Source: Candidatus Saccharimonadales bacterium
Lineage (GTDB): Bacteria > Patescibacteriota > Saccharimonadia > Saccharimonadales > DATKHC01
Assembly (NCBI GenBank): GCA_035510465.1
Contig: DATKHC010000004.1
Coordinates: 6,481-70,480 of the forward strand
Length of the DNA stretch: 64,000 nucleotides
Reading direction: 5' to 3'
This document shows positions 1 to 64,000 of the stretch, piece by piece; the stretch's first letter is position 1; every line of letters starts with the position of its first letter. The translations under genes and the position numbers were made by a program. The notes beneath the pieces were generated by a model. That model had not been told where the DNA came from and searched no databases. It saw nothing but the letters and a program-made list of their open reading frames with translations.

Positions 1-1573
1 AAAATCTCACTAGTATTTCATTGATTTGCTCTAAATCTTGTAGTTGACCGATGTAAATAACTAGATTCTTAATAAGTTCGAGGAACTTTGCTTCACTCAC
101 AACTGACGCTTTTAAGTTATTCCTACGTCTTATAATGTCATCAATTTGAGGTTGATAACTTGGTATATCAACTTCGACATACTTCTTAATATCATCTTCG
201 TAATACTTTGCGACATCAGCTTTAGTGGGGTCAGAGACTACACCCTTGGCTCTTTCCAACTCACGCTTAGTCTGTTGCCAGTTGGCTCTTACACGCCGTT
301 CCTCGCTTAGTAATTCTATTTTTTCAGCTTCAACGGCTTCCTCTGCGTCAATAACATAATTCTTATAAGCCTTCTTGAGGTCGAATTCGGCTTCTGAGAG
401 CGTACTTATAGCAGCATTTGTTACAACATGAGCGCGAATCGAGTGCTTACTCTTTTTAGGATTATCGGGATTGCCAATTCTGTAAGGACATTTAGCATAA
501 TCACACCTGAAATACACATAAGTCTTCGTCTTTGTTTTACCCGTACCAGTCGTAGCTATCATGTGGTGGTCGCAGTGACCACAATAAACACGTTTGCGTA
601 ATAAATTGAGAGCTGCTGTCTTTGTAAGTACATTACCTTTAGCAACAATACGTTCCATATTATCTATTCGGTTAAGCTTTAAGAATTCATCAGCAGTTAT
701 CATTGGTTCAAATCCATATAACTTAGTAAGGTCAACGGGTTTTGCTTTACCGTATTGTAAGAATCCTGCGTAGATAGTTTCTCTAAACATATCTGATAAT
801 TTATTATCGCTAAACTTAGTTCTACTTCTGGTTTGCTCACGACCATAGGCTTGCTCATAATTCTGCGTATTGAGCCACTTAGCAATATCAACTAAGTTCT
901 CAGGGTCAGCTTTCATACGTTTCTGAAAAGCTTGTTTAATAATTAAGAAGTTATTACCATCAGGTTCAAGGAACCCCTCATCTAGTATCCTATATCCGTG
1001 GACTAATTTCCCTAGGTATTTTCCTTCTTGTATTCTCCTACCGTATCCACGCAGAACTGATTCGCTTAAATGTTCAGAGTATTGCTTTGATAGTACAAAT
1101 GAAATTCCCAACATCATCTTACCCATAGCAGTTGAATCATAAGTGGCAGTTGCGAATAACAAGTCCTTAATTACATACTTGTCCAGCATATCTATTAATT
1201 CACCCGCTTCACGCATATTCCTAGCGAGTCTATCAGGGTGCCAAGCTATAAGACCCTCGTACTTACCCGTCCTTAAGTCAATCAGCATTTTACTAAATCC
1301 AAGCCTAGTGTCTGCTTCTTTGGCGGAGTGTTCTTCTTTAACTATGTGATAATTTGTAATACCGTGTGGGTCGAGTAGCCGTTCTTTAATATCCTGTAGT
1401 TGGTCGCCAATTGATTTATCTTGTTTCTCGGAGCTTTCATCAGAACTTTTACGAAGATAAATTACATACTTTAAATTCTTCTTGTCTATTTCTCTGTAGA
1501 AATCACCATATCTATTCTCATGTATCGTGGACAATAGTCCCAACATTTGGTTTCGTGATTCTTCATCTTGCAT
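1..1573 (-). CDS. large serine recombinase (phage-integrase type), C-terminus runs off the window start
   Basis: Hand translation of the minus strand from ATG ~1573: MQDEESRNQ..YVIYLRKSSDESSEKQDKSIGDQL (resolvase-type catalytic Ser region), AWHPDRLARN, Cys-rich zinc ribbon (YCGHCDHH..FRCDYAKCPY), coiled-coil tail. Open to position 1, so it is absent from the ORF track. Confidence 0.8.
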   Translation of the reverse strand, partial: MQDEESRNQMLGLLSTIHENRYGDFYREIDKKNLKYVIYLRKSSDESSEKQDKSIGDQLQDIKERLLDPHGITNYHIVKEEHSAKEADTRLGFSKMLIDLRTGKYEGLIAWHPDRLARNMREAGELIDMLDKYVIKDLLFATATYDSTAMGKMMLGISFVLSKQYSEHLSESVLRGYGRRIQEGKYLGKLVHGYRILDEGFLEPDGNNFLIIKQAFQKRMKADPENLVDIAKWLNTQNYEQAYGREQTRSRTKFSDNKLSDMFRETIYAGFLQYGKAKPVDLTKLYGFEPMITADEFLKLNRIDNMERIVAKGNVLTKTAALNLLRKRVYCGHCDHHMIATTGTGKTKTKTYVYFRCDYAKCPYRIGNPDNPKKSKHSIRAHVVTNAAISTLSEAEFDLKKAYKNYVIDAEEAVEAEKIELLSEERRVRANWQQTKRELERAKGVVSDPTKADVAKYYEDDIKKYVEVDIPSYQPQIDDIIRRRNNLKASVVSEAKFLELIKNLVIYIGQLQDLEQINEILVRF

Positions 1574-1604
1574 ATCATAATTCTATAGTAGTGATTCGTT
1601 TTCG

Positions 1605-2183
1605 CTAACTATTAGGTGCTTCTAAACCAATAGCCTTAATCCAATCATTAAATGGTAGCTCTGATAAGCCTACTTCGGGTTCTTTTGAATGAGGCGGTTT
1701 CCAACCAGCAGGAGCAACAATAATTGAAGGTAGATTTAATGTTACCCGTTCTCCATCAATGGCTAACTTTATAGATTTACATAGCATTAGTAGCTTACTT
1801 GGACTATACAGCTCATTTGGATTGACGATACAACCTTGAACCTTAGCTTTCTCGATAACTGACTGATTGTGATTGGCGATAACGGTAACGTAGACATTAG
1901 CTAGGGCTTGTAGGTTCTTATAAGCTATGCGGTGTCGTTCATTAGCTTCTACTCGGTCATCAGCTACCTTTTCCTTGATTTTAATTTCTACAGAATCGGA
2001 CACCTGTTGGCGACTCTCAACAAAGTTCTCTCTAGCCCCGTGTTTCTTTACTTGTTTGAGTGATACACCAAACATTTCAGCTATATCCGAATAGCTAATT
2101 CTATGGTTTTCAGTGTAGAGCAGCTTGATTGCTAACCAATCCACTGATTTTTGTTTATTTGGTCTTTCTATAAGTGTATTCAT
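1605..2183 (-). CDS. helix-turn-helix DNA-binding protein immediately upstream of the serine recombinase (terminase-small-subunit-like N-terminus)
   Basis: ORF track. N-terminal ISYSDIAEMFGVSLKQVKKHGARENF looks like an HTH. Ends 31 nt before the recombinase start, same strand. Confidence 0.4.
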   Translation of the reverse strand: MNTLIERPNKQKSVDWLAIKLLYTENHRISYSDIAEMFGVSLKQVKKHGARENFVESRQQVSDSVEIKIKEKVADDRVEANERHRIAYKNLQALANVYVTVIANHNQSVIEKAKVQGCIVNPNELYSPSKLLMLCKSIKLAIDGERVTLNLPSIIVAPAGWKPPHSKEPEVGLSELPFNDWIKAIGLEAPNS

Positions 2184-2430
2184 ACCCTATTACTAGTGTA
2201 GCAATCAGTAAGGCTGTGTGAATAGCGCACATACTTGCGTTTCTAGCGAGGTTGTTTCAGGAAATGCGATAATATGTTCCCCAACAGAGTAAGGCACGTT
2301 AGAACTGAGCTATGGAGCTTAGAAGCTTGGTTATTCTTAAGCGGATTATCAATGTTAGATTAATGTTTAATAAAATGTGTTTATATTATAAAGTAATAAC
2401 AGCGAATAATGCGGTGGGTGAAAGGTTGAA

Positions 2431-3594
2431 GTGTCAGAAAGAGAAACCATTTTACCGGGATTGATAGATATGCACGTTCATCTGCGAGACCCCGGTTACA
2501 CTGAAGCCGAAGATTTTAATACAGGTACTGCTGCTGCATTAGCGGGTGGCGTTGTAGCGGTATTTGATATGCCGAACAATAAGAACAACCCGACTTTTAC
2601 GCTAGATAGATTAGAAGATAAGTTTAGTGTTGCTAGAGAAAAAGCTCGTACTGATATTGGCTTTTACTTTGGCGCACCACCTAACGAAGAACTTGAAATA
2701 GGTGGTAGCGAATATCAACAACTTGTAGAATTGTTTAGCGAGGCTGGCAATAGAACTTTTGGGCTAAAGCTATACTGCGATATTACTACTGGCAGCGAAC
2801 ATAAACACGGTGCAGAATCATTCCGACCCGTTGTTACGGCTTGGCTGGAAGCTAATCCTAGTGGCTTAATACTAGCTCATACCGAAGGTAGAGAAGCTAC
2901 AGCCGAAATGGTTGATTTAGTCGCGAGACAAATGGGCGGTAGGATTCATATTCCTCATATCTCAAAGCAAGAAGAACTAGAAGAAGTCATAAAAACTAAA
3001 CAAGACCCGACTGTAACAGGTACTGTTAGCACCGGCGTTTGTCCTCACCACTTATTCTTAACGAATGAAGATGTACCTAGCTTAGGTTGGTATGCTCGTA
3101 TGAAACCTAGCCTAGGTACTACAGCCGACCGTAGCTTTTTACGAGCAAATATAGATTTAATTGATGTTGTTGAGACTGACCATGCACCTCATACTCTAGC
3201 CGACAAAGAAAATGCACAAACCAACAACCCAAATGGTGAAGTAGGTACAGGTAAGCCTACTTGCTTTGGCGTTCCGGGCTTAGAGACCATGCTCCCACTA
3301 TTACTTCGCGGTGAGCAAGAGGGCTGGATTACTCGTGAACAAGTAGTAGAGAAGACATCTGTTAGACCAGCCGAAATACTAGATATTGATTTACCTAAAA
3401 CAGAAGTTCATGTTGATACTACACCACAAACTTTTACAGCCAATGATATTCATTCAAGGTGTGAGTGGTCGCCATATGTAGGTATGGAAGTCGGTGGTAA
3501 AATTGGACGAGTCGTTATTAATGGTCAAACTAAGGTATTAAATGGCGAAGTATTAGCACAACCTAGTGATGGGCTTGTGTTGCTTCCTAAGTAA
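2431..3594 (+). CDS. pyrC: dihydroorotase-type amidohydrolase
   Basis: DMHVHLRDPG metal-binding HxH motif and ETDHAPH motif; GTG start. Confidence 0.85.
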   Translation: MSERETILPGLIDMHVHLRDPGYTEAEDFNTGTAAALAGGVVAVFDMPNNKNNPTFTLDRLEDKFSVAREKARTDIGFYFGAPPNEELEIGGSEYQQLVELFSEAGNRTFGLKLYCDITTGSEHKHGAESFRPVVTAWLEANPSGLILAHTEGREATAEMVDLVARQMGGRIHIPHISKQEELEEVIKTKQDPTVTGTVSTGVCPHHLFLTNEDVPSLGWYARMKPSLGTTADRSFLRANIDLIDVVETDHAPHTLADKENAQTNNPNGEVGTGKPTCFGVPGLETMLPLLLRGEQEGWITREQVVEKTSVRPAEILDIDLPKTEVHVDTTPQTFTANDIHSRCEWSPYVGMEVGGKIGRVVINGQTKVLNGEVLAQPSDGLVLLPK

Positions 3595-3606
3595 AGGAGA
3601 TATTAT

Positions 3607-4566
3607 ATGGCAACTTATGAATTAGCAGGAGTAGAACTAGAATCACCGCTTGTAAATGCAGCAGGTTCTATTAACGGTACTAATATTGATACTTTATTGC
3701 GTGAAGTAGAAATGTTGGCGGATACAGGTATCGGTGCAATAACGGGTGGTTCATTTACTCCTCCTGCTCAAGAAGGAAACGCTGTTAAGTTTGGCGAACC
3801 CGTCTATTACCATGACCCTGTCACTGGTAAGACATATAATTCAATGGGCTTACCTAATATCGGCAAAGACGCTGCGGTTGAGTTAGCACCGCAAGTTATA
3901 TCTAGAGCTAACGGGAAGCCTGTTATTTACAGTGGTTCACCTACTAATGCACCAGAACACGGTACTTCAGTAGAACAAGCTACTCGCCTAGCTTATGACT
4001 TTCTAGAAACTGGCGTTGACCTAGTAGAAATAAATGTTAGTTGTCCTAATGTTGTTACTGAAGGCGGTGGTCGGAAGCCTATCATGGGCTATGACCTAGA
4101 GACTATGCAGGAACTTGTTGATTCACTATCAGACCAAGTCGGCGAAGGACAAAGACTTGGTGTTAAGCTGCCACCTTACTTATCTGACGAAGAACGTCTA
4201 GTTGCAACTGACCTAGCTAAAATACTCCGAGCTAGTAATGTATTTAGGTTCATAGTTACCGCTAACACCATACCTAACCAAGAACCAGTAAACGAACAAG
4301 GTGAACATATACTAACTGTTCCGGGCGGTAAGGGGGGTATGAGTGGTCCTGCGACAAAAGAAACTGGACGAGAGCAACTAGCCATGTGGCGGGAGCAAAT
4401 GGGTGATGGTGTTGATATTGTTAGCACACTTGGAGTTGACTCTGGTGGAGAACTTAAATCCCGACTACAGCTAGGTGCTGTAGCTGCTGGCGGTGTAACT
4501 TTCCTGTGGGAAAGCAGTAATTGGAAAGAAGCTGTTACAAAAGTATTGTTTGACTTTGCCGAGTAA
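3607..4566 (+). CDS. pyrD: dihydroorotate dehydrogenase (class 1 type)
   Basis: LVNAAG and INVSCPN motifs; 12 nt after pyrC with an AGGAG RBS. Confidence 0.85.
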   Translation: MATYELAGVELESPLVNAAGSINGTNIDTLLREVEMLADTGIGAITGGSFTPPAQEGNAVKFGEPVYYHDPVTGKTYNSMGLPNIGKDAAVELAPQVISRANGKPVIYSGSPTNAPEHGTSVEQATRLAYDFLETGVDLVEINVSCPNVVTEGGGRKPIMGYDLETMQELVDSLSDQVGEGQRLGVKLPPYLSDEERLVATDLAKILRASNVFRFIVTANTIPNQEPVNEQGEHILTVPGGKGGMSGPATKETGREQLAMWREQMGDGVDIVSTLGVDSGGELKSRLQLGAVAAGGVTFLWESSNWKEAVTKVLFDFAE

Positions 4567-4610
4567 GCTCCTAGACATTAACTAGCCGAAATGCTGTAGT
4601 GTCATAAATG

Positions 4611-4928
4611 TTACGCCGACGGTATTTCCTTGACACTACAGAGAGTATCTAACTGTTTCTGCCAATACTCATATTTATTCATAAAATATCTATAAGTTGA
4701 CTCAGAATTACTACGATTTCGAGAATTCGTCTCTTTTCTTTGCTGAATTCTTATAAGAGCTTGTTCAGACCAAGTTACCTGAGCATTAGCGGTATCTATT
4801 GCTTCTTGTAGTGTAGAATCATCTCTTAAATTAGCTATAACTCTTTGTTTTACCTTACCATCTTCTCTATATGACTGAATTATCTGGTAACTTGGTCTTC
4901 TTGATGATTGTCTTTTTCTAATGAACAT
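4611..4928 (-). CDS. hypothetical basic protein
   Basis: ORF track. N-terminus (SYQIIQSYREDGKVKQRVIANL) resembles the N-terminal segment of some IS4/IS1634-type transposases, but the ORF is only 105 aa. Confidence 0.35.
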   Translation of the reverse strand: MFIRKRQSSRRPSYQIIQSYREDGKVKQRVIANLRDDSTLQEAIDTANAQVTWSEQALIRIQQRKETNSRNRSNSESTYRYFMNKYEYWQKQLDTLCSVKEIPSA

Positions 4929-4945
4929 TCTCTATCACTTTTAAT

Positions 4946-5320
4946 CTAAGTAGCTACTCCGGCTAGGTGAACTAGCTTACCCGATACTGTAAATACTGCA
5001 CTTGGGTAATTTGGTTCTGTTTCAGTATAGGAATCACTTGTTTCATCATCTCTTATATTAACTTCCGCAGTAAAGCGCCGTATCTTACCGTCGTTATCAA
5101 CGAAACTACCAGTTGCAGAACCCCACCCTTGGCCTTCTTCCACCGCTTCAAGTGTACAAGCTTCTGTTAATGTTCCGTCAGGGTGATGTGTATAGCCTTT
5201 TTCGCCTACACCCTTGGCACTAATGCCATAAGTCTGAGTCTCTAACCACTTATTCAGCAACTCTTGCTTCTCGGCTTCTGACCTAGTTAATATCTTAATA
5301 GTATCGTACATACTTCCCAT
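4946..5320 (-). CDS. hypothetical protein
   Basis: ORF track; no motif recognised. Confidence 0.4.
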   Translation of the reverse strand: MGSMYDTIKILTRSEAEKQELLNKWLETQTYGISAKGVGEKGYTHHPDGTLTEACTLEAVEEGQGWGSATGSFVDNDGKIRRFTAEVNIRDDETSDSYTETEPNYPSAVFTVSGKLVHLAGVAT

Positions 5321-5640
5321 AAACTCTTGTCCCTCACTATACTTAAAGTTTGATTGATTTTTGGATATTTGCTTTAGTATGCTTTATGTTACACCTATAG
5401 CATTACCATTTCAACTACATTATTTAACTGTAGTTTGAGAACGCTGTGGCATAGTAGTTAAGAGTACGATATAACGCTGTCATATCTACAGAACAAGCAA
5501 GCTTTTCGGCTTCTTGGGAGTAAAATCAAAGTCTTTAAACATATTAAGCACACTAGCAGTACTAGAATATCTGTCCAGTATCTCATTTATTAAGTCTTCT
5601 CGTGGAGTTTGAGCTGACTCTGCGTTGTGCAGCCAGTAAG

Positions 5641-5685
5641 TTATTGTATCTCTTAATTTGGTAGGTATGGCTATAGGGTTCGAAC
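5641..5685 (+). repeat. type-c linker module, copy 1 (TTATTGT.TCTCT..GGTATGGCTATAGGGTTCGAAC)
   Basis: Aligns by eye with 12721-12765 and 13721-13767. Contains an inverted T-loop-like GGRTTCGAAC. Preceded by ..CAGCCAGTAAGTTATTGT, similar to the CAGCCATAAAGTTATTGT that spans the 12715/12716 junction. Confidence 0.6.
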
Positions 5686-5709
5686 GCTTTAGTCGTGTTT
5701 CGGTAGTGC

Positions 5710-6276
5710 TTGCAATTTTCAGTGCCTGAACTCATATTTAACGTAATGTTACTTAGAACCGAGACGGGGTTAAAAGAGTTAACCGATTTTCCTGATGAAC
5801 CAATCCTGACAGTTTTAGATCATGAAGACTTTGAAGTGTTATTGGGAGCTCTAGATTCTCCCGTCAACGCCTGGCAAGCAACAGCGTATGAGTGTGAAGA
5901 TTCCCGCATAGACTACGAGCACAGGTTAGCAACCTCATATTATGGAGTTTTATATCACAAGCCGAGCAAGCCAGACGAAGATGAGCTGGGGGAGGTGAGA
6001 GAACGGCCACATATGGGGATATTGATTCAAGACTTGCCATTTGTGATGAGCGGGTGCGCCCGCGCTATTGGTTTAAAGGCAAACAGAGGTAATAAAAGAA
6101 TCATTGAAACCGCAATGACAATGTTGCCCGTCGTAAGAGAAGCAATTGACGACCTACATTACTTAGAAGTGGAAAATTCTGACTTGAAATACAAGCCCTA
6201 TACGGCAGAGGAGATAGGTGGATGGCGAGACATAGACACAGAGTTAGCGAAACTTAAAACAAGAGCTAGTGTTTAA
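5710..6276 (+). CDS. hypothetical protein (first visible cassette; start possibly at ATG 5746)
   Basis: ORF track with a TTG start; followed 9 nt later by a repeat copy. Confidence 0.45.
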   Translation: MQFSVPELIFNVMLLRTETGLKELTDFPDEPILTVLDHEDFEVLLGALDSPVNAWQATAYECEDSRIDYEHRLATSYYGVLYHKPSKPDEDELGEVRERPHMGILIQDLPFVMSGCARAIGLKANRGNKRIIETAMTMLPVVREAIDDLHYLEVENSDLKYKPYTAEEIGGWRDIDTELAKLKTRASV

Positions 6277-6285
6277 CTTTTTACG

Positions 6286-6314
6286 GTACGGAACTCAACC
6301 TCGAGTCCCAGCCA
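6286..6314 (+). repeat. 29-nt cassette repeat
   Basis: GTACGGAACTCAACCTCGAGTCCCAGCCA, followed by AGCATAAGCGGTTTGA. Confidence 0.9.
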
Positions 6315-6333
6315 AGCATAAGCGGTTTGATAT

Positions 6334-7551
6334 TTAAAATTTCAGAGTCGCAAAGTAATCGTCTGGGGTTTCAGTTCGTCTTATTAACTCAACTGTATTG
6401 TCTGGTCGCAACAGCAATTCAGCTGATCTCAACATCCCGTTATAGTTAAAACCCATAGTGTGTCCATGTGCACCAGCGTCGTGAATTATTACGACGTCTC
6501 CAACCTCTATTTCCGGTAGTTTACGATCTATGGCAAACTTATCGTTGTTTTCGCATAATGAGCCTGTTAAATCGTAAGAATTAGTACCAGAGCCGCCTTT
6601 ACCCAAGATCGTTATCTGATGATAGGCTCCGTACATACCTGGTCTCATCAAATTGTGCATCGAGGCATCTAACCCTATAAAAGTCTTATAGGTATGTTTT
6701 ATATGACGGACTTTGGTCACCAAATAGCCATGCGGCCCAGTTATATACCTACCGCATTCCATAAATACGGCCGGTTCGTAGGGTAAATAAGTTCTAAGTA
6801 GTTCTTCAACTTCTTGAGAAAAACCATCAATATCAAACTCTTTTTCTTCTAGTTTATAGGGAATGCCTATGCCACCACCAAGATTAATAAATTCAAGTTC
6901 AATATTGTTGGTTTCATAGATTTCTTTAGCAAGATCAAATAAGGCTTTAACTATTTCTAGAGCTACACTCTTATCTAGATTATTACTAATAACCATAGCA
7001 TGTAGTCCAAATCGTTTAACGCCTTTTTGCTGGGCTTGCTTAATGCCATCAATAATTTGTTGTTTTGTCATACCAAACTTGGCTTCTTCGGGTTGGCCAA
7101 TAATTTCATTGCCGTGAACTTGATCGCCAGGATTATAGCGAAAACATAACAAATCCGGTAACCCAGCTTCTTTTTCTAGGAAATCAATGTGAGAGATATC
7201 ATCCAGGTTAATAATGGCATCTAGCTCATGTGCCTTCTTAAAATCTGCAGCTGGAGTATCATTTGAGCTAAACATAACGTCACTGCCTTTAGCTCCAATT
7301 CTTTCTGCGAGTAGAAGCTCAGTATAAGAGCTACAGTCTAGACCCATACCCTCAGAAAGTAGTATTTCTAGGATTTTTGGGTTTGGGAGCGCTTTGACGG
7401 CAAAATAGTTTCGGAAGCCCTTATTCCATTTAAAAGCCTCTTTAATCTTTTGAGCGGCACTTCTGATACTACTTTCATCATAGACATAGAAGGGCGTAGG
7501 ATATTCTTCGGTGGCTTTTTTAATGATATTTTCATCAATTACCCTTCTCAT
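6334..7551 (-). CDS. fold-type III PLP-dependent decarboxylase (diaminopimelate/ornithine decarboxylase family)
   Basis: FAVKALPN (PLP-Lys region), LGGGIGIPY glycine loop, CENNDKF motif. Inverted relative to the flanking repeats. Confidence 0.75.
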   Translation of the reverse strand: MRRVIDENIIKKATEEYPTPFYVYDESSIRSAAQKIKEAFKWNKGFRNYFAVKALPNPKILEILLSEGMGLDCSSYTELLLAERIGAKGSDVMFSSNDTPAADFKKAHELDAIINLDDISHIDFLEKEAGLPDLLCFRYNPGDQVHGNEIIGQPEEAKFGMTKQQIIDGIKQAQQKGVKRFGLHAMVISNNLDKSVALEIVKALFDLAKEIYETNNIELEFINLGGGIGIPYKLEEKEFDIDGFSQEVEELLRTYLPYEPAVFMECGRYITGPHGYLVTKVRHIKHTYKTFIGLDASMHNLMRPGMYGAYHQITILGKGGSGTNSYDLTGSLCENNDKFAIDRKLPEIEVGDVVIIHDAGAHGHTMGFNYNGMLRSAELLLRPDNTVELIRRTETPDDYFATLKF

Positions 7552-7580
7552 TTGTCTATTCTACCAGTTTGAGCTAAATC

Positions 7581-7609
7581 GTATGGAATTCAACCTCGAG
7601 TCCCAGCCA
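7581..7609 (+). repeat. 29-nt cassette repeat
   Basis: GTATGGAATTCAACCTCGAGTCCCAGCCA, followed by AACGTAAGAAGTTT. Confidence 0.85.
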
Positions 7610-7625
7610 AACGTAAGAAGTTTAC

Positions 7626-7649
7626 GCGACTATACCCTTAAAGCAAGTA
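7626..7649 (-). repeat. module B repeat (reverse orientation)
   Basis: GCGACTATACCCTTAAAGCAAGTA is the reverse complement of TACTTGCTTTAAGGGTATAGTCGC. Followed by TCTAGTTCGAGTCTAG at 7658-7673. Confidence 0.6.
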
Positions 7650-7685
7650 GATCATTTTTCTAGTTCGAGTCTAGTGAACTCTTAT

Positions 7686-7714
7686 TTGACATAATCACAA
7701 CCTTTAAATAAACT
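7686..7714 (+). promoter_or_regulatory. sigma70-like promoter TTGACA-17-TAAACT
   Basis: TTGACA at 7686, 17-nt spacer, TAAACT at 7709. The same architecture is conserved upstream of the paralogue at 13783. Confidence 0.55.
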
Positions 7715-7759
7715 GGAGGTATTCTTTAAACAATCAAAAACAAAAAGGATTATAAAAAT

Positions 7760-9028
7760 ATGAAACTTCTCAAACTAAATCAAGAAGGTATAGCTCACTG
7801 GTTGGTACCTGCTTTAGTCATGGCTATAGTGGGGGTAGTAGGCGTAAGAGTACTGACAGCTACCCATGCTGCTGCGCCGTCTAGTGTGACAACTTCTAAT
7901 GCGTCTAAGCCTACCCCGCTTATTTATACCTCTTCTACCAGTTCAGGAACCACTTACTCAGTATATGCGTACGACTCAAGTGCAAAATCGAACCTCATCG
8001 AAGGACCATCGGCCAATACTGCTTATCAGTATCCGTCATATTCACCGAACGGTAAGCAAGCCGTATGGGTTCAGACTAATACCAGCGGTAGCAATACTGG
8101 CTATATGCAATTCTATAACGCCAATAATCAAACATTAACAGGCAACTACGTTCTTCCTGGTGGAGAAACAATAAGCGGGGGTGGACTATACGAAGTTAAG
8201 CCAGCATGGTTCCCTGGCAGTAGTAAGATAGCATTTGCACTAGAGAGTTCATCTGGAATATATTCAATCCAGACACTAACAACTTCTGGAAATTGGCATG
8301 ATGTCGCTAATCTATCAAGTTCATACGGAAACATAGATAGTGTAGCTGTAACGAACGACGGCAATTATGTGGTGTTTGGAACTAGCACAGGTGTCTATGC
8401 GGTTAAAGTATCAGATCCTAGTAAAATAACTACACTATGGAACGAGAGCGACGCCTTGCTGAAAGGACCAGTTGACCCTTCAGATACAAATTGTTACGCA
8501 ACGGAAGCACAACCAGGCACAACTGATGGAGTTGGTTGGATATGTAACTACTCTGGAAGTAACGTTAATGATTCGGGGTGGGAGGTAGATTCCGGTCTTA
8601 TTAAAGCTAGCTCTTACACCACAATATACTCAGATCAGTATTCAGGCACAGGGACAGCAACCTTTTATAATATTCAAGACCTAGCATGGTCGCCTAACGG
8701 AAATGAACTAGCGCTAGATACGATTAAGGAACACGTTGTTGGAAATAGTGAGTCTTGCGGCAAAGACACAGTACAAACCTCTATTCTCGGGTTAACAGAT
8801 TCGAAAGGAGCTAGCCCTACTAAAATAGCCAGTGGTCAAGTTAACCCTTCTCCTTGTAAAGGAGGAGGTAATGAAACATACGATAACAACGACCTCGCCT
8901 GGAGCCCTGATGGGAGTAGTCTAGCTTACATAGACAATGATTACATTTATGCAATACCTCCAAGTAATAGTAGCGGCTCATCAGCACCTGTACTTGTCTC
9001 TAGCAACTCTGCCGAACTAGATTGGTAA
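7760..9028 (+). CDS. membrane-anchored/secreted TolB-like beta-propeller protein
   Basis: N-terminal anchor MKLLKLNQEGIAHWLVPALVMAIVGVVGVRVLTATHAA. PD40-like repeats (YSPNGKQ, AWSPNGNELA, AWSPDGSSLAY). Confidence 0.65.
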   Translation: MKLLKLNQEGIAHWLVPALVMAIVGVVGVRVLTATHAAAPSSVTTSNASKPTPLIYTSSTSSGTTYSVYAYDSSAKSNLIEGPSANTAYQYPSYSPNGKQAVWVQTNTSGSNTGYMQFYNANNQTLTGNYVLPGGETISGGGLYEVKPAWFPGSSKIAFALESSSGIYSIQTLTTSGNWHDVANLSSSYGNIDSVAVTNDGNYVVFGTSTGVYAVKVSDPSKITTLWNESDALLKGPVDPSDTNCYATEAQPGTTDGVGWICNYSGSNVNDSGWEVDSGLIKASSYTTIYSDQYSGTGTATFYNIQDLAWSPNGNELALDTIKEHVVGNSESCGKDTVQTSILGLTDSKGASPTKIASGQVNPSPCKGGGNETYDNNDLAWSPDGSSLAYIDNDYIYAIPPSNSSGSSAPVLVSSNSAELDW

Positions 9029-9069
9029 GCTCGGGATGCCTGTAACTTTGGGGATTAAGAGGTTTATAG

Positions 9070-9160
9070 GTACGGAACGCGGACTTGATAATCAAACAAT
9101 GTCTATCTAGAAAATAATTGAATACTATCCTACTTGCACTCGAGGGATAAGCCCCACTTC
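9070..9160 (+). repeat. split/degenerate cassette repeat
   Basis: GTACGGAAC at 9070 then unrelated sequence; degenerate tail CACTTCAAATTCTAGCCA ends ~9160. Confidence 0.4.
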
Positions 9161-9178
9161 AAATTCTAGCCAAAATAG

Positions 9179-9204
9179 TTACTTGCTGTCATGGGATAGT
9201 CGCC
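9179..9204 (+). repeat. module B repeat
   Basis: TTACTTGCTGTCATGGGATAGTCGCC; compare 56406-56431. Confidence 0.6.
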
Positions 9205-9215
9205 GAAGTTTATAG

Positions 9216-9244
9216 TTGACGATACATAGCTTCTGTATTATAAT
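9216..9244 (+). promoter_or_regulatory. sigma70-like promoter TTGACG-17-TATAAT
   Basis: TTGACG at 9216, 17-nt spacer, TATAAT at 9239; upstream of proB. Confidence 0.5.
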
Positions 9245-9418
9245 AATCTTTATGTTAAAAACTTACCAAATCGCTATTTCAGTCCTTTCTCCTCCAGCAC
9301 CTACACAGCAGCTGGGGTAAGTTATATATTTCATTAAGTAATCACTAGTCAGTCTAACGCCCCAGCCAAGGGGCGTTTTAAATGCCTTTACCCAGATCTG
9401 ACTTTTTTGGATACTTAA

Positions 9419-10210
9419 ATGGAAAATTTAGATAAAAAAGACCTGCTGGTAGTTAAGGTAGGCACAAACTTACTTGTAGATAAAACTCAAGATCAGGAAA
9501 AATTAAACGACAACTCGTTCATACACATCGGCTCACAGGCACTTGAGCTTACGGAGAGTGGATACGGAGTCGTCATTGTATCATCCGGCGCAGTAACAGC
9601 TGGTGTAATTAGTGATGGCAAAAAACGTGACGGAACTGAAGAAATGGTTGAATTACAGAGATATGCAGCTCGAGGGTGGGACTCTGTTGTTAAAGCGTGG
9701 AAGCGGGCTATTGGATCTAATAGAGTAAGTTCAACCCTACTTACCAAAAGAGAGTTACGTGATCAGAAGACCCGTAAATCAGCGCTTGGGGTTATTGCAT
9801 GCTGCCTTGGCCACCAAGATATCTTTATCGTGAACGAGAATGACACTATTAGTGATGACGAGCTGAAGTATGGCAATAATGACACCTTGGCGGGTGAGCT
9901 AGCTTCCACTCTTGCAGTTGCTGGCATATTTAAATCGGCTAGATTAGTGTTATTAACTGATAAAAGTGGTCTTAACAGAGATAAGAACGACGATTCAACA
10001 CTAATTAGAGTAGTTAGTGATATAGAATCAGTACGGCTATATGCAGATGATTCTGGTGATATAAACTCTAAAGGAGGGATGTTAACTAAATTAAATGCGG
10101 CAGAACATGCTAAATTCTTCGGGATTGAGACGTTTATTGCTGGAGGTGCGGAGGATAGTTCGATTACTCGGGCAGTTAGCGGAGAGATCGGTACACGCTT
10201 TAAAATCTAA
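9419..10210 (+). CDS. proB: glutamate 5-kinase (amino-acid kinase fold, no PUA domain)
   Basis: VVKVGTNLL, VSSGAV and GNNDTLA motifs. Confidence 0.75.
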   Translation: MENLDKKDLLVVKVGTNLLVDKTQDQEKLNDNSFIHIGSQALELTESGYGVVIVSSGAVTAGVISDGKKRDGTEEMVELQRYAARGWDSVVKAWKRAIGSNRVSSTLLTKRELRDQKTRKSALGVIACCLGHQDIFIVNENDTISDDELKYGNNDTLAGELASTLAVAGIFKSARLVLLTDKSGLNRDKNDDSTLIRVVSDIESVRLYADDSGDINSKGGMLTKLNAAEHAKFFGIETFIAGGAEDSSITRAVSGEIGTRFKI

Positions 10211-10222
10211 GTAGACCTTGAC

Positions 10223-10251
10223 GTGCGGGGTTCAACCTCTATTCCCGGCCA
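10223..10251 (+). repeat. 29-nt cassette repeat (divergent copy)
   Basis: GTGCGGGGTTCAACCTCTATTCCCGGCCA, followed by AACATAAGCG. Confidence 0.75.
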
Positions 10252-10362
10252 AACATAAGCGTAATAATATGGCCGAGTGAGTACCCCGACAAAAAGCCAC
10301 GATAACCCCGACATTTTGGCTTAATACTTGCCATATACATACATGGAGCATACAATTAGTGT

Positions 10363-10620
10363 ATGAGTAATTATAAAACAATAAATATATCTTTGCCCGA
10401 AGATCTTCTTAAGAAAGTTGATGAAGAAGCAAGATCCGAATTTGCTAATCGAAGTGACTTCATAAGGGATACCTTAGTGCGTAGGTTAAAACACCAAAAA
10501 GTTATTGATGAATGGGGAGATGAAGGAGAATGGGAAACCATTGTCAATTTCAAGAGTATAGATTCATCTGGAATTAAGATTGAAGATGCCATAAAAGCGC
10601 TCGGTCAACTAACAAAGTAA
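10363..10620 (+). CDS. ribbon-helix-helix (CopG-type) antitoxin
   Basis: INISLPEDLLKKVDEEARSEFANRSDFIRDTLVRRL is a typical RHH. It ends 5 nt before the toxin gene. Confidence 0.7.
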   Translation: MSNYKTINISLPEDLLKKVDEEARSEFANRSDFIRDTLVRRLKHQKVIDEWGDEGEWETIVNFKSIDSSGIKIEDAIKALGQLTK

Positions 10621-10625
10621 GAGTT

Positions 10626-10871
10626 ATGGCCGACAAGATTGCCAAATTACTATCAAAAATCCCTATAAAAGATTTACTTAGAATTCAAGAGGCATTAAAG
10701 AAAATCAAATCGCTGCAACTTGAAGGACTGAATATTAAGGCTATTAAAGGTCAGAAAGATATATTTAGAGTCAGAATTGGAAGTTACAGGATAGTCTTCA
10801 AGATAAATGACAAAAATATTCGACTTCTAAAAATTGATAAAAGAAACGAAAAGACCTACAGAGGTTTCTGA
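10626..10871 (+). CDS. RelE/ParE-family toxin
   Basis: 81 aa; FRVRIGSYRIVFKINDKNIRLLKIDKRNEKTY matches the RelE/ParE C-terminal pattern. Confidence 0.7.
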   Translation: MADKIAKLLSKIPIKDLLRIQEALKKIKSLQLEGLNIKAIKGQKDIFRVRIGSYRIVFKINDKNIRLLKIDKRNEKTYRGF

Positions 10872-10878
10872 TTAGGTT

Positions 10879-10907
10879 GTACTGAACTCGACCTCGATTC
10901 CCAGCCA
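10879..10907 (+). repeat. 29-nt cassette repeat
   Basis: GTACTGAACTCGACCTCGATTCCCAGCCA; 7 nt after the toxin stop. Confidence 0.85.
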
Positions 10908-10911
10908 GGAC

Positions 10912-10940
10912 TTGACATTAGTTGGTATATATATTATTAT
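10912..10940 (+). promoter_or_regulatory. sigma70-like promoter TTGACA-17-TATTAT
   Basis: Begins 5 nt after the repeat. This makes the track start at 10912 unlikely. Confidence 0.45.
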
Positions 10941-10947
10941 ATTCTTT

Positions 10948-11223
10948 ATGTTTAAGTCTAAATCAAGTAATGAAGGTTCTGCCAGAACTAATTGTTTTGA
11001 TACGTTTGATTCAACAACTAATGGCACCCAAATACCGAAAAGACAAGAACCCTCAAGTGTATACGCTCCAGGCGATGACCCATTTGATCCTTTTGCCATG
11101 GCCGAAGTAGATCCAAGTACTTTTCCAGCAGCTCAATTAGACGAGGCACTCGCGAATGACGCACTATGGAGAGCGTACGAAAGCCAGCCATTAGTCGTTA
11201 TAGATTACGACAAACTAAGATAG
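10948..11223 (+). CDS. hypothetical small protein
   Basis: In-frame ATG at 10948 within track ORF 10912..11223; no motif recognised. Confidence 0.35.
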   Translation: MFKSKSSNEGSARTNCFDTFDSTTNGTQIPKRQEPSSVYAPGDDPFDPFAMAEVDPSTFPAAQLDEALANDALWRAYESQPLVVIDYDKLR

Positions 11224-11285
11224 TTTAGTTTTTCTTCTGATCTGTAGCAAAGTTCAAAATAGTTCGAAATTGTTATAATAGCTTA

Positions 11286-11942
11286 ATGAATGAATCTGTT
11301 GATGATTTAGCTAGAACACTCCTAGACTATATGAAAATGAATACGCCCGTAGAAAAGTCTGACGTCCTTATTGGCATGGGCGCATTGGACATAAGGATAG
11401 CTGAGCGAACTGCTCAATTATTCTTAGATGGATATGGCAAATATATTATTTTTACTGGTGGACTGGGCAAAATCACTAAACACACTCATACACAAACCGA
11501 AGCAGAACGATTTAGGGATACGGCAATAAAGATGGATGTACCGGAAGATAAGATTTTACTTGAGAAAGAAGCAACTAACTCAGGAGAAAATATTGTATTA
11601 GTCCAGGAGTTGCTTGAAAGTAAGGATCTTCACCCTAAGTCACTGCTTGTCGTTACAAAATCGTACATGGAACGAAGAATTTATGCTGCTTACAAAAAAC
11701 AGTGGAAAGATAAAGCTGCCAGAATTATAGTTACCTCACCACAAATTACATACGAAGAGCATTTCAATGAAGACATCCCAAAAGATCTATTTATAAATGT
11801 CATGGTCGGTGACCTGCAGAGAATTAAAGTATATCCTAAGCAGGGCTTTCAAATAGAGCAGAATATTCCGGAGAACGTCTGGGAAGCTTACAAGAAGTTG
11901 GTTAGATTAGGGTATACGGATTTTGTTATTAAGAATACTTAG
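11286..11942 (+). CDS. YdcF/DUF218-family protein
   Basis: VLIGMGALD..IIFTGGLG..TEAERFRDTAIKMDVPEDKILLEKEATNSGENI matches the DUF218 pattern. Confidence 0.65.
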   Translation: MNESVDDLARTLLDYMKMNTPVEKSDVLIGMGALDIRIAERTAQLFLDGYGKYIIFTGGLGKITKHTHTQTEAERFRDTAIKMDVPEDKILLEKEATNSGENIVLVQELLESKDLHPKSLLVVTKSYMERRIYAAYKKQWKDKAARIIVTSPQITYEEHFNEDIPKDLFINVMVGDLQRIKVYPKQGFQIEQNIPENVWEAYKKLVRLGYTDFVIKNT

Positions 11943-11980
11943 TCAATCAAGGTTCGAAAATCGTCCCTTATTGACAGCCA
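11942..11980 (+). repeat. hairpin variant of the cassette repeat ending AGCCA
   Basis: GTCAATCAAGG-TTCGAAAATCGTC-CCTTATTGAC + AGCCA: a 10-bp imperfect stem with a T-loop-like TTCGAAA. It occupies the position of the 29-mer. Confidence 0.6.
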
Positions 11981-12026
11981 ATATTTCACCTCTGTGAGTT
12001 TTTATGCTCACCTCAGTTCGAATCCC
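11981..12026 (+). repeat. type-b linker module
   Basis: ATATTTCACCTCTGTGAG..CTCACCTCAGTTCGAATCCC; compare 15203, and 56446 and 57758 in reverse. Confidence 0.6.
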
Positions 12027-12081
12027 TTATGGGTTCCTCCGCAAAAAGTCGTTTGAAATTTGTGGCTGTTATTATGTAGTC

Positions 12082-12675
12082 ATGAGCGAATCAAAGTTAA
12101 ACATTAGTGAACTCCTTAATAGCAAACGACCCAAAGCTGGTAAAACGAAATTTATAGCAATAGATGGTCATGGAGGAGCTGGTAAATCAACTTTGGCTAA
12201 TATGCTTTCTAAACAATTTAACGCACAATTGGTCCCCATTGATGACTTTGCAAGCTGGGATAACTCTGATTGGTGGCCACAAGTTATAAAGAACATATTT
12301 GAGCCGATATCGGGTGGAGCAACTTCACTTAACTATCCTCGTTCTTCTTGGTGGGAGGATCATCACCCAGAGCCTGTTGTCAATCAACCGGTTACAGACG
12401 TAATGATTCTAGAGGGGGTAAGTTCCTCAAGAACCGAATTTCGTAAATATCTAAGTCTGATTATCTTCGTAAACACGCCTAAAGATCTGTGTATGAAAAG
12501 AGGCATCGAAAGAGACTTGAGCACCGGAAAATCTGTAGAAGAGCTGACGGAAATGTGGACAAAGTGGTATCAAGAAGAAGATGGATACATAGCTAGAGAT
12601 CACCCTCGGGATTTTGCTGATGTAGTGATCGACGGGACTCGACCTTACAATGAGCAAATAGTTACAGCCACTTAA
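12082..12675 (+). CDS. P-loop nucleoside/nucleotide kinase-like protein
   Basis: Walker A in IAIDGHGGAGKSTLANML. Start moved to MSESKLN because the track N-terminus overlaps the type-b module. Confidence 0.55.
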   Translation: MSESKLNISELLNSKRPKAGKTKFIAIDGHGGAGKSTLANMLSKQFNAQLVPIDDFASWDNSDWWPQVIKNIFEPISGGATSLNYPRSSWWEDHHPEPVVNQPVTDVMILEGVSSSRTEFRKYLSLIIFVNTPKDLCMKRGIERDLSTGKSVEELTEMWTKWYQEEDGYIARDHPRDFADVVIDGTRPYNEQIVTAT

Positions 12676-12686
12676 GCTTTTAGATT

Positions 12687-12715
12687 GTACGGAACTCAAC
12701 CTCAACCCCCAGCCA
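12687..12715 (+). repeat. 29-nt cassette repeat
   Basis: GTACGGAACTCAACCTCAACCCCCAGCCA. Confidence 0.85.
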
Positions 12716-12720
12716 TAAAG

Positions 12721-12765
12721 TTATTGTCTCTGTTATTTTACTGAGTATGAATATAGGATTCGAAC
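12721..12765 (+). repeat. type-c linker module, copy 2
   Basis: TTATTGTCTCTGTTATTTTACTGAGTATGAATATAGGATTCGAAC. Confidence 0.6.
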
Positions 12766-12771
12766 TTTGTT

Positions 12772-13686
12772 ATGATGAGTCCAGTTATGGACGACCATTT
12801 TGAAAAAAATGCCTTGAGTTGGGGAGAGGGTGGAGCAGCTTGGCTTAAGAGCATTCCAAAAGTTATCAAAAAATATGAAAGTAGGTGGTCGATTAAAGTC
12901 TTGCCGCCTTACACGCTTAGCTTTAATTACGTAGCGCCTGTCCAAAGGGCTGATGGATCGATGGCAGTACTTAAAATGATCTATCCGGGTGACCTGGAGT
13001 TTAAATCTGAAATTAAAGCGCTAGAATACTTTAAAGGTAATGGCATTGTTAAGCTGCTAGAAGTAGATGAAAAAGACGCGATAATTCTACTGGAACATAT
13101 TGCCCCGGGTAAACCGCTGTCTTCTTTAGATAACGACGATCAAGCAACCAAAATAATTGCCAAGGTTATAAAGAAATTACAGGAGAAATCATCAACTGCT
13201 AACAATTTTGTCAGTATCAATGACTGGGTTTCAGAAATACCAAAATATAAACAAGGATTTCTAGGTGAACAAGCTCCATTACCAACATTATTAGTAAATA
13301 AAGCTGAGATATTATTTAAACAGCTTATTGCAACTTCTGCTAAGCCTATACTTGTCCATGGTGATCTGCATCACGATAATATACTTCAATCAAATAAATC
13401 TGGATGGCTAGCAATCGACCCCAAAGGCGTTTCGGCTGAACCGGCTTACGAAGTGGCAGCTATGATTCGTAACCCCTACGAGAAGCTCAAAGATATACCA
13501 GATCTTGCACCTTTACTGCGAAGACGGATTACTATTTTATCCGAAGAACTAGAAATTGACCCCCAGCGTATTTTGGATTGGTGCTTTGCGCAGACAATGC
13601 TCTCAGCGGTATGGAGTGTTGGAGGAGTCAAAGGCCCCGAACACGCTCTAAGAGTCGCGGAAACTTTAGACACACTTGCACTTTAA
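12772..13686 (+). CDS. aminoglycoside phosphotransferase, APH(6)/streptomycin-kinase-like
   Basis: HGDLHHDNIL catalytic loop, LAIDPKG, and overall APH(6)-like layout. Confidence 0.7.
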   Translation: MMSPVMDDHFEKNALSWGEGGAAWLKSIPKVIKKYESRWSIKVLPPYTLSFNYVAPVQRADGSMAVLKMIYPGDLEFKSEIKALEYFKGNGIVKLLEVDEKDAIILLEHIAPGKPLSSLDNDDQATKIIAKVIKKLQEKSSTANNFVSINDWVSEIPKYKQGFLGEQAPLPTLLVNKAEILFKQLIATSAKPILVHGDLHHDNILQSNKSGWLAIDPKGVSAEPAYEVAAMIRNPYEKLKDIPDLAPLLRRRITILSEELEIDPQRILDWCFAQTMLSAVWSVGGVKGPEHALRVAETLDTLAL

Positions 13687-13689
13687 GCG

Positions 13690-13718
13690 GTACGGAACTC
13701 AACCTCAATTCCCAGCCA
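13690..13718 (+). repeat. 29-nt cassette repeat
   Basis: GTACGGAACTCAACCTCAATTCCCAGCCA; 3 nt after the stop. Confidence 0.9.
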
Positions 13719-13720
13719 TG

Positions 13721-13767
13721 TAGTTTTTCTCTCTGTTAATTTTGCGGTATGGTTATAGGATTCGAAC
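13721..13767 (+). repeat. type-c linker module, copy 3
   Basis: TAGTTTTTCTCTCTGTTAATTTTGCGGTATGGTTATAGGATTCGAAC. Confidence 0.6.
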
Positions 13768-13782
13768 TTTCTAATCCGTTAC

Positions 13783-13811
13783 TTGACATAACCATTAGCT
13801 TTACCTAAACT
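13783..13811 (+). promoter_or_regulatory. sigma70-like promoter TTGACA-17-TAAACT
   Basis: Same hexamers and spacing as 7686-7714. Confidence 0.55.
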
Positions 13812-13867
13812 GAAAGTATTCTTTAGAAATTAAAACAATGAAATAACAAACAAAAAGGAATTAAAGT

Positions 13868-15088
13868 ATGAAGCTTATTAAATTAAACCAAGCTGGTATA
13901 GCTCACTGGCTAGTGCCAGCCCTAGTAGTGGCTATAATTGGCGTGGTGGGCGTAAGAGTACTAACAGCTACTCATGCGGCTACGCCAGCAATAGCTAATA
14001 ATTCTTCTTCGACAGGTCCTTTGCTATTTACCACAATAAATAATAATCAGAACCCCGTCACAACTAGTGTAATAACTGTAAACCAAAACGGCTCAGGGAA
14101 ATCAACCATAACTCCACAAAATCAAGCGTATCCTTGGGGTTTCGTATGGAGTCCTGATCATACGCAAATTGCATACACAGATTTGGTATATTCCACTCCA
14201 AATGACGTCTCTACAGCAAGGGGGACGATTAACATAATGAATGATAATGGTACAGACTCACAAGTCATTAAAACAATGCCAGCAGGCTCAGGGCTATCTA
14301 ATTTAGTTTGGTCGCCCGACGGCAAAAGTCTTCTATTCGCGGATGGGTCGTCTACAAATAAGAAAGACAAGAGTAAAGTTTATACAATAGGAGTAAATGG
14401 CAAAAACTTAAATTCGATCGCTAATCTGGAGCCCAATACGGGTGCCCAAGACATGCAATGGTCTCCAAACAGCAAGGAAGTTCTACTTACTGGAGAGCCG
14501 AAGACAAACCCGCAAGAAGAGTTGACGTATGTGTATACCGCTTCGGGTAAATTAGTTGCTACCCTACCGACACCGAATAATAGCTCTTTCTGGGGTAACG
14601 ATGCCTGGACACCTGATAACTCATCTTTGATATTTCATAACAATACCAATAACGAGATTTCAGAGATGAATGTCGCCACTCAAGCAGTAACTGCTATAGC
14701 TCCGGCCTCTTGCAGTAGCAATGATGTATCTTCGGTCAACGTGTCACCGAATGGCGATTTAATATCCTATGACTGTGTAACACCAGTACCCGATACCACT
14801 CCTACCCAGTTTACTAACAGCATAGTAGTCTCTACCATTACAGGCTCTAACCCTGTCGTTGTCGCGTCAGGAATACTAAGTGAAGGTGTTAATAACGCAC
14901 TGCCAACAGAGCGAGGCTGGGCTTATAACAGTACGGCTCTGGATTATTACGTTAGTAGTACCCCAACATCTTCTAACGGTAATCTATACACCGTTAATGC
15001 TGATGGTTCAGATACAAAAGCAGCCCTTAAAAATGTCTCAAATACTGAGATATTCACTTGGAATAGTTCGCCCAGTAATATTTTTTAA
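13868..15088 (+). CDS. membrane-anchored/secreted TolB-like beta-propeller protein (paralogue of 7760..9028)
   Basis: First ~38 aa nearly identical to 7760..9028. PD40-like VWSPDHTQIAY, VWSPDGKSLLF, QWSPNSKEV. Confidence 0.65.
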   Translation: MKLIKLNQAGIAHWLVPALVVAIIGVVGVRVLTATHAATPAIANNSSSTGPLLFTTINNNQNPVTTSVITVNQNGSGKSTITPQNQAYPWGFVWSPDHTQIAYTDLVYSTPNDVSTARGTINIMNDNGTDSQVIKTMPAGSGLSNLVWSPDGKSLLFADGSSTNKKDKSKVYTIGVNGKNLNSIANLEPNTGAQDMQWSPNSKEVLLTGEPKTNPQEELTYVYTASGKLVATLPTPNNSSFWGNDAWTPDNSSLIFHNNTNNEISEMNVATQAVTAIAPASCSSNDVSSVNVSPNGDLISYDCVTPVPDTTPTQFTNSIVVSTITGSNPVVVASGILSEGVNNALPTERGWAYNSTALDYYVSSTPTSSNGNLYTVNADGSDTKAALKNVSNTEIFTWNSSPSNIF

Positions 15089-15173
15089 TTCTGTATAACC
15101 TGGCTAATCATTAAGTCACCGAATCTGTTAATTCTGATTCTATGGGTATAGGAGTGACTTATTTATCTGTACT

Positions 15174-15202
15174 GTACGGAACTCAACCTCAATTCCCAGC
15201 CA
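15174..15202 (+). repeat. 29-nt cassette repeat
   Basis: GTACGGAACTCAACCTCAATTCCCAGCCA. Confidence 0.9.
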
Positions 15203-15247
15203 ATATTTCACCCCTGAGTACATTTGCTTCCACCTCTGTTCGAATCC
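15203..15247 (+). repeat. type-b linker module
   Basis: ATATTTCACCCCTGAG..CCACCTCTGTTCGAATCC. Confidence 0.6.
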
Positions 15248-15298
15248 TTTATGCATACAGTAATAGATTTATAGAGCCAAATATTATATAATATTCGT

Positions 15299-15877
15299 AT
15301 GGCAAAGCAATTAGAAGTTGCGAATTGGGACGACTTAAAAGCTGTATCCGAGTTATCTGGTTTAATGTGGTCTCAAGCTGAACCTGGCTTCCAAATAGAA
15401 GGGGTCAGTGACATCGAGCAGTTAGTGTTCGTGCTAGATAGTTTAAAAACTGCCGTTCCCAAACAAGTGACAGGTGTGGTGAATTTTGATTCTGCTTATC
15501 CATGGAATGGGTTTGAACAATTTAAGCCAGAACCGCAAGATGCACATATCGATACTGATTTCACTGGTATAGCAGTACATCAAAATATCTCTACTACAGT
15601 CCCCGTAAAACTTGGTATAGCTAGGTACCCATGGAATGGTGGCACAATAAATGAAGATACGGCCACTGGAATTAGAGAAGGCGAAACAATTCCGGGTAGA
15701 TTGACGGTATTTTCAGAAGGATGGCCTGAGATGATGAGAAAGACGGCTCATTTTTTCGATCGAACAGCTGGTACACCTATTTTTTTGTCAAGATATACGC
15801 AATCTACTGATACGCCGGCGAATAATATACCTAAAATCGCTGCTGAAAGCTTTGAATTATTGAAAAGGTATCGCTAA
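15299..15877 (+). CDS. hypothetical protein
   Basis: ORF track; single gene between two repeat copies. Confidence 0.45.
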   Translation: MAKQLEVANWDDLKAVSELSGLMWSQAEPGFQIEGVSDIEQLVFVLDSLKTAVPKQVTGVVNFDSAYPWNGFEQFKPEPQDAHIDTDFTGIAVHQNISTTVPVKLGIARYPWNGGTINEDTATGIREGETIPGRLTVFSEGWPEMMRKTAHFFDRTAGTPIFLSRYTQSTDTPANNIPKIAAESFELLKRYR

Positions 15878-15881
15878 ACAC

Positions 15882-15910
15882 GTACGGAACTCAATCTCGA
15901 TTCCCAGCCA
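15882..15910 (+). repeat. 29-nt cassette repeat
   Basis: GTACGGAACTCAATCTCGATTCCCAGCCA, followed by AAGCGTAAGCGTTTT. Confidence 0.9.
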
Positions 15911-15973
15911 AAGCGTAAGCGTTTTAGGTTCGTTAATTTCGTTCGGCTATCAGATAAATTAAAATTGGAGAGG

Positions 15974-16528
15974 TTAATTAGAGCCTAAATATTTAAAAGA
16001 AGCAGCAATTGTCTTTATATCGTTTGGGTTTGGTTTAGTCGCTTGAATAGCGGCTTCATTACTAGTGTTAACTTGTTGACCAGGGCTGTAAGGAGCGATA
16101 TTTATCGCATACACCGTGGTGCTATTACCAAAAAATGAATTAAACTCCACAGGACTAACTGAATATTGACTAGGATTAGTGCAAAAGTTGGCATTTACGC
16201 CTATAGATTTAATAAACACTGAAAATGCCTGAACATTTTCAGTGTTTGAAGAAGATGAACAATTGTTGGAATTTTCTACAAGTTGTTGTGCTGACTGAGT
16301 GCTATTGTTAGGTCTTCCTGATAGCGACATCACAAGTGAGACACCCCCTTTACTAATAGGCGGAGAGACTAATACGTTATCAGTAACAGTACCGAAGTTG
16401 TAACTTTGAGTAGAAGAACCCTTATAGAAAAGTATGCTATATTTATCGCCTTTATCGTTGGTTAAGGTGTACTGTCTGAGCTTTGAGTTAATCAATGTCG
16501 CCCGTAAATTATAGTTAGTAGAGACCAA
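15974..16528 (-). CDS. hypothetical Ser/Asn-rich protein (TTG start; possibly the C-terminal part of a frameshifted gene)
   Basis: ORF track. Its frame stays open upstream to ~16570 and overlaps ORF 16492..16764. Confidence 0.4.
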   Translation of the reverse strand: MVSTNYNLRATLINSKLRQYTLTNDKGDKYSILFYKGSSTQSYNFGTVTDNVLVSPPISKGGVSLVMSLSGRPNNSTQSAQQLVENSNNCSSSSNTENVQAFSVFIKSIGVNANFCTNPSQYSVSPVEFNSFFGNSTTVYAINIAPYSPGQQVNTSNEAAIQATKPNPNDIKTIAASFKYLGSN

Positions 16529-16764
16529 TGCCCCAAACGTAGCCAGTGGCGCTTTGGCTTGTTAATTTGGGCCTGTGACAGAGAGGCGTAGCTGGTGCTA
16601 GTAGGATGGGAGTCAACGCTCGTGTTCGGTGACAAATTACTAGCTGTAACTTTAAGAGGTGTATCTGTTGTGGGCTGCTCTGGTACGGAGGGAGGAACGT
16701 TCGATTGTTCTGGCGAAGTAGGGTTTTGATTTTGCTCATTGTCCATCAAGATCAAATATAACAC
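16492..16764 (-). pseudogene. possible N-terminal fragment of the same gene (low-complexity Pro/Ser/Thr-rich leader ending in KPKR)
   Basis: Overlaps 15974..16528 in another frame; a 1-nt shift near 16540-16570 would join them. Confidence 0.3.
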
Positions 16765-16810
16765 TTGTGCTTATCTGAGCATAGTGAACAGGATGGATTG
16801 ACACTACGCT

Positions 16811-16839
16811 GTACGGAACTCAACCTCGATCCCCAGCCA
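16811..16839 (+). repeat. 29-nt cassette repeat
   Basis: GTACGGAACTCAACCTCGATCCCCAGCCA, followed by AGCATAAGCATTTTGA. Confidence 0.9.
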
Positions 16840-16926
16840 AGCATAAGCATTTTGACCTCTTATTTCTATTATCTGATAGAGCTTATTGGCTGACCCTTGT
16901 GTTTTTCTCTGTTAATATAGAACTAA

Positions 16927-18312
16927 ATGGATGAATTGAACCCACAAAAGCTGAAAGCAGCAGTTAAGTACATAAATTCCTGGCTTGAGGTTAACTTTGA
17001 AAACTCAAGGCTACCAGCAATGCAGGTTGCTATTCAACATGGCAGTAAGATCATTTACTCAGAAGCATTTGGATATTCGGACGTAAAAGCTAAAGAAAAG
17101 CTAAATACTAGAAATGTTTTTAGGATCGCTTCTCATTCAAAGACCTTTACCGCCACCGCGATAATGCTGCTAGTAGAAGCCGGTAAGTTAAATCTCGATG
17201 ACAAGGTCAACAAATACGTTAGCTGGTTTAAGTCATCTAAAGATAAAAGAGTACAGGAAGTAACAATTCGGCAACTTCTAAATCATACTGCTGGAATAGT
17301 TAGAGATGGCTATGATTCAAACTTCTGGCAATTGCTGCATGAATTTCCCGATAAGAATGAGCTTAAAGCTTTTATATCTGACAGTAAATTGGTATATGAC
17401 CCTGATGAAAAGTTTAAGTATTCTAACTTTGGGTTTGGTTATCTTGGGCAAGTAATTGAGGCCGTAAGTGAAGTTTCATACCGAGAATATGTGACAAAAA
17501 ACATCGTTGATAAATTGGGTCTTAAATCGACTGGCCCTGACCTAGACTCTAAAGCCAAGAAACTCTTAGCAACTGGTTACGGGATCGAAATATTTAACAA
17601 AGAACGTCGAGTATTTGATCATATCGACACGCATGCTTTGTCTTCTGCGACAGGCTTTTATAGTAATGCAGAGGATTGCTGCCGATATTTCGCTTCTCAC
17701 TTCATTGGCAATAACTCTCTGATTAGCGATAAGTCTAAACGTTTAATGCAGCATGGTTATTGGAAGTCAGAGGGTACAAAAGAACGCTACGGACTGGGAA
17801 TGGTAAATTATAAATTAAACAGCTGGAATATTTTTGGACATAGCGGTGGATTTCCTGGTTTTACGACAAATACAAAGTTTGATGCTAAAAAGCAGCTTGT
17901 TGTATCAGTTTTAATTAATGCTTACGGCACATACACCAGCAATATATGCTCAAAATTGATTAGTATTATTGATACCTTCCAGCAAGATACTGCAAACATC
18001 AAAACCGACGTTACTAATCTGAAGAAGTTTGAAGGAAGGTTTTTCTGTACATGGGGACCAACGGACGTAATTCTTGCGGGAAAGAAGCTACTCGCTATTG
18101 ATCCATTAAACTGGGCTGATTTTGAAGACTGCGAAGAATTGACCGTTTTAGATGAAGATACCCTAAAAATTGCAAAATCCAGTGGCTACGGTCATTCTGG
18201 TGAATTAATTAAGTATAAATTTGATTCTAAGGGTAAAATCACCTCCTTTACTTATGCGGGAAGAACAATGCTTCCTTTTAATGAAGCTCAAAAACAAGGG
18301 TGGTTTTCATAA
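16927..18312 (+). CDS. beta-lactamase-family serine hydrolase (class C / PBP4*-like)
   Basis: SxxK (ASHSK), YxN (KYSNFG) and HSGG box. Confidence 0.7.
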   Translation: MDELNPQKLKAAVKYINSWLEVNFENSRLPAMQVAIQHGSKIIYSEAFGYSDVKAKEKLNTRNVFRIASHSKTFTATAIMLLVEAGKLNLDDKVNKYVSWFKSSKDKRVQEVTIRQLLNHTAGIVRDGYDSNFWQLLHEFPDKNELKAFISDSKLVYDPDEKFKYSNFGFGYLGQVIEAVSEVSYREYVTKNIVDKLGLKSTGPDLDSKAKKLLATGYGIEIFNKERRVFDHIDTHALSSATGFYSNAEDCCRYFASHFIGNNSLISDKSKRLMQHGYWKSEGTKERYGLGMVNYKLNSWNIFGHSGGFPGFTTNTKFDAKKQLVVSVLINAYGTYTSNICSKLISIIDTFQQDTANIKTDVTNLKKFEGRFFCTWGPTDVILAGKKLLAIDPLNWADFEDCEELTVLDEDTLKIAKSSGYGHSGELIKYKFDSKGKITSFTYAGRTMLPFNEAQKQGWFS

Positions 18313-18344
18313 ACCTACAGATAAAATTATTACATCATTAAATC

Positions 18345-18373
18345 GTACGGAACTCAACCTCAATTCCCAGCCA
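18345..18373 (+). repeat. 29-nt cassette repeat (last + copy)
   Basis: GTACGGAACTCAACCTCAATTCCCAGCCA. ATAAGCACTATGGGCAAT at ~18399 resembles the variant repeat family of the middle array. Confidence 0.9.
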
Positions 18374-18710
18374 TTTGATTTAACAGGTGTGATTATACAT
18401 AAGCACTATGGGCAATAAAATTCTATCTCTGTTAAAATGTTCGAATCCTTTGCCCTTGAATTGTACTGTTAACTTATCTCCCTTGAACAGGCGGATGGTC
18501 AAAAACGTCGATGTCATTTACTAAGGCGTAGCCTAATACTGGTGTTATGGCTTTTGTACTAAAAACAAAAGCTGATTCTCCTGATGAAATTCCTACAGTG
18601 GTATCTTGATAAAGAACCGGATCAAAAGTTGTACTGGACCCATTATTCTAGACAGTATTGTCTACAATAAGTTGTAGCAATATAGCAAACTAGTAATAGG
18701 GGGTTCACTT

Positions 18711-18977
18711 ATGCCTAAACGTCACGTCATCCGTCCGGATGTTAAAGCCCAGGTATTAAAGAGGTTAAAAGAGGATGGTGTACCAGTAGCTAAGTTAGCT
18801 GAGGAACATGGTATATCTACTAAGACCATTTATGGATGGCTAAGCAGAGGCACAGTTAACAACCAGCCCAGCGTACTAGCCTACGCTAAACTTAAAAAAG
18901 AAAACCAGATGCTAAAAGAGCTGGTTGGGTTAGTTAGCTTAGAGCTACAGACAGAGAAAAAAAAGACCATCAGGTAA
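18711..18977 (+). CDS. IS3-family transposase OrfA (HTH)
   Basis: HTH (VAKLAEEHGISTKTIYGWL) and leucine-zipper-like tail; A8 run at 18957-18964. Confidence 0.8.
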   Translation: MPKRHVIRPDVKAQVLKRLKEDGVPVAKLAEEHGISTKTIYGWLSRGTVNNQPSVLAYAKLKKENQMLKELVGLVSLELQTEKKKTIR

Positions 18978-18984
18978 GCTACTG

Positions 18985-19797
18985 ATGGCTGCTACCACTA
19001 TTGCCCCAAAGACTCTCGTAGCTAAACAACTAGGCATAGCCCGCTCAACCCTGTATTACCAATCTAGGTTAAGCGTTAAAGACGAGCAGCTTAGACAAGA
19101 CATATACCAGGTATTGCATCTGCACCCCAGTTACGGTTACCGGAGATTGGCCATCCATCTGGGCATTAACAAGAAGCGGACACTTAGGGTTATGCAGATC
19201 TACGGGATTAAGCCATACCGTAGGCGAGGCAAGAAACCAAAGTATACTCCCTCGCCTAGGATGGTAGATGCTGATCTACCTAACCTCATAGCTAACTACT
19301 TCCCATTAGCTTCTGGTGATGTCTGGGTTAGTGACTTTACCTACCTGCCATATGGCGGCAGGTTTATCTATGTAGCTACCATAATGGATTTGTACTCTAG
19401 GGAGATCGTCGGTTGGCAAGTCAGCACTAAACACGATACAGCCTTAATTGCCATGGCCTTTTATGCTGCCCTAGAAGCTTATGGTAGGCCAGAGATATTG
19501 CACTCTGACCGTGGCAGTGAGTATTTATCTCAGATCTACATTGAACTAGCTACCAATTGCGGTATTAACATGTCCTACTCTGCAAAAGCTAGCCCATGGG
19601 AGAATGGCTACCAGGAGAGCTTCTACAATGGCTTCAAGGTTGATCTAGGAGATCCGGGTAGATTCGTTGACATTGGCCAACTAGTTGAAGCTATTCACTT
19701 ACAGCTATATATTTACAACCACTACCGTATCCATTTAGCTTTGAAGATGGCGCCAAAACAATACCTAGCCCAACAGGCTACATTAGTTGCGGCTTAG
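18985..19797 (+). CDS. IS3-family transposase OrfB (DDE/rve integrase core)
   Basis: WVSDFTY (D), LHSDRGSEY (D), ENGYQESF (E). Confidence 0.8.
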   Translation: MAATTIAPKTLVAKQLGIARSTLYYQSRLSVKDEQLRQDIYQVLHLHPSYGYRRLAIHLGINKKRTLRVMQIYGIKPYRRRGKKPKYTPSPRMVDADLPNLIANYFPLASGDVWVSDFTYLPYGGRFIYVATIMDLYSREIVGWQVSTKHDTALIAMAFYAALEAYGRPEILHSDRGSEYLSQIYIELATNCGINMSYSAKASPWENGYQESFYNGFKVDLGDPGRFVDIGQLVEAIHLQLYIYNHYRIHLALKMAPKQYLAQQATLVAA

Positions 19798-19882
19798 GTT
19801 GTAGACAGAAGTGTCCGAAAAACGGGGTCCTTGACACCTAGAAAATAGGGAAGTAATCACAATGATTTCCGAACAGGTTATT

Positions 19883-19993
19883 TTAATTTGAGATGTACCC
19901 GATAGTAAAGGCAACAGTAAAAACAATAATAACGATGATTATTACGACATCAAGGCCGATTTTTTTAATCTCCTTCTCAGTCTTCTGCTTCAT
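19883..19993 (-). CDS. small TM ORF abutting the IS right end (possible remnant of an interrupted gene)
   Basis: Hand translation: MKQKTEKEIKKIGLDVVIIIVIIVFTVAFTIGYISN. Below the track cutoff. Confidence 0.2.
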   Translation of the reverse strand: MKQKTEKEIKKIGLDVVIIIVIIVFTVAFTIGYISN

Positions 19994-20024
19994 GGTCCCA
20001 TGTTAGCATAACGCTACTTGTGCT

Positions 20025-20047
20025 TGGCTCGGGCTGCAGTCGGATTT
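20025..20047 (-). repeat. variant (tRNA-Asn-3'-end-like) repeat V1
   Basis: TGGCTCGGGCTGCAGTCGGATTT; compare 24652 and the tRNA-Asn end TGGCTCCGGAGGCCGGATTCGAA. Confidence 0.6.
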
Positions 20048-20196
20048 TCTACTGTCAGAGAGCTTCTAGCCCTAACCTATGCTGAAGGGGGAATTGCACT
20101 TTCCTTTACAAAAATTCCTAAGCTCATTTTACCGTCGTTACTAAATAAGGAACCTATTACATTCTGCCACCCAATTTCGGGGACAAGTCGATCTAA

Positions 20197-20505
20197 CTAA
20201 TCATGATAGTCAACTAATCCAGCTGGGTCATCTTGCCAATAAGGAAACTCAACTACTATTTTATAACCCGTCTTTTCAAGAATACTATCTGAATCAAAAG
20301 TGGCTAGTTGTCCAAGCGTCTTCATTATTTCAACTCCAACTTCAGCAAAGGCCTCGTGTGAAGGAGGAATCACAGAGCGGCGATGAAGTTCAGCCCAACC
20401 TTGTAATGGCCCGTATTTTCTAAAGACGCTAGTGAGATCAAGGTTAGGGTACCCTTCAGCTGGGTACTTTCCTGGTATTTGCTCGGGCTCAATCTCTCTC
20501 GGCAT
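20197..20505 (-). CDS. hypothetical protein
   Basis: ORF track; no motif recognised. Confidence 0.4.
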   Translation of the reverse strand: MPREIEPEQIPGKYPAEGYPNLDLTSVFRKYGPLQGWAELHRRSVIPPSHEAFAEVGVEIMKTLGQLATFDSDSILEKTGYKIVVEFPYWQDDPAGLVDYHD

Positions 20506-20576
20506 AATGATTCACTCAACAGTTATATGGGCATAAGTATTTGTCATTAGTTATAAATATGCAACCATAAGCACTT

Positions 20577-20603
20577 TGGTTCCCACTAGTGGACGTACTT
20601 CGC
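20577..20603 (-). repeat. variant repeat V2
   Basis: AACCATAAGCACTT + TGGTTCCCACTAGTGGACGTACTTCGC. Confidence 0.5.
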
Positions 20604-20638
20604 ATCTTTGAAGTTAGCAATGAAAGTTATTCTTACGA

Positions 20639-21001
20639 CTACGGATTAACAGTGATTGCTTGAGCCTGATTATTTGGGCCTACATTGATCGCCACAGTTT
20701 CACCTAGATGAATATCGTTCTCACTGAACTGTTGTGGAGTCCCGCCGCCTGCTGATTTCGGTAAGCCTAGTATGGTTGTATTCGTAATGCTGTATGTCTT
20801 GGAAATGGAACTGCCACTTGGCCGAATCGTGATGCTCATAGTGTTAACTGCCGTCACAGTACCAGTGATAGGACTGTGCAAATAAGCAAGAAAGCCAAGC
20901 GCTGCAACCACTAAGATGAGCATCACAATCACAACCCATACGGTTCGCTTTGGCTTATGCGCGACAGCTGTTTCTGTATGGTCGTTTGGGTACTTATCCA
21001 T
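20639..21001 (-). CDS. small single-pass membrane protein
   Basis: KPKR followed by the TM helix TVWVVIVMLILVVAALGFLAYL. Confidence 0.5.
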   Translation of the reverse strand: MDKYPNDHTETAVAHKPKRTVWVVIVMLILVVAALGFLAYLHSPITGTVTAVNTMSITIRPSGSSISKTYSITNTTILGLPKSAGGGTPQQFSENDIHLGETVAINVGPNNQAQAITVNP

Positions 21002-21162
21002 TCGTCCTTATTATAAGAGCTTGGGCTTACCTAGCAAGAAATTAGGCTATAGAAAACTAGATTCTTGCTCAAAACCGTCCATATTGATCTTTTAATTTTG
21101 TAAAATTTTTTACAGACCGTAGAGTATGAAGGCAATTATAATTACACAGAAGGTTGGTTTAG

Positions 21163-22131
21163 GTGATGGCTAAGATATATCTGTTTTGCTCTGCCGAGCA
21201 GTTCCATCCGGAGGTGATAGTTAAACAGGCCATATTGGCCGAGGAAGTCGGCTTCGATGGAGTGATGATTTCTGAGCACTTTCATCCGTGGGTGCACGAT
21301 GAGGGAACTAGTGGTTTCACGTTTTCAACGTTGGGTGCCATTGCCGCCAAAACTAAAAGAATTAATCTGATGACGGCCGTTACCACACCATTATTTCGTT
21401 ATCACCCAGGGGTGGTGGCACAGGCAGCTGCTACAATTGACCGACTGAGTGATGGTCGTTTTGAGCTCGGTATTGGCTCCGGCGAAAATATAAATGAAAA
21501 ACCGCTTGGCTATAATTTTCCTGGCTATGCTGAACGATCTAAAAGATTAGTTGAAGCTATTGAAATTATCAGACGTTTACTTAACAGCGAGGGGTTAGAT
21601 TTTAACGGCGAATTTTATCAAACAAATTCCGCAAAGTTATATAGTCCTCCTTCCCACACAGTACCTATTTTCTTAGCTGCAGGTGGGGCGCAAACAGCTT
21701 CCACAGCCGTTAAATACTGCGATGGCATGATTGTCAGCGTTAAAGATGTTAATGAAACCAAGGAAATACTAAAAACAATCAGCCCAACAAAAGCTAGTAG
21801 CTTTAAGATAATAGCAAGCCGATGGTCAATTTACGCCCAGACAGATGAACAAGCCTGGCAGGCGCTACTGCCTCAGAGAGGACTTAGGGCACCAAGTCGT
21901 GGCACAGCTGGACCTAAGGAGTTACAACGAGAGGCTGACAGCATGCCTAAAAGTGATATACTCAGCAAATACCACCGCTTAAAAACCCCAGAGGATTACA
22001 TTTCTGCCTACTCGCCACTCATTACCGATATTAAGGCCGATGTAGTGGGTATCCAGACAACTTCACTTGACCAACCAAGGACCATTAAAATGCTGGGTAG
22101 GGAAGTGCTACCTAAGTTAACTAAATTATGA
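21163..22131 (+). CDS. luciferase-like (LLM class) flavin/F420-dependent oxidoreductase
   Basis: ISEHFHPW and GRFELGIGSGE patterns typical of LLM proteins. Confidence 0.65.
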   Translation: MMAKIYLFCSAEQFHPEVIVKQAILAEEVGFDGVMISEHFHPWVHDEGTSGFTFSTLGAIAAKTKRINLMTAVTTPLFRYHPGVVAQAAATIDRLSDGRFELGIGSGENINEKPLGYNFPGYAERSKRLVEAIEIIRRLLNSEGLDFNGEFYQTNSAKLYSPPSHTVPIFLAAGGAQTASTAVKYCDGMIVSVKDVNETKEILKTISPTKASSFKIIASRWSIYAQTDEQAWQALLPQRGLRAPSRGTAGPKELQREADSMPKSDILSKYHRLKTPEDYISAYSPLITDIKADVVGIQTTSLDQPRTIKMLGREVLPKLTKL

Positions 22132-22144
22132 GAGGAGCAATTTT

Positions 22145-23020
22145 ATGAAAGTTGGATTGCAAATAAGTCGTTTCAATTTTTCTGGTGGTGCCAAAAAGAT
22201 TGGAGAAAACGTTAAGAAGATATCTGTTGCAGCGGAAGACGCTGGCTTCGACAGTATTTGGGTGATGGATCATTTCTTTCAAATTGGGCATCTCGGCCCA
22301 TATACAGATCCCATGCTTGAAGCCTACACAAGCTTAGGATATATAGCTGGCGTCACCAAAAAAGTAAGCCTGGGTACAATGGTAACCGGTGTCATATACA
22401 GAGAGCCTGCACTACTAATAAATGCTGTTACCACGCTCGATGTTTTATCAGGAGGCAGAGCCTATCTAGGAATAGGAGCTGGTTGGAATGACCAAGAAGC
22501 CAATGCTCTAGGCTTCTTAGATCCCTTGCACTCAAGGCGTTTCGAGAGGCTTGAAGACGCCTTGCAGCTTGCTCTAAAGATGTGGTCTGGCGATTCAACA
22601 GGGTTTAAAGGTAAAGTCTATGAACTTAAGGAGCCATACCTGTCACCACAGCCCGTATCACGCCCCCATCCGCCCATACTGATTGGAGGCGGGGGTGAGG
22701 AGAAAACCCTTAGGTTAGTGGCTAAGTACGGCGATGCCTGTAACTTATTCGCTAGAGACATGGAGCAGTTGGCCCACAAACTTGAGGTACTTAAGAAGCA
22801 TTGCAATGAACTAAAAAGACCCTATGAGCAAATTGAGAAGACAGCTCTTGCCGGTAGAGACATAACAAGCACCGCGAATAATCCTAAAGAAACTCTAGAG
22901 CTGGCTCAACGTTTAAGCGAATTAGGGATTGAACACATCATGTTTTCTAATAGTACCGACGCAGATGTCCAGTCTTATAAGAAGCTTGAGAGCGTGGTTG
23001 AAAAAATTCACAAGATGTAG
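22145..23020 (+). CDS. luciferase-like (LLM class) flavin/F420-dependent oxidoreductase
   Basis: WVMDHF and GRAYLGIGAGW patterns. Confidence 0.65.
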   Translation: MKVGLQISRFNFSGGAKKIGENVKKISVAAEDAGFDSIWVMDHFFQIGHLGPYTDPMLEAYTSLGYIAGVTKKVSLGTMVTGVIYREPALLINAVTTLDVLSGGRAYLGIGAGWNDQEANALGFLDPLHSRRFERLEDALQLALKMWSGDSTGFKGKVYELKEPYLSPQPVSRPHPPILIGGGGEEKTLRLVAKYGDACNLFARDMEQLAHKLEVLKKHCNELKRPYEQIEKTALAGRDITSTANNPKETLELAQRLSELGIEHIMFSNSTDADVQSYKKLESVVEKIHKM

Positions 23021-23553
23021 TGGTATCTAGAGGTTTTACGATGATAGCAAACGAATTGATACAAGACGCATTTTATAGGATAAAGGAAATCGTTCATCAA
23101 ACTGTGGAAGGCACGAGTATTGACGAGTTAAGTTTTAGACCAGCTAAGTCGGCCAACTCCATAGCATGGCTAGTTTGGCACCTAACTCGAATTCAAGATG
23201 ATCACGTATCTGCCATGGCTGACGGCAACCAGATCTGGTTAAAACAATGGCATGAGCAATTCTCGTTACCGTTTAACGCAGAAGACACGGGCTATGGGCA
23301 TAGCCCAGAAGATGTAGGTAGGGTTACGGTAGAAGCTAAGCTTCTGCTCGGCTACTACGATGCAGTACATGACAAAACGATAAAGTTTACTCAGAGATTA
23401 AATGAGAAAGATTATAAGAAAGTGGTTGATAAGCGGTGGGACCCACCTGTTACATTAGCCGCAAGACTTATCAGCGTTATATCTGACGACCTTCAGCATG
23501 CCGGACAGGCTGCTTATATTAGAGGGTTGTCCAGAGGGTTAATATCCAATTAG
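23020..23553 (+). CDS. DinB-family protein
   Basis: WLVWHLTRIQDDH and a C-terminal DDLQHAGQAAY four-helix metal-site pattern. Confidence 0.55.
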   Translation: MVSRGFTMIANELIQDAFYRIKEIVHQTVEGTSIDELSFRPAKSANSIAWLVWHLTRIQDDHVSAMADGNQIWLKQWHEQFSLPFNAEDTGYGHSPEDVGRVTVEAKLLLGYYDAVHDKTIKFTQRLNEKDYKKVVDKRWDPPVTLAARLISVISDDLQHAGQAAYIRGLSRGLISN

Positions 23554-23588
23554 TCGTCTAAAAATAAATGTTTATGAATACTTATAGA

Positions 23589-23612
23589 TGGCTCGCCTTG
23601 GTTGACCAGGTC
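23589..23612 (-). repeat. variant repeat V5
   Basis: CTTATAGA + TGGCTCGCCTTGGTTGACCAGGTC; 6 nt downstream of the stop at 23618. Confidence 0.45.
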
Positions 23613-23617
23613 AGAAA

Positions 23618-24046
23618 TCAAATAGTGGTTTCCTTGGCATACCAAGAGTTTACGAATACTACCGCTAGTTCGTCATATAGTTCACGAGAGCCAGGGGTTA
23701 CCTGAAGCATCCCTTGAACAAAAGGATTTTCTGGGTCATATCTTACTCGTGAAAAAGAATTATCGATCCTTTCAAATTCACGACTATGCAATAGTTCTGA
23801 AAAAGTCGAGCTTAGTGTTGGTGAATCTCCATGTATCGGGTGAGGTCTAATACTGAAGTGAGGACTTAGGCCTTCCACGTTTCCCCTAAGACAAGTATAT
23901 GCTTCAGCCATTGCTTCATGAATCCTCGGGTCATGCGTACTGAACCAAAACGGGTGGCCAAGTCTCTTTGCGGCAGAGTAGAATACTCCTCTTACAAAAT
24001 CAACTGCTAGTAGTTCCGTTGGCCTTGGTTCCGTCTCTTTTGCCAT
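23618..24046 (-). CDS. hypothetical protein
   Basis: ORF track. Confidence 0.4.
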   Translation of the reverse strand: MAKETEPRPTELLAVDFVRGVFYSAAKRLGHPFWFSTHDPRIHEAMAEAYTCLRGNVEGLSPHFSIRPHPIHGDSPTLSSTFSELLHSREFERIDNSFSRVRYDPENPFVQGMLQVTPGSRELYDELAVVFVNSWYAKETTI

Positions 24047-24091
24047 TTAAGCTAATTGTATACTTCAATGAGATATAAACCATAAGCACTT

Positions 24092-24115
24092 TGGCTCCGC
24101 TTACCCGACATATTC
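24092..24115 (-). repeat. variant repeat V3
   Basis: AACCATAAGCACTT + TGGCTCCGCTTACCCGACATATTC. Confidence 0.5.
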
Positions 24116-24180
24116 AGAACTGACTACTATAAATCAATAATGAACGTTGGCAGGGAATTAGAGAGTGGGCTACTCGGACT

Positions 24181-24594
24181 TCAGTCAGAGCTCGGAGCGG
24201 TTTGATGGGCTTCTTTGTCAACTGGCTGCAAGTTATAACCAGGTATTAAGAAGCGGTCGGTCGTTAGTTCTAGTTCGTTAGAGCCCCACAATTCGGATAT
24301 TGCATCTCCACAAATTTGCACTTTACGTTCTTCGTCTTGTGTTAGTACCCTAATACCCGTAACTTGCTCTATAATATCTTCTCTCTTGACAGGTAGACCT
24401 TGTTCTCTAGAAAATAATTCCCTTACTAATTGCTTGGCTGCGTTTTTTTGTCTTTCCCAGCGTACTTCAACACCTTCGGATGAATGTAAATCTTCTTTAA
24501 ACTGAGCGATGCGTCGAGCATCTACCCGTCTCGCCTCTAATAAATATGGGTCTGTTAATTCTCCTGAAAGTGGCCTATCTATGTATGATTTCAT
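24181..24594 (-). CDS. hypothetical protein
   Basis: ORF track. Confidence 0.4.
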   Translation of the reverse strand: MKSYIDRPLSGELTDPYLLEARRVDARRIAQFKEDLHSSEGVEVRWERQKNAAKQLVRELFSREQGLPVKREDIIEQVTGIRVLTQDEERKVQICGDAISELWGSNELELTTDRFLIPGYNLQPVDKEAHQTAPSSD

Positions 24595-24651
24595 TACTCA
24601 TATTCACTTAATAATCCTACTTTAGGTCCGAGAATACAACCAGAAGCACTT

Positions 24652-24674
24652 TGGCTCGGGCTGCAGTTGGATTT
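24652..24674 (-). repeat. variant repeat V4
   Basis: AACCAGAAGCACTT + TGGCTCGGGCTGCAGTTGGATTT; 6 nt downstream of the hicA stop. Confidence 0.6.
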
Positions 24675-24679
24675 AAGAA

Positions 24680-24901
24680 TTATTTTTTAATGCTTGGATT
24701 AGTGAAAACTTTGTTATCAAGACCTGATTGCCGAATTATAGACCTGAATGTGCCAATTGGGATTTCTTTCCTAGGCGTTGGTACAATAACCGTGTTTGAA
24801 GCTTTTCGGTATTTTGCGTGACTCCCTCGCTGAGAAACAAATACAAAACCTTGATGTTGGAGTACCTTGATAACTTCTTTTGATGAGAGTAACTTAGGCA
24901 T
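24680..24901 (-). CDS. hicA: HicA-family toxin
   Basis: SSKEVIKVLQHQGFVFVSQRGSHAKY is the HicA pattern; 8-nt overlap with hicB. Confidence 0.75.
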   Translation of the reverse strand: MPKLLSSKEVIKVLQHQGFVFVSQRGSHAKYRKASNTVIVPTPRKEIPIGTFRSIIRQSGLDNKVFTNPSIKK

Positions 24902-25121
24902 GTTGCAAACGAAGTGTATGGACAGTGGGGTGCTCTACATTTGTAGAGTAGTTGTCCCGTGGCATATCTTCTAAGTACAATACAAGTGCCTCTTGCAGGT
25001 TAGCTAAGGCTTCTTTTTCACTCTCTCCAAAACTAGAGACATCAACATTAAGACACTGGGCAACATAATATTTGCCCTCTTTGTATACAACTGATTGGTA
25101 GGTAGTTTGAGCCATAGCCAT
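24894..25121 (-). CDS. hicB: HicB-family antitoxin
   Basis: Start moved to MAMAQTTYQ because the track N-terminus runs through tRNA-Asn. YVAQCLNVDVSSFGESEKEALANLQEAL is the HicB N-domain pattern. Confidence 0.7.
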   Translation of the reverse strand: MAMAQTTYQSVVYKEGKYYVAQCLNVDVSSFGESEKEALANLQEALVLYLEDMPRDNYSTNVEHPTVHTLRLQHA

Positions 25122-25147
25122 ATTATACCACTTTATTACTACTAATT

Positions 25148-25222
25148 TGGCTCCGGAGGCCGGATTCGAACCGGCAACCGTCGCCTTAACAGGGCGCTGC
25201 TCTACCGTTGAGCTACTCCGGA
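25148..25222 (-). tRNA. tRNA-Asn (GUU), CCA encoded
   Basis: Hand fold: acceptor TCCGGAG/CTCCGGA, D stem GCTC/GAGC, anticodon loop CTGTTAA, T arm GCCGG-TTCGAAT-CCGGC, then GCCA. Confidence 0.9.
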
Positions 25223-25303
25223 ATGACATACCTTAAATACTTAAATAGCAGAAGTATCTTCGGTTCCTAATAAATCTATCAGAGTATTTTGATTTAAGCT
25301 ACC

Positions 25304-26527
25304 TTACTCATGCCTTAGTGAATCTATAGGATCTCGTTTTGCAGCTCTTATGGCTGGCATAGCTCCGAAAACAATTCCTTCCAATAGAGATACGCCAATA
25401 GCAATAGCCACGATCTCTAAGGATAGGCTTGGTGGAAGATTAGTAAACTGTGATATCGCATAATCGGCAGCTAGTGAAATAAGTACACCTATTATTCCGC
25501 CACTTAAACTTATGATAGACGCCTCGATTAGAAATTGGTTCATTATATGTTTATTGGTTGCGCCGATAGCTTTTCTAATACCAATTTCTCTGGTGCGTTC
25601 CATTACAGAAACCAACATTATGTTCATGATACCTATACCTCCGACCACTAGGGATATACCGGCAACGCTAGCTATCATGGTCGTAAGTAACGTAAGGGCT
25701 CTGTTTGATAGAGCCAGAATCTGTTTCTGCTCCAAGACAGTAAAATCTGTTTGGCCTCCGCGTTCCTGTTCTAGGGTATTAGAAATAGCCCGAGTTACCT
25801 GGTCTGTAAGCTTCGGGTTACTCGGTTTTGCCAGTATCTGATAAATATCTGGCTGATTACCGCTTAGGCTATTGCCAACAGCAAAGGGGATAAAAACACT
25901 GTTGTTATAGTCTGTGCCTGAGCTAAACTGACTTACGTCAAAGGGTGCGAATATACCAGCAACTACGAAGTTAACTCCTCTCATTTGGAATGAATTTCCG
26001 ATCGGGACAGGTTCATGAAAAAGTGCCTGAGCCAAGTTTGCACCTATAACAGCAAAGTTCTGCGCATTATCAGATGCGCTAAAAAATTGCCCATAAGCTA
26101 CAGTTTGGTTTAACACTTCAGGGAGTGCATCTGTGGTCGAGATTATGCTGTCACCACTATAAGTTTTATTGCCAACCTGGATATCACCCGTTACGGAAGC
26201 CATCGGCACAGCTATCCCGACGCCATTGGTCGCACCAACTAAGGTTAGGTCGCGTTCCGAAAAGGAACCACTACCAATAGCTGGAACAAAATTCAATCTT
26301 TGCGCCAAACTAAGAGTGCTACTAGTATTTTGCTCTGGCAAGATTGTAATCAAGTTTGGCCCCAGTTGATTAATTTGAGATGTAATTTGCTTTTTAATAC
26401 CGTAGCCAATACTGACTGTCATCACCACACTAACAACCCCAATGACTACACCAAGCATCGTCAGAAAACTGCGCCACCTTTTGGTTTTAACTGACTGGAT
26501 AGCCAGCTTTAAATTAGTGGCGAACAT
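25304..26527 (-). CDS. ABC exporter permease, MacB/FtsX type
   Basis: N-terminal TM, periplasmic-type domain and C-terminal FtsX-like 3-TM bundle; 1-nt overlap with the ATPase gene. Confidence 0.75.
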   Translation of the reverse strand: MFATNLKLAIQSVKTKRWRSFLTMLGVVIGVVSVVMTVSIGYGIKKQITSQINQLGPNLITILPEQNTSSTLSLAQRLNFVPAIGSGSFSERDLTLVGATNGVGIAVPMASVTGDIQVGNKTYSGDSIISTTDALPEVLNQTVAYGQFFSASDNAQNFAVIGANLAQALFHEPVPIGNSFQMRGVNFVVAGIFAPFDVSQFSSGTDYNNSVFIPFAVGNSLSGNQPDIYQILAKPSNPKLTDQVTRAISNTLEQERGGQTDFTVLEQKQILALSNRALTLLTTMIASVAGISLVVGGIGIMNIMLVSVMERTREIGIRKAIGATNKHIMNQFLIEASIISLSGGIIGVLISLAADYAISQFTNLPPSLSLEIVAIAIGVSLLEGIVFGAMPAIRAAKRDPIDSLRHE

Positions 26528-27405
26528 TAGCGCTTTCCTCTACTTGAACCACCCACTGCTAGATTATATTTCTTCGAATTTGACTTCTTCTTAGTCTGTT
26601 TCTTCCTTAGTGTTTCTTTGTGCGGAATCGCACGCATAAGCTCCGACACGCCCTTCATATCATCATCAACCGTTTTTCTGGGGATGAAGTAAAGTTCTCG
26701 AGCCAAATTAGGAACATCCCCAAATACAGAAGATTCGTCGGCCACTATCGTGCCATCACGCATAAAGACAACCCGGCTGGCAAAACGTGTCAGCTCAGGG
26801 TTGTGAGTAACTAATAGAACGGTACTACCGCTTGCATGAAGATCGCTGAGTAGTTCCATAACCAACCTAGAAGAGCTACTGTCTAGATTTCCAGTGGGTT
26901 CGTCAGCAATGATAATGTCTGGTTCATTTACAAGTGCTCTTGCTATCGCGACTCGTTGAGCCTCACCTCCGCTTAAAAAACGTGGCAGGAAATATTCACG
27001 CTCAGAAAGCCCAACTCGCTCCAAAATCTGGGCCGCTTTTTTAAGCCGTCTGGTTCTTGCAACCCCCTTGTACATAAGTGGCAGGGCAACGTTTTCTAAA
27101 ACTGTCAAATTTGGGATGAGGTTGAAATTCTGAAAGATAAAACCGATCTTATCCCGTCTAGCCTTAGTTTTTTGGTTGATTTTTAATTTTTCAACTGATC
27201 GACCGTTAAGTCTATAGACACCGTTAGTTGGTCTTTCAAGCAAACCAATTATGTAAAGAAGGGTAGACTTACCGGAACCACTTGGACCCATAATGCCGAC
27301 AAACTCTCCTAGATCCACCTCTAAGCTGACTTCATCAAGCGCTACGGTAGTAGCGCCAGGGAAGCCATACAGCTTGCTGACGTCTTTAAGTGATATTAAT
27401 CCCAT
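26527..27405 (-). CDS. ABC transporter ATP-binding protein (MacB/LolD-like)
   Basis: GPSGSGKST, LSGGEAQRVAIARAL, IIADEPTGNLD. Start moved to MGLISLKDV because the track N-terminus overlaps tRNA-Ser antisense. Confidence 0.85.
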   Translation of the reverse strand: MGLISLKDVSKLYGFPGATTVALDEVSLEVDLGEFVGIMGPSGSGKSTLLYIIGLLERPTNGVYRLNGRSVEKLKINQKTKARRDKIGFIFQNFNLIPNLTVLENVALPLMYKGVARTRRLKKAAQILERVGLSEREYFLPRFLSGGEAQRVAIARALVNEPDIIIADEPTGNLDSSSSRLVMELLSDLHASGSTVLLVTHNPELTRFASRVVFMRDGTIVADESSVFGDVPNLARELYFIPRKTVDDDMKGVSELMRAIPHKETLRKKQTKKKSNSKKYNLAVGGSSRGKR

Positions 27406-27506
27406 TATTTGTAGTTTACATCTGATAGCACTTCTTCCACAAGGTGTTATTTGATTTTTTTCAGATATACTGAAAAGCACTGTTAATTCATATTGCAGTA
27501 AAAATT

Positions 27507-27596
27507 GGAAGAGTGTCCGAGTGGTTGAAGGAGCACGCTTGGAAAGCGTGTATGCGGGCAACCGTATCGCGGGTTCGAATCCCGCCTCTTCCGCCA
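27507..27596 (+). tRNA. tRNA-Ser (GGA), CCA encoded
   Basis: GGAAGAG acceptor, anticodon arm CACGC-TTGGAAA-GCGTG, long variable arm, T arm GCGGG-TTCGAAT-CCCGC. Confidence 0.9.
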
Positions 27597-27624
27597 CGTT
27601 CTAGTGATGTTTCTGCTCAAATTA

Positions 27625-27659
27625 AAAAAGCCGGCGGAGCTTAAGCCGGCTTTTCTTTA
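27625..27659. terminator. bidirectional intrinsic terminator
   Basis: AAAAAGCCGGC-GGAGCTTAA-GCCGGCTTTTCTTT. Confidence 0.7.
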
Positions 27660-27742
27660 TGGTGCTCTGGGACTAAATACCCAAGCTAATGGAGATGTTT
27701 TTGTGGTTTTTGTTTTTATGTTGAGTATGCGTTTTTGAAGTT

Positions 27743-28123
27743 TCATCTTTGGCTCCTTGTGGGGTTAAAGATGATACGAAAGGTATCTGCCGCTAAAACA
27801 ACTGCTATTTTGCTGACTCTCATAAAGCCAGCAAAAACCTGTTTTAGATATGACAAGACATCTTGCATAGCTCCTCCGCTTGAGCCTGAGCCCGAAGACG
27901 GTATATTTGTTTTTTCTGATGTTAGAATCAGATTTTTTGTGTTTGTTTGGTTTTTTGTTTGTGTTGTTTGGTCTGTCGAACCTGAGCTCTCAGCACTGAC
28001 AATCCTGGATGATTGATCAGACTTAGTAACGCTTGGGATGACTGGAATAATCCCAATTGCTACCAGGACGACTAGTAGAACGGCCACAATGTGACCAACA
28101 AATGATGTGTGAGTATCCATCAC
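27743..28123 (-). CDS. small membrane-anchored low-complexity protein
   Basis: GTG start, TM helix HIVAVLLVVLVAIGIIPVI, SD AAAGGAG upstream. Preferred over the overlapping + ORF 27735..28016. Confidence 0.5.
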   Translation of the reverse strand: MMDTHTSFVGHIVAVLLVVLVAIGIIPVIPSVTKSDQSSRIVSAESSGSTDQTTQTKNQTNTKNLILTSEKTNIPSSGSGSSGGAMQDVLSYLKQVFAGFMRVSKIAVVLAADTFRIIFNPTRSQR

Positions 28124-28168
28124 TGCTCCTTTCTACGAATCCAAAGGAGCAGTGCTAGATCTGAAATC

Positions 28169-28210
28169 AAAAAAATCCTAGTCGCTATTTAAAAAATAGG
28201 GGCCTAGGAT
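28169..28210 (-). terminator. intrinsic terminator downstream of the NUDIX gene
   Basis: On the minus strand: ATCCTAGGCCCCTATTTTTTAAATAGCGACTAGGAT followed by TTTTTTT. Confidence 0.6.
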
Positions 28211-28432
28211 ATGAGATCAGAAAAATCACTTAGGGTAGGCCCGGTTACGCTATTAGCTCCACATATATCTAGCGTCCAAATAACGATATATGCTTCTACG
28301 CTTGCACTACTTCTTTGAATTGACTTTTAAATTACTATAACGAGGATAAACAAAGCTTTTTACCCTGACATTCTCGTTACGCTAAACAATATACACTATA
28401 GTTGATTATTTGTCAATATTAATGTCTCCGTT

Positions 28433-28969
28433 TTAAGCAGTATCGTACTTTTCAGCACTGACGGCAATCCAACCTCCAAGACAAATATCAAATATGAACA
28501 TGCCTATCTCTCGCACGTTGCCCGGAATTTCTTCTTCCGGAAGAGCGGCCAGCTCATCCCGGGTAAAGCCTCTGATAGTTGTCGATTCACCTGGGGCTAT
28601 TTCTTTTTTGGAATCTTTCAAAACCGTGAAGGCAAATTCGATATCCGTATGGAAGTGGTCTGCGCTAAAGAGGTGTGTCATGAGACAAACAGGGTAGGGA
28701 TGTAGGGTAGCACCCTTAAGACTTCTCGGTACATTTTTGGGTTGAAGAACACTCAACTGATCCACGGTATATCCAGCTTCTTCCTCGATCTCGTGTAGTA
28801 CGCCCGCCCATGGGTTTTCCTCTTTTTCGACGTGACCGCCGAATTGTAGAAAGGTTCCCAGTTTCTTGTGTCTGTGAAGAAGTAGTTTTGGTTCTGTCGT
28901 ACTCAGACGCACAATAAACGCACTGGCAGTTTGATCGTGCTCGCCTGGTTGAGTGTGAATATGGGGCAT
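28433..28969 (-). CDS. NUDIX hydrolase
   Basis: NUDIX box GGHVEKEENPWAGVLHEIEEEAGY. Confidence 0.8.
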   Translation of the reverse strand: MPHIHTQPGEHDQTASAFIVRLSTTEPKLLLHRHKKLGTFLQFGGHVEKEENPWAGVLHEIEEEAGYTVDQLSVLQPKNVPRSLKGATLHPYPVCLMTHLFSADHFHTDIEFAFTVLKDSKKEIAPGESTTIRGFTRDELAALPEEEIPGNVREIGMFIFDICLGGWIAVSAEKYDTA

Positions 28970-29059
28970 AGTCCAAGCTTACCAAAATAGGGCCAAATAA
29001 AAAGCACGACCATAATTGGACAGCTTTCTAAGTACACGCGAATGGAAAGGTGTGCTGAT

Positions 29060-29644
29060 TTATTTCTCTCGCCAAAGAGTAAAAACCAAGTCGTCTATAG
29101 CATTCCATTCTGTTTGGAAGGCATTTTGTTGATACTCTTGATTACGGTTTATTAGTCTGCCATTAATATTATAAAAGGCGTTAAATTTAAAGTCGCAATT
29201 TACGTTATAGTGATCTAACTTGTTTTGTTTTCGCCAATTTTTATCTAGGTAATAGAGTGTCATGTCCGTAATGTATCTTTGGTGAGTCGGATCTTGGAAA
29301 GCTCTCATTGACGTATAGTAGGGAGTGACAAATCTAGCAAATCCATTAAGGGGCACGTTAGGGTTATCCGGATCAAGCTTAACTGCCTTTAGAGTGCGGT
29401 AAACTTCATCAAAGAACTGAAAAAACGGATCATTAAACCCGTCACCATGTGGAATGTGTTCTATAAAATGCGAGCACTCATATTCGTCGACTGATTTATC
29501 CTTTATCTGCTTCCAGATGCTGTCTTCGCCGAAATCTAAAAGATTACCAACGTATTTAACACCTTTTAGCTTCGCGATATCCATACCAACAAAACTTTTG
29601 GGGATATTTTGCCCACCAGCTATTGATATTTTTAGTTTCGCCAT
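29060..29644 (-). CDS. class I SAM-methyltransferase-like protein (degenerate Gly motif)
   Basis: ISIAGGQN..VGMDI...SVDEYECSHFIEHIP resembles the Methyltransf_11/23 layout. Confidence 0.45.
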   Translation of the reverse strand: MAKLKISIAGGQNIPKSFVGMDIAKLKGVKYVGNLLDFGEDSIWKQIKDKSVDEYECSHFIEHIPHGDGFNDPFFQFFDEVYRTLKAVKLDPDNPNVPLNGFARFVTPYYTSMRAFQDPTHQRYITDMTLYYLDKNWRKQNKLDHYNVNCDFKFNAFYNINGRLINRNQEYQQNAFQTEWNAIDDLVFTLWREK

Positions 29645-29653
29645 GCCGCTCCT

Positions 29654-30409
29654 TTACCAAGCTATCTGATTGTCTTCATCCCAATGTACCACAGGTACCC
29701 TAGCATCGCACGCAAACTTATAACCAAGTCCAACGGCTTTTTCAAAAAAGTACAAATCTTGAGTGTAGGCTTTAACGCCGACATTGGGCTCAAAATTTTG
29801 CATTGTCTTAAACCATTCGCCATATTTAAATCTTTTGTCTTTAAACATCTTAAGTCTCCATAGATTAAAGCCCATACCCAGTCCATTACAGGGGGTAAGC
29901 TCATTTGGGGTGGGATTCCTGGGTATAAAGTTCAGGGGCTTAACGTTTGGATCACCATAACACATTGGTTGGCCGCCTTCGCCTTTAGTCCAGTAAAGTC
30001 CGCCTACACAATCGTATTTATCCATCCCTTCATAGAGCTTTAGTAAGCCGTCTGGGTATTGAGGGTAATTATCTTCTTCTATAGTTAAAATATATTTAAA
30101 TTTAGATAAATCAGGATGTTCCAGTATCATTTTAATACCCTGGTTATATGCCGTAGCTACTTCCATGCGCTCCATAAAGATAGGACCAAAGATTTTTTGG
30201 TTCATCGGTCGCACATACTGCCAGTTGGCTACTACTCTTGAAGGTATTACGCCTCTGGTAGGACAAATTATAAGAGTAGAAAGGTCTCTATAAGTTTTCT
30301 CTTTTTCTAGTCGCTCATTCCAATTACTGTCGTTGTGATAGCTGTCGTTGGACATGACTATTTGGGGTTTAGTATCAGCCATTTTACTTAATTTTATCAT
30401 ACCGTCCAA
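29654..30409 (-). CDS. GT-A-fold glycosyltransferase-like protein
   Basis: STLIICPTRG...AYNQG...YILTIEEDN (DxD-like). Confidence 0.45.
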   Translation of the reverse strand: MDGMIKLSKMADTKPQIVMSNDSYHNDSNWNERLEKEKTYRDLSTLIICPTRGVIPSRVVANWQYVRPMNQKIFGPIFMERMEVATAYNQGIKMILEHPDLSKFKYILTIEEDNYPQYPDGLLKLYEGMDKYDCVGGLYWTKGEGGQPMCYGDPNVKPLNFIPRNPTPNELTPCNGLGMGFNLWRLKMFKDKRFKYGEWFKTMQNFEPNVGVKAYTQDLYFFEKAVGLGYKFACDARVPVVHWDEDNQIAW

Positions 30410-31050
30410 GCTAAGTTTATGCCTGAAATAGGAGCAAGAGCTATCACTATCATGCCAGCAGGCAGCCTAGAAGTTGTCCAGTTACCTGTCGGAGTTTTAC
30501 CACTAACAGTAGCTCCTGGGATAATAGAACCACCGACAGTATTTGATGAACTCGTAGTTATATTAGTAAGCACATAGGAAGTCCAAGCTGTAGGAGCACC
30601 CATAGTCAGTCCAGTATTAGCAGCACCAACGTCAGCCAGAATAATATCATTAGCATATGTGGTAGTTACAGAGCTAGAAGCTAATGTAGTGGCAGGTGAA
30701 CTACCGTTAGTAGCTACTATAACATCGATAATGGGAGCGATAGAGTTATTCCCCGCCACTTCAAAATAGGCTATACCTTGTACACTCCCACCAGATTGAG
30801 TAGGTTCGAGGGTAGTTTCACCACCTACGGCCAGTTTATACGCCACCGCCATACTGACAGTGCCGTTATTAGCGGTAGTAGAGTTAGTAGTCCAGCCAGT
30901 TGAACCGCTAATGTTATCTGCACCCGTTATTGTGCCAATCACGCTCCCCGACACAAATGCCACTAAATAATTCCCTGCCTCAGCTGAGGTAATAGTAAGA
31001 GTAGTCGCAACTCCAGTAGTCTGTTCGTTATTCAAGACTGAGAGTGCCAT
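30397..31050 (-). CDS. Thr/Ser/Gly-rich fibre-like protein
   Basis: ORF track; overlaps the GT gene by 13 nt; beta-rich low-complexity composition. Confidence 0.45.
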   Translation of the reverse strand: MALSVLNNEQTTGVATTLTITSAEAGNYLVAFVSGSVIGTITGADNISGSTGWTTNSTTANNGTVSMAVAYKLAVGGETTLEPTQSGGSVQGIAYFEVAGNNSIAPIIDVIVATNGSSPATTLASSSVTTTYANDIILADVGAANTGLTMGAPTAWTSYVLTNITTSSSNTVGGSIIPGATVSGKTPTGNWTTSRLPAGMIVIALAPISGINLAWTV

Positions 31051-31225
31051 TACACTACCTGCCGATAGATTCTTACCGCTACCTGATTACTTGTATTGTA
31101 GTAATTCCCAGGGCTAGAAGTAATAGAAGCAGTCATGACGAAATCTGTGTCTGCTGGGATAACTGGCTGAGACACTAAAGTAGCCCAAGTAGCCGAAACT
31201 GGAAATACCTGTGTAAAAGTAGACA

Positions 31226-32356
31226 TTAGTAGTTCCTAAATACTAAAGCTATATTTGCTTGGGAGATATTAGCGCCTGTCTGGTTAATGTTTGCAAGACT
31301 AATCGAAACTGGTACGGCGTTAGTAGTAGCTGAAAGAATACCCATACCAGAATACCAGTTCACCGAAGTTGCAGTTAAGGCTCCTATCTCACCATAATTA
31401 AGAGCAGTTGCGATTTGGTTACCTCCATACATTGAAAGAGTTTGAGCTAAGTTGGTAGTAGCCGTTCCCACTGAACTTGAGTTAGTGCTGAAACCAAAGC
31501 CCACATAATATTCGCCAGGAGTCATATTTATATTAACTGGGACTGATATAGGCCGAATAGCCGAGTTAATTGATGACCAACTAGCCGAGTTGGAAGCGTA
31601 CTGATAAGTTGTGTGAGTTGAACCACTCGATACACTAGATAAAGTTTGACCATTAAGAGTATAAATCCCAGCAATAGCGGTCAAGGCAATAGCGGCGGTA
31701 TTAGCAGCAGCTGACGTACCCGCACTCCATGAAACAAGAGCATCTAGTCTGGTAGCCGTAATCCAGTTATCAGCATTAACATATTGAATAGAATAACTAG
31801 CATTAGCAGGAGCTGAGATCAGAGTAAGCATCCTATCTGGATAGAGACTGCGAGATAACATAGGGTGAATACTGCCCGTAATAGTTGAACCGTTAGTAGA
31901 GAAACTAACTCCGGCTGTGCCCACCATACTTGAAATAGCGGGCACAGAGAACAGAACTGATTGTGCTCCTGAGCTTATAGTCAGTGGTGCTCCGCCATTA
32001 TTGGACATTACTACCGTGCCTGATGTGAATGTAGCGTTAGAAGCTGCAATAGCTACACCTGAAGGCACGGTGTATGATCCTGTCATCGTTGAGCCATTCA
32101 AGCCAAATGCCAATCCATTTGAGTTAGAGAAGGTTATAGCTGACAGGTTGTTGCTGGTAGAGCCACCAGAAACGTTAATGGCAGATATAAGCCCTGCAAT
32201 TGAAGGCACGGTGTATGATCCTGTCATCGTTGAGCCATTCAAGCCAAACGCCAATCCATTTGAGTTAGAGAAGGTAACTTGAGTTAGGTTATTTGAAGTT
32301 GCACCGGCTGAAACATTAAGCGAACCCGGGGCGTTAGAAAAAGGGAGTAACGCCAT
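31226..32356 (-). CDS. fibre-like protein with internal 47-aa repeat
   Basis: TFSNSNGLAFGLNGSTMTGSYTVPS occurs twice. Confidence 0.5.
   Translation of the reverse strand: MALLPFSNAPGSLNVSAGATSNNLTQVTFSNSNGLAFGLNGSTMTGSYTVPSIAGLISAINVSGGSTSNNLSAITFSNSNGLAFGLNGSTMTGSYTVPSGVAIAASNATFTSGTVVMSNNGGAPLTISSGAQSVLFSVPAISSMVGTAGVSFSTNGSTITGSIHPMLSRSLYPDRMLTLISAPANASYSIQYVNADNWITATRLDALVSWSAGTSAAANTAAIALTAIAGIYTLNGQTLSSVSSGSTHTTYQYASNSASWSSINSAIRPISVPVNINMTPGEYYVGFGFSTNSSSVGTATTNLAQTLSMYGGNQIATALNYGEIGALTATSVNWYSGMGILSATTNAVPVSISLANINQTGANISQANIALVFRNY
32061..32275 (-). repeat. two 74-bp near-identical direct repeats (32061-32134 and 32202-32275), period 141 bp, inside the gene
   Basis: GAAGGCACGGTGTATGATCCTGTCATCGTTGAGCCATTCAAGCCAAA[T/C]GCCAATCCATTTGAGTTAGAGAAGGT; one mismatch. 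Confidence 0.85.
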
Positions 32357-32358
32357 TT

Positions 32359-33528
32359 TTAACTACCCGCCCAACTGACATAATCGCCGGCCGTCCCATT
32401 GATATATAAGTCATTAGTATTAACCATAGCAAATGAAATGGAGGCTCCTGGAGGAAGTAGATAACCGTTGCCGGTGCCACCGGTTGTATTGTTAACTCCT
32501 GAGCCACCAACGGATATAGAAGCCACGTTGGCTGATGAAGCAGAAATAATTATCCCGTTGGTGAGAACTTGTGAAGTGCCGCCGTTTAGCTGAACCGCTG
32601 TGCCGGTACCAGCAATTTTGCTCTGACCGACCTGCGGTGTGCTGACTAGAGGATTTGTGATGCCAACACTAGTATTTGTCAGATAAGTATTTAGTGCACT
32701 TGAGGTTGAGTTAATGGCATTGCCTGAACCATCATTTAGCCAAGTAGTAGTAAGTAGCTTTGCGGCATTAGCCTGGCCGACAATGACGTTGACAACATTA
32801 TCGGCCGCCATGGCGTTGATAATAATGTTAGCTGTACCGCTGCCAGTAATCACTGGGTTAAGTCGTACTCTATACTGCTGAAACCCAGCAATGTCGCCGT
32901 ACCAGATTTGATTCGCGCCTGTTAGTGTATACGTCGTTTCAAGTGTAAAAGTGTTACCACGCTGCATTGGTGCAGGCCACCAATTCGTACCATCATAAGC
33001 CTCGAAATTGACCCCGCCCGCAGTCAGTGTGCCTGAAGCCACAAAACTGACTATTATTGTGCCATAACCCGATAATGAAGAGACCGTTAAGGCCGTATTG
33101 TTAGAAGTGGCGCTTGTCCAGGCTGCAGAAGAAGCCACCGGTTGAGCAAAGACATCGTTCACATTCAACCTAGCCGATGAAATTGCACCAGCAATAGTCG
33201 CTAGGTTGCCACCTGTTTCTTGGGCAGCGTTAGACGGGAGCAGGGGGGTTTCATAGATAGGATCGGTGCTTTTGGCCTCGTATACAATCTGGAGAGAATC
33301 ACCATTTGCAGCACCACCTGGGACAGCCGACAAAGTTATGACGTTATTGCTCGAGATTGTAGCGCTAGCTACAGTACTGTCAGCAAAGTTAAACAAAATA
33401 GTATTGATAGTAACGTCAGTTATGAGATAAAGACGTTTAAGATCAACTGGATACGAAGAATTGAAGTCAGACAGCGTAACTGTTTTAGCACTAGTACTAA
33501 AGCTGTAGTTGGTTACTACCTGCTTCAT
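32359..33528 (-). CDS. tail-fibre/receptor-binding-like protein
   Basis: ORF track; Gly/Thr/Asn/Ser-rich; 3 nt from the neighbouring genes on both sides. Confidence 0.45.
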   Translation of the reverse strand: MKQVVTNYSFSTSAKTVTLSDFNSSYPVDLKRLYLITDVTINTILFNFADSTVASATISSNNVITLSAVPGGAANGDSLQIVYEAKSTDPIYETPLLPSNAAQETGGNLATIAGAISSARLNVNDVFAQPVASSAAWTSATSNNTALTVSSLSGYGTIIVSFVASGTLTAGGVNFEAYDGTNWWPAPMQRGNTFTLETTYTLTGANQIWYGDIAGFQQYRVRLNPVITGSGTANIIINAMAADNVVNVIVGQANAAKLLTTTWLNDGSGNAINSTSSALNTYLTNTSVGITNPLVSTPQVGQSKIAGTGTAVQLNGGTSQVLTNGIIISASSANVASISVGGSGVNNTTGGTGNGYLLPPGASISFAMVNTNDLYINGTAGDYVSWAGS

Positions 33529-33531
33529 GGA

Positions 33532-33909
33532 TTATCCTAGCGCTGTTGCCATTGCTATAACAAAGCCCTTACTAACGCCACCACCACCGGACCCATTTGC
33601 CGCTGCAGTGACTCGGCCTTTAACATCAATTGTTATATTAGCGCTTGTATAAGAACCTGCCGTAGTAATTGAAGCTAAAGCTGGACTAGTAGCCGAACCG
33701 GCTAAATCACCAGCCAGCTGAACGAGTCCAGGGTGAGAACTTGTTGCTAAATTATAATTTGTCCCACCCGTATAGGTGTTAATCAAGCCTGTTTGTAGTG
33801 TACCGTTACCGTTATTTGCGCCAGTGTTTTCAAGAGCTTGCTCAAGAAAGTCGTTTAGAATCCCTCCCCAAGTATTATCATCAGCACCAACCGTTGGCAA
33901 AGTCGACAT
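33532..33909 (-). CDS. small phage-tail-fibre-like protein
   Basis: N-terminal [22 protein letters not shown] and [14 protein letters not shown] motifs, as seen in phage tail-fibre / minor tail proteins. Confidence 0.5.
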
Positions 33910-34019
33910 ATTTTTATCCTATGCTTTTATAGTTAGTGTTATCACCCCTTACAGCTGGAGTTATAATATCATAAAGGTTTGGCCAGTTCAAAACACTTAA
34001 GCTAGTGTTTCTTTAGAGA

Positions 34020-34247
34020 CTAATACGCCTTATTTGAGTCGTAAACGTCCTTTGCGTGATGACCGCCGTATCGCCCACCACCAAAGCCAGGTATTTGGGA
34101 AGCGTTAGGATTACCTAAGCTGTGTGTTGCTTCCAAAGCACTAAGTAGCGCAGTAATCCCAATTAAAGAAACAAAACCAACACCCAGAGTGGTCATAAAC
34201 TCTTTCCTAGACATTTTTTTGTTTAATAAGTGGCCAAAATTTACCAC
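34020..34247 (-). CDS. small secreted/anchored Gly-rich protein
   Basis: MSRKEFMTTLGVGFVSLIGITALLSA signal-like segment. Confidence 0.4.
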   Translation of the reverse strand: MVNFGHLLNKKMSRKEFMTTLGVGFVSLIGITALLSALEATHSLGNPNASQIPGFGGGRYGGHHAKDVYDSNKAY

Positions 34248-34299
34248 CAGGCAACCCCTAATTTATTACCCTTATGATAAAAGAAGTTTGCGCAGGCTG

Positions 34300-44393: not shown

Positions 44394-45895
44394 GAACTGG
44401 TCTTTGAACTAGAAGTAGTAGGCGGTGGAACTATAAGAGAAGTTCTTATCAAGTTCCATGCGCCAGGAGTCGTAGTTGAAGGCGTCATAGTATAAACAGC
44501 ATCGAAGGCGGAATCAAAGGCAGGCGAAAAGACACCATTATCATCTGTGAATGTCACCATGTTAGTACCGTCAAAATCAAAAATATCTAATTTACCGTTG
44601 CTTGCAAGCGTTAGTCGGTCTCCGTCCATCCACTGGGATAATTCTTGCCCGGCTAGGGGCAACTTAGTGTCGTAGTGATAGTGTGTCTGCGTCATGATGT
44701 CATAGACAGCAAACTCACTACCGGCTTGTACGGCTATGGACTCAGCGGAGGTCGAAAAAGTAACTGCCTGAGGCACGCCATTTACTATCAAGAAAGTATA
44801 CGGAACGGGCAGAATTAGGGAGTTAGGTGATACGTTTGCTTGGGGATTCATATAAACATAGACCTTGTTTGTGCCGCTGCTACCAACCGTAACGTAACTA
44901 TTGCCGTTATAGCTAGCTATATTGAGTAGATAGTTAGAGCCAACGGGTAGAGTCCGGAGTGTATAACTGTCTGTGCCAATTAAGAGTTTTGCATCTACAA
45001 GAGCCGGGTTGGTCTTATCCGGTGTGGCGTAAACCAACTCGTTGCTAGAATAAGGCCAGAAGCCAAGCACGTTCGTAAGAGCTGGGGTAACTGTTTGCCC
45101 AGATACGCTTGCAACCGACAAAGTTCCGGTTGCTGAATTATAAAGGTAGAATTTATTGAACTGCTTGTTGTCTAACCTGACGGTGTCAAACGGTGTAGTG
45201 CTAAAGAGCTGGGTAATATTAAAGCTGTTTTGCGGGTTGAGCCTATCGACCAGGATATACTCAAAACCCCCCGCAAAGGTATTCTTTATTAAAATATGTT
45301 GATTGTCAGTTGACCACTCAACAACCGATAAATTGCCAGTTGTGTTACTAAAGACTGAGGTAGGCAGCGTAAAGCTGGTAGGCGCAGCTTTAGGATTGGT
45401 TACGTCATAAACCTCAAAACTGCCAAATTTGGATGGTACCGAACAGACTAGCCAGTGTTGATTTGGGCTTTCACTTACAATATCTGGCTGAGATGCAAAG
45501 GTTTGAACATTCGTGACTACCGGTTTTGAGGGGAACAGGAAAGGGTAGTCAAGCTGAAGGACGTTACCACCGTAAAGATTAAAAGAATTGTTCCAGTTAT
45601 CGTAACCAGTTTTCCTAAGCACAAAAGTGTAGGCGCCTTCGGGCAATTCCAGTCGCGCGTTAGTAGTACCAAACGGAGTATTGTTAATGTATATGTTGGC
45701 CGAAACAGGGTGAGAATTAGCAAAAACCAACCCGTTTTGATAAACCTGACCATTCTTATGATCGATGCTATATCCCGCAGTTATTAAAGCAAGTATTAGT
45801 GTCGCTAGTATTAGTACGATTGCTACAAGCACCAACCCGATAGCCAGGCGTATGTTATAGCCACGTTTTAAACGAGGATTATAAAAATCGAGCAT
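44390..45895 (-). CDS. membrane-anchored PEGA-domain protein
   Basis: N-terminal TM; ANIYINNTPFGTTNARLELPEGAYTFVLRKTGY is a PEGA motif. Confidence 0.55.
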   Translation of the reverse strand: MLDFYNPRLKRGYNIRLAIGLVLVAIVLILATLILALITAGYSIDHKNGQVYQNGLVFANSHPVSANIYINNTPFGTTNARLELPEGAYTFVLRKTGYDNWNNSFNLYGGNVLQLDYPFLFPSKPVVTNVQTFASQPDIVSESPNQHWLVCSVPSKFGSFEVYDVTNPKAAPTSFTLPTSVFSNTTGNLSVVEWSTDNQHILIKNTFAGGFEYILVDRLNPQNSFNITQLFSTTPFDTVRLDNKQFNKFYLYNSATGTLSVASVSGQTVTPALTNVLGFWPYSSNELVYATPDKTNPALVDAKLLIGTDSYTLRTLPVGSNYLLNIASYNGNSYVTVGSSGTNKVYVYMNPQANVSPNSLILPVPYTFLIVNGVPQAVTFSTSAESIAVQAGSEFAVYDIMTQTHYHYDTKLPLAGQELSQWMDGDRLTLASNGKLDIFDFDGTNMVTFTDDNGVFSPAFDSAFDAVYTMTPSTTTPGAWNLIRTSLIVPPPTTSSSKTSS

Positions 45896-46026
45896 TATGC
45901 TTACTCATTTTAGAGATATTTGTCTGCTAACTCCAGTTTAGTATATTGCTTGCAGTAAATAAGCGTGAGCGCTAAGATTAATTTACTTACTTTTTAGAAA
46001 ACTCACCTAATAGATGGGAATTAATT

Positions 46027-47247
46027 TTGGCGGATTCACGACTGATTGAAATAAATGGCAAAAGTTTCGATGCCATAACAGGTCGGCGGGTAGGTAGAAA
46101 GCCATTAAAAAGAGCTAGTCCAAACCTAAAAAAACAGTCGGCCCAAAAAGCTATTAGAAAATCGATTGATGGCCTGATCAGAACAACTAAAAGGACTCCG
46201 GCATCTTTGTCTAAGCCTAAACTACCGACTCAACCAAAAAAAAGGTTTCAGCACCCAGCTCCCGTGGTAAAGCTAAAGGAACGAGTTTTTAAGCTATCTC
46301 CGCTCCAAATAACTAGCCCAAGGCGAAAACCCCAACACTCAAAAACACTTATAAGAGCATCTGTTAGAAGACCAGAGTTCAAGCCAACTAAGACTGTTAA
46401 GCTCGCTAGCCGGGTGATCAAACAAAATAGAATAGCTCCCGCAGTTAGAAAACGCTTAGAGCATGTACCCAGACCAACAAACGTAGTTTCAAAAGTACCA
46501 ACGAGTTTAATTTTAGAAAAAGCACGTAGGATCAAACAGAGCCAATTGGTGTCTAGATTTGGCGAGATTGACTACTCGAAAAGACACCTAACTCGCAATA
46601 AAGTAACCCTCGCAGAAACGGCCACGACCGATATTCACCAAAAGAATCTTGAGAGGCTAGCGGAAATGGATACTAACCCAGAAGATGAGGACGTATTCGC
46701 AGAAGAAGCTCTAAAATTGGCTAGCTCTCACAAAAATTTAATCAGGAAGCGCACCCCAGCATACGTGAGGCTGGCTAGAAGACTTCGCATTATGCCAAGA
46801 ACACTGCTACTCAGCACTGTAGGAGTCATTGTTTTGGCTTTTTGTGCATTTGCCGTTTATCATTACTACGATTATTTAGTGGTGGATTATGCCAACTTGA
46901 GAATTCATTTTAACGGCCATCTTGCTGGGGTTACGACGCCAGGTTTTAGTGTTTCTAAGATCAATTATACGAAGAACGACCTTATATTTAGTTATTCTAG
47001 TAACAGTGGCGACGGCCGTGGCTATCAGATCTTCGAACAGCCATCAGATTGGGATAGTCAGAGCCTATTGGATTCCGTAGTAAACCCCAACGTCAGTGAC
47101 TCATATGCCAACTACCAAATTGGGGGTAGAACCGTTTACGAATATGCTCACACTGCTGTTTGGGTGGATGGGGGTATTTATTACCGAATCAATAATGACG
47201 CCAACTTATCTTCATCACAGCTAACCTCGATAATTAATAGCCTCTAA
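46027..47247 (+). CDS. basic N-terminal / single-TM protein of unknown function
   Basis: Lys/Arg/Pro-rich first 250 aa, TM helix LLLSTVGVIVLAFCAFAVY. Confidence 0.45.
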   Translation: MADSRLIEINGKSFDAITGRRVGRKPLKRASPNLKKQSAQKAIRKSIDGLIRTTKRTPASLSKPKLPTQPKKRFQHPAPVVKLKERVFKLSPLQITSPRRKPQHSKTLIRASVRRPEFKPTKTVKLASRVIKQNRIAPAVRKRLEHVPRPTNVVSKVPTSLILEKARRIKQSQLVSRFGEIDYSKRHLTRNKVTLAETATTDIHQKNLERLAEMDTNPEDEDVFAEEALKLASSHKNLIRKRTPAYVRLARRLRIMPRTLLLSTVGVIVLAFCAFAVYHYYDYLVVDYANLRIHFNGHLAGVTTPGFSVSKINYTKNDLIFSYSSNSGDGRGYQIFEQPSDWDSQSLLDSVVNPNVSDSYANYQIGGRTVYEYAHTAVWVDGGIYYRINNDANLSSSQLTSIINSL

Positions 47248-47316
47248 GAAATAGTCACCGGCTAGTTATCTAAATAGTCTGGGGTAAAAGCTGTTAACTT
47301 ATATTACAATTTAGGG

Positions 47317-48753
47317 GTGAATAAAGTCCGTACTCGTTTTGCGCCCAGTCCAACGGGAGCCCTCCACGCTGGAACTGTAAGAACAGCTCTGTTCGCCTGG
47401 TTAGTGGCTAGACAAAACCAGGGTGAATTTATATTGAGAATCGAGGACACTGACCAAGCTAGGTCTGATCAGAATGCAATAAACAATATCACAGCCACAT
47501 TAAAGTATGTCGGCTTAGATTGGGATGAGGGCCCGGGAATTGGTGGTAAATTTGGGCCATATACCCAGAGTGAAAGACTTGATATATACCGCGATTGGGC
47601 AAATAAATTAATCGAAAATGGTCGTGCCTACCCCGATAACACTAGTCAAGAACACTTAGAAGTTATGCGCCAGGCTGACAAGAAAGCAGGTCGTGCATTT
47701 TTATTTAGAAATCATCGTCCAAAAACTACTCCCGCCAAGGCAAGCGATACGCCTCTTCGTTTCCTGTCCGATCCTAAGTCTTACTCGTGGGTCGATCTGG
47801 TAATGGGAGACTTATCGGCTGGCCCTGAAGCGGTTGATGATTTTATCTTGATTAAATCCGACGGATATCCAACCTATAATTTTGCTCATATAATCGACGA
47901 TTATCTGATGGATATCTCCCATGTTATTCGATCCCAAGAGTTCATTTCGAGTGTGCCAAAATATCTAAACCTTTATGAGGCTCTGGGCATAAAAGTGCCG
48001 CTGTTTGCAACCGTACCGCAAGTTGTTGGTGAAAGCGGAACAAGGAAGCTATCTAAACGAGAAGGCGCTAAGCAACTACTTGAATACCAAACGATGGGTG
48101 TTTTGCCTGAGGCAATGCTTAACTTCTTAGCCACAATTGGGTGGAATGATGGCAGTGAACAAGAAATCTTTTCAAAAGAAGAATTGATCAAAAAATTTAC
48201 TCTGCAAAGAGTTCAGAGAAGCCCAGGGCAGTTTGACGAAAAGCGGCTGCTTTGGTTAAACGGACATTATATAAGGGAACTACAATTTGATGAGCTCGTT
48301 AAATTGTCAGATGGCTACTGGTCAAAGAGTGCGAGTAAGTTCGATCAAGCATATAAAAATAGGGTACTTAAACTTGTTCAAAGTCGGTTGAAATATCTGG
48401 ACGAGCTAGGCGCCTTAACCAGCTTTTTTTTCGAGGATTTACCCATTAAACCCGGACTTATATCGACTCATAAAAAATTAAAGGATTTAACTGCTCAACA
48501 ATTAACAGATCTTCTGACAAAAACTCTTAACGAACTTGAGCGAAGTGACTTTAGCCTAGAAGACATAAAAACCCGCCTAGACAAGCTGCTTGAGGAGACT
48601 TCACAAACTCCGGCGGTCTTATTTAGCCTAATTCGGATAGCTACCACCCAGTCTGAAGCTTCGCCGGAACTTGCTGAAAGTCTTGAGGTTTTGGGTAAAG
48701 ATACAGTGCTCAGACGAATCAAGAATTCTATATCCTCAACTGAAAAAGCCTAA
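47317..48753 (+). CDS. gltX: glutamyl-tRNA synthetase
   Basis: RFAPSPTGALHAGTVRTALF (HIGH region), KLSKREG (KMSKS). Confidence 0.9.
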   Translation: MNKVRTRFAPSPTGALHAGTVRTALFAWLVARQNQGEFILRIEDTDQARSDQNAINNITATLKYVGLDWDEGPGIGGKFGPYTQSERLDIYRDWANKLIENGRAYPDNTSQEHLEVMRQADKKAGRAFLFRNHRPKTTPAKASDTPLRFLSDPKSYSWVDLVMGDLSAGPEAVDDFILIKSDGYPTYNFAHIIDDYLMDISHVIRSQEFISSVPKYLNLYEALGIKVPLFATVPQVVGESGTRKLSKREGAKQLLEYQTMGVLPEAMLNFLATIGWNDGSEQEIFSKEELIKKFTLQRVQRSPGQFDEKRLLWLNGHYIRELQFDELVKLSDGYWSKSASKFDQAYKNRVLKLVQSRLKYLDELGALTSFFFEDLPIKPGLISTHKKLKDLTAQQLTDLLTKTLNELERSDFSLEDIKTRLDKLLEETSQTPAVLFSLIRIATTQSEASPELAESLEVLGKDTVLRRIKNSISSTEKA

Positions 48754-51308
48754 CGAAGATTAATAATTCTGTCTTCGCCCATATCAGAAGGTGAGTGGGG
48801 AGTTGCAGGGGTTGGGGAAGGATTTGTGTTTGAAGCATGTTTTCTTCTTCGTCTTCGCTTAGGCTTGGGTGATAATTCTGTTGTTTCAGCTACCCCTGCT
48901 AGAACATTTACAGCCGGTTCGGGCTCGGGCTCACGGCCTTGATTGGCCGTGGTGGCGGACGGGGCAGGGGTTGGTGGAACTGCTGGAGCAGCCTTGTTTT
49001 GAGCCGAAGATTCGGGTTGTCGGGTTTGATTCGTTTGATAACGCTCGTGCATAACAACCTCTATGTCAGACTTATTAAAGGCATAGCTCGATCTTGAGGA
49101 TTCAATTATCTGTTGACTAAAATCAACTGTTTTTGGCGGTAAATTAATGGTTGTGCCGGAGAAAGCTTGAACTTTTTCGCCATCAATTGTCATGTTGACC
49201 GCAAAGTTACGGTTATGCATATGAATAAGATCAAAGTCGCTGAAATGGGGCTCAAAATAACGAACCATAGTCCTTGAGTCATCAGCGCTCATTCTGAAAG
49301 AAATGATTGAGCCAACATTACCAAAGACTGCGTCTTTTACAGTTTGAGGCATTTGAGCTATATATTGGTTGGCAACCGTCAAAATCAAAGAATATTTCCT
49401 AGCTTCAGAGAGAATGGTGGTAAACGAGTCAGTTGCAAAGTTTTGGAATTCATCGACATACAAGTAAAAGGGAATTCGATCATTAATATTATCAATATCG
49501 GCTCGACTCATGGCTGCCAACTGAATCTTAGTGACCAGTAGTGCTCCGAGCAGAGCAGCGTTGTCCTCCCCTATAAGCCCCCGGGAAAGGTTAACTATTA
49601 GGATCTTCCGCTCATCCATAATTTTACGGATATTAAAACTACTGTTGGGCTGTCCAATAATGTTTCGTACAACCGGGTTGGCTGTGAATGCTCCTACCTT
49701 ATTGAGAACTGGGGCCACCGCTTCGGTTGCGAATCGACTGTTCCAACTAGCAAATTCAACCGTCCAGAAGTTTCTGACTACTGGATCAGTTAAGTGTTCA
49801 ATTACTTTTTTGCGAAAACGTTCGTCGGTTAAGATTCTTGTGATATCTAGCATTGTGGCATTCGGGTAATCGAGTAGCGCCAGGATGCTGTAACGAAGAA
49901 TGTACTCCAGTCGCGGCCCCCATGATTCAAACATTCTCTTAAGTACGCCTATAAGCTCTGAGCAGGTATGAGTTTTTAGCTTAGGATCGTTGACCTCCAT
50001 AGGATTAAAGGCAATTGGGAAATCAGTGTCAGCTGGATTGAAATAGACTACGTCTTTTACTCTTGCCTCCGGGATTCTTTTCAAGGTACTAACAGCATAA
50101 TCTCCATGAGGGTCAATAACCGCAAAACCGTAGGGACTATAGATGTCTGAGATAGTTAAAAGTTCCAGTAACCCAGATTTACCAACTCCAGTTTGACCCA
50201 GGATATACAAGTGCCGACTTCTGTCCTGGCGGAGTAGGCCAAACATGGCGTTTTGGCCCCGAAAGTTAGTGACAGCAATGGGGCTAATTTCAGCCCTTAG
50301 TTCAGGTGCCATGGATTCTGTTACGATCGGCAGATTGGCAGGCGGTTCAGCCGTCTTAGCATTAGCCCACAGGATATTGGGGGTTTCGACATTAGTGTGG
50401 GGCAGGTGATAAAGACTGGCAATTTCTTCAATATTTAAAACGAAGCCGGACCTACCAATACTTCTAGTCCTAAACTGCTCAATTGAAGAGTGGTCGCTGC
50501 CCAAAGATTTCTGGGCAAAACCATTCAGGTAAGTCGTATTAAACTGTTTTAAGCTGGCTGAAATAGCCTGTAAACGCATTCTGGCCTGAATGTCATCGTT
50601 TCCTTTGTAAACTATTCTTAGCGCAACTTCGTAAGCTAACTTATGACTTTTTTCTTCGGCCGCTGATGCTTGAGTCGTTTCAAATTCTGCCAGCTTAGGT
50701 GCCGAGGCAGGTTTCGTGTCCGCAGACATAACTGCTCGAACTAGAGTACTTCTACCTGGTGCTTGTCCTCTTAGATGTGCGCTAAAACGCTCGCTCTTTT
50801 TGTACCATCCCTCAGAAGCTGGACGAACCACAACCTGAATCCAAGCTTCTTCGTCTTCACTAAACTGTGCGAGAGTGGCTGTTATTGCGGCCAGGGGATC
50901 AACTTCAAAGCTAGGGAACGTCTTTATTGGTAGAGCTTCGTTGCCGGTAAGCTTCATTTCAACCGCATAGTGGCTATTGTCTAAGTCTCCCTCGGTATAG
51001 TCACTGACCTCAGATATTTGTACCGTCGGATACTGGGCATATACCTGTTCCTCAACAAAACCCTTTAGATGATTCGGCACCCACACATAGAAACCAATAC
51101 GTTTGCCTTTGACCGCAATTTCAAAGCTAATCCTATCGCTTTCCAAAATTTTGAACCGACTGGTCGAAGCAGCTTGCAGGAGGCCGTGTAAACTGGCAAA
51201 CATTTGTTCTGCGGCCAATTCTTTCTTGTCGTTTGTTCTGGGAACTTGCAAAAGAAGCACAGTACCCTGTACATGATCGTGGTGCGTGGGTTTCTTTCTG
51301 AAAATCAT
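48750..51308 (-). CDS. TraD/VirD4/HerA-like P-loop ATPase (T4SS-coupling-protein-type DNA-binding domain)
   Basis: Walker A GQTGVGKSG, Walker B LYVDEFQNF, no N-terminal TM, Pro/Ala-rich and RRRRRK C-terminus. Confidence 0.55.
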   Translation of the reverse strand: MIFRKKPTHHDHVQGTVLLLQVPRTNDKKELAAEQMFASLHGLLQAASTSRFKILESDRISFEIAVKGKRIGFYVWVPNHLKGFVEEQVYAQYPTVQISEVSDYTEGDLDNSHYAVEMKLTGNEALPIKTFPSFEVDPLAAITATLAQFSEDEEAWIQVVVRPASEGWYKKSERFSAHLRGQAPGRSTLVRAVMSADTKPASAPKLAEFETTQASAAEEKSHKLAYEVALRIVYKGNDDIQARMRLQAISASLKQFNTTYLNGFAQKSLGSDHSSIEQFRTRSIGRSGFVLNIEEIASLYHLPHTNVETPNILWANAKTAEPPANLPIVTESMAPELRAEISPIAVTNFRGQNAMFGLLRQDRSRHLYILGQTGVGKSGLLELLTISDIYSPYGFAVIDPHGDYAVSTLKRIPEARVKDVVYFNPADTDFPIAFNPMEVNDPKLKTHTCSELIGVLKRMFESWGPRLEYILRYSILALLDYPNATMLDITRILTDERFRKKVIEHLTDPVVRNFWTVEFASWNSRFATEAVAPVLNKVGAFTANPVVRNIIGQPNSSFNIRKIMDERKILIVNLSRGLIGEDNAALLGALLVTKIQLAAMSRADIDNINDRIPFYLYVDEFQNFATDSFTTILSEARKYSLILTVANQYIAQMPQTVKDAVFGNVGSIISFRMSADDSRTMVRYFEPHFSDFDLIHMHNRNFAVNMTIDGEKVQAFSGTTINLPPKTVDFSQQIIESSRSSYAFNKSDIEVVMHERYQTNQTRQPESSAQNKAAPAVPPTPAPSATTANQGREPEPEPAVNVLAGVAETTELSPKPKRRRRRKHASNTNPSPTPATPHSPSDMGEDRIINLR

Positions 51309-51404
51309 AGAGGAATTATACTTGAATTATAGGTGTATTTCAGTAATTTGATATGCCCTAAGCAGTATTTGCCCTCTTTACCCAAATACCCAAAGCCGTT
51401 GAGC

Positions 51405-51944
51405 TCAGTGAACAATGATCGTGCCATGGTATTTTGATGAATGAGGATTTTGTTGATCGTGGTACGTATACGTACCAGGTTTAACGAATATGAAGCTAAG
51501 GCTGTCTTTGGGTTGCAGAGCAATATCGGAATCAAAATCTGAGATGGAATTGTCAGCCGGGTAGGGATCAGCCCCTATAGCATGAACTTTACTGTCGTTA
51601 TTAGTCCAGGTAACTTCGCTGCCTGAGTTTATGGTGATGACCTTGGGTACAAAACCATTTTTTGTAATCGAAATTTCATTGGTTGCAACTGGCGTCGACT
51701 TAGGGTTTGATCCATGGATAGAGGCAATAGTAAGAATTAGCAGGGTAAACACCGCTAGACCAACAACTAGCTTCACTATTTTTTTTCTACTAAAACGAGG
51801 CTGGGAGGGAGGCAATATAGGCTGCTCGCTAGGTGATACTTGTAGCGGCTGAGGAACATAGCCAATTGGTGGTAGGGGATTATCGTTTTGAGCAGGCCTA
51901 GTGGGAACGATTATTTTCCCTCTGTTGTCGCTACTTGGATTCAT
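51405..51944 (-). CDS. membrane-anchored cupredoxin-fold protein
   Basis: ITINSGSEVTWTNNDSKVHAI..GTYTYH..HGTIIV; no Cys ligand seen. Confidence 0.5.
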   Translation of the reverse strand: MNPSSDNRGKIIVPTRPAQNDNPLPPIGYVPQPLQVSPSEQPILPPSQPRFSRKKIVKLVVGLAVFTLLILTIASIHGSNPKSTPVATNEISITKNGFVPKVITINSGSEVTWTNNDSKVHAIGADPYPADNSISDFDSDIALQPKDSLSFIFVKPGTYTYHDQQNPHSSKYHGTIIVH

Positions 51945-52147
51945 TTGGAACTTGCTTCAAGAGCTGGTCCTGGACTATGAACTCGGGGGTAGATGAATTT
52001 ACATTTTGCTTAAATTGCATAATTTTTTTGATTTCATTCACCATACTCCAGTCAGTTAAAAACACTTACGGTTAAGTATAAATCCAAAAAAGTAAAATTC
52101 AAAACTGCTAGGCATAAGTATATTGCTACTGCTAAAATGGCTTCACG

Positions 52148-53428
52148 ATGCTCGATGATTTCAAGTCTGGCAAGTCAAAATCAAAGCTGCCAGTTAAAGA
52201 AGAGAAACCCATGCCAGAAATCGAAGCTAAAGAACCAGAGCCTGATATTGAAGTAAACATAGATAAGGACAATAACTTATCCGACCTTATTGCCCCAGAT
52301 ACGGCGGAGAATAAAGAGGCGGTCGTGGGTAGCGTTCCCCCTAAGTCCAAGAAAAAGGGTCGTTTTAAAGCGATGCTGAACTGGAAATCATTCTCCAAGA
52401 AAAAGAAGATTCTGGTCATTTGCGGTGGAGTCATACTGCTCCTTTTAATAGTAGGGGGTGTAATCCTACTAACCGACAGGTCTCATCCTAAACAGGCCGC
52501 AATTTATAAAGTCGTAAAACCAAAGCCCGTTACTTACATTTCAAGACTTACCGGTCTTCCAGTCAGCCAAGCACAAAGTGTTTTACCAGTAACTGGAATT
52601 ATGATAGAGAATCTTGATGCTGCAAGACCTCAATCTGGGCTAAGCGCAGCTGGAGTAGTTTTTGAAGCAGTAGCTGAAGGCGGGATTACGAGGTTCCTAG
52701 CCCTATACGAAGACCAGGAACCTAGTTCTGTCGGACCAATTAGAAGTGCTAGGCCATACTATGTTGATTGGTTACTTGGTTTTGACGCTGCTTACGCCCA
52801 CGTAGGAGGTAGCCCTGACGGCTTGGCTGCCATTGCATCTCTACACGTAAAAGACTTAGATCAATTTTATAACGGCAGCTCATATACCCGCATTACCAGC
52901 AGACCTGCTCCTCATAATGTCTATACAAGTTTGGCAGACTTAATTAGCTTAGAGGACTCAAAAGGTTATAAGACCAGTACATTCACGGGCTTCCCAAGAA
53001 AAGCTGATCAACCCTCAAAAACCCCAAGTGCTACAAGTATTGATTTCACCCCATCCAGTGTCGATTACTCGGTCCACTATGATTACGATTCATCATTAAA
53101 CAGCTATAAGCGAAGTGAAGGCGAAGCACCGCAAGTTGACGCTAACACTAACAAACAATTGGAGCCAAAAGTAGTCATTGGCATCGTCGTACCTCAGAGC
53201 CAAGGTGCGTTAGATGCTTCAGGAGCTTATTACACAGAATACCAAGACATTGGAAGTGGTACGGCTGACGTATTCCAAGACGGCACAGTGACTCAAGGCA
53301 CGTGGGTGAAAACCGCACCTACCAGTCAGATTCAGTTTTTGGATGCTGCTGGCAAACCAATCGATCTCAATGCGGGGCAAACCTGGATCACGGTCCTTGG
53401 CTCGGCCAATGAAATATCATATAAATAA
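52148..53428 (+). CDS. DUF3048-family secreted/anchored protein
   Basis: MIENLDAARPQSGLSAAGVVFEAVAEGGITRFLALY is the DUF3048 signature. Confidence 0.7.
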   Translation: MLDDFKSGKSKSKLPVKEEKPMPEIEAKEPEPDIEVNIDKDNNLSDLIAPDTAENKEAVVGSVPPKSKKKGRFKAMLNWKSFSKKKKILVICGGVILLLLIVGGVILLTDRSHPKQAAIYKVVKPKPVTYISRLTGLPVSQAQSVLPVTGIMIENLDAARPQSGLSAAGVVFEAVAEGGITRFLALYEDQEPSSVGPIRSARPYYVDWLLGFDAAYAHVGGSPDGLAAIASLHVKDLDQFYNGSSYTRITSRPAPHNVYTSLADLISLEDSKGYKTSTFTGFPRKADQPSKTPSATSIDFTPSSVDYSVHYDYDSSLNSYKRSEGEAPQVDANTNKQLEPKVVIGIVVPQSQGALDASGAYYTEYQDIGSGTADVFQDGTVTQGTWVKTAPTSQIQFLDAAGKPIDLNAGQTWITVLGSANEISYK

Positions 53429-53518
53429 TTCCTACTCTTCAATGATTAGAGTATTGATTCTAAGGAAGCCACCTATTTAACCCCGAAAGATAATCGGACA
53501 AGGCTTATACTATTACCT

Positions 53519-54106
53519 ATGATGTCCGAGCTCAGAAGGTATCTATGGCTTAGCCAAGTAATACTTTTTAGTAGTTTGATTATATGTAGCCTTATTATCC
53601 CTAGCGTCGTTATTAAGAACGGGGGAGTTAGTAACTTTGGAAATCATATATCAACAGTTGGCCTCTACGCTCTTGGCTTCTTGTCGAATATTGCCTTTAT
53701 TTATTTGGCAGCAAGCTCGCTGCTTAGACAAGGACGCAAATTCAATTACATCGTACGTAGCTTAGTAATCCTTTCCGCGCTTGAACTTATTGTATTCATT
53801 AGTACTTTCCCTCGACACTTCAGTTTTACGTTTTCTGACATTCATGATTATTTAGGTATAGCACTGTTTAGTTACGAATTTATTCTTTCGCTTTGGATTG
53901 TTTTTAAAAATAAGTCTGTGTTCGCAATACTTCTTTTACTCGTGGAAGCAACTGGATCGATTGTTGGTCTACTTTCCGCAATGAAAGTAATTCATTTCCT
54001 ATTTTTTGGGCAAGTCACGGCTGCCTTAGCGTTTGGCTTACTGCTATGCTTAGTATTCCCAAAAGCTATCGAGGAAACATTAAATAACCAACCAGGCAAA
54101 ACGTAA
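53519..54106 (+). CDS. polytopic membrane protein
   Basis: Five or six hydrophobic segments. Confidence 0.5.
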   Translation: MMSELRRYLWLSQVILFSSLIICSLIIPSVVIKNGGVSNFGNHISTVGLYALGFLSNIAFIYLAASSLLRQGRKFNYIVRSLVILSALELIVFISTFPRHFSFTFSDIHDYLGIALFSYEFILSLWIVFKNKSVFAILLLLVEATGSIVGLLSAMKVIHFLFFGQVTAALAFGLLLCLVFPKAIEETLNNQPGKT

Positions 54107-54112
54107 CTACTA

Positions 54113-54141
54113 TGGCTGGGAATCAAGGTTGAATTCCGTAC
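54113..54141 (-). repeat. 29-nt cassette repeat (first - copy)
   Basis: TGGCTGGGAATCAAGGTTGAATTCCGTAC. Confidence 0.85.
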
Positions 54142-54157
54142 CGTGACCTTGTAGGAA

Positions 54158-55138
54158 TTAGGTATTGATTTCAGAATCAAGTATCCGAGAAAGTGCGGAC
54201 ATACTGTTAAATTCGTAGAATGCCAGATATGCCAGTGCTAGTTCTTTAGCACTAACTTTACGTAGACTAAACCCCCTACCGATGGAACTGATTAATATGG
54301 CATTTGCAAGCATACGTCCTGTACGCTTATTACCGTCTTCGAATAATTGCAGGTATGGAATCAGAGTAAGGACAAATAGACTTCTTGTAACTGGGTTAAG
54401 AGGTTTGTTTATTATATCTAGTACTACATCAGCGTATTCTCGAAGTTGATGAGGGTTTGCAAGCGGTACATAATTGCTAGCGCTAATTTTGACTAGTTTT
54501 TTTCGCAAGCCCTTTTCAATACCTAAGTTAAACGCGATCAGCTTGTGTAACTCTTCAACGGTAGAAAATCTAATCTTATTGTTAAACAATTCTGGGTTTT
54601 CTATTATGAACTTAATAACTTCTTTGTGATTAAGAATCATTTGCGTTTCAAATTCAGTTCGGTTCTTTGCCTTTATGCCCTCAGTAAGTAATAATTGCGT
54701 ATCTAGCAGGGTATATGTATTACCTTCAAGGGCAGAGGATTTCCACGATAGCTCTATAGTTAAATATTCTAGCTCTTTTGCAGTCATTCGCTTCTTTGAA
54801 GCAAGATTGTTTGGGGTAGCAATAATCTTGTCTAGATCATTTTGCTTACTGTTGAGCCAATTTACTAGCCCGTGATTGAAGCGTGTTTCTGGTCGATTCT
54901 CATCTTCAAGCAACCTGGTTGGTATTTCGGTGACGAGTAACTTGTCATATGAGACCGAGTATGAAGGGTTGTTCCTAGGTCCACTCCTATTCACTATCCT
55001 TAGCTCTACTAGCCTTGTTAGGGCACGTTGAATGGAACGGATATCAACACCTGGCATTAACTTGCTTATTCCTGATCCTTTTTTACCTCCAACAAGCAGA
55101 TAAAGGAGTACATAAGAAGTGCTTTTGTTTAGTCTCAT
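54158..55138 (-). CDS. Fic/Doc-family protein with N-terminal wHTH and non-canonical motif
   Basis: QLFEDGNKRTGR in place of HxFx(D/E)GNGRxxR. Confidence 0.65.
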   Translation of the reverse strand: MRLNKSTSYVLLYLLVGGKKGSGISKLMPGVDIRSIQRALTRLVELRIVNRSGPRNNPSYSVSYDKLLVTEIPTRLLEDENRPETRFNHGLVNWLNSKQNDLDKIIATPNNLASKKRMTAKELEYLTIELSWKSSALEGNTYTLLDTQLLLTEGIKAKNRTEFETQMILNHKEVIKFIIENPELFNNKIRFSTVEELHKLIAFNLGIEKGLRKKLVKISASNYVPLANPHQLREYADVVLDIINKPLNPVTRSLFVLTLIPYLQLFEDGNKRTGRMLANAILISSIGRGFSLRKVSAKELALAYLAFYEFNSMSALSRILDSEINT

Positions 55139-55203
55139 ACGACAATATTAGCACAATAAACTAAATTTTACTATGTTTTTGTCGTATGAAACGAAAACGC
55201 TTA

Positions 55204-55232
55204 TGGCTAGGAATCGAGGTTGAGTTCCGTAC
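55204..55232 (-). repeat. 29-nt cassette repeat
   Basis: TGGCTAGGAATCGAGGTTGAGTTCCGTAC; 1 nt from the stop at 55234. Confidence 0.9.
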
Positions 55233-55233
55233 C

Positions 55234-55494
55234 TTAAAATAAGTCGTCCGAACCTTCAAAATATCCCGTAATGCCTAAATTAGATCGTATCTCTGCCATA
55301 TCAGGATCTGTTTGTTCTGGCCCAACTTTCATAAGTGCATCCATAGGACACATTGTTACCTCGAGAAGGCTAGCTCCGCCAGCACCAATTATGCATTCGG
55401 CCATGCCTTGGCGCAGTCGTTTATTGATATCAGAAGCCTCATCGCCAAACCTATCACATTTTCCCGAAAAACACGGAGGTAAATACTCACTCAT
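55234..55494 (-). CDS. hypothetical small acidic protein
   Basis: ORF track. Confidence 0.4.
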   Translation of the reverse strand: MSEYLPPCFSGKCDRFGDEASDINKRLRQGMAECIIGAGGASLLEVTMCPMDALMKVGPEQTDPDMAEIRSNLGITGYFEGSDDLF

Positions 55495-55541
55495 AAATTA
55501 TACTGTAACATATAGTTACTAATCACGCAATGTTCTGAGGC

Positions 55542-55567
55542 GGCGACTATCCCCTCAAAGCAAGTAA
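55542..55567 (-). repeat. module B repeat (reverse orientation)
   Basis: GGCGACTATCCCCTCAAAGCAAGTAA, followed by TCTAGTTCGAATCC at 55576-55589. Confidence 0.6.
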
Positions 55568-55615
55568 CGTATGTTTCTAGTTCGAATCCTTCAAGCCCTT
55601 CTACAACAAAGTCGT

Positions 55616-55912
55616 CTAAGCAACCCCGTCAGTGTATTGTTTCAATATCTCTTGACCAACTAAACCACGAGCGCAATCAATCCTTAAAGCTAAAGTGTCA
55701 AGCGCGATAGCACTATCCCAATCTGGATGGAGCTCGCCTTGATGAACTGCAAGATCGTGAAAGAAGCTAAGCACCTCAGGTTTTACCCTGATTCCAGCCT
55801 CAGCCCTTTCAGCAACTCGTTCAATATCCTCATGGCCATATAAAAGAGTTGCTGTATTGTATGCTAAATGACTAAAATCTCCCGTTTCTCCGCAAGGTCC
55901 TGGTATAGACAT
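55616..55912 (-). CDS. hypothetical protein
   Basis: Start moved to MSIPGP (ATG 55912), preceded by AAGGAG. Confidence 0.45.
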   Translation of the reverse strand: MSIPGPCGETGDFSHLAYNTATLLYGHEDIERVAERAEAGIRVKPEVLSFFHDLAVHQGELHPDWDSAIALDTLALRIDCARGLVGQEILKQYTDGVA

Positions 55913-55946
55913 GTGTACTCCTTTCTTAAAAAAGTATAAATTCTTA

Positions 55947-56345
55947 TTATCTGGGATTAATTTCAAAAGGGCTATCAGCAAAGGCTATTAGCATGTGCTC
56001 AGCTGTATCGGTGTCCCGAATTATGTACATGTCTGGCTCTTCGCCAAAGTGCCTGCTCCAACCACCATCGATTGATAGGTCAACAACTAAATGTATACCT
56101 TCAAAAGATCCATCACTTACTCTGTGTTGGGCGCATAGAGTTTGTGTTTCTCGGCCAGGAAGTGCAACACAACCTTTTGGTACTTCGTATATCCCTACGG
56201 CGCCATCTCCGTCTCCGTGAGAACATGTAAAATCTTGGTGGGGGTCTGTTCTTACCAGGTCTATTAGTCTCTGAGTCTCAGTATAGTATTCTCCCTCAAC
56301 GCTTGGTTCCTTGTCACCTGATACTGCCATATTTTGATTATACAT
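55947..56345 (-). CDS. hypothetical acidic protein
   Basis: ORF track. Confidence 0.4.
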   Translation of the reverse strand: MYNQNMAVSGDKEPSVEGEYYTETQRLIDLVRTDPHQDFTCSHGDGDGAVGIYEVPKGCVALPGRETQTLCAQHRVSDGSFEGIHLVVDLSIDGGWSRHFGEEPDMYIIRDTDTAEHMLIAFADSPFEINPR

Positions 56346-56370
56346 AAGAAAATCTGAGAAATGTTAAATT

Positions 56371-56399
56371 GTACGGAATTCAACTTCGAGTCCCACCCA
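56371..56399 (+). repeat. 29-nt cassette repeat, lone + copy inside the - array
   Basis: GTACGGAATTCAACTTCGAGTCCCACCCA. Confidence 0.75.
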
Positions 56400-56405
56400 A
56401 AATGG

Positions 56406-56431
56406 TTACTTGCTGTGAGGGGATAGTCGCC
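56406..56431 (+). repeat. module B repeat
   Basis: TTACTTGCTGTGAGGGGATAGTCGCC. Confidence 0.6.
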
Positions 56432-56445
56432 TCTGAGGCCGTAAA

Positions 56446-56490
56446 GGATTCGAACTGAGGTAGACATAAATGTTCTCAGAGGTGAAACAT
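56446..56490 (-). repeat. type-b linker module (reverse)
   Basis: GGATTCGAACTGAGG..CTCAGAGGTGAAACAT. Confidence 0.6.
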
Positions 56491-56519
56491 TGGCTAGGAA
56501 TCGAGGTTGAGTTCCGTAC
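56491..56519 (-). repeat. 29-nt cassette repeat
   Basis: TGGCTAGGAATCGAGGTTGAGTTCCGTAC. Confidence 0.9.
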
Positions 56520-56522
56520 CGT

Positions 56523-56762
56523 TTAGGCCGCTTCTAGTCGTGTAATTCTATGTTCGTGATCTTTTAGATGCCTACTAACGTCAGTAACTGCCGCTTTGAT
56601 AACCTTAATGTCAGACTTTACTTCTTTCATATCCTCTTCAAGAAGGTCGACTTTCTTAGAAATCTTTGGGACATCATGAACGGACTCTCTAATAGCTTTT
56701 AGCTCATCAGCTAAAACTTCTCCTAATACTTCTTTTCGTTCGTTGTCACTGAGACTTTGCAT
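56523..56762 (-). CDS. small coiled-coil protein
   Basis: Heptad-like, Glu/Lys-rich, 79 aa. Confidence 0.4.
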   Translation of the reverse strand: MQSLSDNERKEVLGEVLADELKAIRESVHDVPKISKKVDLLEEDMKEVKSDIKVIKAAVTDVSRHLKDHEHRITRLEAA

Positions 56763-56816
56763 ACATCTATTGTATCAAAAATAATTCATAGACCTCACAT
56801 GGTCTCAAAACGCATT

Positions 56817-56845
56817 TGGCTGGGAATCGAGGTTGAGTTCCGTGC
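56817..56845 (-). repeat. 29-nt cassette repeat
   Basis: TGGCTGGGAATCGAGGTTGAGTTCCGTGC. Confidence 0.85.
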
Positions 56846-56854
56846 GGCCGAAAC

Positions 56855-57700
56855 CTACAGCGAAACAACTCTGGACCAGCTGTCGTCTGTCGCTAAGGCG
56901 TAAGCACTTGCAGCCATTTCGCCTTCACTATACTTTGGGGCAGGTACGTCTATGCCTGCAGCCTCTAGCGACAACGCATCCTTCTTTGCAGCTCTATAGA
57001 CAGTTGTTGAAGCAAGCGCAACGCCAGCGAGCATTACCCCAGCGCTAGAAGCCGGAAGAGCTACACCATCGCCAAGTGTTTCAATTGCAGTTATGAACCC
57101 AACGGAAGCTGCGGTAATACCCCCTAAGGCACCTCCCATATATAGAACGGCTTTATTGCGCAGTCTCCGAATTGAGTCCTGGCGGTCTCGATTAAGCCTA
57201 TTAGCTAATAACATTCCTGTTGCATGGTGGAGCTCGTGAGCTAAAACATTTGATAGAGTCGGAGGGTTATCAGAATTAAAAATCCCAAGATGATCATCAA
57301 CGTTATTTAAGTCCGATGATAAATTTAGTACCGTTAGTACTTCCTGTCCTAAGGATTGGCGCAGTACCCACTTAGCTGAAGGATACTCAGCTGAATTTAG
57401 CGGAGAGAATAGCCAGCGAGCTAGGTTAGTTCCCGCATATATCATGCGTCCTGAACGGTGATGCAAACCAGTTACGTCTATAGTAAAACCACCAATGTCT
57501 TTGTGCAAGGTGTCCGTTACATAAATAATATTGTGATCCCAATCAGACTGTGTTAATTCAGGGAAATCCATTTGCAGGTTCTCTCCCAAAGCGTCAGTAT
57601 CAATAACGGCCGATCTGTTAGCTTCACCTAGACTGGAGTTCACATAAATCTTGGGACCAAATGCAGGGTCTAAATCTTGTTGACCAGCAGAAATTAACAT
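56855..57700 (-). CDS. HExxH putative zinc metallopeptidase with Gly/Ala-rich hydrophobic C-terminus
   Basis: LAHELHHATG. Start moved to MLISAGQQ (ATG 57700), preceded by GGAG. Confidence 0.5.
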   Translation of the reverse strand: MLISAGQQDLDPAFGPKIYVNSSLGEANRSAVIDTDALGENLQMDFPELTQSDWDHNIIYVTDTLHKDIGGFTIDVTGLHHRSGRMIYAGTNLARWLFSPLNSAEYPSAKWVLRQSLGQEVLTVLNLSSDLNNVDDHLGIFNSDNPPTLSNVLAHELHHATGMLLANRLNRDRQDSIRRLRNKAVLYMGGALGGITAASVGFITAIETLGDGVALPASSAGVMLAGVALASTTVYRAAKKDALSLEAAGIDVPAPKYSEGEMAASAYALATDDSWSRVVSL

Positions 57701-57757
57701 GTACTTACTCCAGCATATTGATTCGCTAAAGGCAAGCACGACCAGATTGAGGCAAAC

Positions 57758-57803
57758 GGGATTCGAACTGGGGTGGCCTTAAACTTTGTCAGAGGTGAAA
57801 TAT
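57758..57803 (-). repeat. type-b linker module (reverse)
   Basis: GGGATTCGAACTGGGG..GTCAGAGGTGAAATAT. Confidence 0.6.
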
Positions 57804-57832
57804 TGGCTGGGAATCGAGGTTGAGTTCCGTAC
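57804..57832 (-). repeat. 29-nt cassette repeat
   Basis: TGGCTGGGAATCGAGGTTGAGTTCCGTAC. Confidence 0.9.
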
Positions 57833-57882
57833 GCACACAAACTATTTGTAATCAGGTCACTAAAGTGATATAAAAAAGGATT

Positions 57883-58593
57883 ATGACCGTTGGAGATCCG
57901 TCGGATAAATATCCAGTACGATTAAACCCTGTTGAAGTATTTTCTTCAGAGATAGGCATGCGCCAAGAACAGCTAGTTTACTTAGCTGGTGCTCTTGAAG
58001 AAGGTATGGAATTAATAGGCGATATAAATGTAGTAAATGAACTGCTCGCCGCCTCATCGAGACCCGACCTTGTAATGAGCGAACCAGTTGAGCAGATGCC
58101 CTTAAATAGCCTTAGGGATATAAACCATGTTAATAATTTCATCCCAAGCTGGACAGCCTTTGGAGTAAGAGTATTCCGAGATGAGGTTACAAGTTACGAT
58201 TGGGAAAAGGAGCAGAAGATTGAGCCAGTATATAAAGGCAGACGCCCTTTTACTGATGAAGAGAGGGCTAGAGTATTTCTACTCTCAGCTAGAGGGGGCT
58301 ATGAAGGAACAAAAGACTTTGCGGCGCAGCAAGGTTTTGATAATGACTTTGTTCGAGATATGATCCTGCAGACACATATTGATGGAGAAGCTTTCTTGCG
58401 TATGTGGATACTAATGCCAGAGCTAACCGAAAGACTTATGAGTTGGTGTCTAGATGAGGTGGACAATAGATATAGAGACATTGACGAAGAGATATTCGTA
58501 GCTTACTCAATAATGTCTAGGTTGGTAGATAGAAACGATCACGGCGCACTTAAAGATGACGGCACGATAGACACTTGGCTGCTGTGTCATTAG
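57883..58593 (+). CDS. hypothetical protein
   Basis: ORF track. Its stop is followed by GTACGGG (the 5' end of a + copy), then the - copy. Confidence 0.45.
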   Translation: MTVGDPSDKYPVRLNPVEVFSSEIGMRQEQLVYLAGALEEGMELIGDINVVNELLAASSRPDLVMSEPVEQMPLNSLRDINHVNNFIPSWTAFGVRVFRDEVTSYDWEKEQKIEPVYKGRRPFTDEERARVFLLSARGGYEGTKDFAAQQGFDNDFVRDMILQTHIDGEAFLRMWILMPELTERLMSWCLDEVDNRYRDIDEEIFVAYSIMSRLVDRNDHGALKDDGTIDTWLLCH

Positions 58594-58618
58594 AGTACGG
58601 GCTAAAACTGCTTATGCT

Positions 58619-58647
58619 TGGCTGGGAATCGAGGTTGAGTTCCGTAC
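58619..58647 (-). repeat. 29-nt cassette repeat
   Basis: GCTTATGCT + TGGCTGGGAATCGAGGTTGAGTTCCGTAC. Confidence 0.9.
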
Positions 58648-58656
58648 TGAACTCGA

Positions 58657-59160
58657 TTAGTTGATTCCCTTGGATGCAATGTAAGCCAAAACATCAAAAT
58701 CGGGACTATGTAGCTCGAGTAAGTCTAGATCGTCTCTCGGGAATACGCGCATTTTTTCGCCCTCTTTCTCGCTCAGAGATTGTTTAAGTACCTTATATTT
58801 TTCAGGACTTAGTACGAAATCGACGTCGCCAACCTGTGATCGCCATGGGTCTGGCTTCCTAATATATAGGTATGTGTAGGTAGCGCTTGGTATATCGTCT
58901 TGAACAGGTATTACTAAAGGCTCTTTTAGTCTGTAGTATTTCCCGTTAAAGCTATCTTCTTTGTTTGTTAGCTTATCTAGTAGACTATCGAGGTACTTAT
59001 ATTCATTATCATAATGACAAAAGATTACTAACGTACCTCTGTTAGGTAGATATTCTCCGTATGCTCCTTTACATAACTTTTGAGTAGAGCTATGGATGTA
59101 TTCAAAAGCCTTAAATAGTTGTTCTTCGCTTTCAATTGGGCTGAATCTATATAACTTCAT
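58657..59160 (-). CDS. hypothetical protein
   Basis: ORF track. Confidence 0.45.
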   Translation of the reverse strand: MKLYRFSPIESEEQLFKAFEYIHSSTQKLCKGAYGEYLPNRGTLVIFCHYDNEYKYLDSLLDKLTNKEDSFNGKYYRLKEPLVIPVQDDIPSATYTYLYIRKPDPWRSQVGDVDFVLSPEKYKVLKQSLSEKEGEKMRVFPRDDLDLLELHSPDFDVLAYIASKGIN

Positions 59161-59193
59161 AAGACTATAATATCAGACCAAAATGCTTATGCT

Positions 59194-59222
59194 TGGCTGG
59201 GAATCGAGGTTGAGCTCCGTAC
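59194..59222 (-). repeat. 29-nt cassette repeat
   Basis: TGGCTGGGAATCGAGGTTGAGCTCCGTAC. Confidence 0.9.
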
Positions 59223-59249
59223 CGTTGGATATTTGCAGTGACTGAATAT

Positions 59250-59480
59250 CTACTCCTCTGTATGATCAGTTACTTGCCTAAGTCTACGTTCTTCGATAGC
59301 TAGGGTTGCAGCTTCGTGGAATCTTCTCAAGGCGCGACCTTCATTCCACTCATATGGTCCATCAGGAGGACTAAAATAATCCTCGAGAGCATTAACAAGA
59401 GAAGGATCAATAGGTGGATCTACTGAATCTCTCTTTTCCTTTGCACCTTGTAGGTCTATTACATTGTCTTGCTCAGTCAT
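59250..59480 (-). CDS. hypothetical small acidic protein
   Basis: ORF track. Confidence 0.4.
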   Translation of the reverse strand: MTEQDNVIDLQGAKEKRDSVDPPIDPSLVNALEDYFSPPDGPYEWNEGRALRRFHEAATLAIEERRLRQVTDHTEE

Positions 59481-59528
59481 AGTAACTAATTATAGATCTA
59501 TTTGTATGACATAAAAGCGTAACCATTT

Positions 59529-59556
59529 TGGCTAGGATCGAGGTTGAGTTCCGTAC
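59529..59556 (-). repeat. cassette repeat with 1-nt deletion
   Basis: TGGCTAGGATCGAGGTTGAGTTCCGTAC. Confidence 0.8.
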
Positions 59557-59580
59557 CTCTTGATGGTATAAAATAAGTCT

Positions 59581-59877
59581 ATGGAAAGACTTGTTGATAA
59601 TGGCTTAACTCCCAAGTTTCAACGCTTAAGACAAGTAGGGGATATATTAAGTACTGGATGGACGGGCTTTCTTATGGGTGAATTACCTCCAACAATAGCA
59701 GTAGAACTTCAAGCTATCGAAGATAGAGGGTTTGATCCAGAAACTATCCAAGCTCATCTTGATAGACTTCAGACACAAGGGGATCAAGGACTACGAACAG
59801 CCGCTATGTTAAGGGGCGCGTTTAACGATCTATTGGGACAAATTGAACACCCAGGCACAGAACCCGGTGAGTTATAA
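59581..59877 (+). CDS. hypothetical small protein
   Basis: ORF track. Confidence 0.4.
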   Translation: MERLVDNGLTPKFQRLRQVGDILSTGWTGFLMGELPPTIAVELQAIEDRGFDPETIQAHLDRLQTQGDQGLRTAAMLRGAFNDLLGQIEHPGTEPGEL

Positions 59878-59952
59878 AAGTTTTCTCTACCTGACAGGGA
59901 CTTGACTGGTCTATCGTTTAGGAAAATTGCTGAATTACAAAAAGCTTATGCT

Positions 59953-59981
59953 TGGCTGGGAATTGAGGTTGAATTCCGTAC
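59953..59981 (-). repeat. 29-nt cassette repeat
   Basis: TGGCTGGGAATTGAGGTTGAATTCCGTAC. Confidence 0.85.
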
Positions 59982-60030
59982 GGTTTAACTATCTGGCAAA
60001 ATCTATCAAATATGTTACGGTATATAGATT

Positions 60031-60612
60031 ATGGCGAGTTTAAGACCTACTCTATGCTTTGAATCAGTTGGCGTGCTTGATATAGAGGTTTTACAGCAAG
60101 AAATACCTGGCCTCGAAGGCGTAGTTTACGATCTGGATAAAACATTAACCCATCAACATGGTGAGGGAATGCCAAATGCTCATTTAGACGTAATTGGGGC
60201 GATAAATGAACTTGGGCTTGTTCAAGGAATCATAAGTAATGCTGCTAGTGAAGAACGAGAAGAAAGAGTAAGAGTATTTGCTAAAGGTATAGGAGCTCAT
60301 ATAGGGGCAGAAGTTGAAGTGGTTACATCACGTATGGTTGGCGGTAAGAAGAAACCCCTAAGACCTGTTTTCGATAAGATGTCGGAATTATTGGATATCC
60401 CGAATGAACATCTTTGTTATATTGGAGACCAACTTCTAAAAGATGTTCTAGGTGCAAACAGGGCTGGATACGGTGGCAGTGTTCTGGTGGCTCCTTATGG
60501 CGAGGGTGATGACCCACGAGTAAGATTCTTGCAGCGTCCTGTCGAAGCGGTTATACGTCCTTTTATAGGACTGCCTTTTCTGGCAGACAATTTCTGGAAA
60601 ATAGAACACTAA
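60031..60612 (+). CDS. HAD-superfamily phosphatase (YqeG/IIIA-like)
   Basis: VVYDLDKTLT (DxD motif) and IGDQLLKDV. Confidence 0.6.
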   Translation: MASLRPTLCFESVGVLDIEVLQQEIPGLEGVVYDLDKTLTHQHGEGMPNAHLDVIGAINELGLVQGIISNAASEEREERVRVFAKGIGAHIGAEVEVVTSRMVGGKKKPLRPVFDKMSELLDIPNEHLCYIGDQLLKDVLGANRAGYGGSVLVAPYGEGDDPRVRFLQRPVEAVIRPFIGLPFLADNFWKIEH

Positions 60613-60624
60613 AAAGCTTATGCT

Positions 60625-60653
60625 TGGCTGGGAATTGAGGTTGAGTTCCGTAC
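60625..60653 (-). repeat. 29-nt cassette repeat
   Basis: TGGCTGGGAATTGAGGTTGAGTTCCGTAC. Confidence 0.9.
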
Positions 60654-60696
60654 CATAATTGACTGATTGCCTAATGGATAGTATAAATATGATTAT

Positions 60697-60984
60697 ATGG
60701 AACAGGAGCCTGTTATAGAAAGTGTTGGTGATACATCTGATAACTTTGTAAATTGTATTTTAGTAAGGATGGTTGAAAACAGAGTTCAAGGTTCTGATCC
60801 TTCTATCCATGAAGGCTTGGTAAGTGAGATGATAGATAAGCGTGGCAAATTAGGCATGTTACTCTGTGATTATATTGACTGTAATGTGTCATGCGTTGTT
60901 CGAGATGAGGGTAGTACTGTTCGGCCTGTAGATACACACGGAAATTGTTTGAGAGATATTGTAAGGCTTAGAACTGCAGAATAA
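60697..60984 (+). CDS. hypothetical small protein
   Basis: ORF track. Confidence 0.4.
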   Translation: MEQEPVIESVGDTSDNFVNCILVRMVENRVQGSDPSIHEGLVSEMIDKRGKLGMLLCDYIDCNVSCVVRDEGSTVRPVDTHGNCLRDIVRLRTAE

Positions 60985-61016
60985 TATTTCTGGATTAGCT
61001 TTAAGACGCTTATGCT

Positions 61017-61096
61017 TGGCTGGGTTGCTAGGATTCGAACCTGGGACCGAGTACAACTTGCTACGGAAGGTGATCGCCCTCTTTATTAATATCCCA
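61017..61096 (-). pseudogene. tRNA-like remnant that shares both ends of the 29-nt repeat
   Basis: Minus strand reads ..CCGTAGCAAGTTGTACTCGGTCCCAGGTTCGAATCCTAGCAACCCAGCCA, followed by AGCATAAGCG. It has a canonical T loop and a GCCA end. The acceptor pairs only 5/7, there is no D arm, and the anticodon-like loop CCGTAGC lacks U33. Confidence 0.5.
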
Positions 61097-61247
61097 ATAA
61101 GCATTACTATAACTAATTAGTAGGTACGCGAGATAATAGGGCTCTATTTCCATGGAGAGTAAGATAAAAAAGCATCGGAAGTTATTTAATCTAAATTTGT
61201 CTCAATTCAGATTTAGTATTTTTGTCGGGGTGAGGGCGTAGACAACT

Positions 61248-63416
61248 ATGTCTAGACCCGTAATTTCGTGGCTATCATACGTCATTACTTTGGTTGGGCT
61301 TTTTATTATTTTAGCTATTGTAGCCGCCAAGAACTACCGGACTAGAATTAACCGTGGTTTTATCCTGTTCGGTCTCTTCGTAGCACTATACGTTGGCGCT
61401 TCTTTCGTCCCAGAATTTACAAATTCTTATCAGCTTGAGCTAATCTGGACACGCACAGCTCTAATGGTGGCAAATTTTATACCAGTTTTTTTTTATGTAT
61501 TCACAAAGGCACTTGTTAATAAAAGATTGGTTAATAAATATGTTGAATACTCCATTTACTTGGCCCCATTCGTATTAGCGCCGATTGCTTATCTGCCATC
61601 TAATATTTCAACTATTGTACCGAGTCCTTATGGAATTAATCTTGGTAAACTGGGGCCGCTACTCTGGATAACACTCGTATACTTTCTGATAGTTTTTGCC
61701 ATATGTTTTATAGGTCTATTTCGTTATAGCAAGGTAGCAGATAAGACTGCGAAGCTGCAGATCAACATAATAAGTATGAGCATCGGCCTGACCGTAGGCA
61801 TAAATCTGGTCACCCAATTAGTGCTCCCGGAATTTCATATTTCAAACCTAGGTAATTTAGTAGGGAATCCTTCAGATATTATACTTGTCGGAGGGATTAG
61901 CTACGCAATTTTGCGGCATAAACTATTCGATATTAGGTCCGTAGTGCTACGCTCAATCGGCTACATCATAATGTTGGGGGTCGCAGCATTTATATATAGC
62001 TTTGTAATACTTGGAGCCAGTAAAGCTATTTTCACCAATCTACACTTAACTTTCCTGGAAGATGTTTATTTTGTCCTGGCCTCACTTTTGATAACGTTTA
62101 GTTTCCCAACTTTCTCACGGTTAATTAGCAAAACTACCGACAGACTCTTTTATAGAGACCACTACAATAGCGAAGATTTAATTAACCAGATAGGGCGGCT
62201 GTTGGCATCAGAAATAAAACTTGAAAGCCTATCTCAGAGAGTTATAGAGATAATTTGCCGAGAAATGAAGATTAAGATGGTTGATATCATAGTCTTGGAT
62301 AAGGGTCACGTTTACTATGACGCTAAGCAGATTTTTACCGTGAGCCTGCCAGAATTCACGCTAGACATGGAAAGGCAAGGCTATTCCACCGTCGTGACGG
62401 ACGAGTTACCTGAAAATGAACAAAAAGCCACTTTGAGAGGATATGGTATTAGTGTTTTCAGTGTGCTTAAAACCAGGGATGAAAAAGTAGGTTATATGTT
62501 ATTTAGCGACAAGCGTAGCGGAACACTCTATAACAATAACGACGTTAGGGTTATCAATATTATGGCCGATGAGCTTGCTATAGCAATTCAAAACAGTCGT
62601 TCTTACTCTCAAATTACTGAATTTAATGTGACACTACAGTCACGAGTCGAAGAAGCCACTCAAAAACTCCGCCAAGCCAATGAACAGTTAAAAGAAACCA
62701 ACGCTACGAAAGATGACTTCATATCCATGGCATCTCACCAATTAAGTACTCCTCTAGCCGTCATGGATGGGTATTTATCGCTTATAACAAAAGGTATATA
62801 CGGCCAAGCCGACAGCAAAATCAACCACGCGCTTGAGGTCGCATTGTCTAGAACTAGAATGATGAAAAGTTTAGTATTCGACCTGCTCAACCTTAGTCGT
62901 ATGACAGCCGGTAAGTTTTTCTTAGAACTTGCTGATGCAGACATGAATCAAATAGTAACCGATCAAATTTCTCAACTAAAGACTCAGGCCGAAGAGAAGA
63001 AGGTTATTGTAACTTACCGTCCGCCCGATATACCCGTTCCAACGATAAGAGTTGATATTCAAAAAACCACTCAGGCGGTTATGAACCTTATTAACAATGC
63101 AATTTTCTACGCACCAAATGGAAAGGTTGATATTTACTTAACAGCCGAGGGGCCAAATGTCGTCTTTAAAGTTACTGATAACGGCATTGGTGTTCCCGAT
63201 GAGGAAAAGCCAAAACTATTCACGAAATTCTTTCGAGCAGACAACGCCAAGAAAGAAAGCCCCAACGGCACCGGTATTGGTTTATACCTAGTAAAAAGGG
63301 TAGTGGAAGATCAAAAAGGAGAAATTATTTTTTCAAGCCAACTTGGCCATGGATCGACATTTGGTTTTAAGCTGCCGGTTGTCAGCGCAGTTCCATCTCC
63401 AGCACCACTTAAATAA
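61248..63416 (+). CDS. multi-TM sensor histidine kinase
   Basis: About 8 TM segments, GAF-like region, H box SMASHQLSTPL, N box NLINNAIFYAP, G boxes DNGIGVP and GTGIGLYLV. Confidence 0.85.
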   Translation: MSRPVISWLSYVITLVGLFIILAIVAAKNYRTRINRGFILFGLFVALYVGASFVPEFTNSYQLELIWTRTALMVANFIPVFFYVFTKALVNKRLVNKYVEYSIYLAPFVLAPIAYLPSNISTIVPSPYGINLGKLGPLLWITLVYFLIVFAICFIGLFRYSKVADKTAKLQINIISMSIGLTVGINLVTQLVLPEFHISNLGNLVGNPSDIILVGGISYAILRHKLFDIRSVVLRSIGYIIMLGVAAFIYSFVILGASKAIFTNLHLTFLEDVYFVLASLLITFSFPTFSRLISKTTDRLFYRDHYNSEDLINQIGRLLASEIKLESLSQRVIEIICREMKIKMVDIIVLDKGHVYYDAKQIFTVSLPEFTLDMERQGYSTVVTDELPENEQKATLRGYGISVFSVLKTRDEKVGYMLFSDKRSGTLYNNNDVRVINIMADELAIAIQNSRSYSQITEFNVTLQSRVEEATQKLRQANEQLKETNATKDDFISMASHQLSTPLAVMDGYLSLITKGIYGQADSKINHALEVALSRTRMMKSLVFDLLNLSRMTAGKFFLELADADMNQIVTDQISQLKTQAEEKKVIVTYRPPDIPVPTIRVDIQKTTQAVMNLINNAIFYAPNGKVDIYLTAEGPNVVFKVTDNGIGVPDEEKPKLFTKFFRADNAKKESPNGTGIGLYLVKRVVEDQKGEIIFSSQLGHGSTFGFKLPVVSAVPSPAPLK

Positions 63417-63465
63417 CAATCTAAAGTACCGGCTGGGCAAATTCTTATATAATTTAACTAATACT

Positions 63466-63813
63466 ATGAACGACATAGGCAAACTTCAAAAAATGGTTAT
63501 CAAATTCCGTGATGATCGTGATTGGAAACAATTCCACAACCCCAAAGATTTATCGATTTCTTTGGTTTTAGAAGCCAGCGAGCTCCTTGAACACTTTCAA
63601 TGGAAAAATAAACAAGAGACAGACAAGCATCTCAAAGTCTCCTACGACGACATAGCAGGTGAGTTAGCAGACGTATTTTATTGGGTTCTGCTAATAGCTA
63701 ACGATCTGAGGATTGACCTAGATAAGGCCTTAAATAAAAAGATAGTTGAGAATAATGCCAAGTATCCAATAAAAAAATCTAAGGGTAATCATTCAAAATA
63801 CAATAATCTTTAG
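63466..63813 (+). CDS. MazG-type nucleotide pyrophosphohydrolase
   Basis: Start moved to MNDIGKLQK; RDWKQFHNPKDLSISLVLEASELLEHFQW. Confidence 0.7.
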   Translation: MNDIGKLQKMVIKFRDDRDWKQFHNPKDLSISLVLEASELLEHFQWKNKQETDKHLKVSYDDIAGELADVFYWVLLIANDLRIDLDKALNKKIVENNAKYPIKKSKGNHSKYNNL

Positions 63814-64000
63814 ATCAGACTCGCTTCTTTCATCATTTTCAATTCATCGGCTATAATATCTGAAGATATAAATCCACCCTGCAAAACCCTGTCATTGCTC
63901 GTGACGTAAAAGGGCATGTGGTCTTCACCTAAAGAGCAACTAACAATCTGTTCGGTGTTGTTGGATATTTGTTTATAAGTTAAGCAAAAGGTGAAAGTAT
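63812..64000 (-). CDS. 3' end of a gene entering from the right edge
   Basis: Hand translation of the minus strand ends ..GEDHMPFYVTSNDRVLQGGFISSDIIADELKMMKEASLI-stop. Confidence 0.35.

Follow-up and report, generated by a model that had tools for sequence, protein, structure and literature searches.

Small gene units in a row behind tRNA-Asn of a Candidatus Saccharimonadales bacterium: a possible product of site-specific recombination

The genomes of CPR bacteria are tiny, and little is understood of the ways in which they acquire genes. Within the window, as we call the 64,000-nt stretch of a Candidatus Saccharimonadales contig analysed here, single-gene units in stacks behind tRNA-type sites account for about 40% of the DNA, and one such row, at 20025–25222, sets out from a tRNA-Asn gene. 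How did this row come about? We read it as a tRNA-anchored stack of small units built by site-specific recombination, with a probability of roughly 0.55.

The anchor, tRNA-Asn(GTT) at 25148–25222 on the minus strand (ARAGORN; Rfam RF00005, 68.4 bits), is intact and encodes its CCA; its last six nucleotides, GAGCCA at 25148–25153, are the core shared by the array sites. From its 3′ end run five or six very small gene units of 0.5–3 kb each. An earlier note, made from the sequence alone, had described such a series of repeat-bounded units, and the series is real. Unit 1 pairs a hicA toxin (24680–24901, minus; Pfam HicA_toxin, 6.6e-18) with a hicB-like antitoxin (24894–25121, minus; PHROG 497 HicB-like, 3.3e-5), whose ATG lies 26 nt past the tRNA CCA with TATAAT just 5′ of it; the coordinates of tRNA-Asn, HicA and HicB place hicBA precisely in the interval from the tRNA to the first repeat, as had been claimed. 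Unit 2 holds an orphan gene of 137 aa (24181–24594, minus) that matched only itself among 5.8 billion proteins and had no Pfam, NCBIfam or PHROG match. Unit 3 holds a 142-aa hypothetical gene (23618–24046, minus), also without a match in these three collections, identical copies of which occur solely in the same organism. Unit 4 (20639–23553) has genes on both strands: a mycothiol transferase/DinB gene (23020–23553, plus; Pfam; NCBIfam MST_Rv0443, 225.6 bits), two F420-type LLM oxidoreductases (22145–23020 and 21163–22131, plus; Pfam) and, in the same stretch, a membrane-like gene of 120 aa (20639–21001, minus), which may be a unit of its own. The LLM-LLM-DinB block proposed at 21163–23553 is thus confirmed, and its NCBIfam matches include TIGR03560 (277 bits) and TIGR03557 (222 bits). 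Unit 5 holds a 102-aa hypothetical gene (20197–20505, minus) without a Pfam, NCBIfam or PHROG match. The hypothetical genes after hicBA accordingly number four (137, 142, 120 and 102 aa), and not three as previously counted. Searches of 20025–25222 against Pfam, NCBIfam and PHROG found no recombinase.

At the distal end lie a 36-codon membrane-like ORF (about 19883–19993, minus) and an IS3-family element (about 18630–19836, ends read by eye; orfA 18711–18977, orfB 18985–19797; Pfam rve, 2.7e-23). The stretch 18630–19993 separates the Asn array from the last site of a larger array to its left (18345–18373). The array runs head-on to the left array near the IS3 element, as had been noted before; the transposase genes of the IS3 occupy 18711–19797.

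The unit boundaries, all on the minus strand, have throughout the form left arm-GAGCCA-right arm. R1 (24638–24674) reads AAATCCAACTGCAGCCC-GAGCCA-AAGTGCTTCTGGTT, that is, a 23-mer left arm, the core and a conserved right arm. R2 (24078–24099) reads ..GCGGAGCCA-AAGTGCTTATGGTT, with the conserved right arm, and has 8 nt (CGGAGCCA) in common with the tRNA-Asn end. R4 (20563–20583), ..GTGGGAACCA-AAGTGCTTATGGTT, keeps the right arm and has one change in the core (GAACCA), and R5 (20012–20047) reads AAATCCGACTGCAGCCC-GAGCCA-AGCACAAGTAGCG; its 23-mer is identical to that of R1 at 22/23 positions, and its right flank resembles the AGCATAAGC flank of two large arrays in the window. R3 (23589–23594) is a weak junction with the GAGCCA core alone, 24 nt past the stop of the 142-aa gene and inside a 64-nt intergenic gap, in which the chance of a GAGCCA on that strand is about 0.016. 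That R3 rests on only 6–7 nt counts against the reading as a stack.

All five sites are intergenic, 24–170 nt past a stop codon, and identically oriented. The same 23-nt left arm ends two units, and three begin with one common right arm, about 24 nt long, in which promoter-like hexamers are found as well. As the earlier note had stated, three copies share an outer flank, the 20-mer AACCAKAAGCACTTTGGYTC at 20563, 24078 and 24638 (0.01 expected), which is absent elsewhere in the 64 kb, and near-identical copies, the 23-mer TGGCTCGGGCTGCAGTYGGATTT, stand at 20025 and 24652 (0 expected). On the tRNA-sense strand the intergenic DNA, 805 nt in all, would be expected to hold 0.2 copies of GAGCCA and holds 4, each at a junction; 6 of the window's 14 minus-strand copies fall in these 5.2 kb, 8% of its length (p=5e-4). 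The copies that had been listed at 24092, 23589 and 20577 fared unevenly: R2 and R4 carry the 20-mer, whereas at 23589 the similarity is confined to the 7-nt TGGCTCG. The left arms at these three positions are mutually unrelated, and this heterogeneity, unlike the uniform 29-mer of the large arrays, counts against the stack.

The sites had also been said to mimic the tRNA-Asn 3′ end, and this is true only of a 6–8-nt core. Conditioned on CCA, identity to the last 25 nt of tRNA-Asn gave p=0.16 (R1), 0.03 (R2), 0.16 (R3), 0.28 (R4) and 0.08 (R5) in ungapped comparison, and 0.02 (R1) and 0.009 (R5) with gaps allowed. Beyond the core, mimicry is therefore marginal in R1, R2 and R5 and absent in R3 and R4, the two of the five aligned variants whose left arms stay at background. 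Xer/dif-type (pdif) modules, 28-nt 11-6-11 dyads of alternating orientation, were rejected as a description, the five sites having one orientation; reading the sequences of R1–R5 revealed no dyad symmetry, and no inverted-repeat pair was reported there.

The two large arrays offer a comparison within the same DNA. The left array (6286–18373, plus) has at least 10 copies of GTACGGAACTCAACCTCGATTCCCAGCCA, and the right array (54113–61050, minus) has 10 copies of the same 29-mer behind a tRNA-like 3′ fragment at 61016–61050, which neither ARAGORN nor Rfam calls as a tRNA. Together they comprise about 25 units, as small as those of the Asn array. The earlier suggestion that the 23-mer is a variant of the 29-mer was borne out for R1 and R5 (15/25 in register, p=0.005); R2–R4, set against the 29-mer (..CCCAGCCA) in register with the CCA end, gave p=0.04–0.17, and an nhmmer profile built from 21 copies of the 29-mer matched none of R1–R5. 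The 29-mer itself resembles the tRNA-Gln 3′ end (16/25, p=0.002), and an exact copy lies beside unrelated genes in the 780-kb chromosome of another species. AGCCA is common to the cores of all three arrays, bar single-base variants (AACCA in R4; GGCCA and ACCCA in two large-array copies). At the base 6 nt from the CCA end, G occurs in 5/5 Asn-array sites as against 0/21 in the other two arrays, which have C or T there throughout (Fisher 1.5e-5); in each array it is the base of the anchor tRNA.

Which enzyme could have moved such units? In the window and next to it, a single site-specific recombinase of the serine or tyrosine type was found, a large serine recombinase (LSR) at 1–1573 on the minus strand (Pfam, precomputed: Resolvase, Recombinase, Zn_ribbon_recom), with the first 524 of its 561 codons inside the window; at 18.5 kb from the Asn array it is also the nearest recombinase. 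The IS3 enzyme is a DDE transposase. At the far end of the LSR element, alignment shows a conserved 49-codon frame (5486–5635, minus), which lacks a start codon and begins at TGGCTG, in frame with the ..NPAWL of the LSR; CAGCCA at 5630–5635 is the junction of the element with the left array, and the LSR reading frame runs across its own attachment site. At the orthologous locus L009 the recombinase ORF enters an intact tRNA-Gln antisense, and the 7.7-kb element, with CTTGGCTG at each end, is inserted in that tRNA. At the tRNA-Gln 3′ end the element uses the core CAGCCAAG; its junctions read CAGCCA(AG) in the window, L008 and L009, and AGCCA in L010. The Asn-array cores, GAGCCA(A), have AGCCA in common with them, and the arms of R1–R5 show no sequence resemblance to the element's own arms. 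The close recombinase clade appears, from its sequences, to target tRNA-Gln, its tRNA-Gln tails having been decoded by hand and confirmed by ARAGORN in L009 only. In a more distant relative the recombinase ORF overlaps tRNA-Pro, and another was found as a 5,637-bp circle. A weak search found no recombinase with a tRNA-Asn-derived tail. The mechanism set out in the earlier note left out the LSR element, which provides the most likely one.

We suggest that units were inserted successively at the extreme 3′ end of tRNA-Asn, and that each insertion would recreate the tRNA end and push older units outward, which would make hicBA the newest unit. The enzyme would act in trans, the best candidates being the LSR just described, at the left edge of the window, or a paralogue encoded at some other place in this genome. 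That this LSR acts on the Asn array we propose only tentatively: the apparent tRNA-Gln target of its close clade and its distance of 18.5 kb count against the role. To our knowledge, large serine recombinases normally do not reuse the hybrid site left by an earlier insertion, and this too counts against the stack. The integration at tRNA-Asn that had been proposed agrees with the anatomy of the locus; no related genome with a different filling was found, so we infer integration from that anatomy.

More speculatively, Saccharimonadales may possess an integron-like form of gene capture in which a large serine recombinase takes the place of the tyrosine integrase and cassettes are stacked at several anchors. 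Single-gene cassettes would carry short sites imitating a tRNA's last bases (..AGCCA), and one genome would offer three anchors, namely tRNA-Asn, a tRNA fragment and a site like tRNA-Gln; the Asn array would be a cassette sub-family tuned to a second anchor by one core base (G, not C). As the recombinase gene crosses its attachment site, insertion would give the enzyme another C-terminal tail, and this might serve as a built-in switch between the inserted and free states.

Could the row instead be the residue of something larger, or no array at all? Bigger, integrase-bearing elements might have inserted at tRNA-Asn and later been deleted down to short att remnants, so that the present units were never mobile as such and the deletions took the integrases and most genes. 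Prochlorococcus islands are among the well-documented cases of tandem insertion at one tRNA with partial tRNA copies and degenerate remnants (bioRxiv 10.1101/2020.12.28.424599), and heterogeneous left arms and degenerate R3 and R4 are what decay predicts. We nevertheless hold this origin unlikely. Five boundaries lie within 5 kb, each beside a single intact gene; Pfam detects no integrase fragment; the two large arrays hold about 25 same-sized small units; and three right arms near-identical over 20 nt, with two left arms identical at 22/23, argue for shared functional sites and against independent decay. That the repeats are no recombination sites is quite unlikely as well; on that view a few small genes would have the 20-mer as a common promoter or operator and the 23-mer as a common 3′ signal, and would lie beside tRNA-Asn by coincidence. 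By reading, the right arm does end in TTGCAT/TTGTAT-like hexamers, and −10-like hexamers stand about 17 nt further on, ahead of the following gene; the region has 18 promoter-like matches against 10.6 in shuffled sequence, and part of the right arm's conservation may be promoter-driven, which counts against the stack. Yet the conserved block spans the GAGCCA core, 5′ of any −35 element; that core is the tRNA end, with a sixth base that, array by array, tracks the anchor tRNA; the remainder of the 64 kb has no copy of the 20-mer; and the 23-mer has no terminator features, the junctions folding like shuffles (z −1.8 to +1.1).

An integrase-less cluster of integron cassettes (CALIN), moved by a tyrosine integron integrase on folded attC sites, would also present a toxin-antitoxin pair lined up with single, mostly orphan genes, and repeats soon after stops. 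We regard it as highly improbable: the 70 ORFs searched, among them the larger ones of the window, gave no Pfam Phage_integrase match, nor did the flank genes in precomputed results; none of the 7 intergenic junctions contains a RYYYAAC...GTTRRRY pair, attC being defined by these cores 40–140 nt apart on an imperfect hairpin; no attC-like hairpin appeared in single-strand DNA folds, whose z-scores relative to shuffles ranged from −1.8 to +1.1; one unit has three of its genes on the opposite strand; and the array adjoins a tRNA, not an attI site. With no attC features in the units, both defining properties, IntI with attI and attC sites, failed, and the integron/CALIN assignment was rejected.

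The stack reading has partial parallels in known systems. In Streptococcus thermophilus, ICEs and cis-mobilizable elements accrete at a tRNA. In the tycheposon islands of Prochlorococcus, integrase-less units depend on an enzyme in trans (bioRxiv 10.1101/2020.12.28.424599). As in such islands, an intact tRNA stands at one end, short matches to the tRNA 3′ end lie between units, and newer units would push the older ones outward; unlike them, the units here are 0.5–3 kb single genes instead of elements of several kb, the shared segment is 6–8 nt at the very end of the tRNA, and the array has no integrase, the candidate enzyme being an LSR and not the usual tyrosine integrase. With integrons and CALINs it shares rows of promoter-poor or orphan single-gene cassettes, toxin-antitoxin pairs, a site near the stop and one enzyme that would serve many cassettes in trans, but it has no IntI, attI, attC core sites or folded attC, its sites end in tRNA-like ..AGCCA and its units seem to have promoters of their own. 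In staphylococci, the LSRs CcrAB and CcrC move SCCmec and composite SCC arrays at rlmH (orfX). There, too, LSRs insert at the 3′ end of a conserved gene and tandem stacks, including recombinase-less elements, have short direct repeats between them; here the target is a tRNA end and not rlmH, the units are 10–50 times smaller, and the recombinase comes from a CPR-specific family with an ORF that reads through its own attachment site. SSV1-type archaeal integrases are tyrosine recombinases with attP inside the integrase gene, which is split in two. The likeness concerns the neighbouring LSR element and not the tRNA-Asn array: its tRNA integration alters the recombinase ORF, within which the attachment site lies, but the LSR keeps all domains and swaps only its last 10–50 residues.

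If mobile, the units would amount to a compact gene-capture device, comparable to integrons and made from different parts, and the Asn array would show that it works at more than one anchor. The window's cargo includes toxin-antitoxin pairs, antibiotic-modifying-type enzymes and actinobacterial cofactor genes (F420, mycothiol), the last of which point to gene uptake from the epibionts' actinobacterial hosts. As their targets are conserved tRNA ends, the neighbouring recombinases, whose frames run into tRNA genes, may also interest developers of serine integrases for genome engineering.

Finally, every other copy of the locus in Logan and JGI contigs comes from the same organism and has the same gene order, the Logan contigs breaking at 19807; those retrieved included neither a rearranged locus nor an empty site nor a circular unit, which counts against the stack. 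In SRR8676597, a pair of unitigs with an overlap of exactly 30 nt breaks directly behind the ..GAGCCAA of tRNA-Asn, which is possibly population variation and could also stem from a single-base variant; another unitig break in this dataset falls within a gene.

The window derives from an uncultured Saccharimonadales bacterium (Patescibacteria/CPR), has a GC content of ~41% throughout and contains three sets of repeats: a left array, a right array and an array at 20025–25222 anchored on tRNA-Asn. Both ARAGORN and Rfam call tRNA-Asn (25148–25222, minus strand), tRNA-Ser (27507–27596, plus strand) and tRNA-Leu (43071–43157, minus strand). Read on the minus strand, in the sense of the tRNA, the tRNA-Asn end (..CGGAGCCA) is followed by a hicB-like gene and hicA. 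The boundary R1 (24638–24674; AAATCCAACTGCAGCCC-GAGCCA-AAGTGCTTCTGGTT) then leads into orf137 (24181–24594), which is identical to the NCBI MAG protein VMR34_01105 from a 90-kb contig, and R2 (24078–24099; ..GTAAGCG-GAGCCA-AAGTGCTTATGGTT) leads into orf142. R3 (23589–23594; ..CCAAGGC-GAGCCA-TCTATAAGTATTC) precedes a mycothiol transferase and two F420-type LLM oxidoreductases (opposite strand), and then orf120. Last, R4 (20563–20583; ..CTAGTGG-GAACCA-AAGTGCTTATGGTT) is followed by orf102, and R5 (20012–20047; AAATCCGACTGCAGCCC-GAGCCA-AGCACAAGTAGCG) by a 36-codon ORF and an IS3 element that has its own DDE transposase.

The hicBA and orf102 units have a 23-nt left arm in common, and the orf137, orf142 and orf102 units a right arm. 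In this right arm, reading of the sequence and a promoter scan revealed −35-like hexamers ~17 nt ahead of −10-like hexamers, so that each unit would bring its own promoter. A possible additional junction upstream of orf120 (~21018–21035) falls on a promoter-like match, and a junction-like 20-mer at 18395–18414 was left uncounted, as its 6 mismatches place it within the shuffle range. In the cargo block at 21163–23553, a mycothiol transferase gene (MST_Rv0443, 225.6 bits at a cut-off of 170) accompanies genes for two F420-dependent LLM oxidoreductases. F420 and mycothiol are both characteristic cofactors of Actinobacteria, which commonly host Saccharibacteria, and the block therefore suggests gene uptake from an actinobacterial host.

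Part of the repeat series stands out statistically. The 20-nt junction occurs three times (0.01 expected), the 23-mer twice (none expected) and GAGCCA four times in the 805 nt of intergenic DNA of the array (0.2 expected); 6 of the 14 minus-strand GAGCCA copies in the window fall within the array, which makes up 8% of it (p=5e-4). The earlier note had proposed that the repeats mimic the 3′ end of tRNA-Asn, and expected them to exceed background in such a comparison. We therefore scored the 25 nt of each site against the last 25 nt of tRNA-Asn, using all CCA-ending 25-mers in the window as background. The mimicry held for a core of 6–8 nt but could not be demonstrated beyond it, so that this expectation failed in part: R3 and R4 were at background level (p=0.16 and 0.28), R2 was marginal (p=0.03), and a 3-nt gap was needed to bring R1 to p=0.02 and R5 to p=0.009. 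The proposed tie between the variants and their anchor found support at the sixth base from the CCA end, which is G in 5/5 Asn-array sites, as in tRNA-Asn, and in 0/21 sites of the left and right arrays, where it is C or T instead, with C being the base in tRNA-Gln-type ends (Fisher 1.5e-5). Restricting the test to the only 4 sites defined independently of this base gave an exact probability of 1/12,650 (8e-5).

The left array (6286–18373) contains at least 10 copies of GTACGGAACTCAACCTCGATTCCCAGCCA, and the right array (54113–60653) repeats the same 29-mer 10 times in the opposite orientation. Together they comprise ~25 units, in which the near-invariant 29-mer ends in CCCAGCCA, usually ~10 nt past a stop codon. 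The 29-mer also occurs, without a mismatch, in the 780-kb chromosome of a different species (OY969420.1; L003:7246–7274), where its neighbours are unrelated genes. Such a non-coding sequence, 100% conserved beside different cargo, has the appearance expected of a recombination site. It matches the tRNA-Gln 3′ end of a relative at 16/25 positions (p=0.002). The right array is anchored on a tRNA-like 3′ fragment (T-arm plus acceptor end ..CCCAGCCA; 61016–61050, minus strand), and a related fragment at L005:12262–12330, outside the window, is likewise an array anchor. Neither was called as a tRNA by ARAGORN or Rfam, and for the right anchor a genuine tRNA was ruled out even at E<=1 in Rfam. An upstream ..AGCAAGT.. 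segment is common to both fragments, and pieces of it recur within the arrays at 9156–9204 and 56383–56431. Facing 29-mer pairs, 20–90 nt apart, occur at 56371–56519 and 7581–7671 and could be a trace of inversion between oppositely oriented sites. Among the left-array units are genes for an APH(6)-type aminoglycoside kinase (12772–13686; Pfam 3.8e-46) and a 461-aa beta-lactamase-family protein (16927–18312; 1.3e-60), resistance-type cargo like that of integrons.

Aligned in register, the 23-mer of R1 and R5 matches the 29-mer at 15/25 positions (p=0.005); an nhmmer profile of the 29-mer detected none of R1–R5. On its right side, R5 is flanked by AGCACAAGTAGCG, which is similar to the AGCATAAGC seen after most 29-mers and after the right anchor. 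Every site contains AGCCA, apart from R4 and two large-array copies, which differ from it by a single base. Of the three arrays in the window, that at tRNA-Asn is the smallest and the most degenerate. The entire 25 kb from a tRNA-Gln-like site left of the window to tRNA-Asn seems to have been accreted, with filling from both ends.

We propose, with a probability of roughly 55%, that the tRNA-Asn array is a stack built by site-specific recombination. Small units lacking a recombinase would carry a site composed of left arm, GAGCCA and right arm, and would recombine with the tRNA-Asn end through an enzyme that we infer to act in trans. Every insertion would restore the tRNA and shift the units already present further out, which would make hicBA the newest; at each junction, the left arm would come from the unit on the tRNA side and the right arm from the unit that follows. 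Loss of hicBA would then join tRNA-Asn ..CCGGCCTCCGGAGCCA to AAGTGCTTCTGGTTG, and loss of the whole array would join it to AGCACAAGTAGCG. The predicted circle junctions are AAATCCAACTGCAGCCCGAGCCA+AATTAGTAGTAATAAAG for excised hicBA, GTCGGGTAAGCGGAGCCA+AAGTGCTTCTGGTTG for orf137 and AAATCCGACTGCAGCCCGAGCCA+AAGTGCTTATGGTTGCAT for orf102.

A hint of variation at this position comes from SRR8676597, in which one Logan unitig ends at window 25147, one base past tRNA-Asn ..GAGCCA and thus directly after ..GAGCCAA, and the next starts at 25176. Their overlap is exactly 30 nt, as expected from a k=31 graph branch, which places the branch no more than 1–2 bases from where crossover is predicted. The same sample has a second break, inside the mycothiol-transferase gene (23282–23311), so single-base variation can also produce such breaks, and we regard the break at the junction as no more than suggestive of population heterogeneity.

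Other origins of the repeats were weighed. That the array is the decayed remains of larger elements seems unlikely, as 5 kb contain five boundaries, the single genes are intact and the arms are nearly identical. Slightly less probable still is a purely regulatory role of the repeats, which leaves unexplained why there is a core, why it matches the anchor tRNA and why the motif is absent elsewhere in the window; promoter-type scans and folding against shuffles gave no support for a terminator or structured RNA. R1 as a leftover of the C-terminal coding end of a recombinase was rejected, since the same motif contains an in-frame stop at R2 and R4, so that its conservation is not coding. An integron or CALIN is very improbable: no IntI-type integrase was found among the 70 window ORFs scanned with Pfam, and motif and folding checks of the junctions revealed no attC cores or hairpins, so an attC-type structure was rejected.

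No serine or tyrosine recombinase is encoded in the tRNA-Asn array, and the window ORFs that were scanned include just one, the large serine recombinase at the window edge (1–1573, minus strand; the first 524 of 561 residues; also at L005:10611–12300), which adjoins a helix-turn-helix protein (192 aa; 1605–2183). That this recombinase serves the tRNA-Asn array is possible, if somewhat doubtful. The junction cores of its element, CAGCCA(AG), and those of the Asn array, GAGCCA(A), have AGCCA in common. Against this enzyme, its nearest relatives seem to act on tRNA-Gln, judging from tails decoded by hand and from ARAGORN. A weak search for recombinases with a tRNA-Asn-derived tail found none: its synthetic query, joining the recombinase C-terminus to the antisense tRNA-Asn translation, retrieved just two unrelated fragments. 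Serine integrases do not normally recombine hybrid sites again; a more permissive case is CcrAB of SCCmec.

Judged from sequence, the recombinase ORF crosses its own attachment site. Orthologues are 54–70% identical, and one of them (L009:10001–11725) runs antisense into an intact tRNA-Gln(CTG) at 11648–11721 (ARAGORN); in its element (3941–11725), CTTGGCTG is repeated 7.7 kb away at the other end. The far end of the element in the window contains a 49-codon frame without a start codon (5635→5486, minus strand); four genomes conserve this frame, and its stop codon falls in one and the same alignment column (alignment A1). Because this frame begins TGG CTG, in frame with the recombinase ..NPAWL, we propose that in an excised circle the ORF would read through the attachment site into the frame as its tail. 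Insertion would swap this tail for antisense-tRNA codons, those of tRNA-Gln in L009.

The broader recombinase family supports this reading. Many among the 120 homologues listed end in tails like GRGERTRTSDLRVPNAAR or GRGERTRTSDL.., similar to the tail of the homologue (P0054) whose ORF (L016:4001–5728) overlaps tRNA-Pro (5632–5707). Another homologue, whose tail is long and not of tRNA type, is encoded on two 5,667-nt contigs (L014 and L015) with 30-nt terminal overlaps, which are exact rotations of one 5,637-bp circle. Identity to these CPR relatives with the tRNA-Pro overlap and the circle is 35–40%. In the window genome, the recombinase ORF, with WLGLLDSNQT as its tail, extends into a tRNA-like 3′ fragment that has the end ..AATCCCAGCCA and is not called by ARAGORN, and the left array starts at the other end of the element (CAGCCA, 5630–5635).

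Two of the three orthologous loci examined (L009 and L010) have more TGGCTG-type sites and small genes beyond the element end. L010 has a small array of its own (positions 310, 1065, 5372, 4616 and 6113), with TGGCTGAGCA common to its sites and the element end; the locus also contains a truncated tRNA-Gln 3′ fragment (4616) and a gene for a second serine recombinase of 434 aa (2626–3930). The third locus carries an IS110-family element (L008:385–1350), 18 nt from the end of the recombinase element (TGGCTGCAC..), and, just past the IS110, GCTTATGCTT-type junction motifs (L008:100–270).

Beyond these loci, a scan of genome contigs with the flanking FtsX/MacB protein found no relative, a protein search found no homologue of orf137, and a metagenome scan with the 23-mer returned the same organism only. 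Look-ups of array proteins gave the same gene order in every copy; external matches to the Asn-array variants were confined to the same organism and gene order, unlike the 29-mer with its copy in another species. Among viral contigs, neither the tRNA-Asn end nor the 29-mer or the recombinase had a match. The 18-mer junction gave 3, taken as chance because the similarity does not extend.

The proposed stack would work like tRNA-anchored tandem islands (bioRxiv 10.1101/2020.12.28.424599). It matches the classical tRNA-island family only in part: the anchor tRNA is present, whereas the repeats are just a short core and a resident integrase is absent. Its units are like integron cassettes in size and nature, although the array is not a member of the integron family, and it resembles SCC stacks in its candidate enzyme. 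In the searchable literature on Saccharibacteria, Patescibacteria or CPR, we found no account of such arrays or of tRNA-targeting serine recombinases. The main value of the tRNA-Asn array is that the same architecture recurs there at another, genuine tRNA, with the core altered to match it.

Elsewhere in the window, an 852-aa protein encoded between core genes and the right array (48750–51308, minus strand) resembles a coupling protein, given its HerA-type ATPase domain and TraG/TraD C-terminal domain. A 376-aa ORF with a weak tail-fibre-like match contains a tandem direct repeat of ~126 nt (32053–32319; 81% identity, 141-nt spacing).
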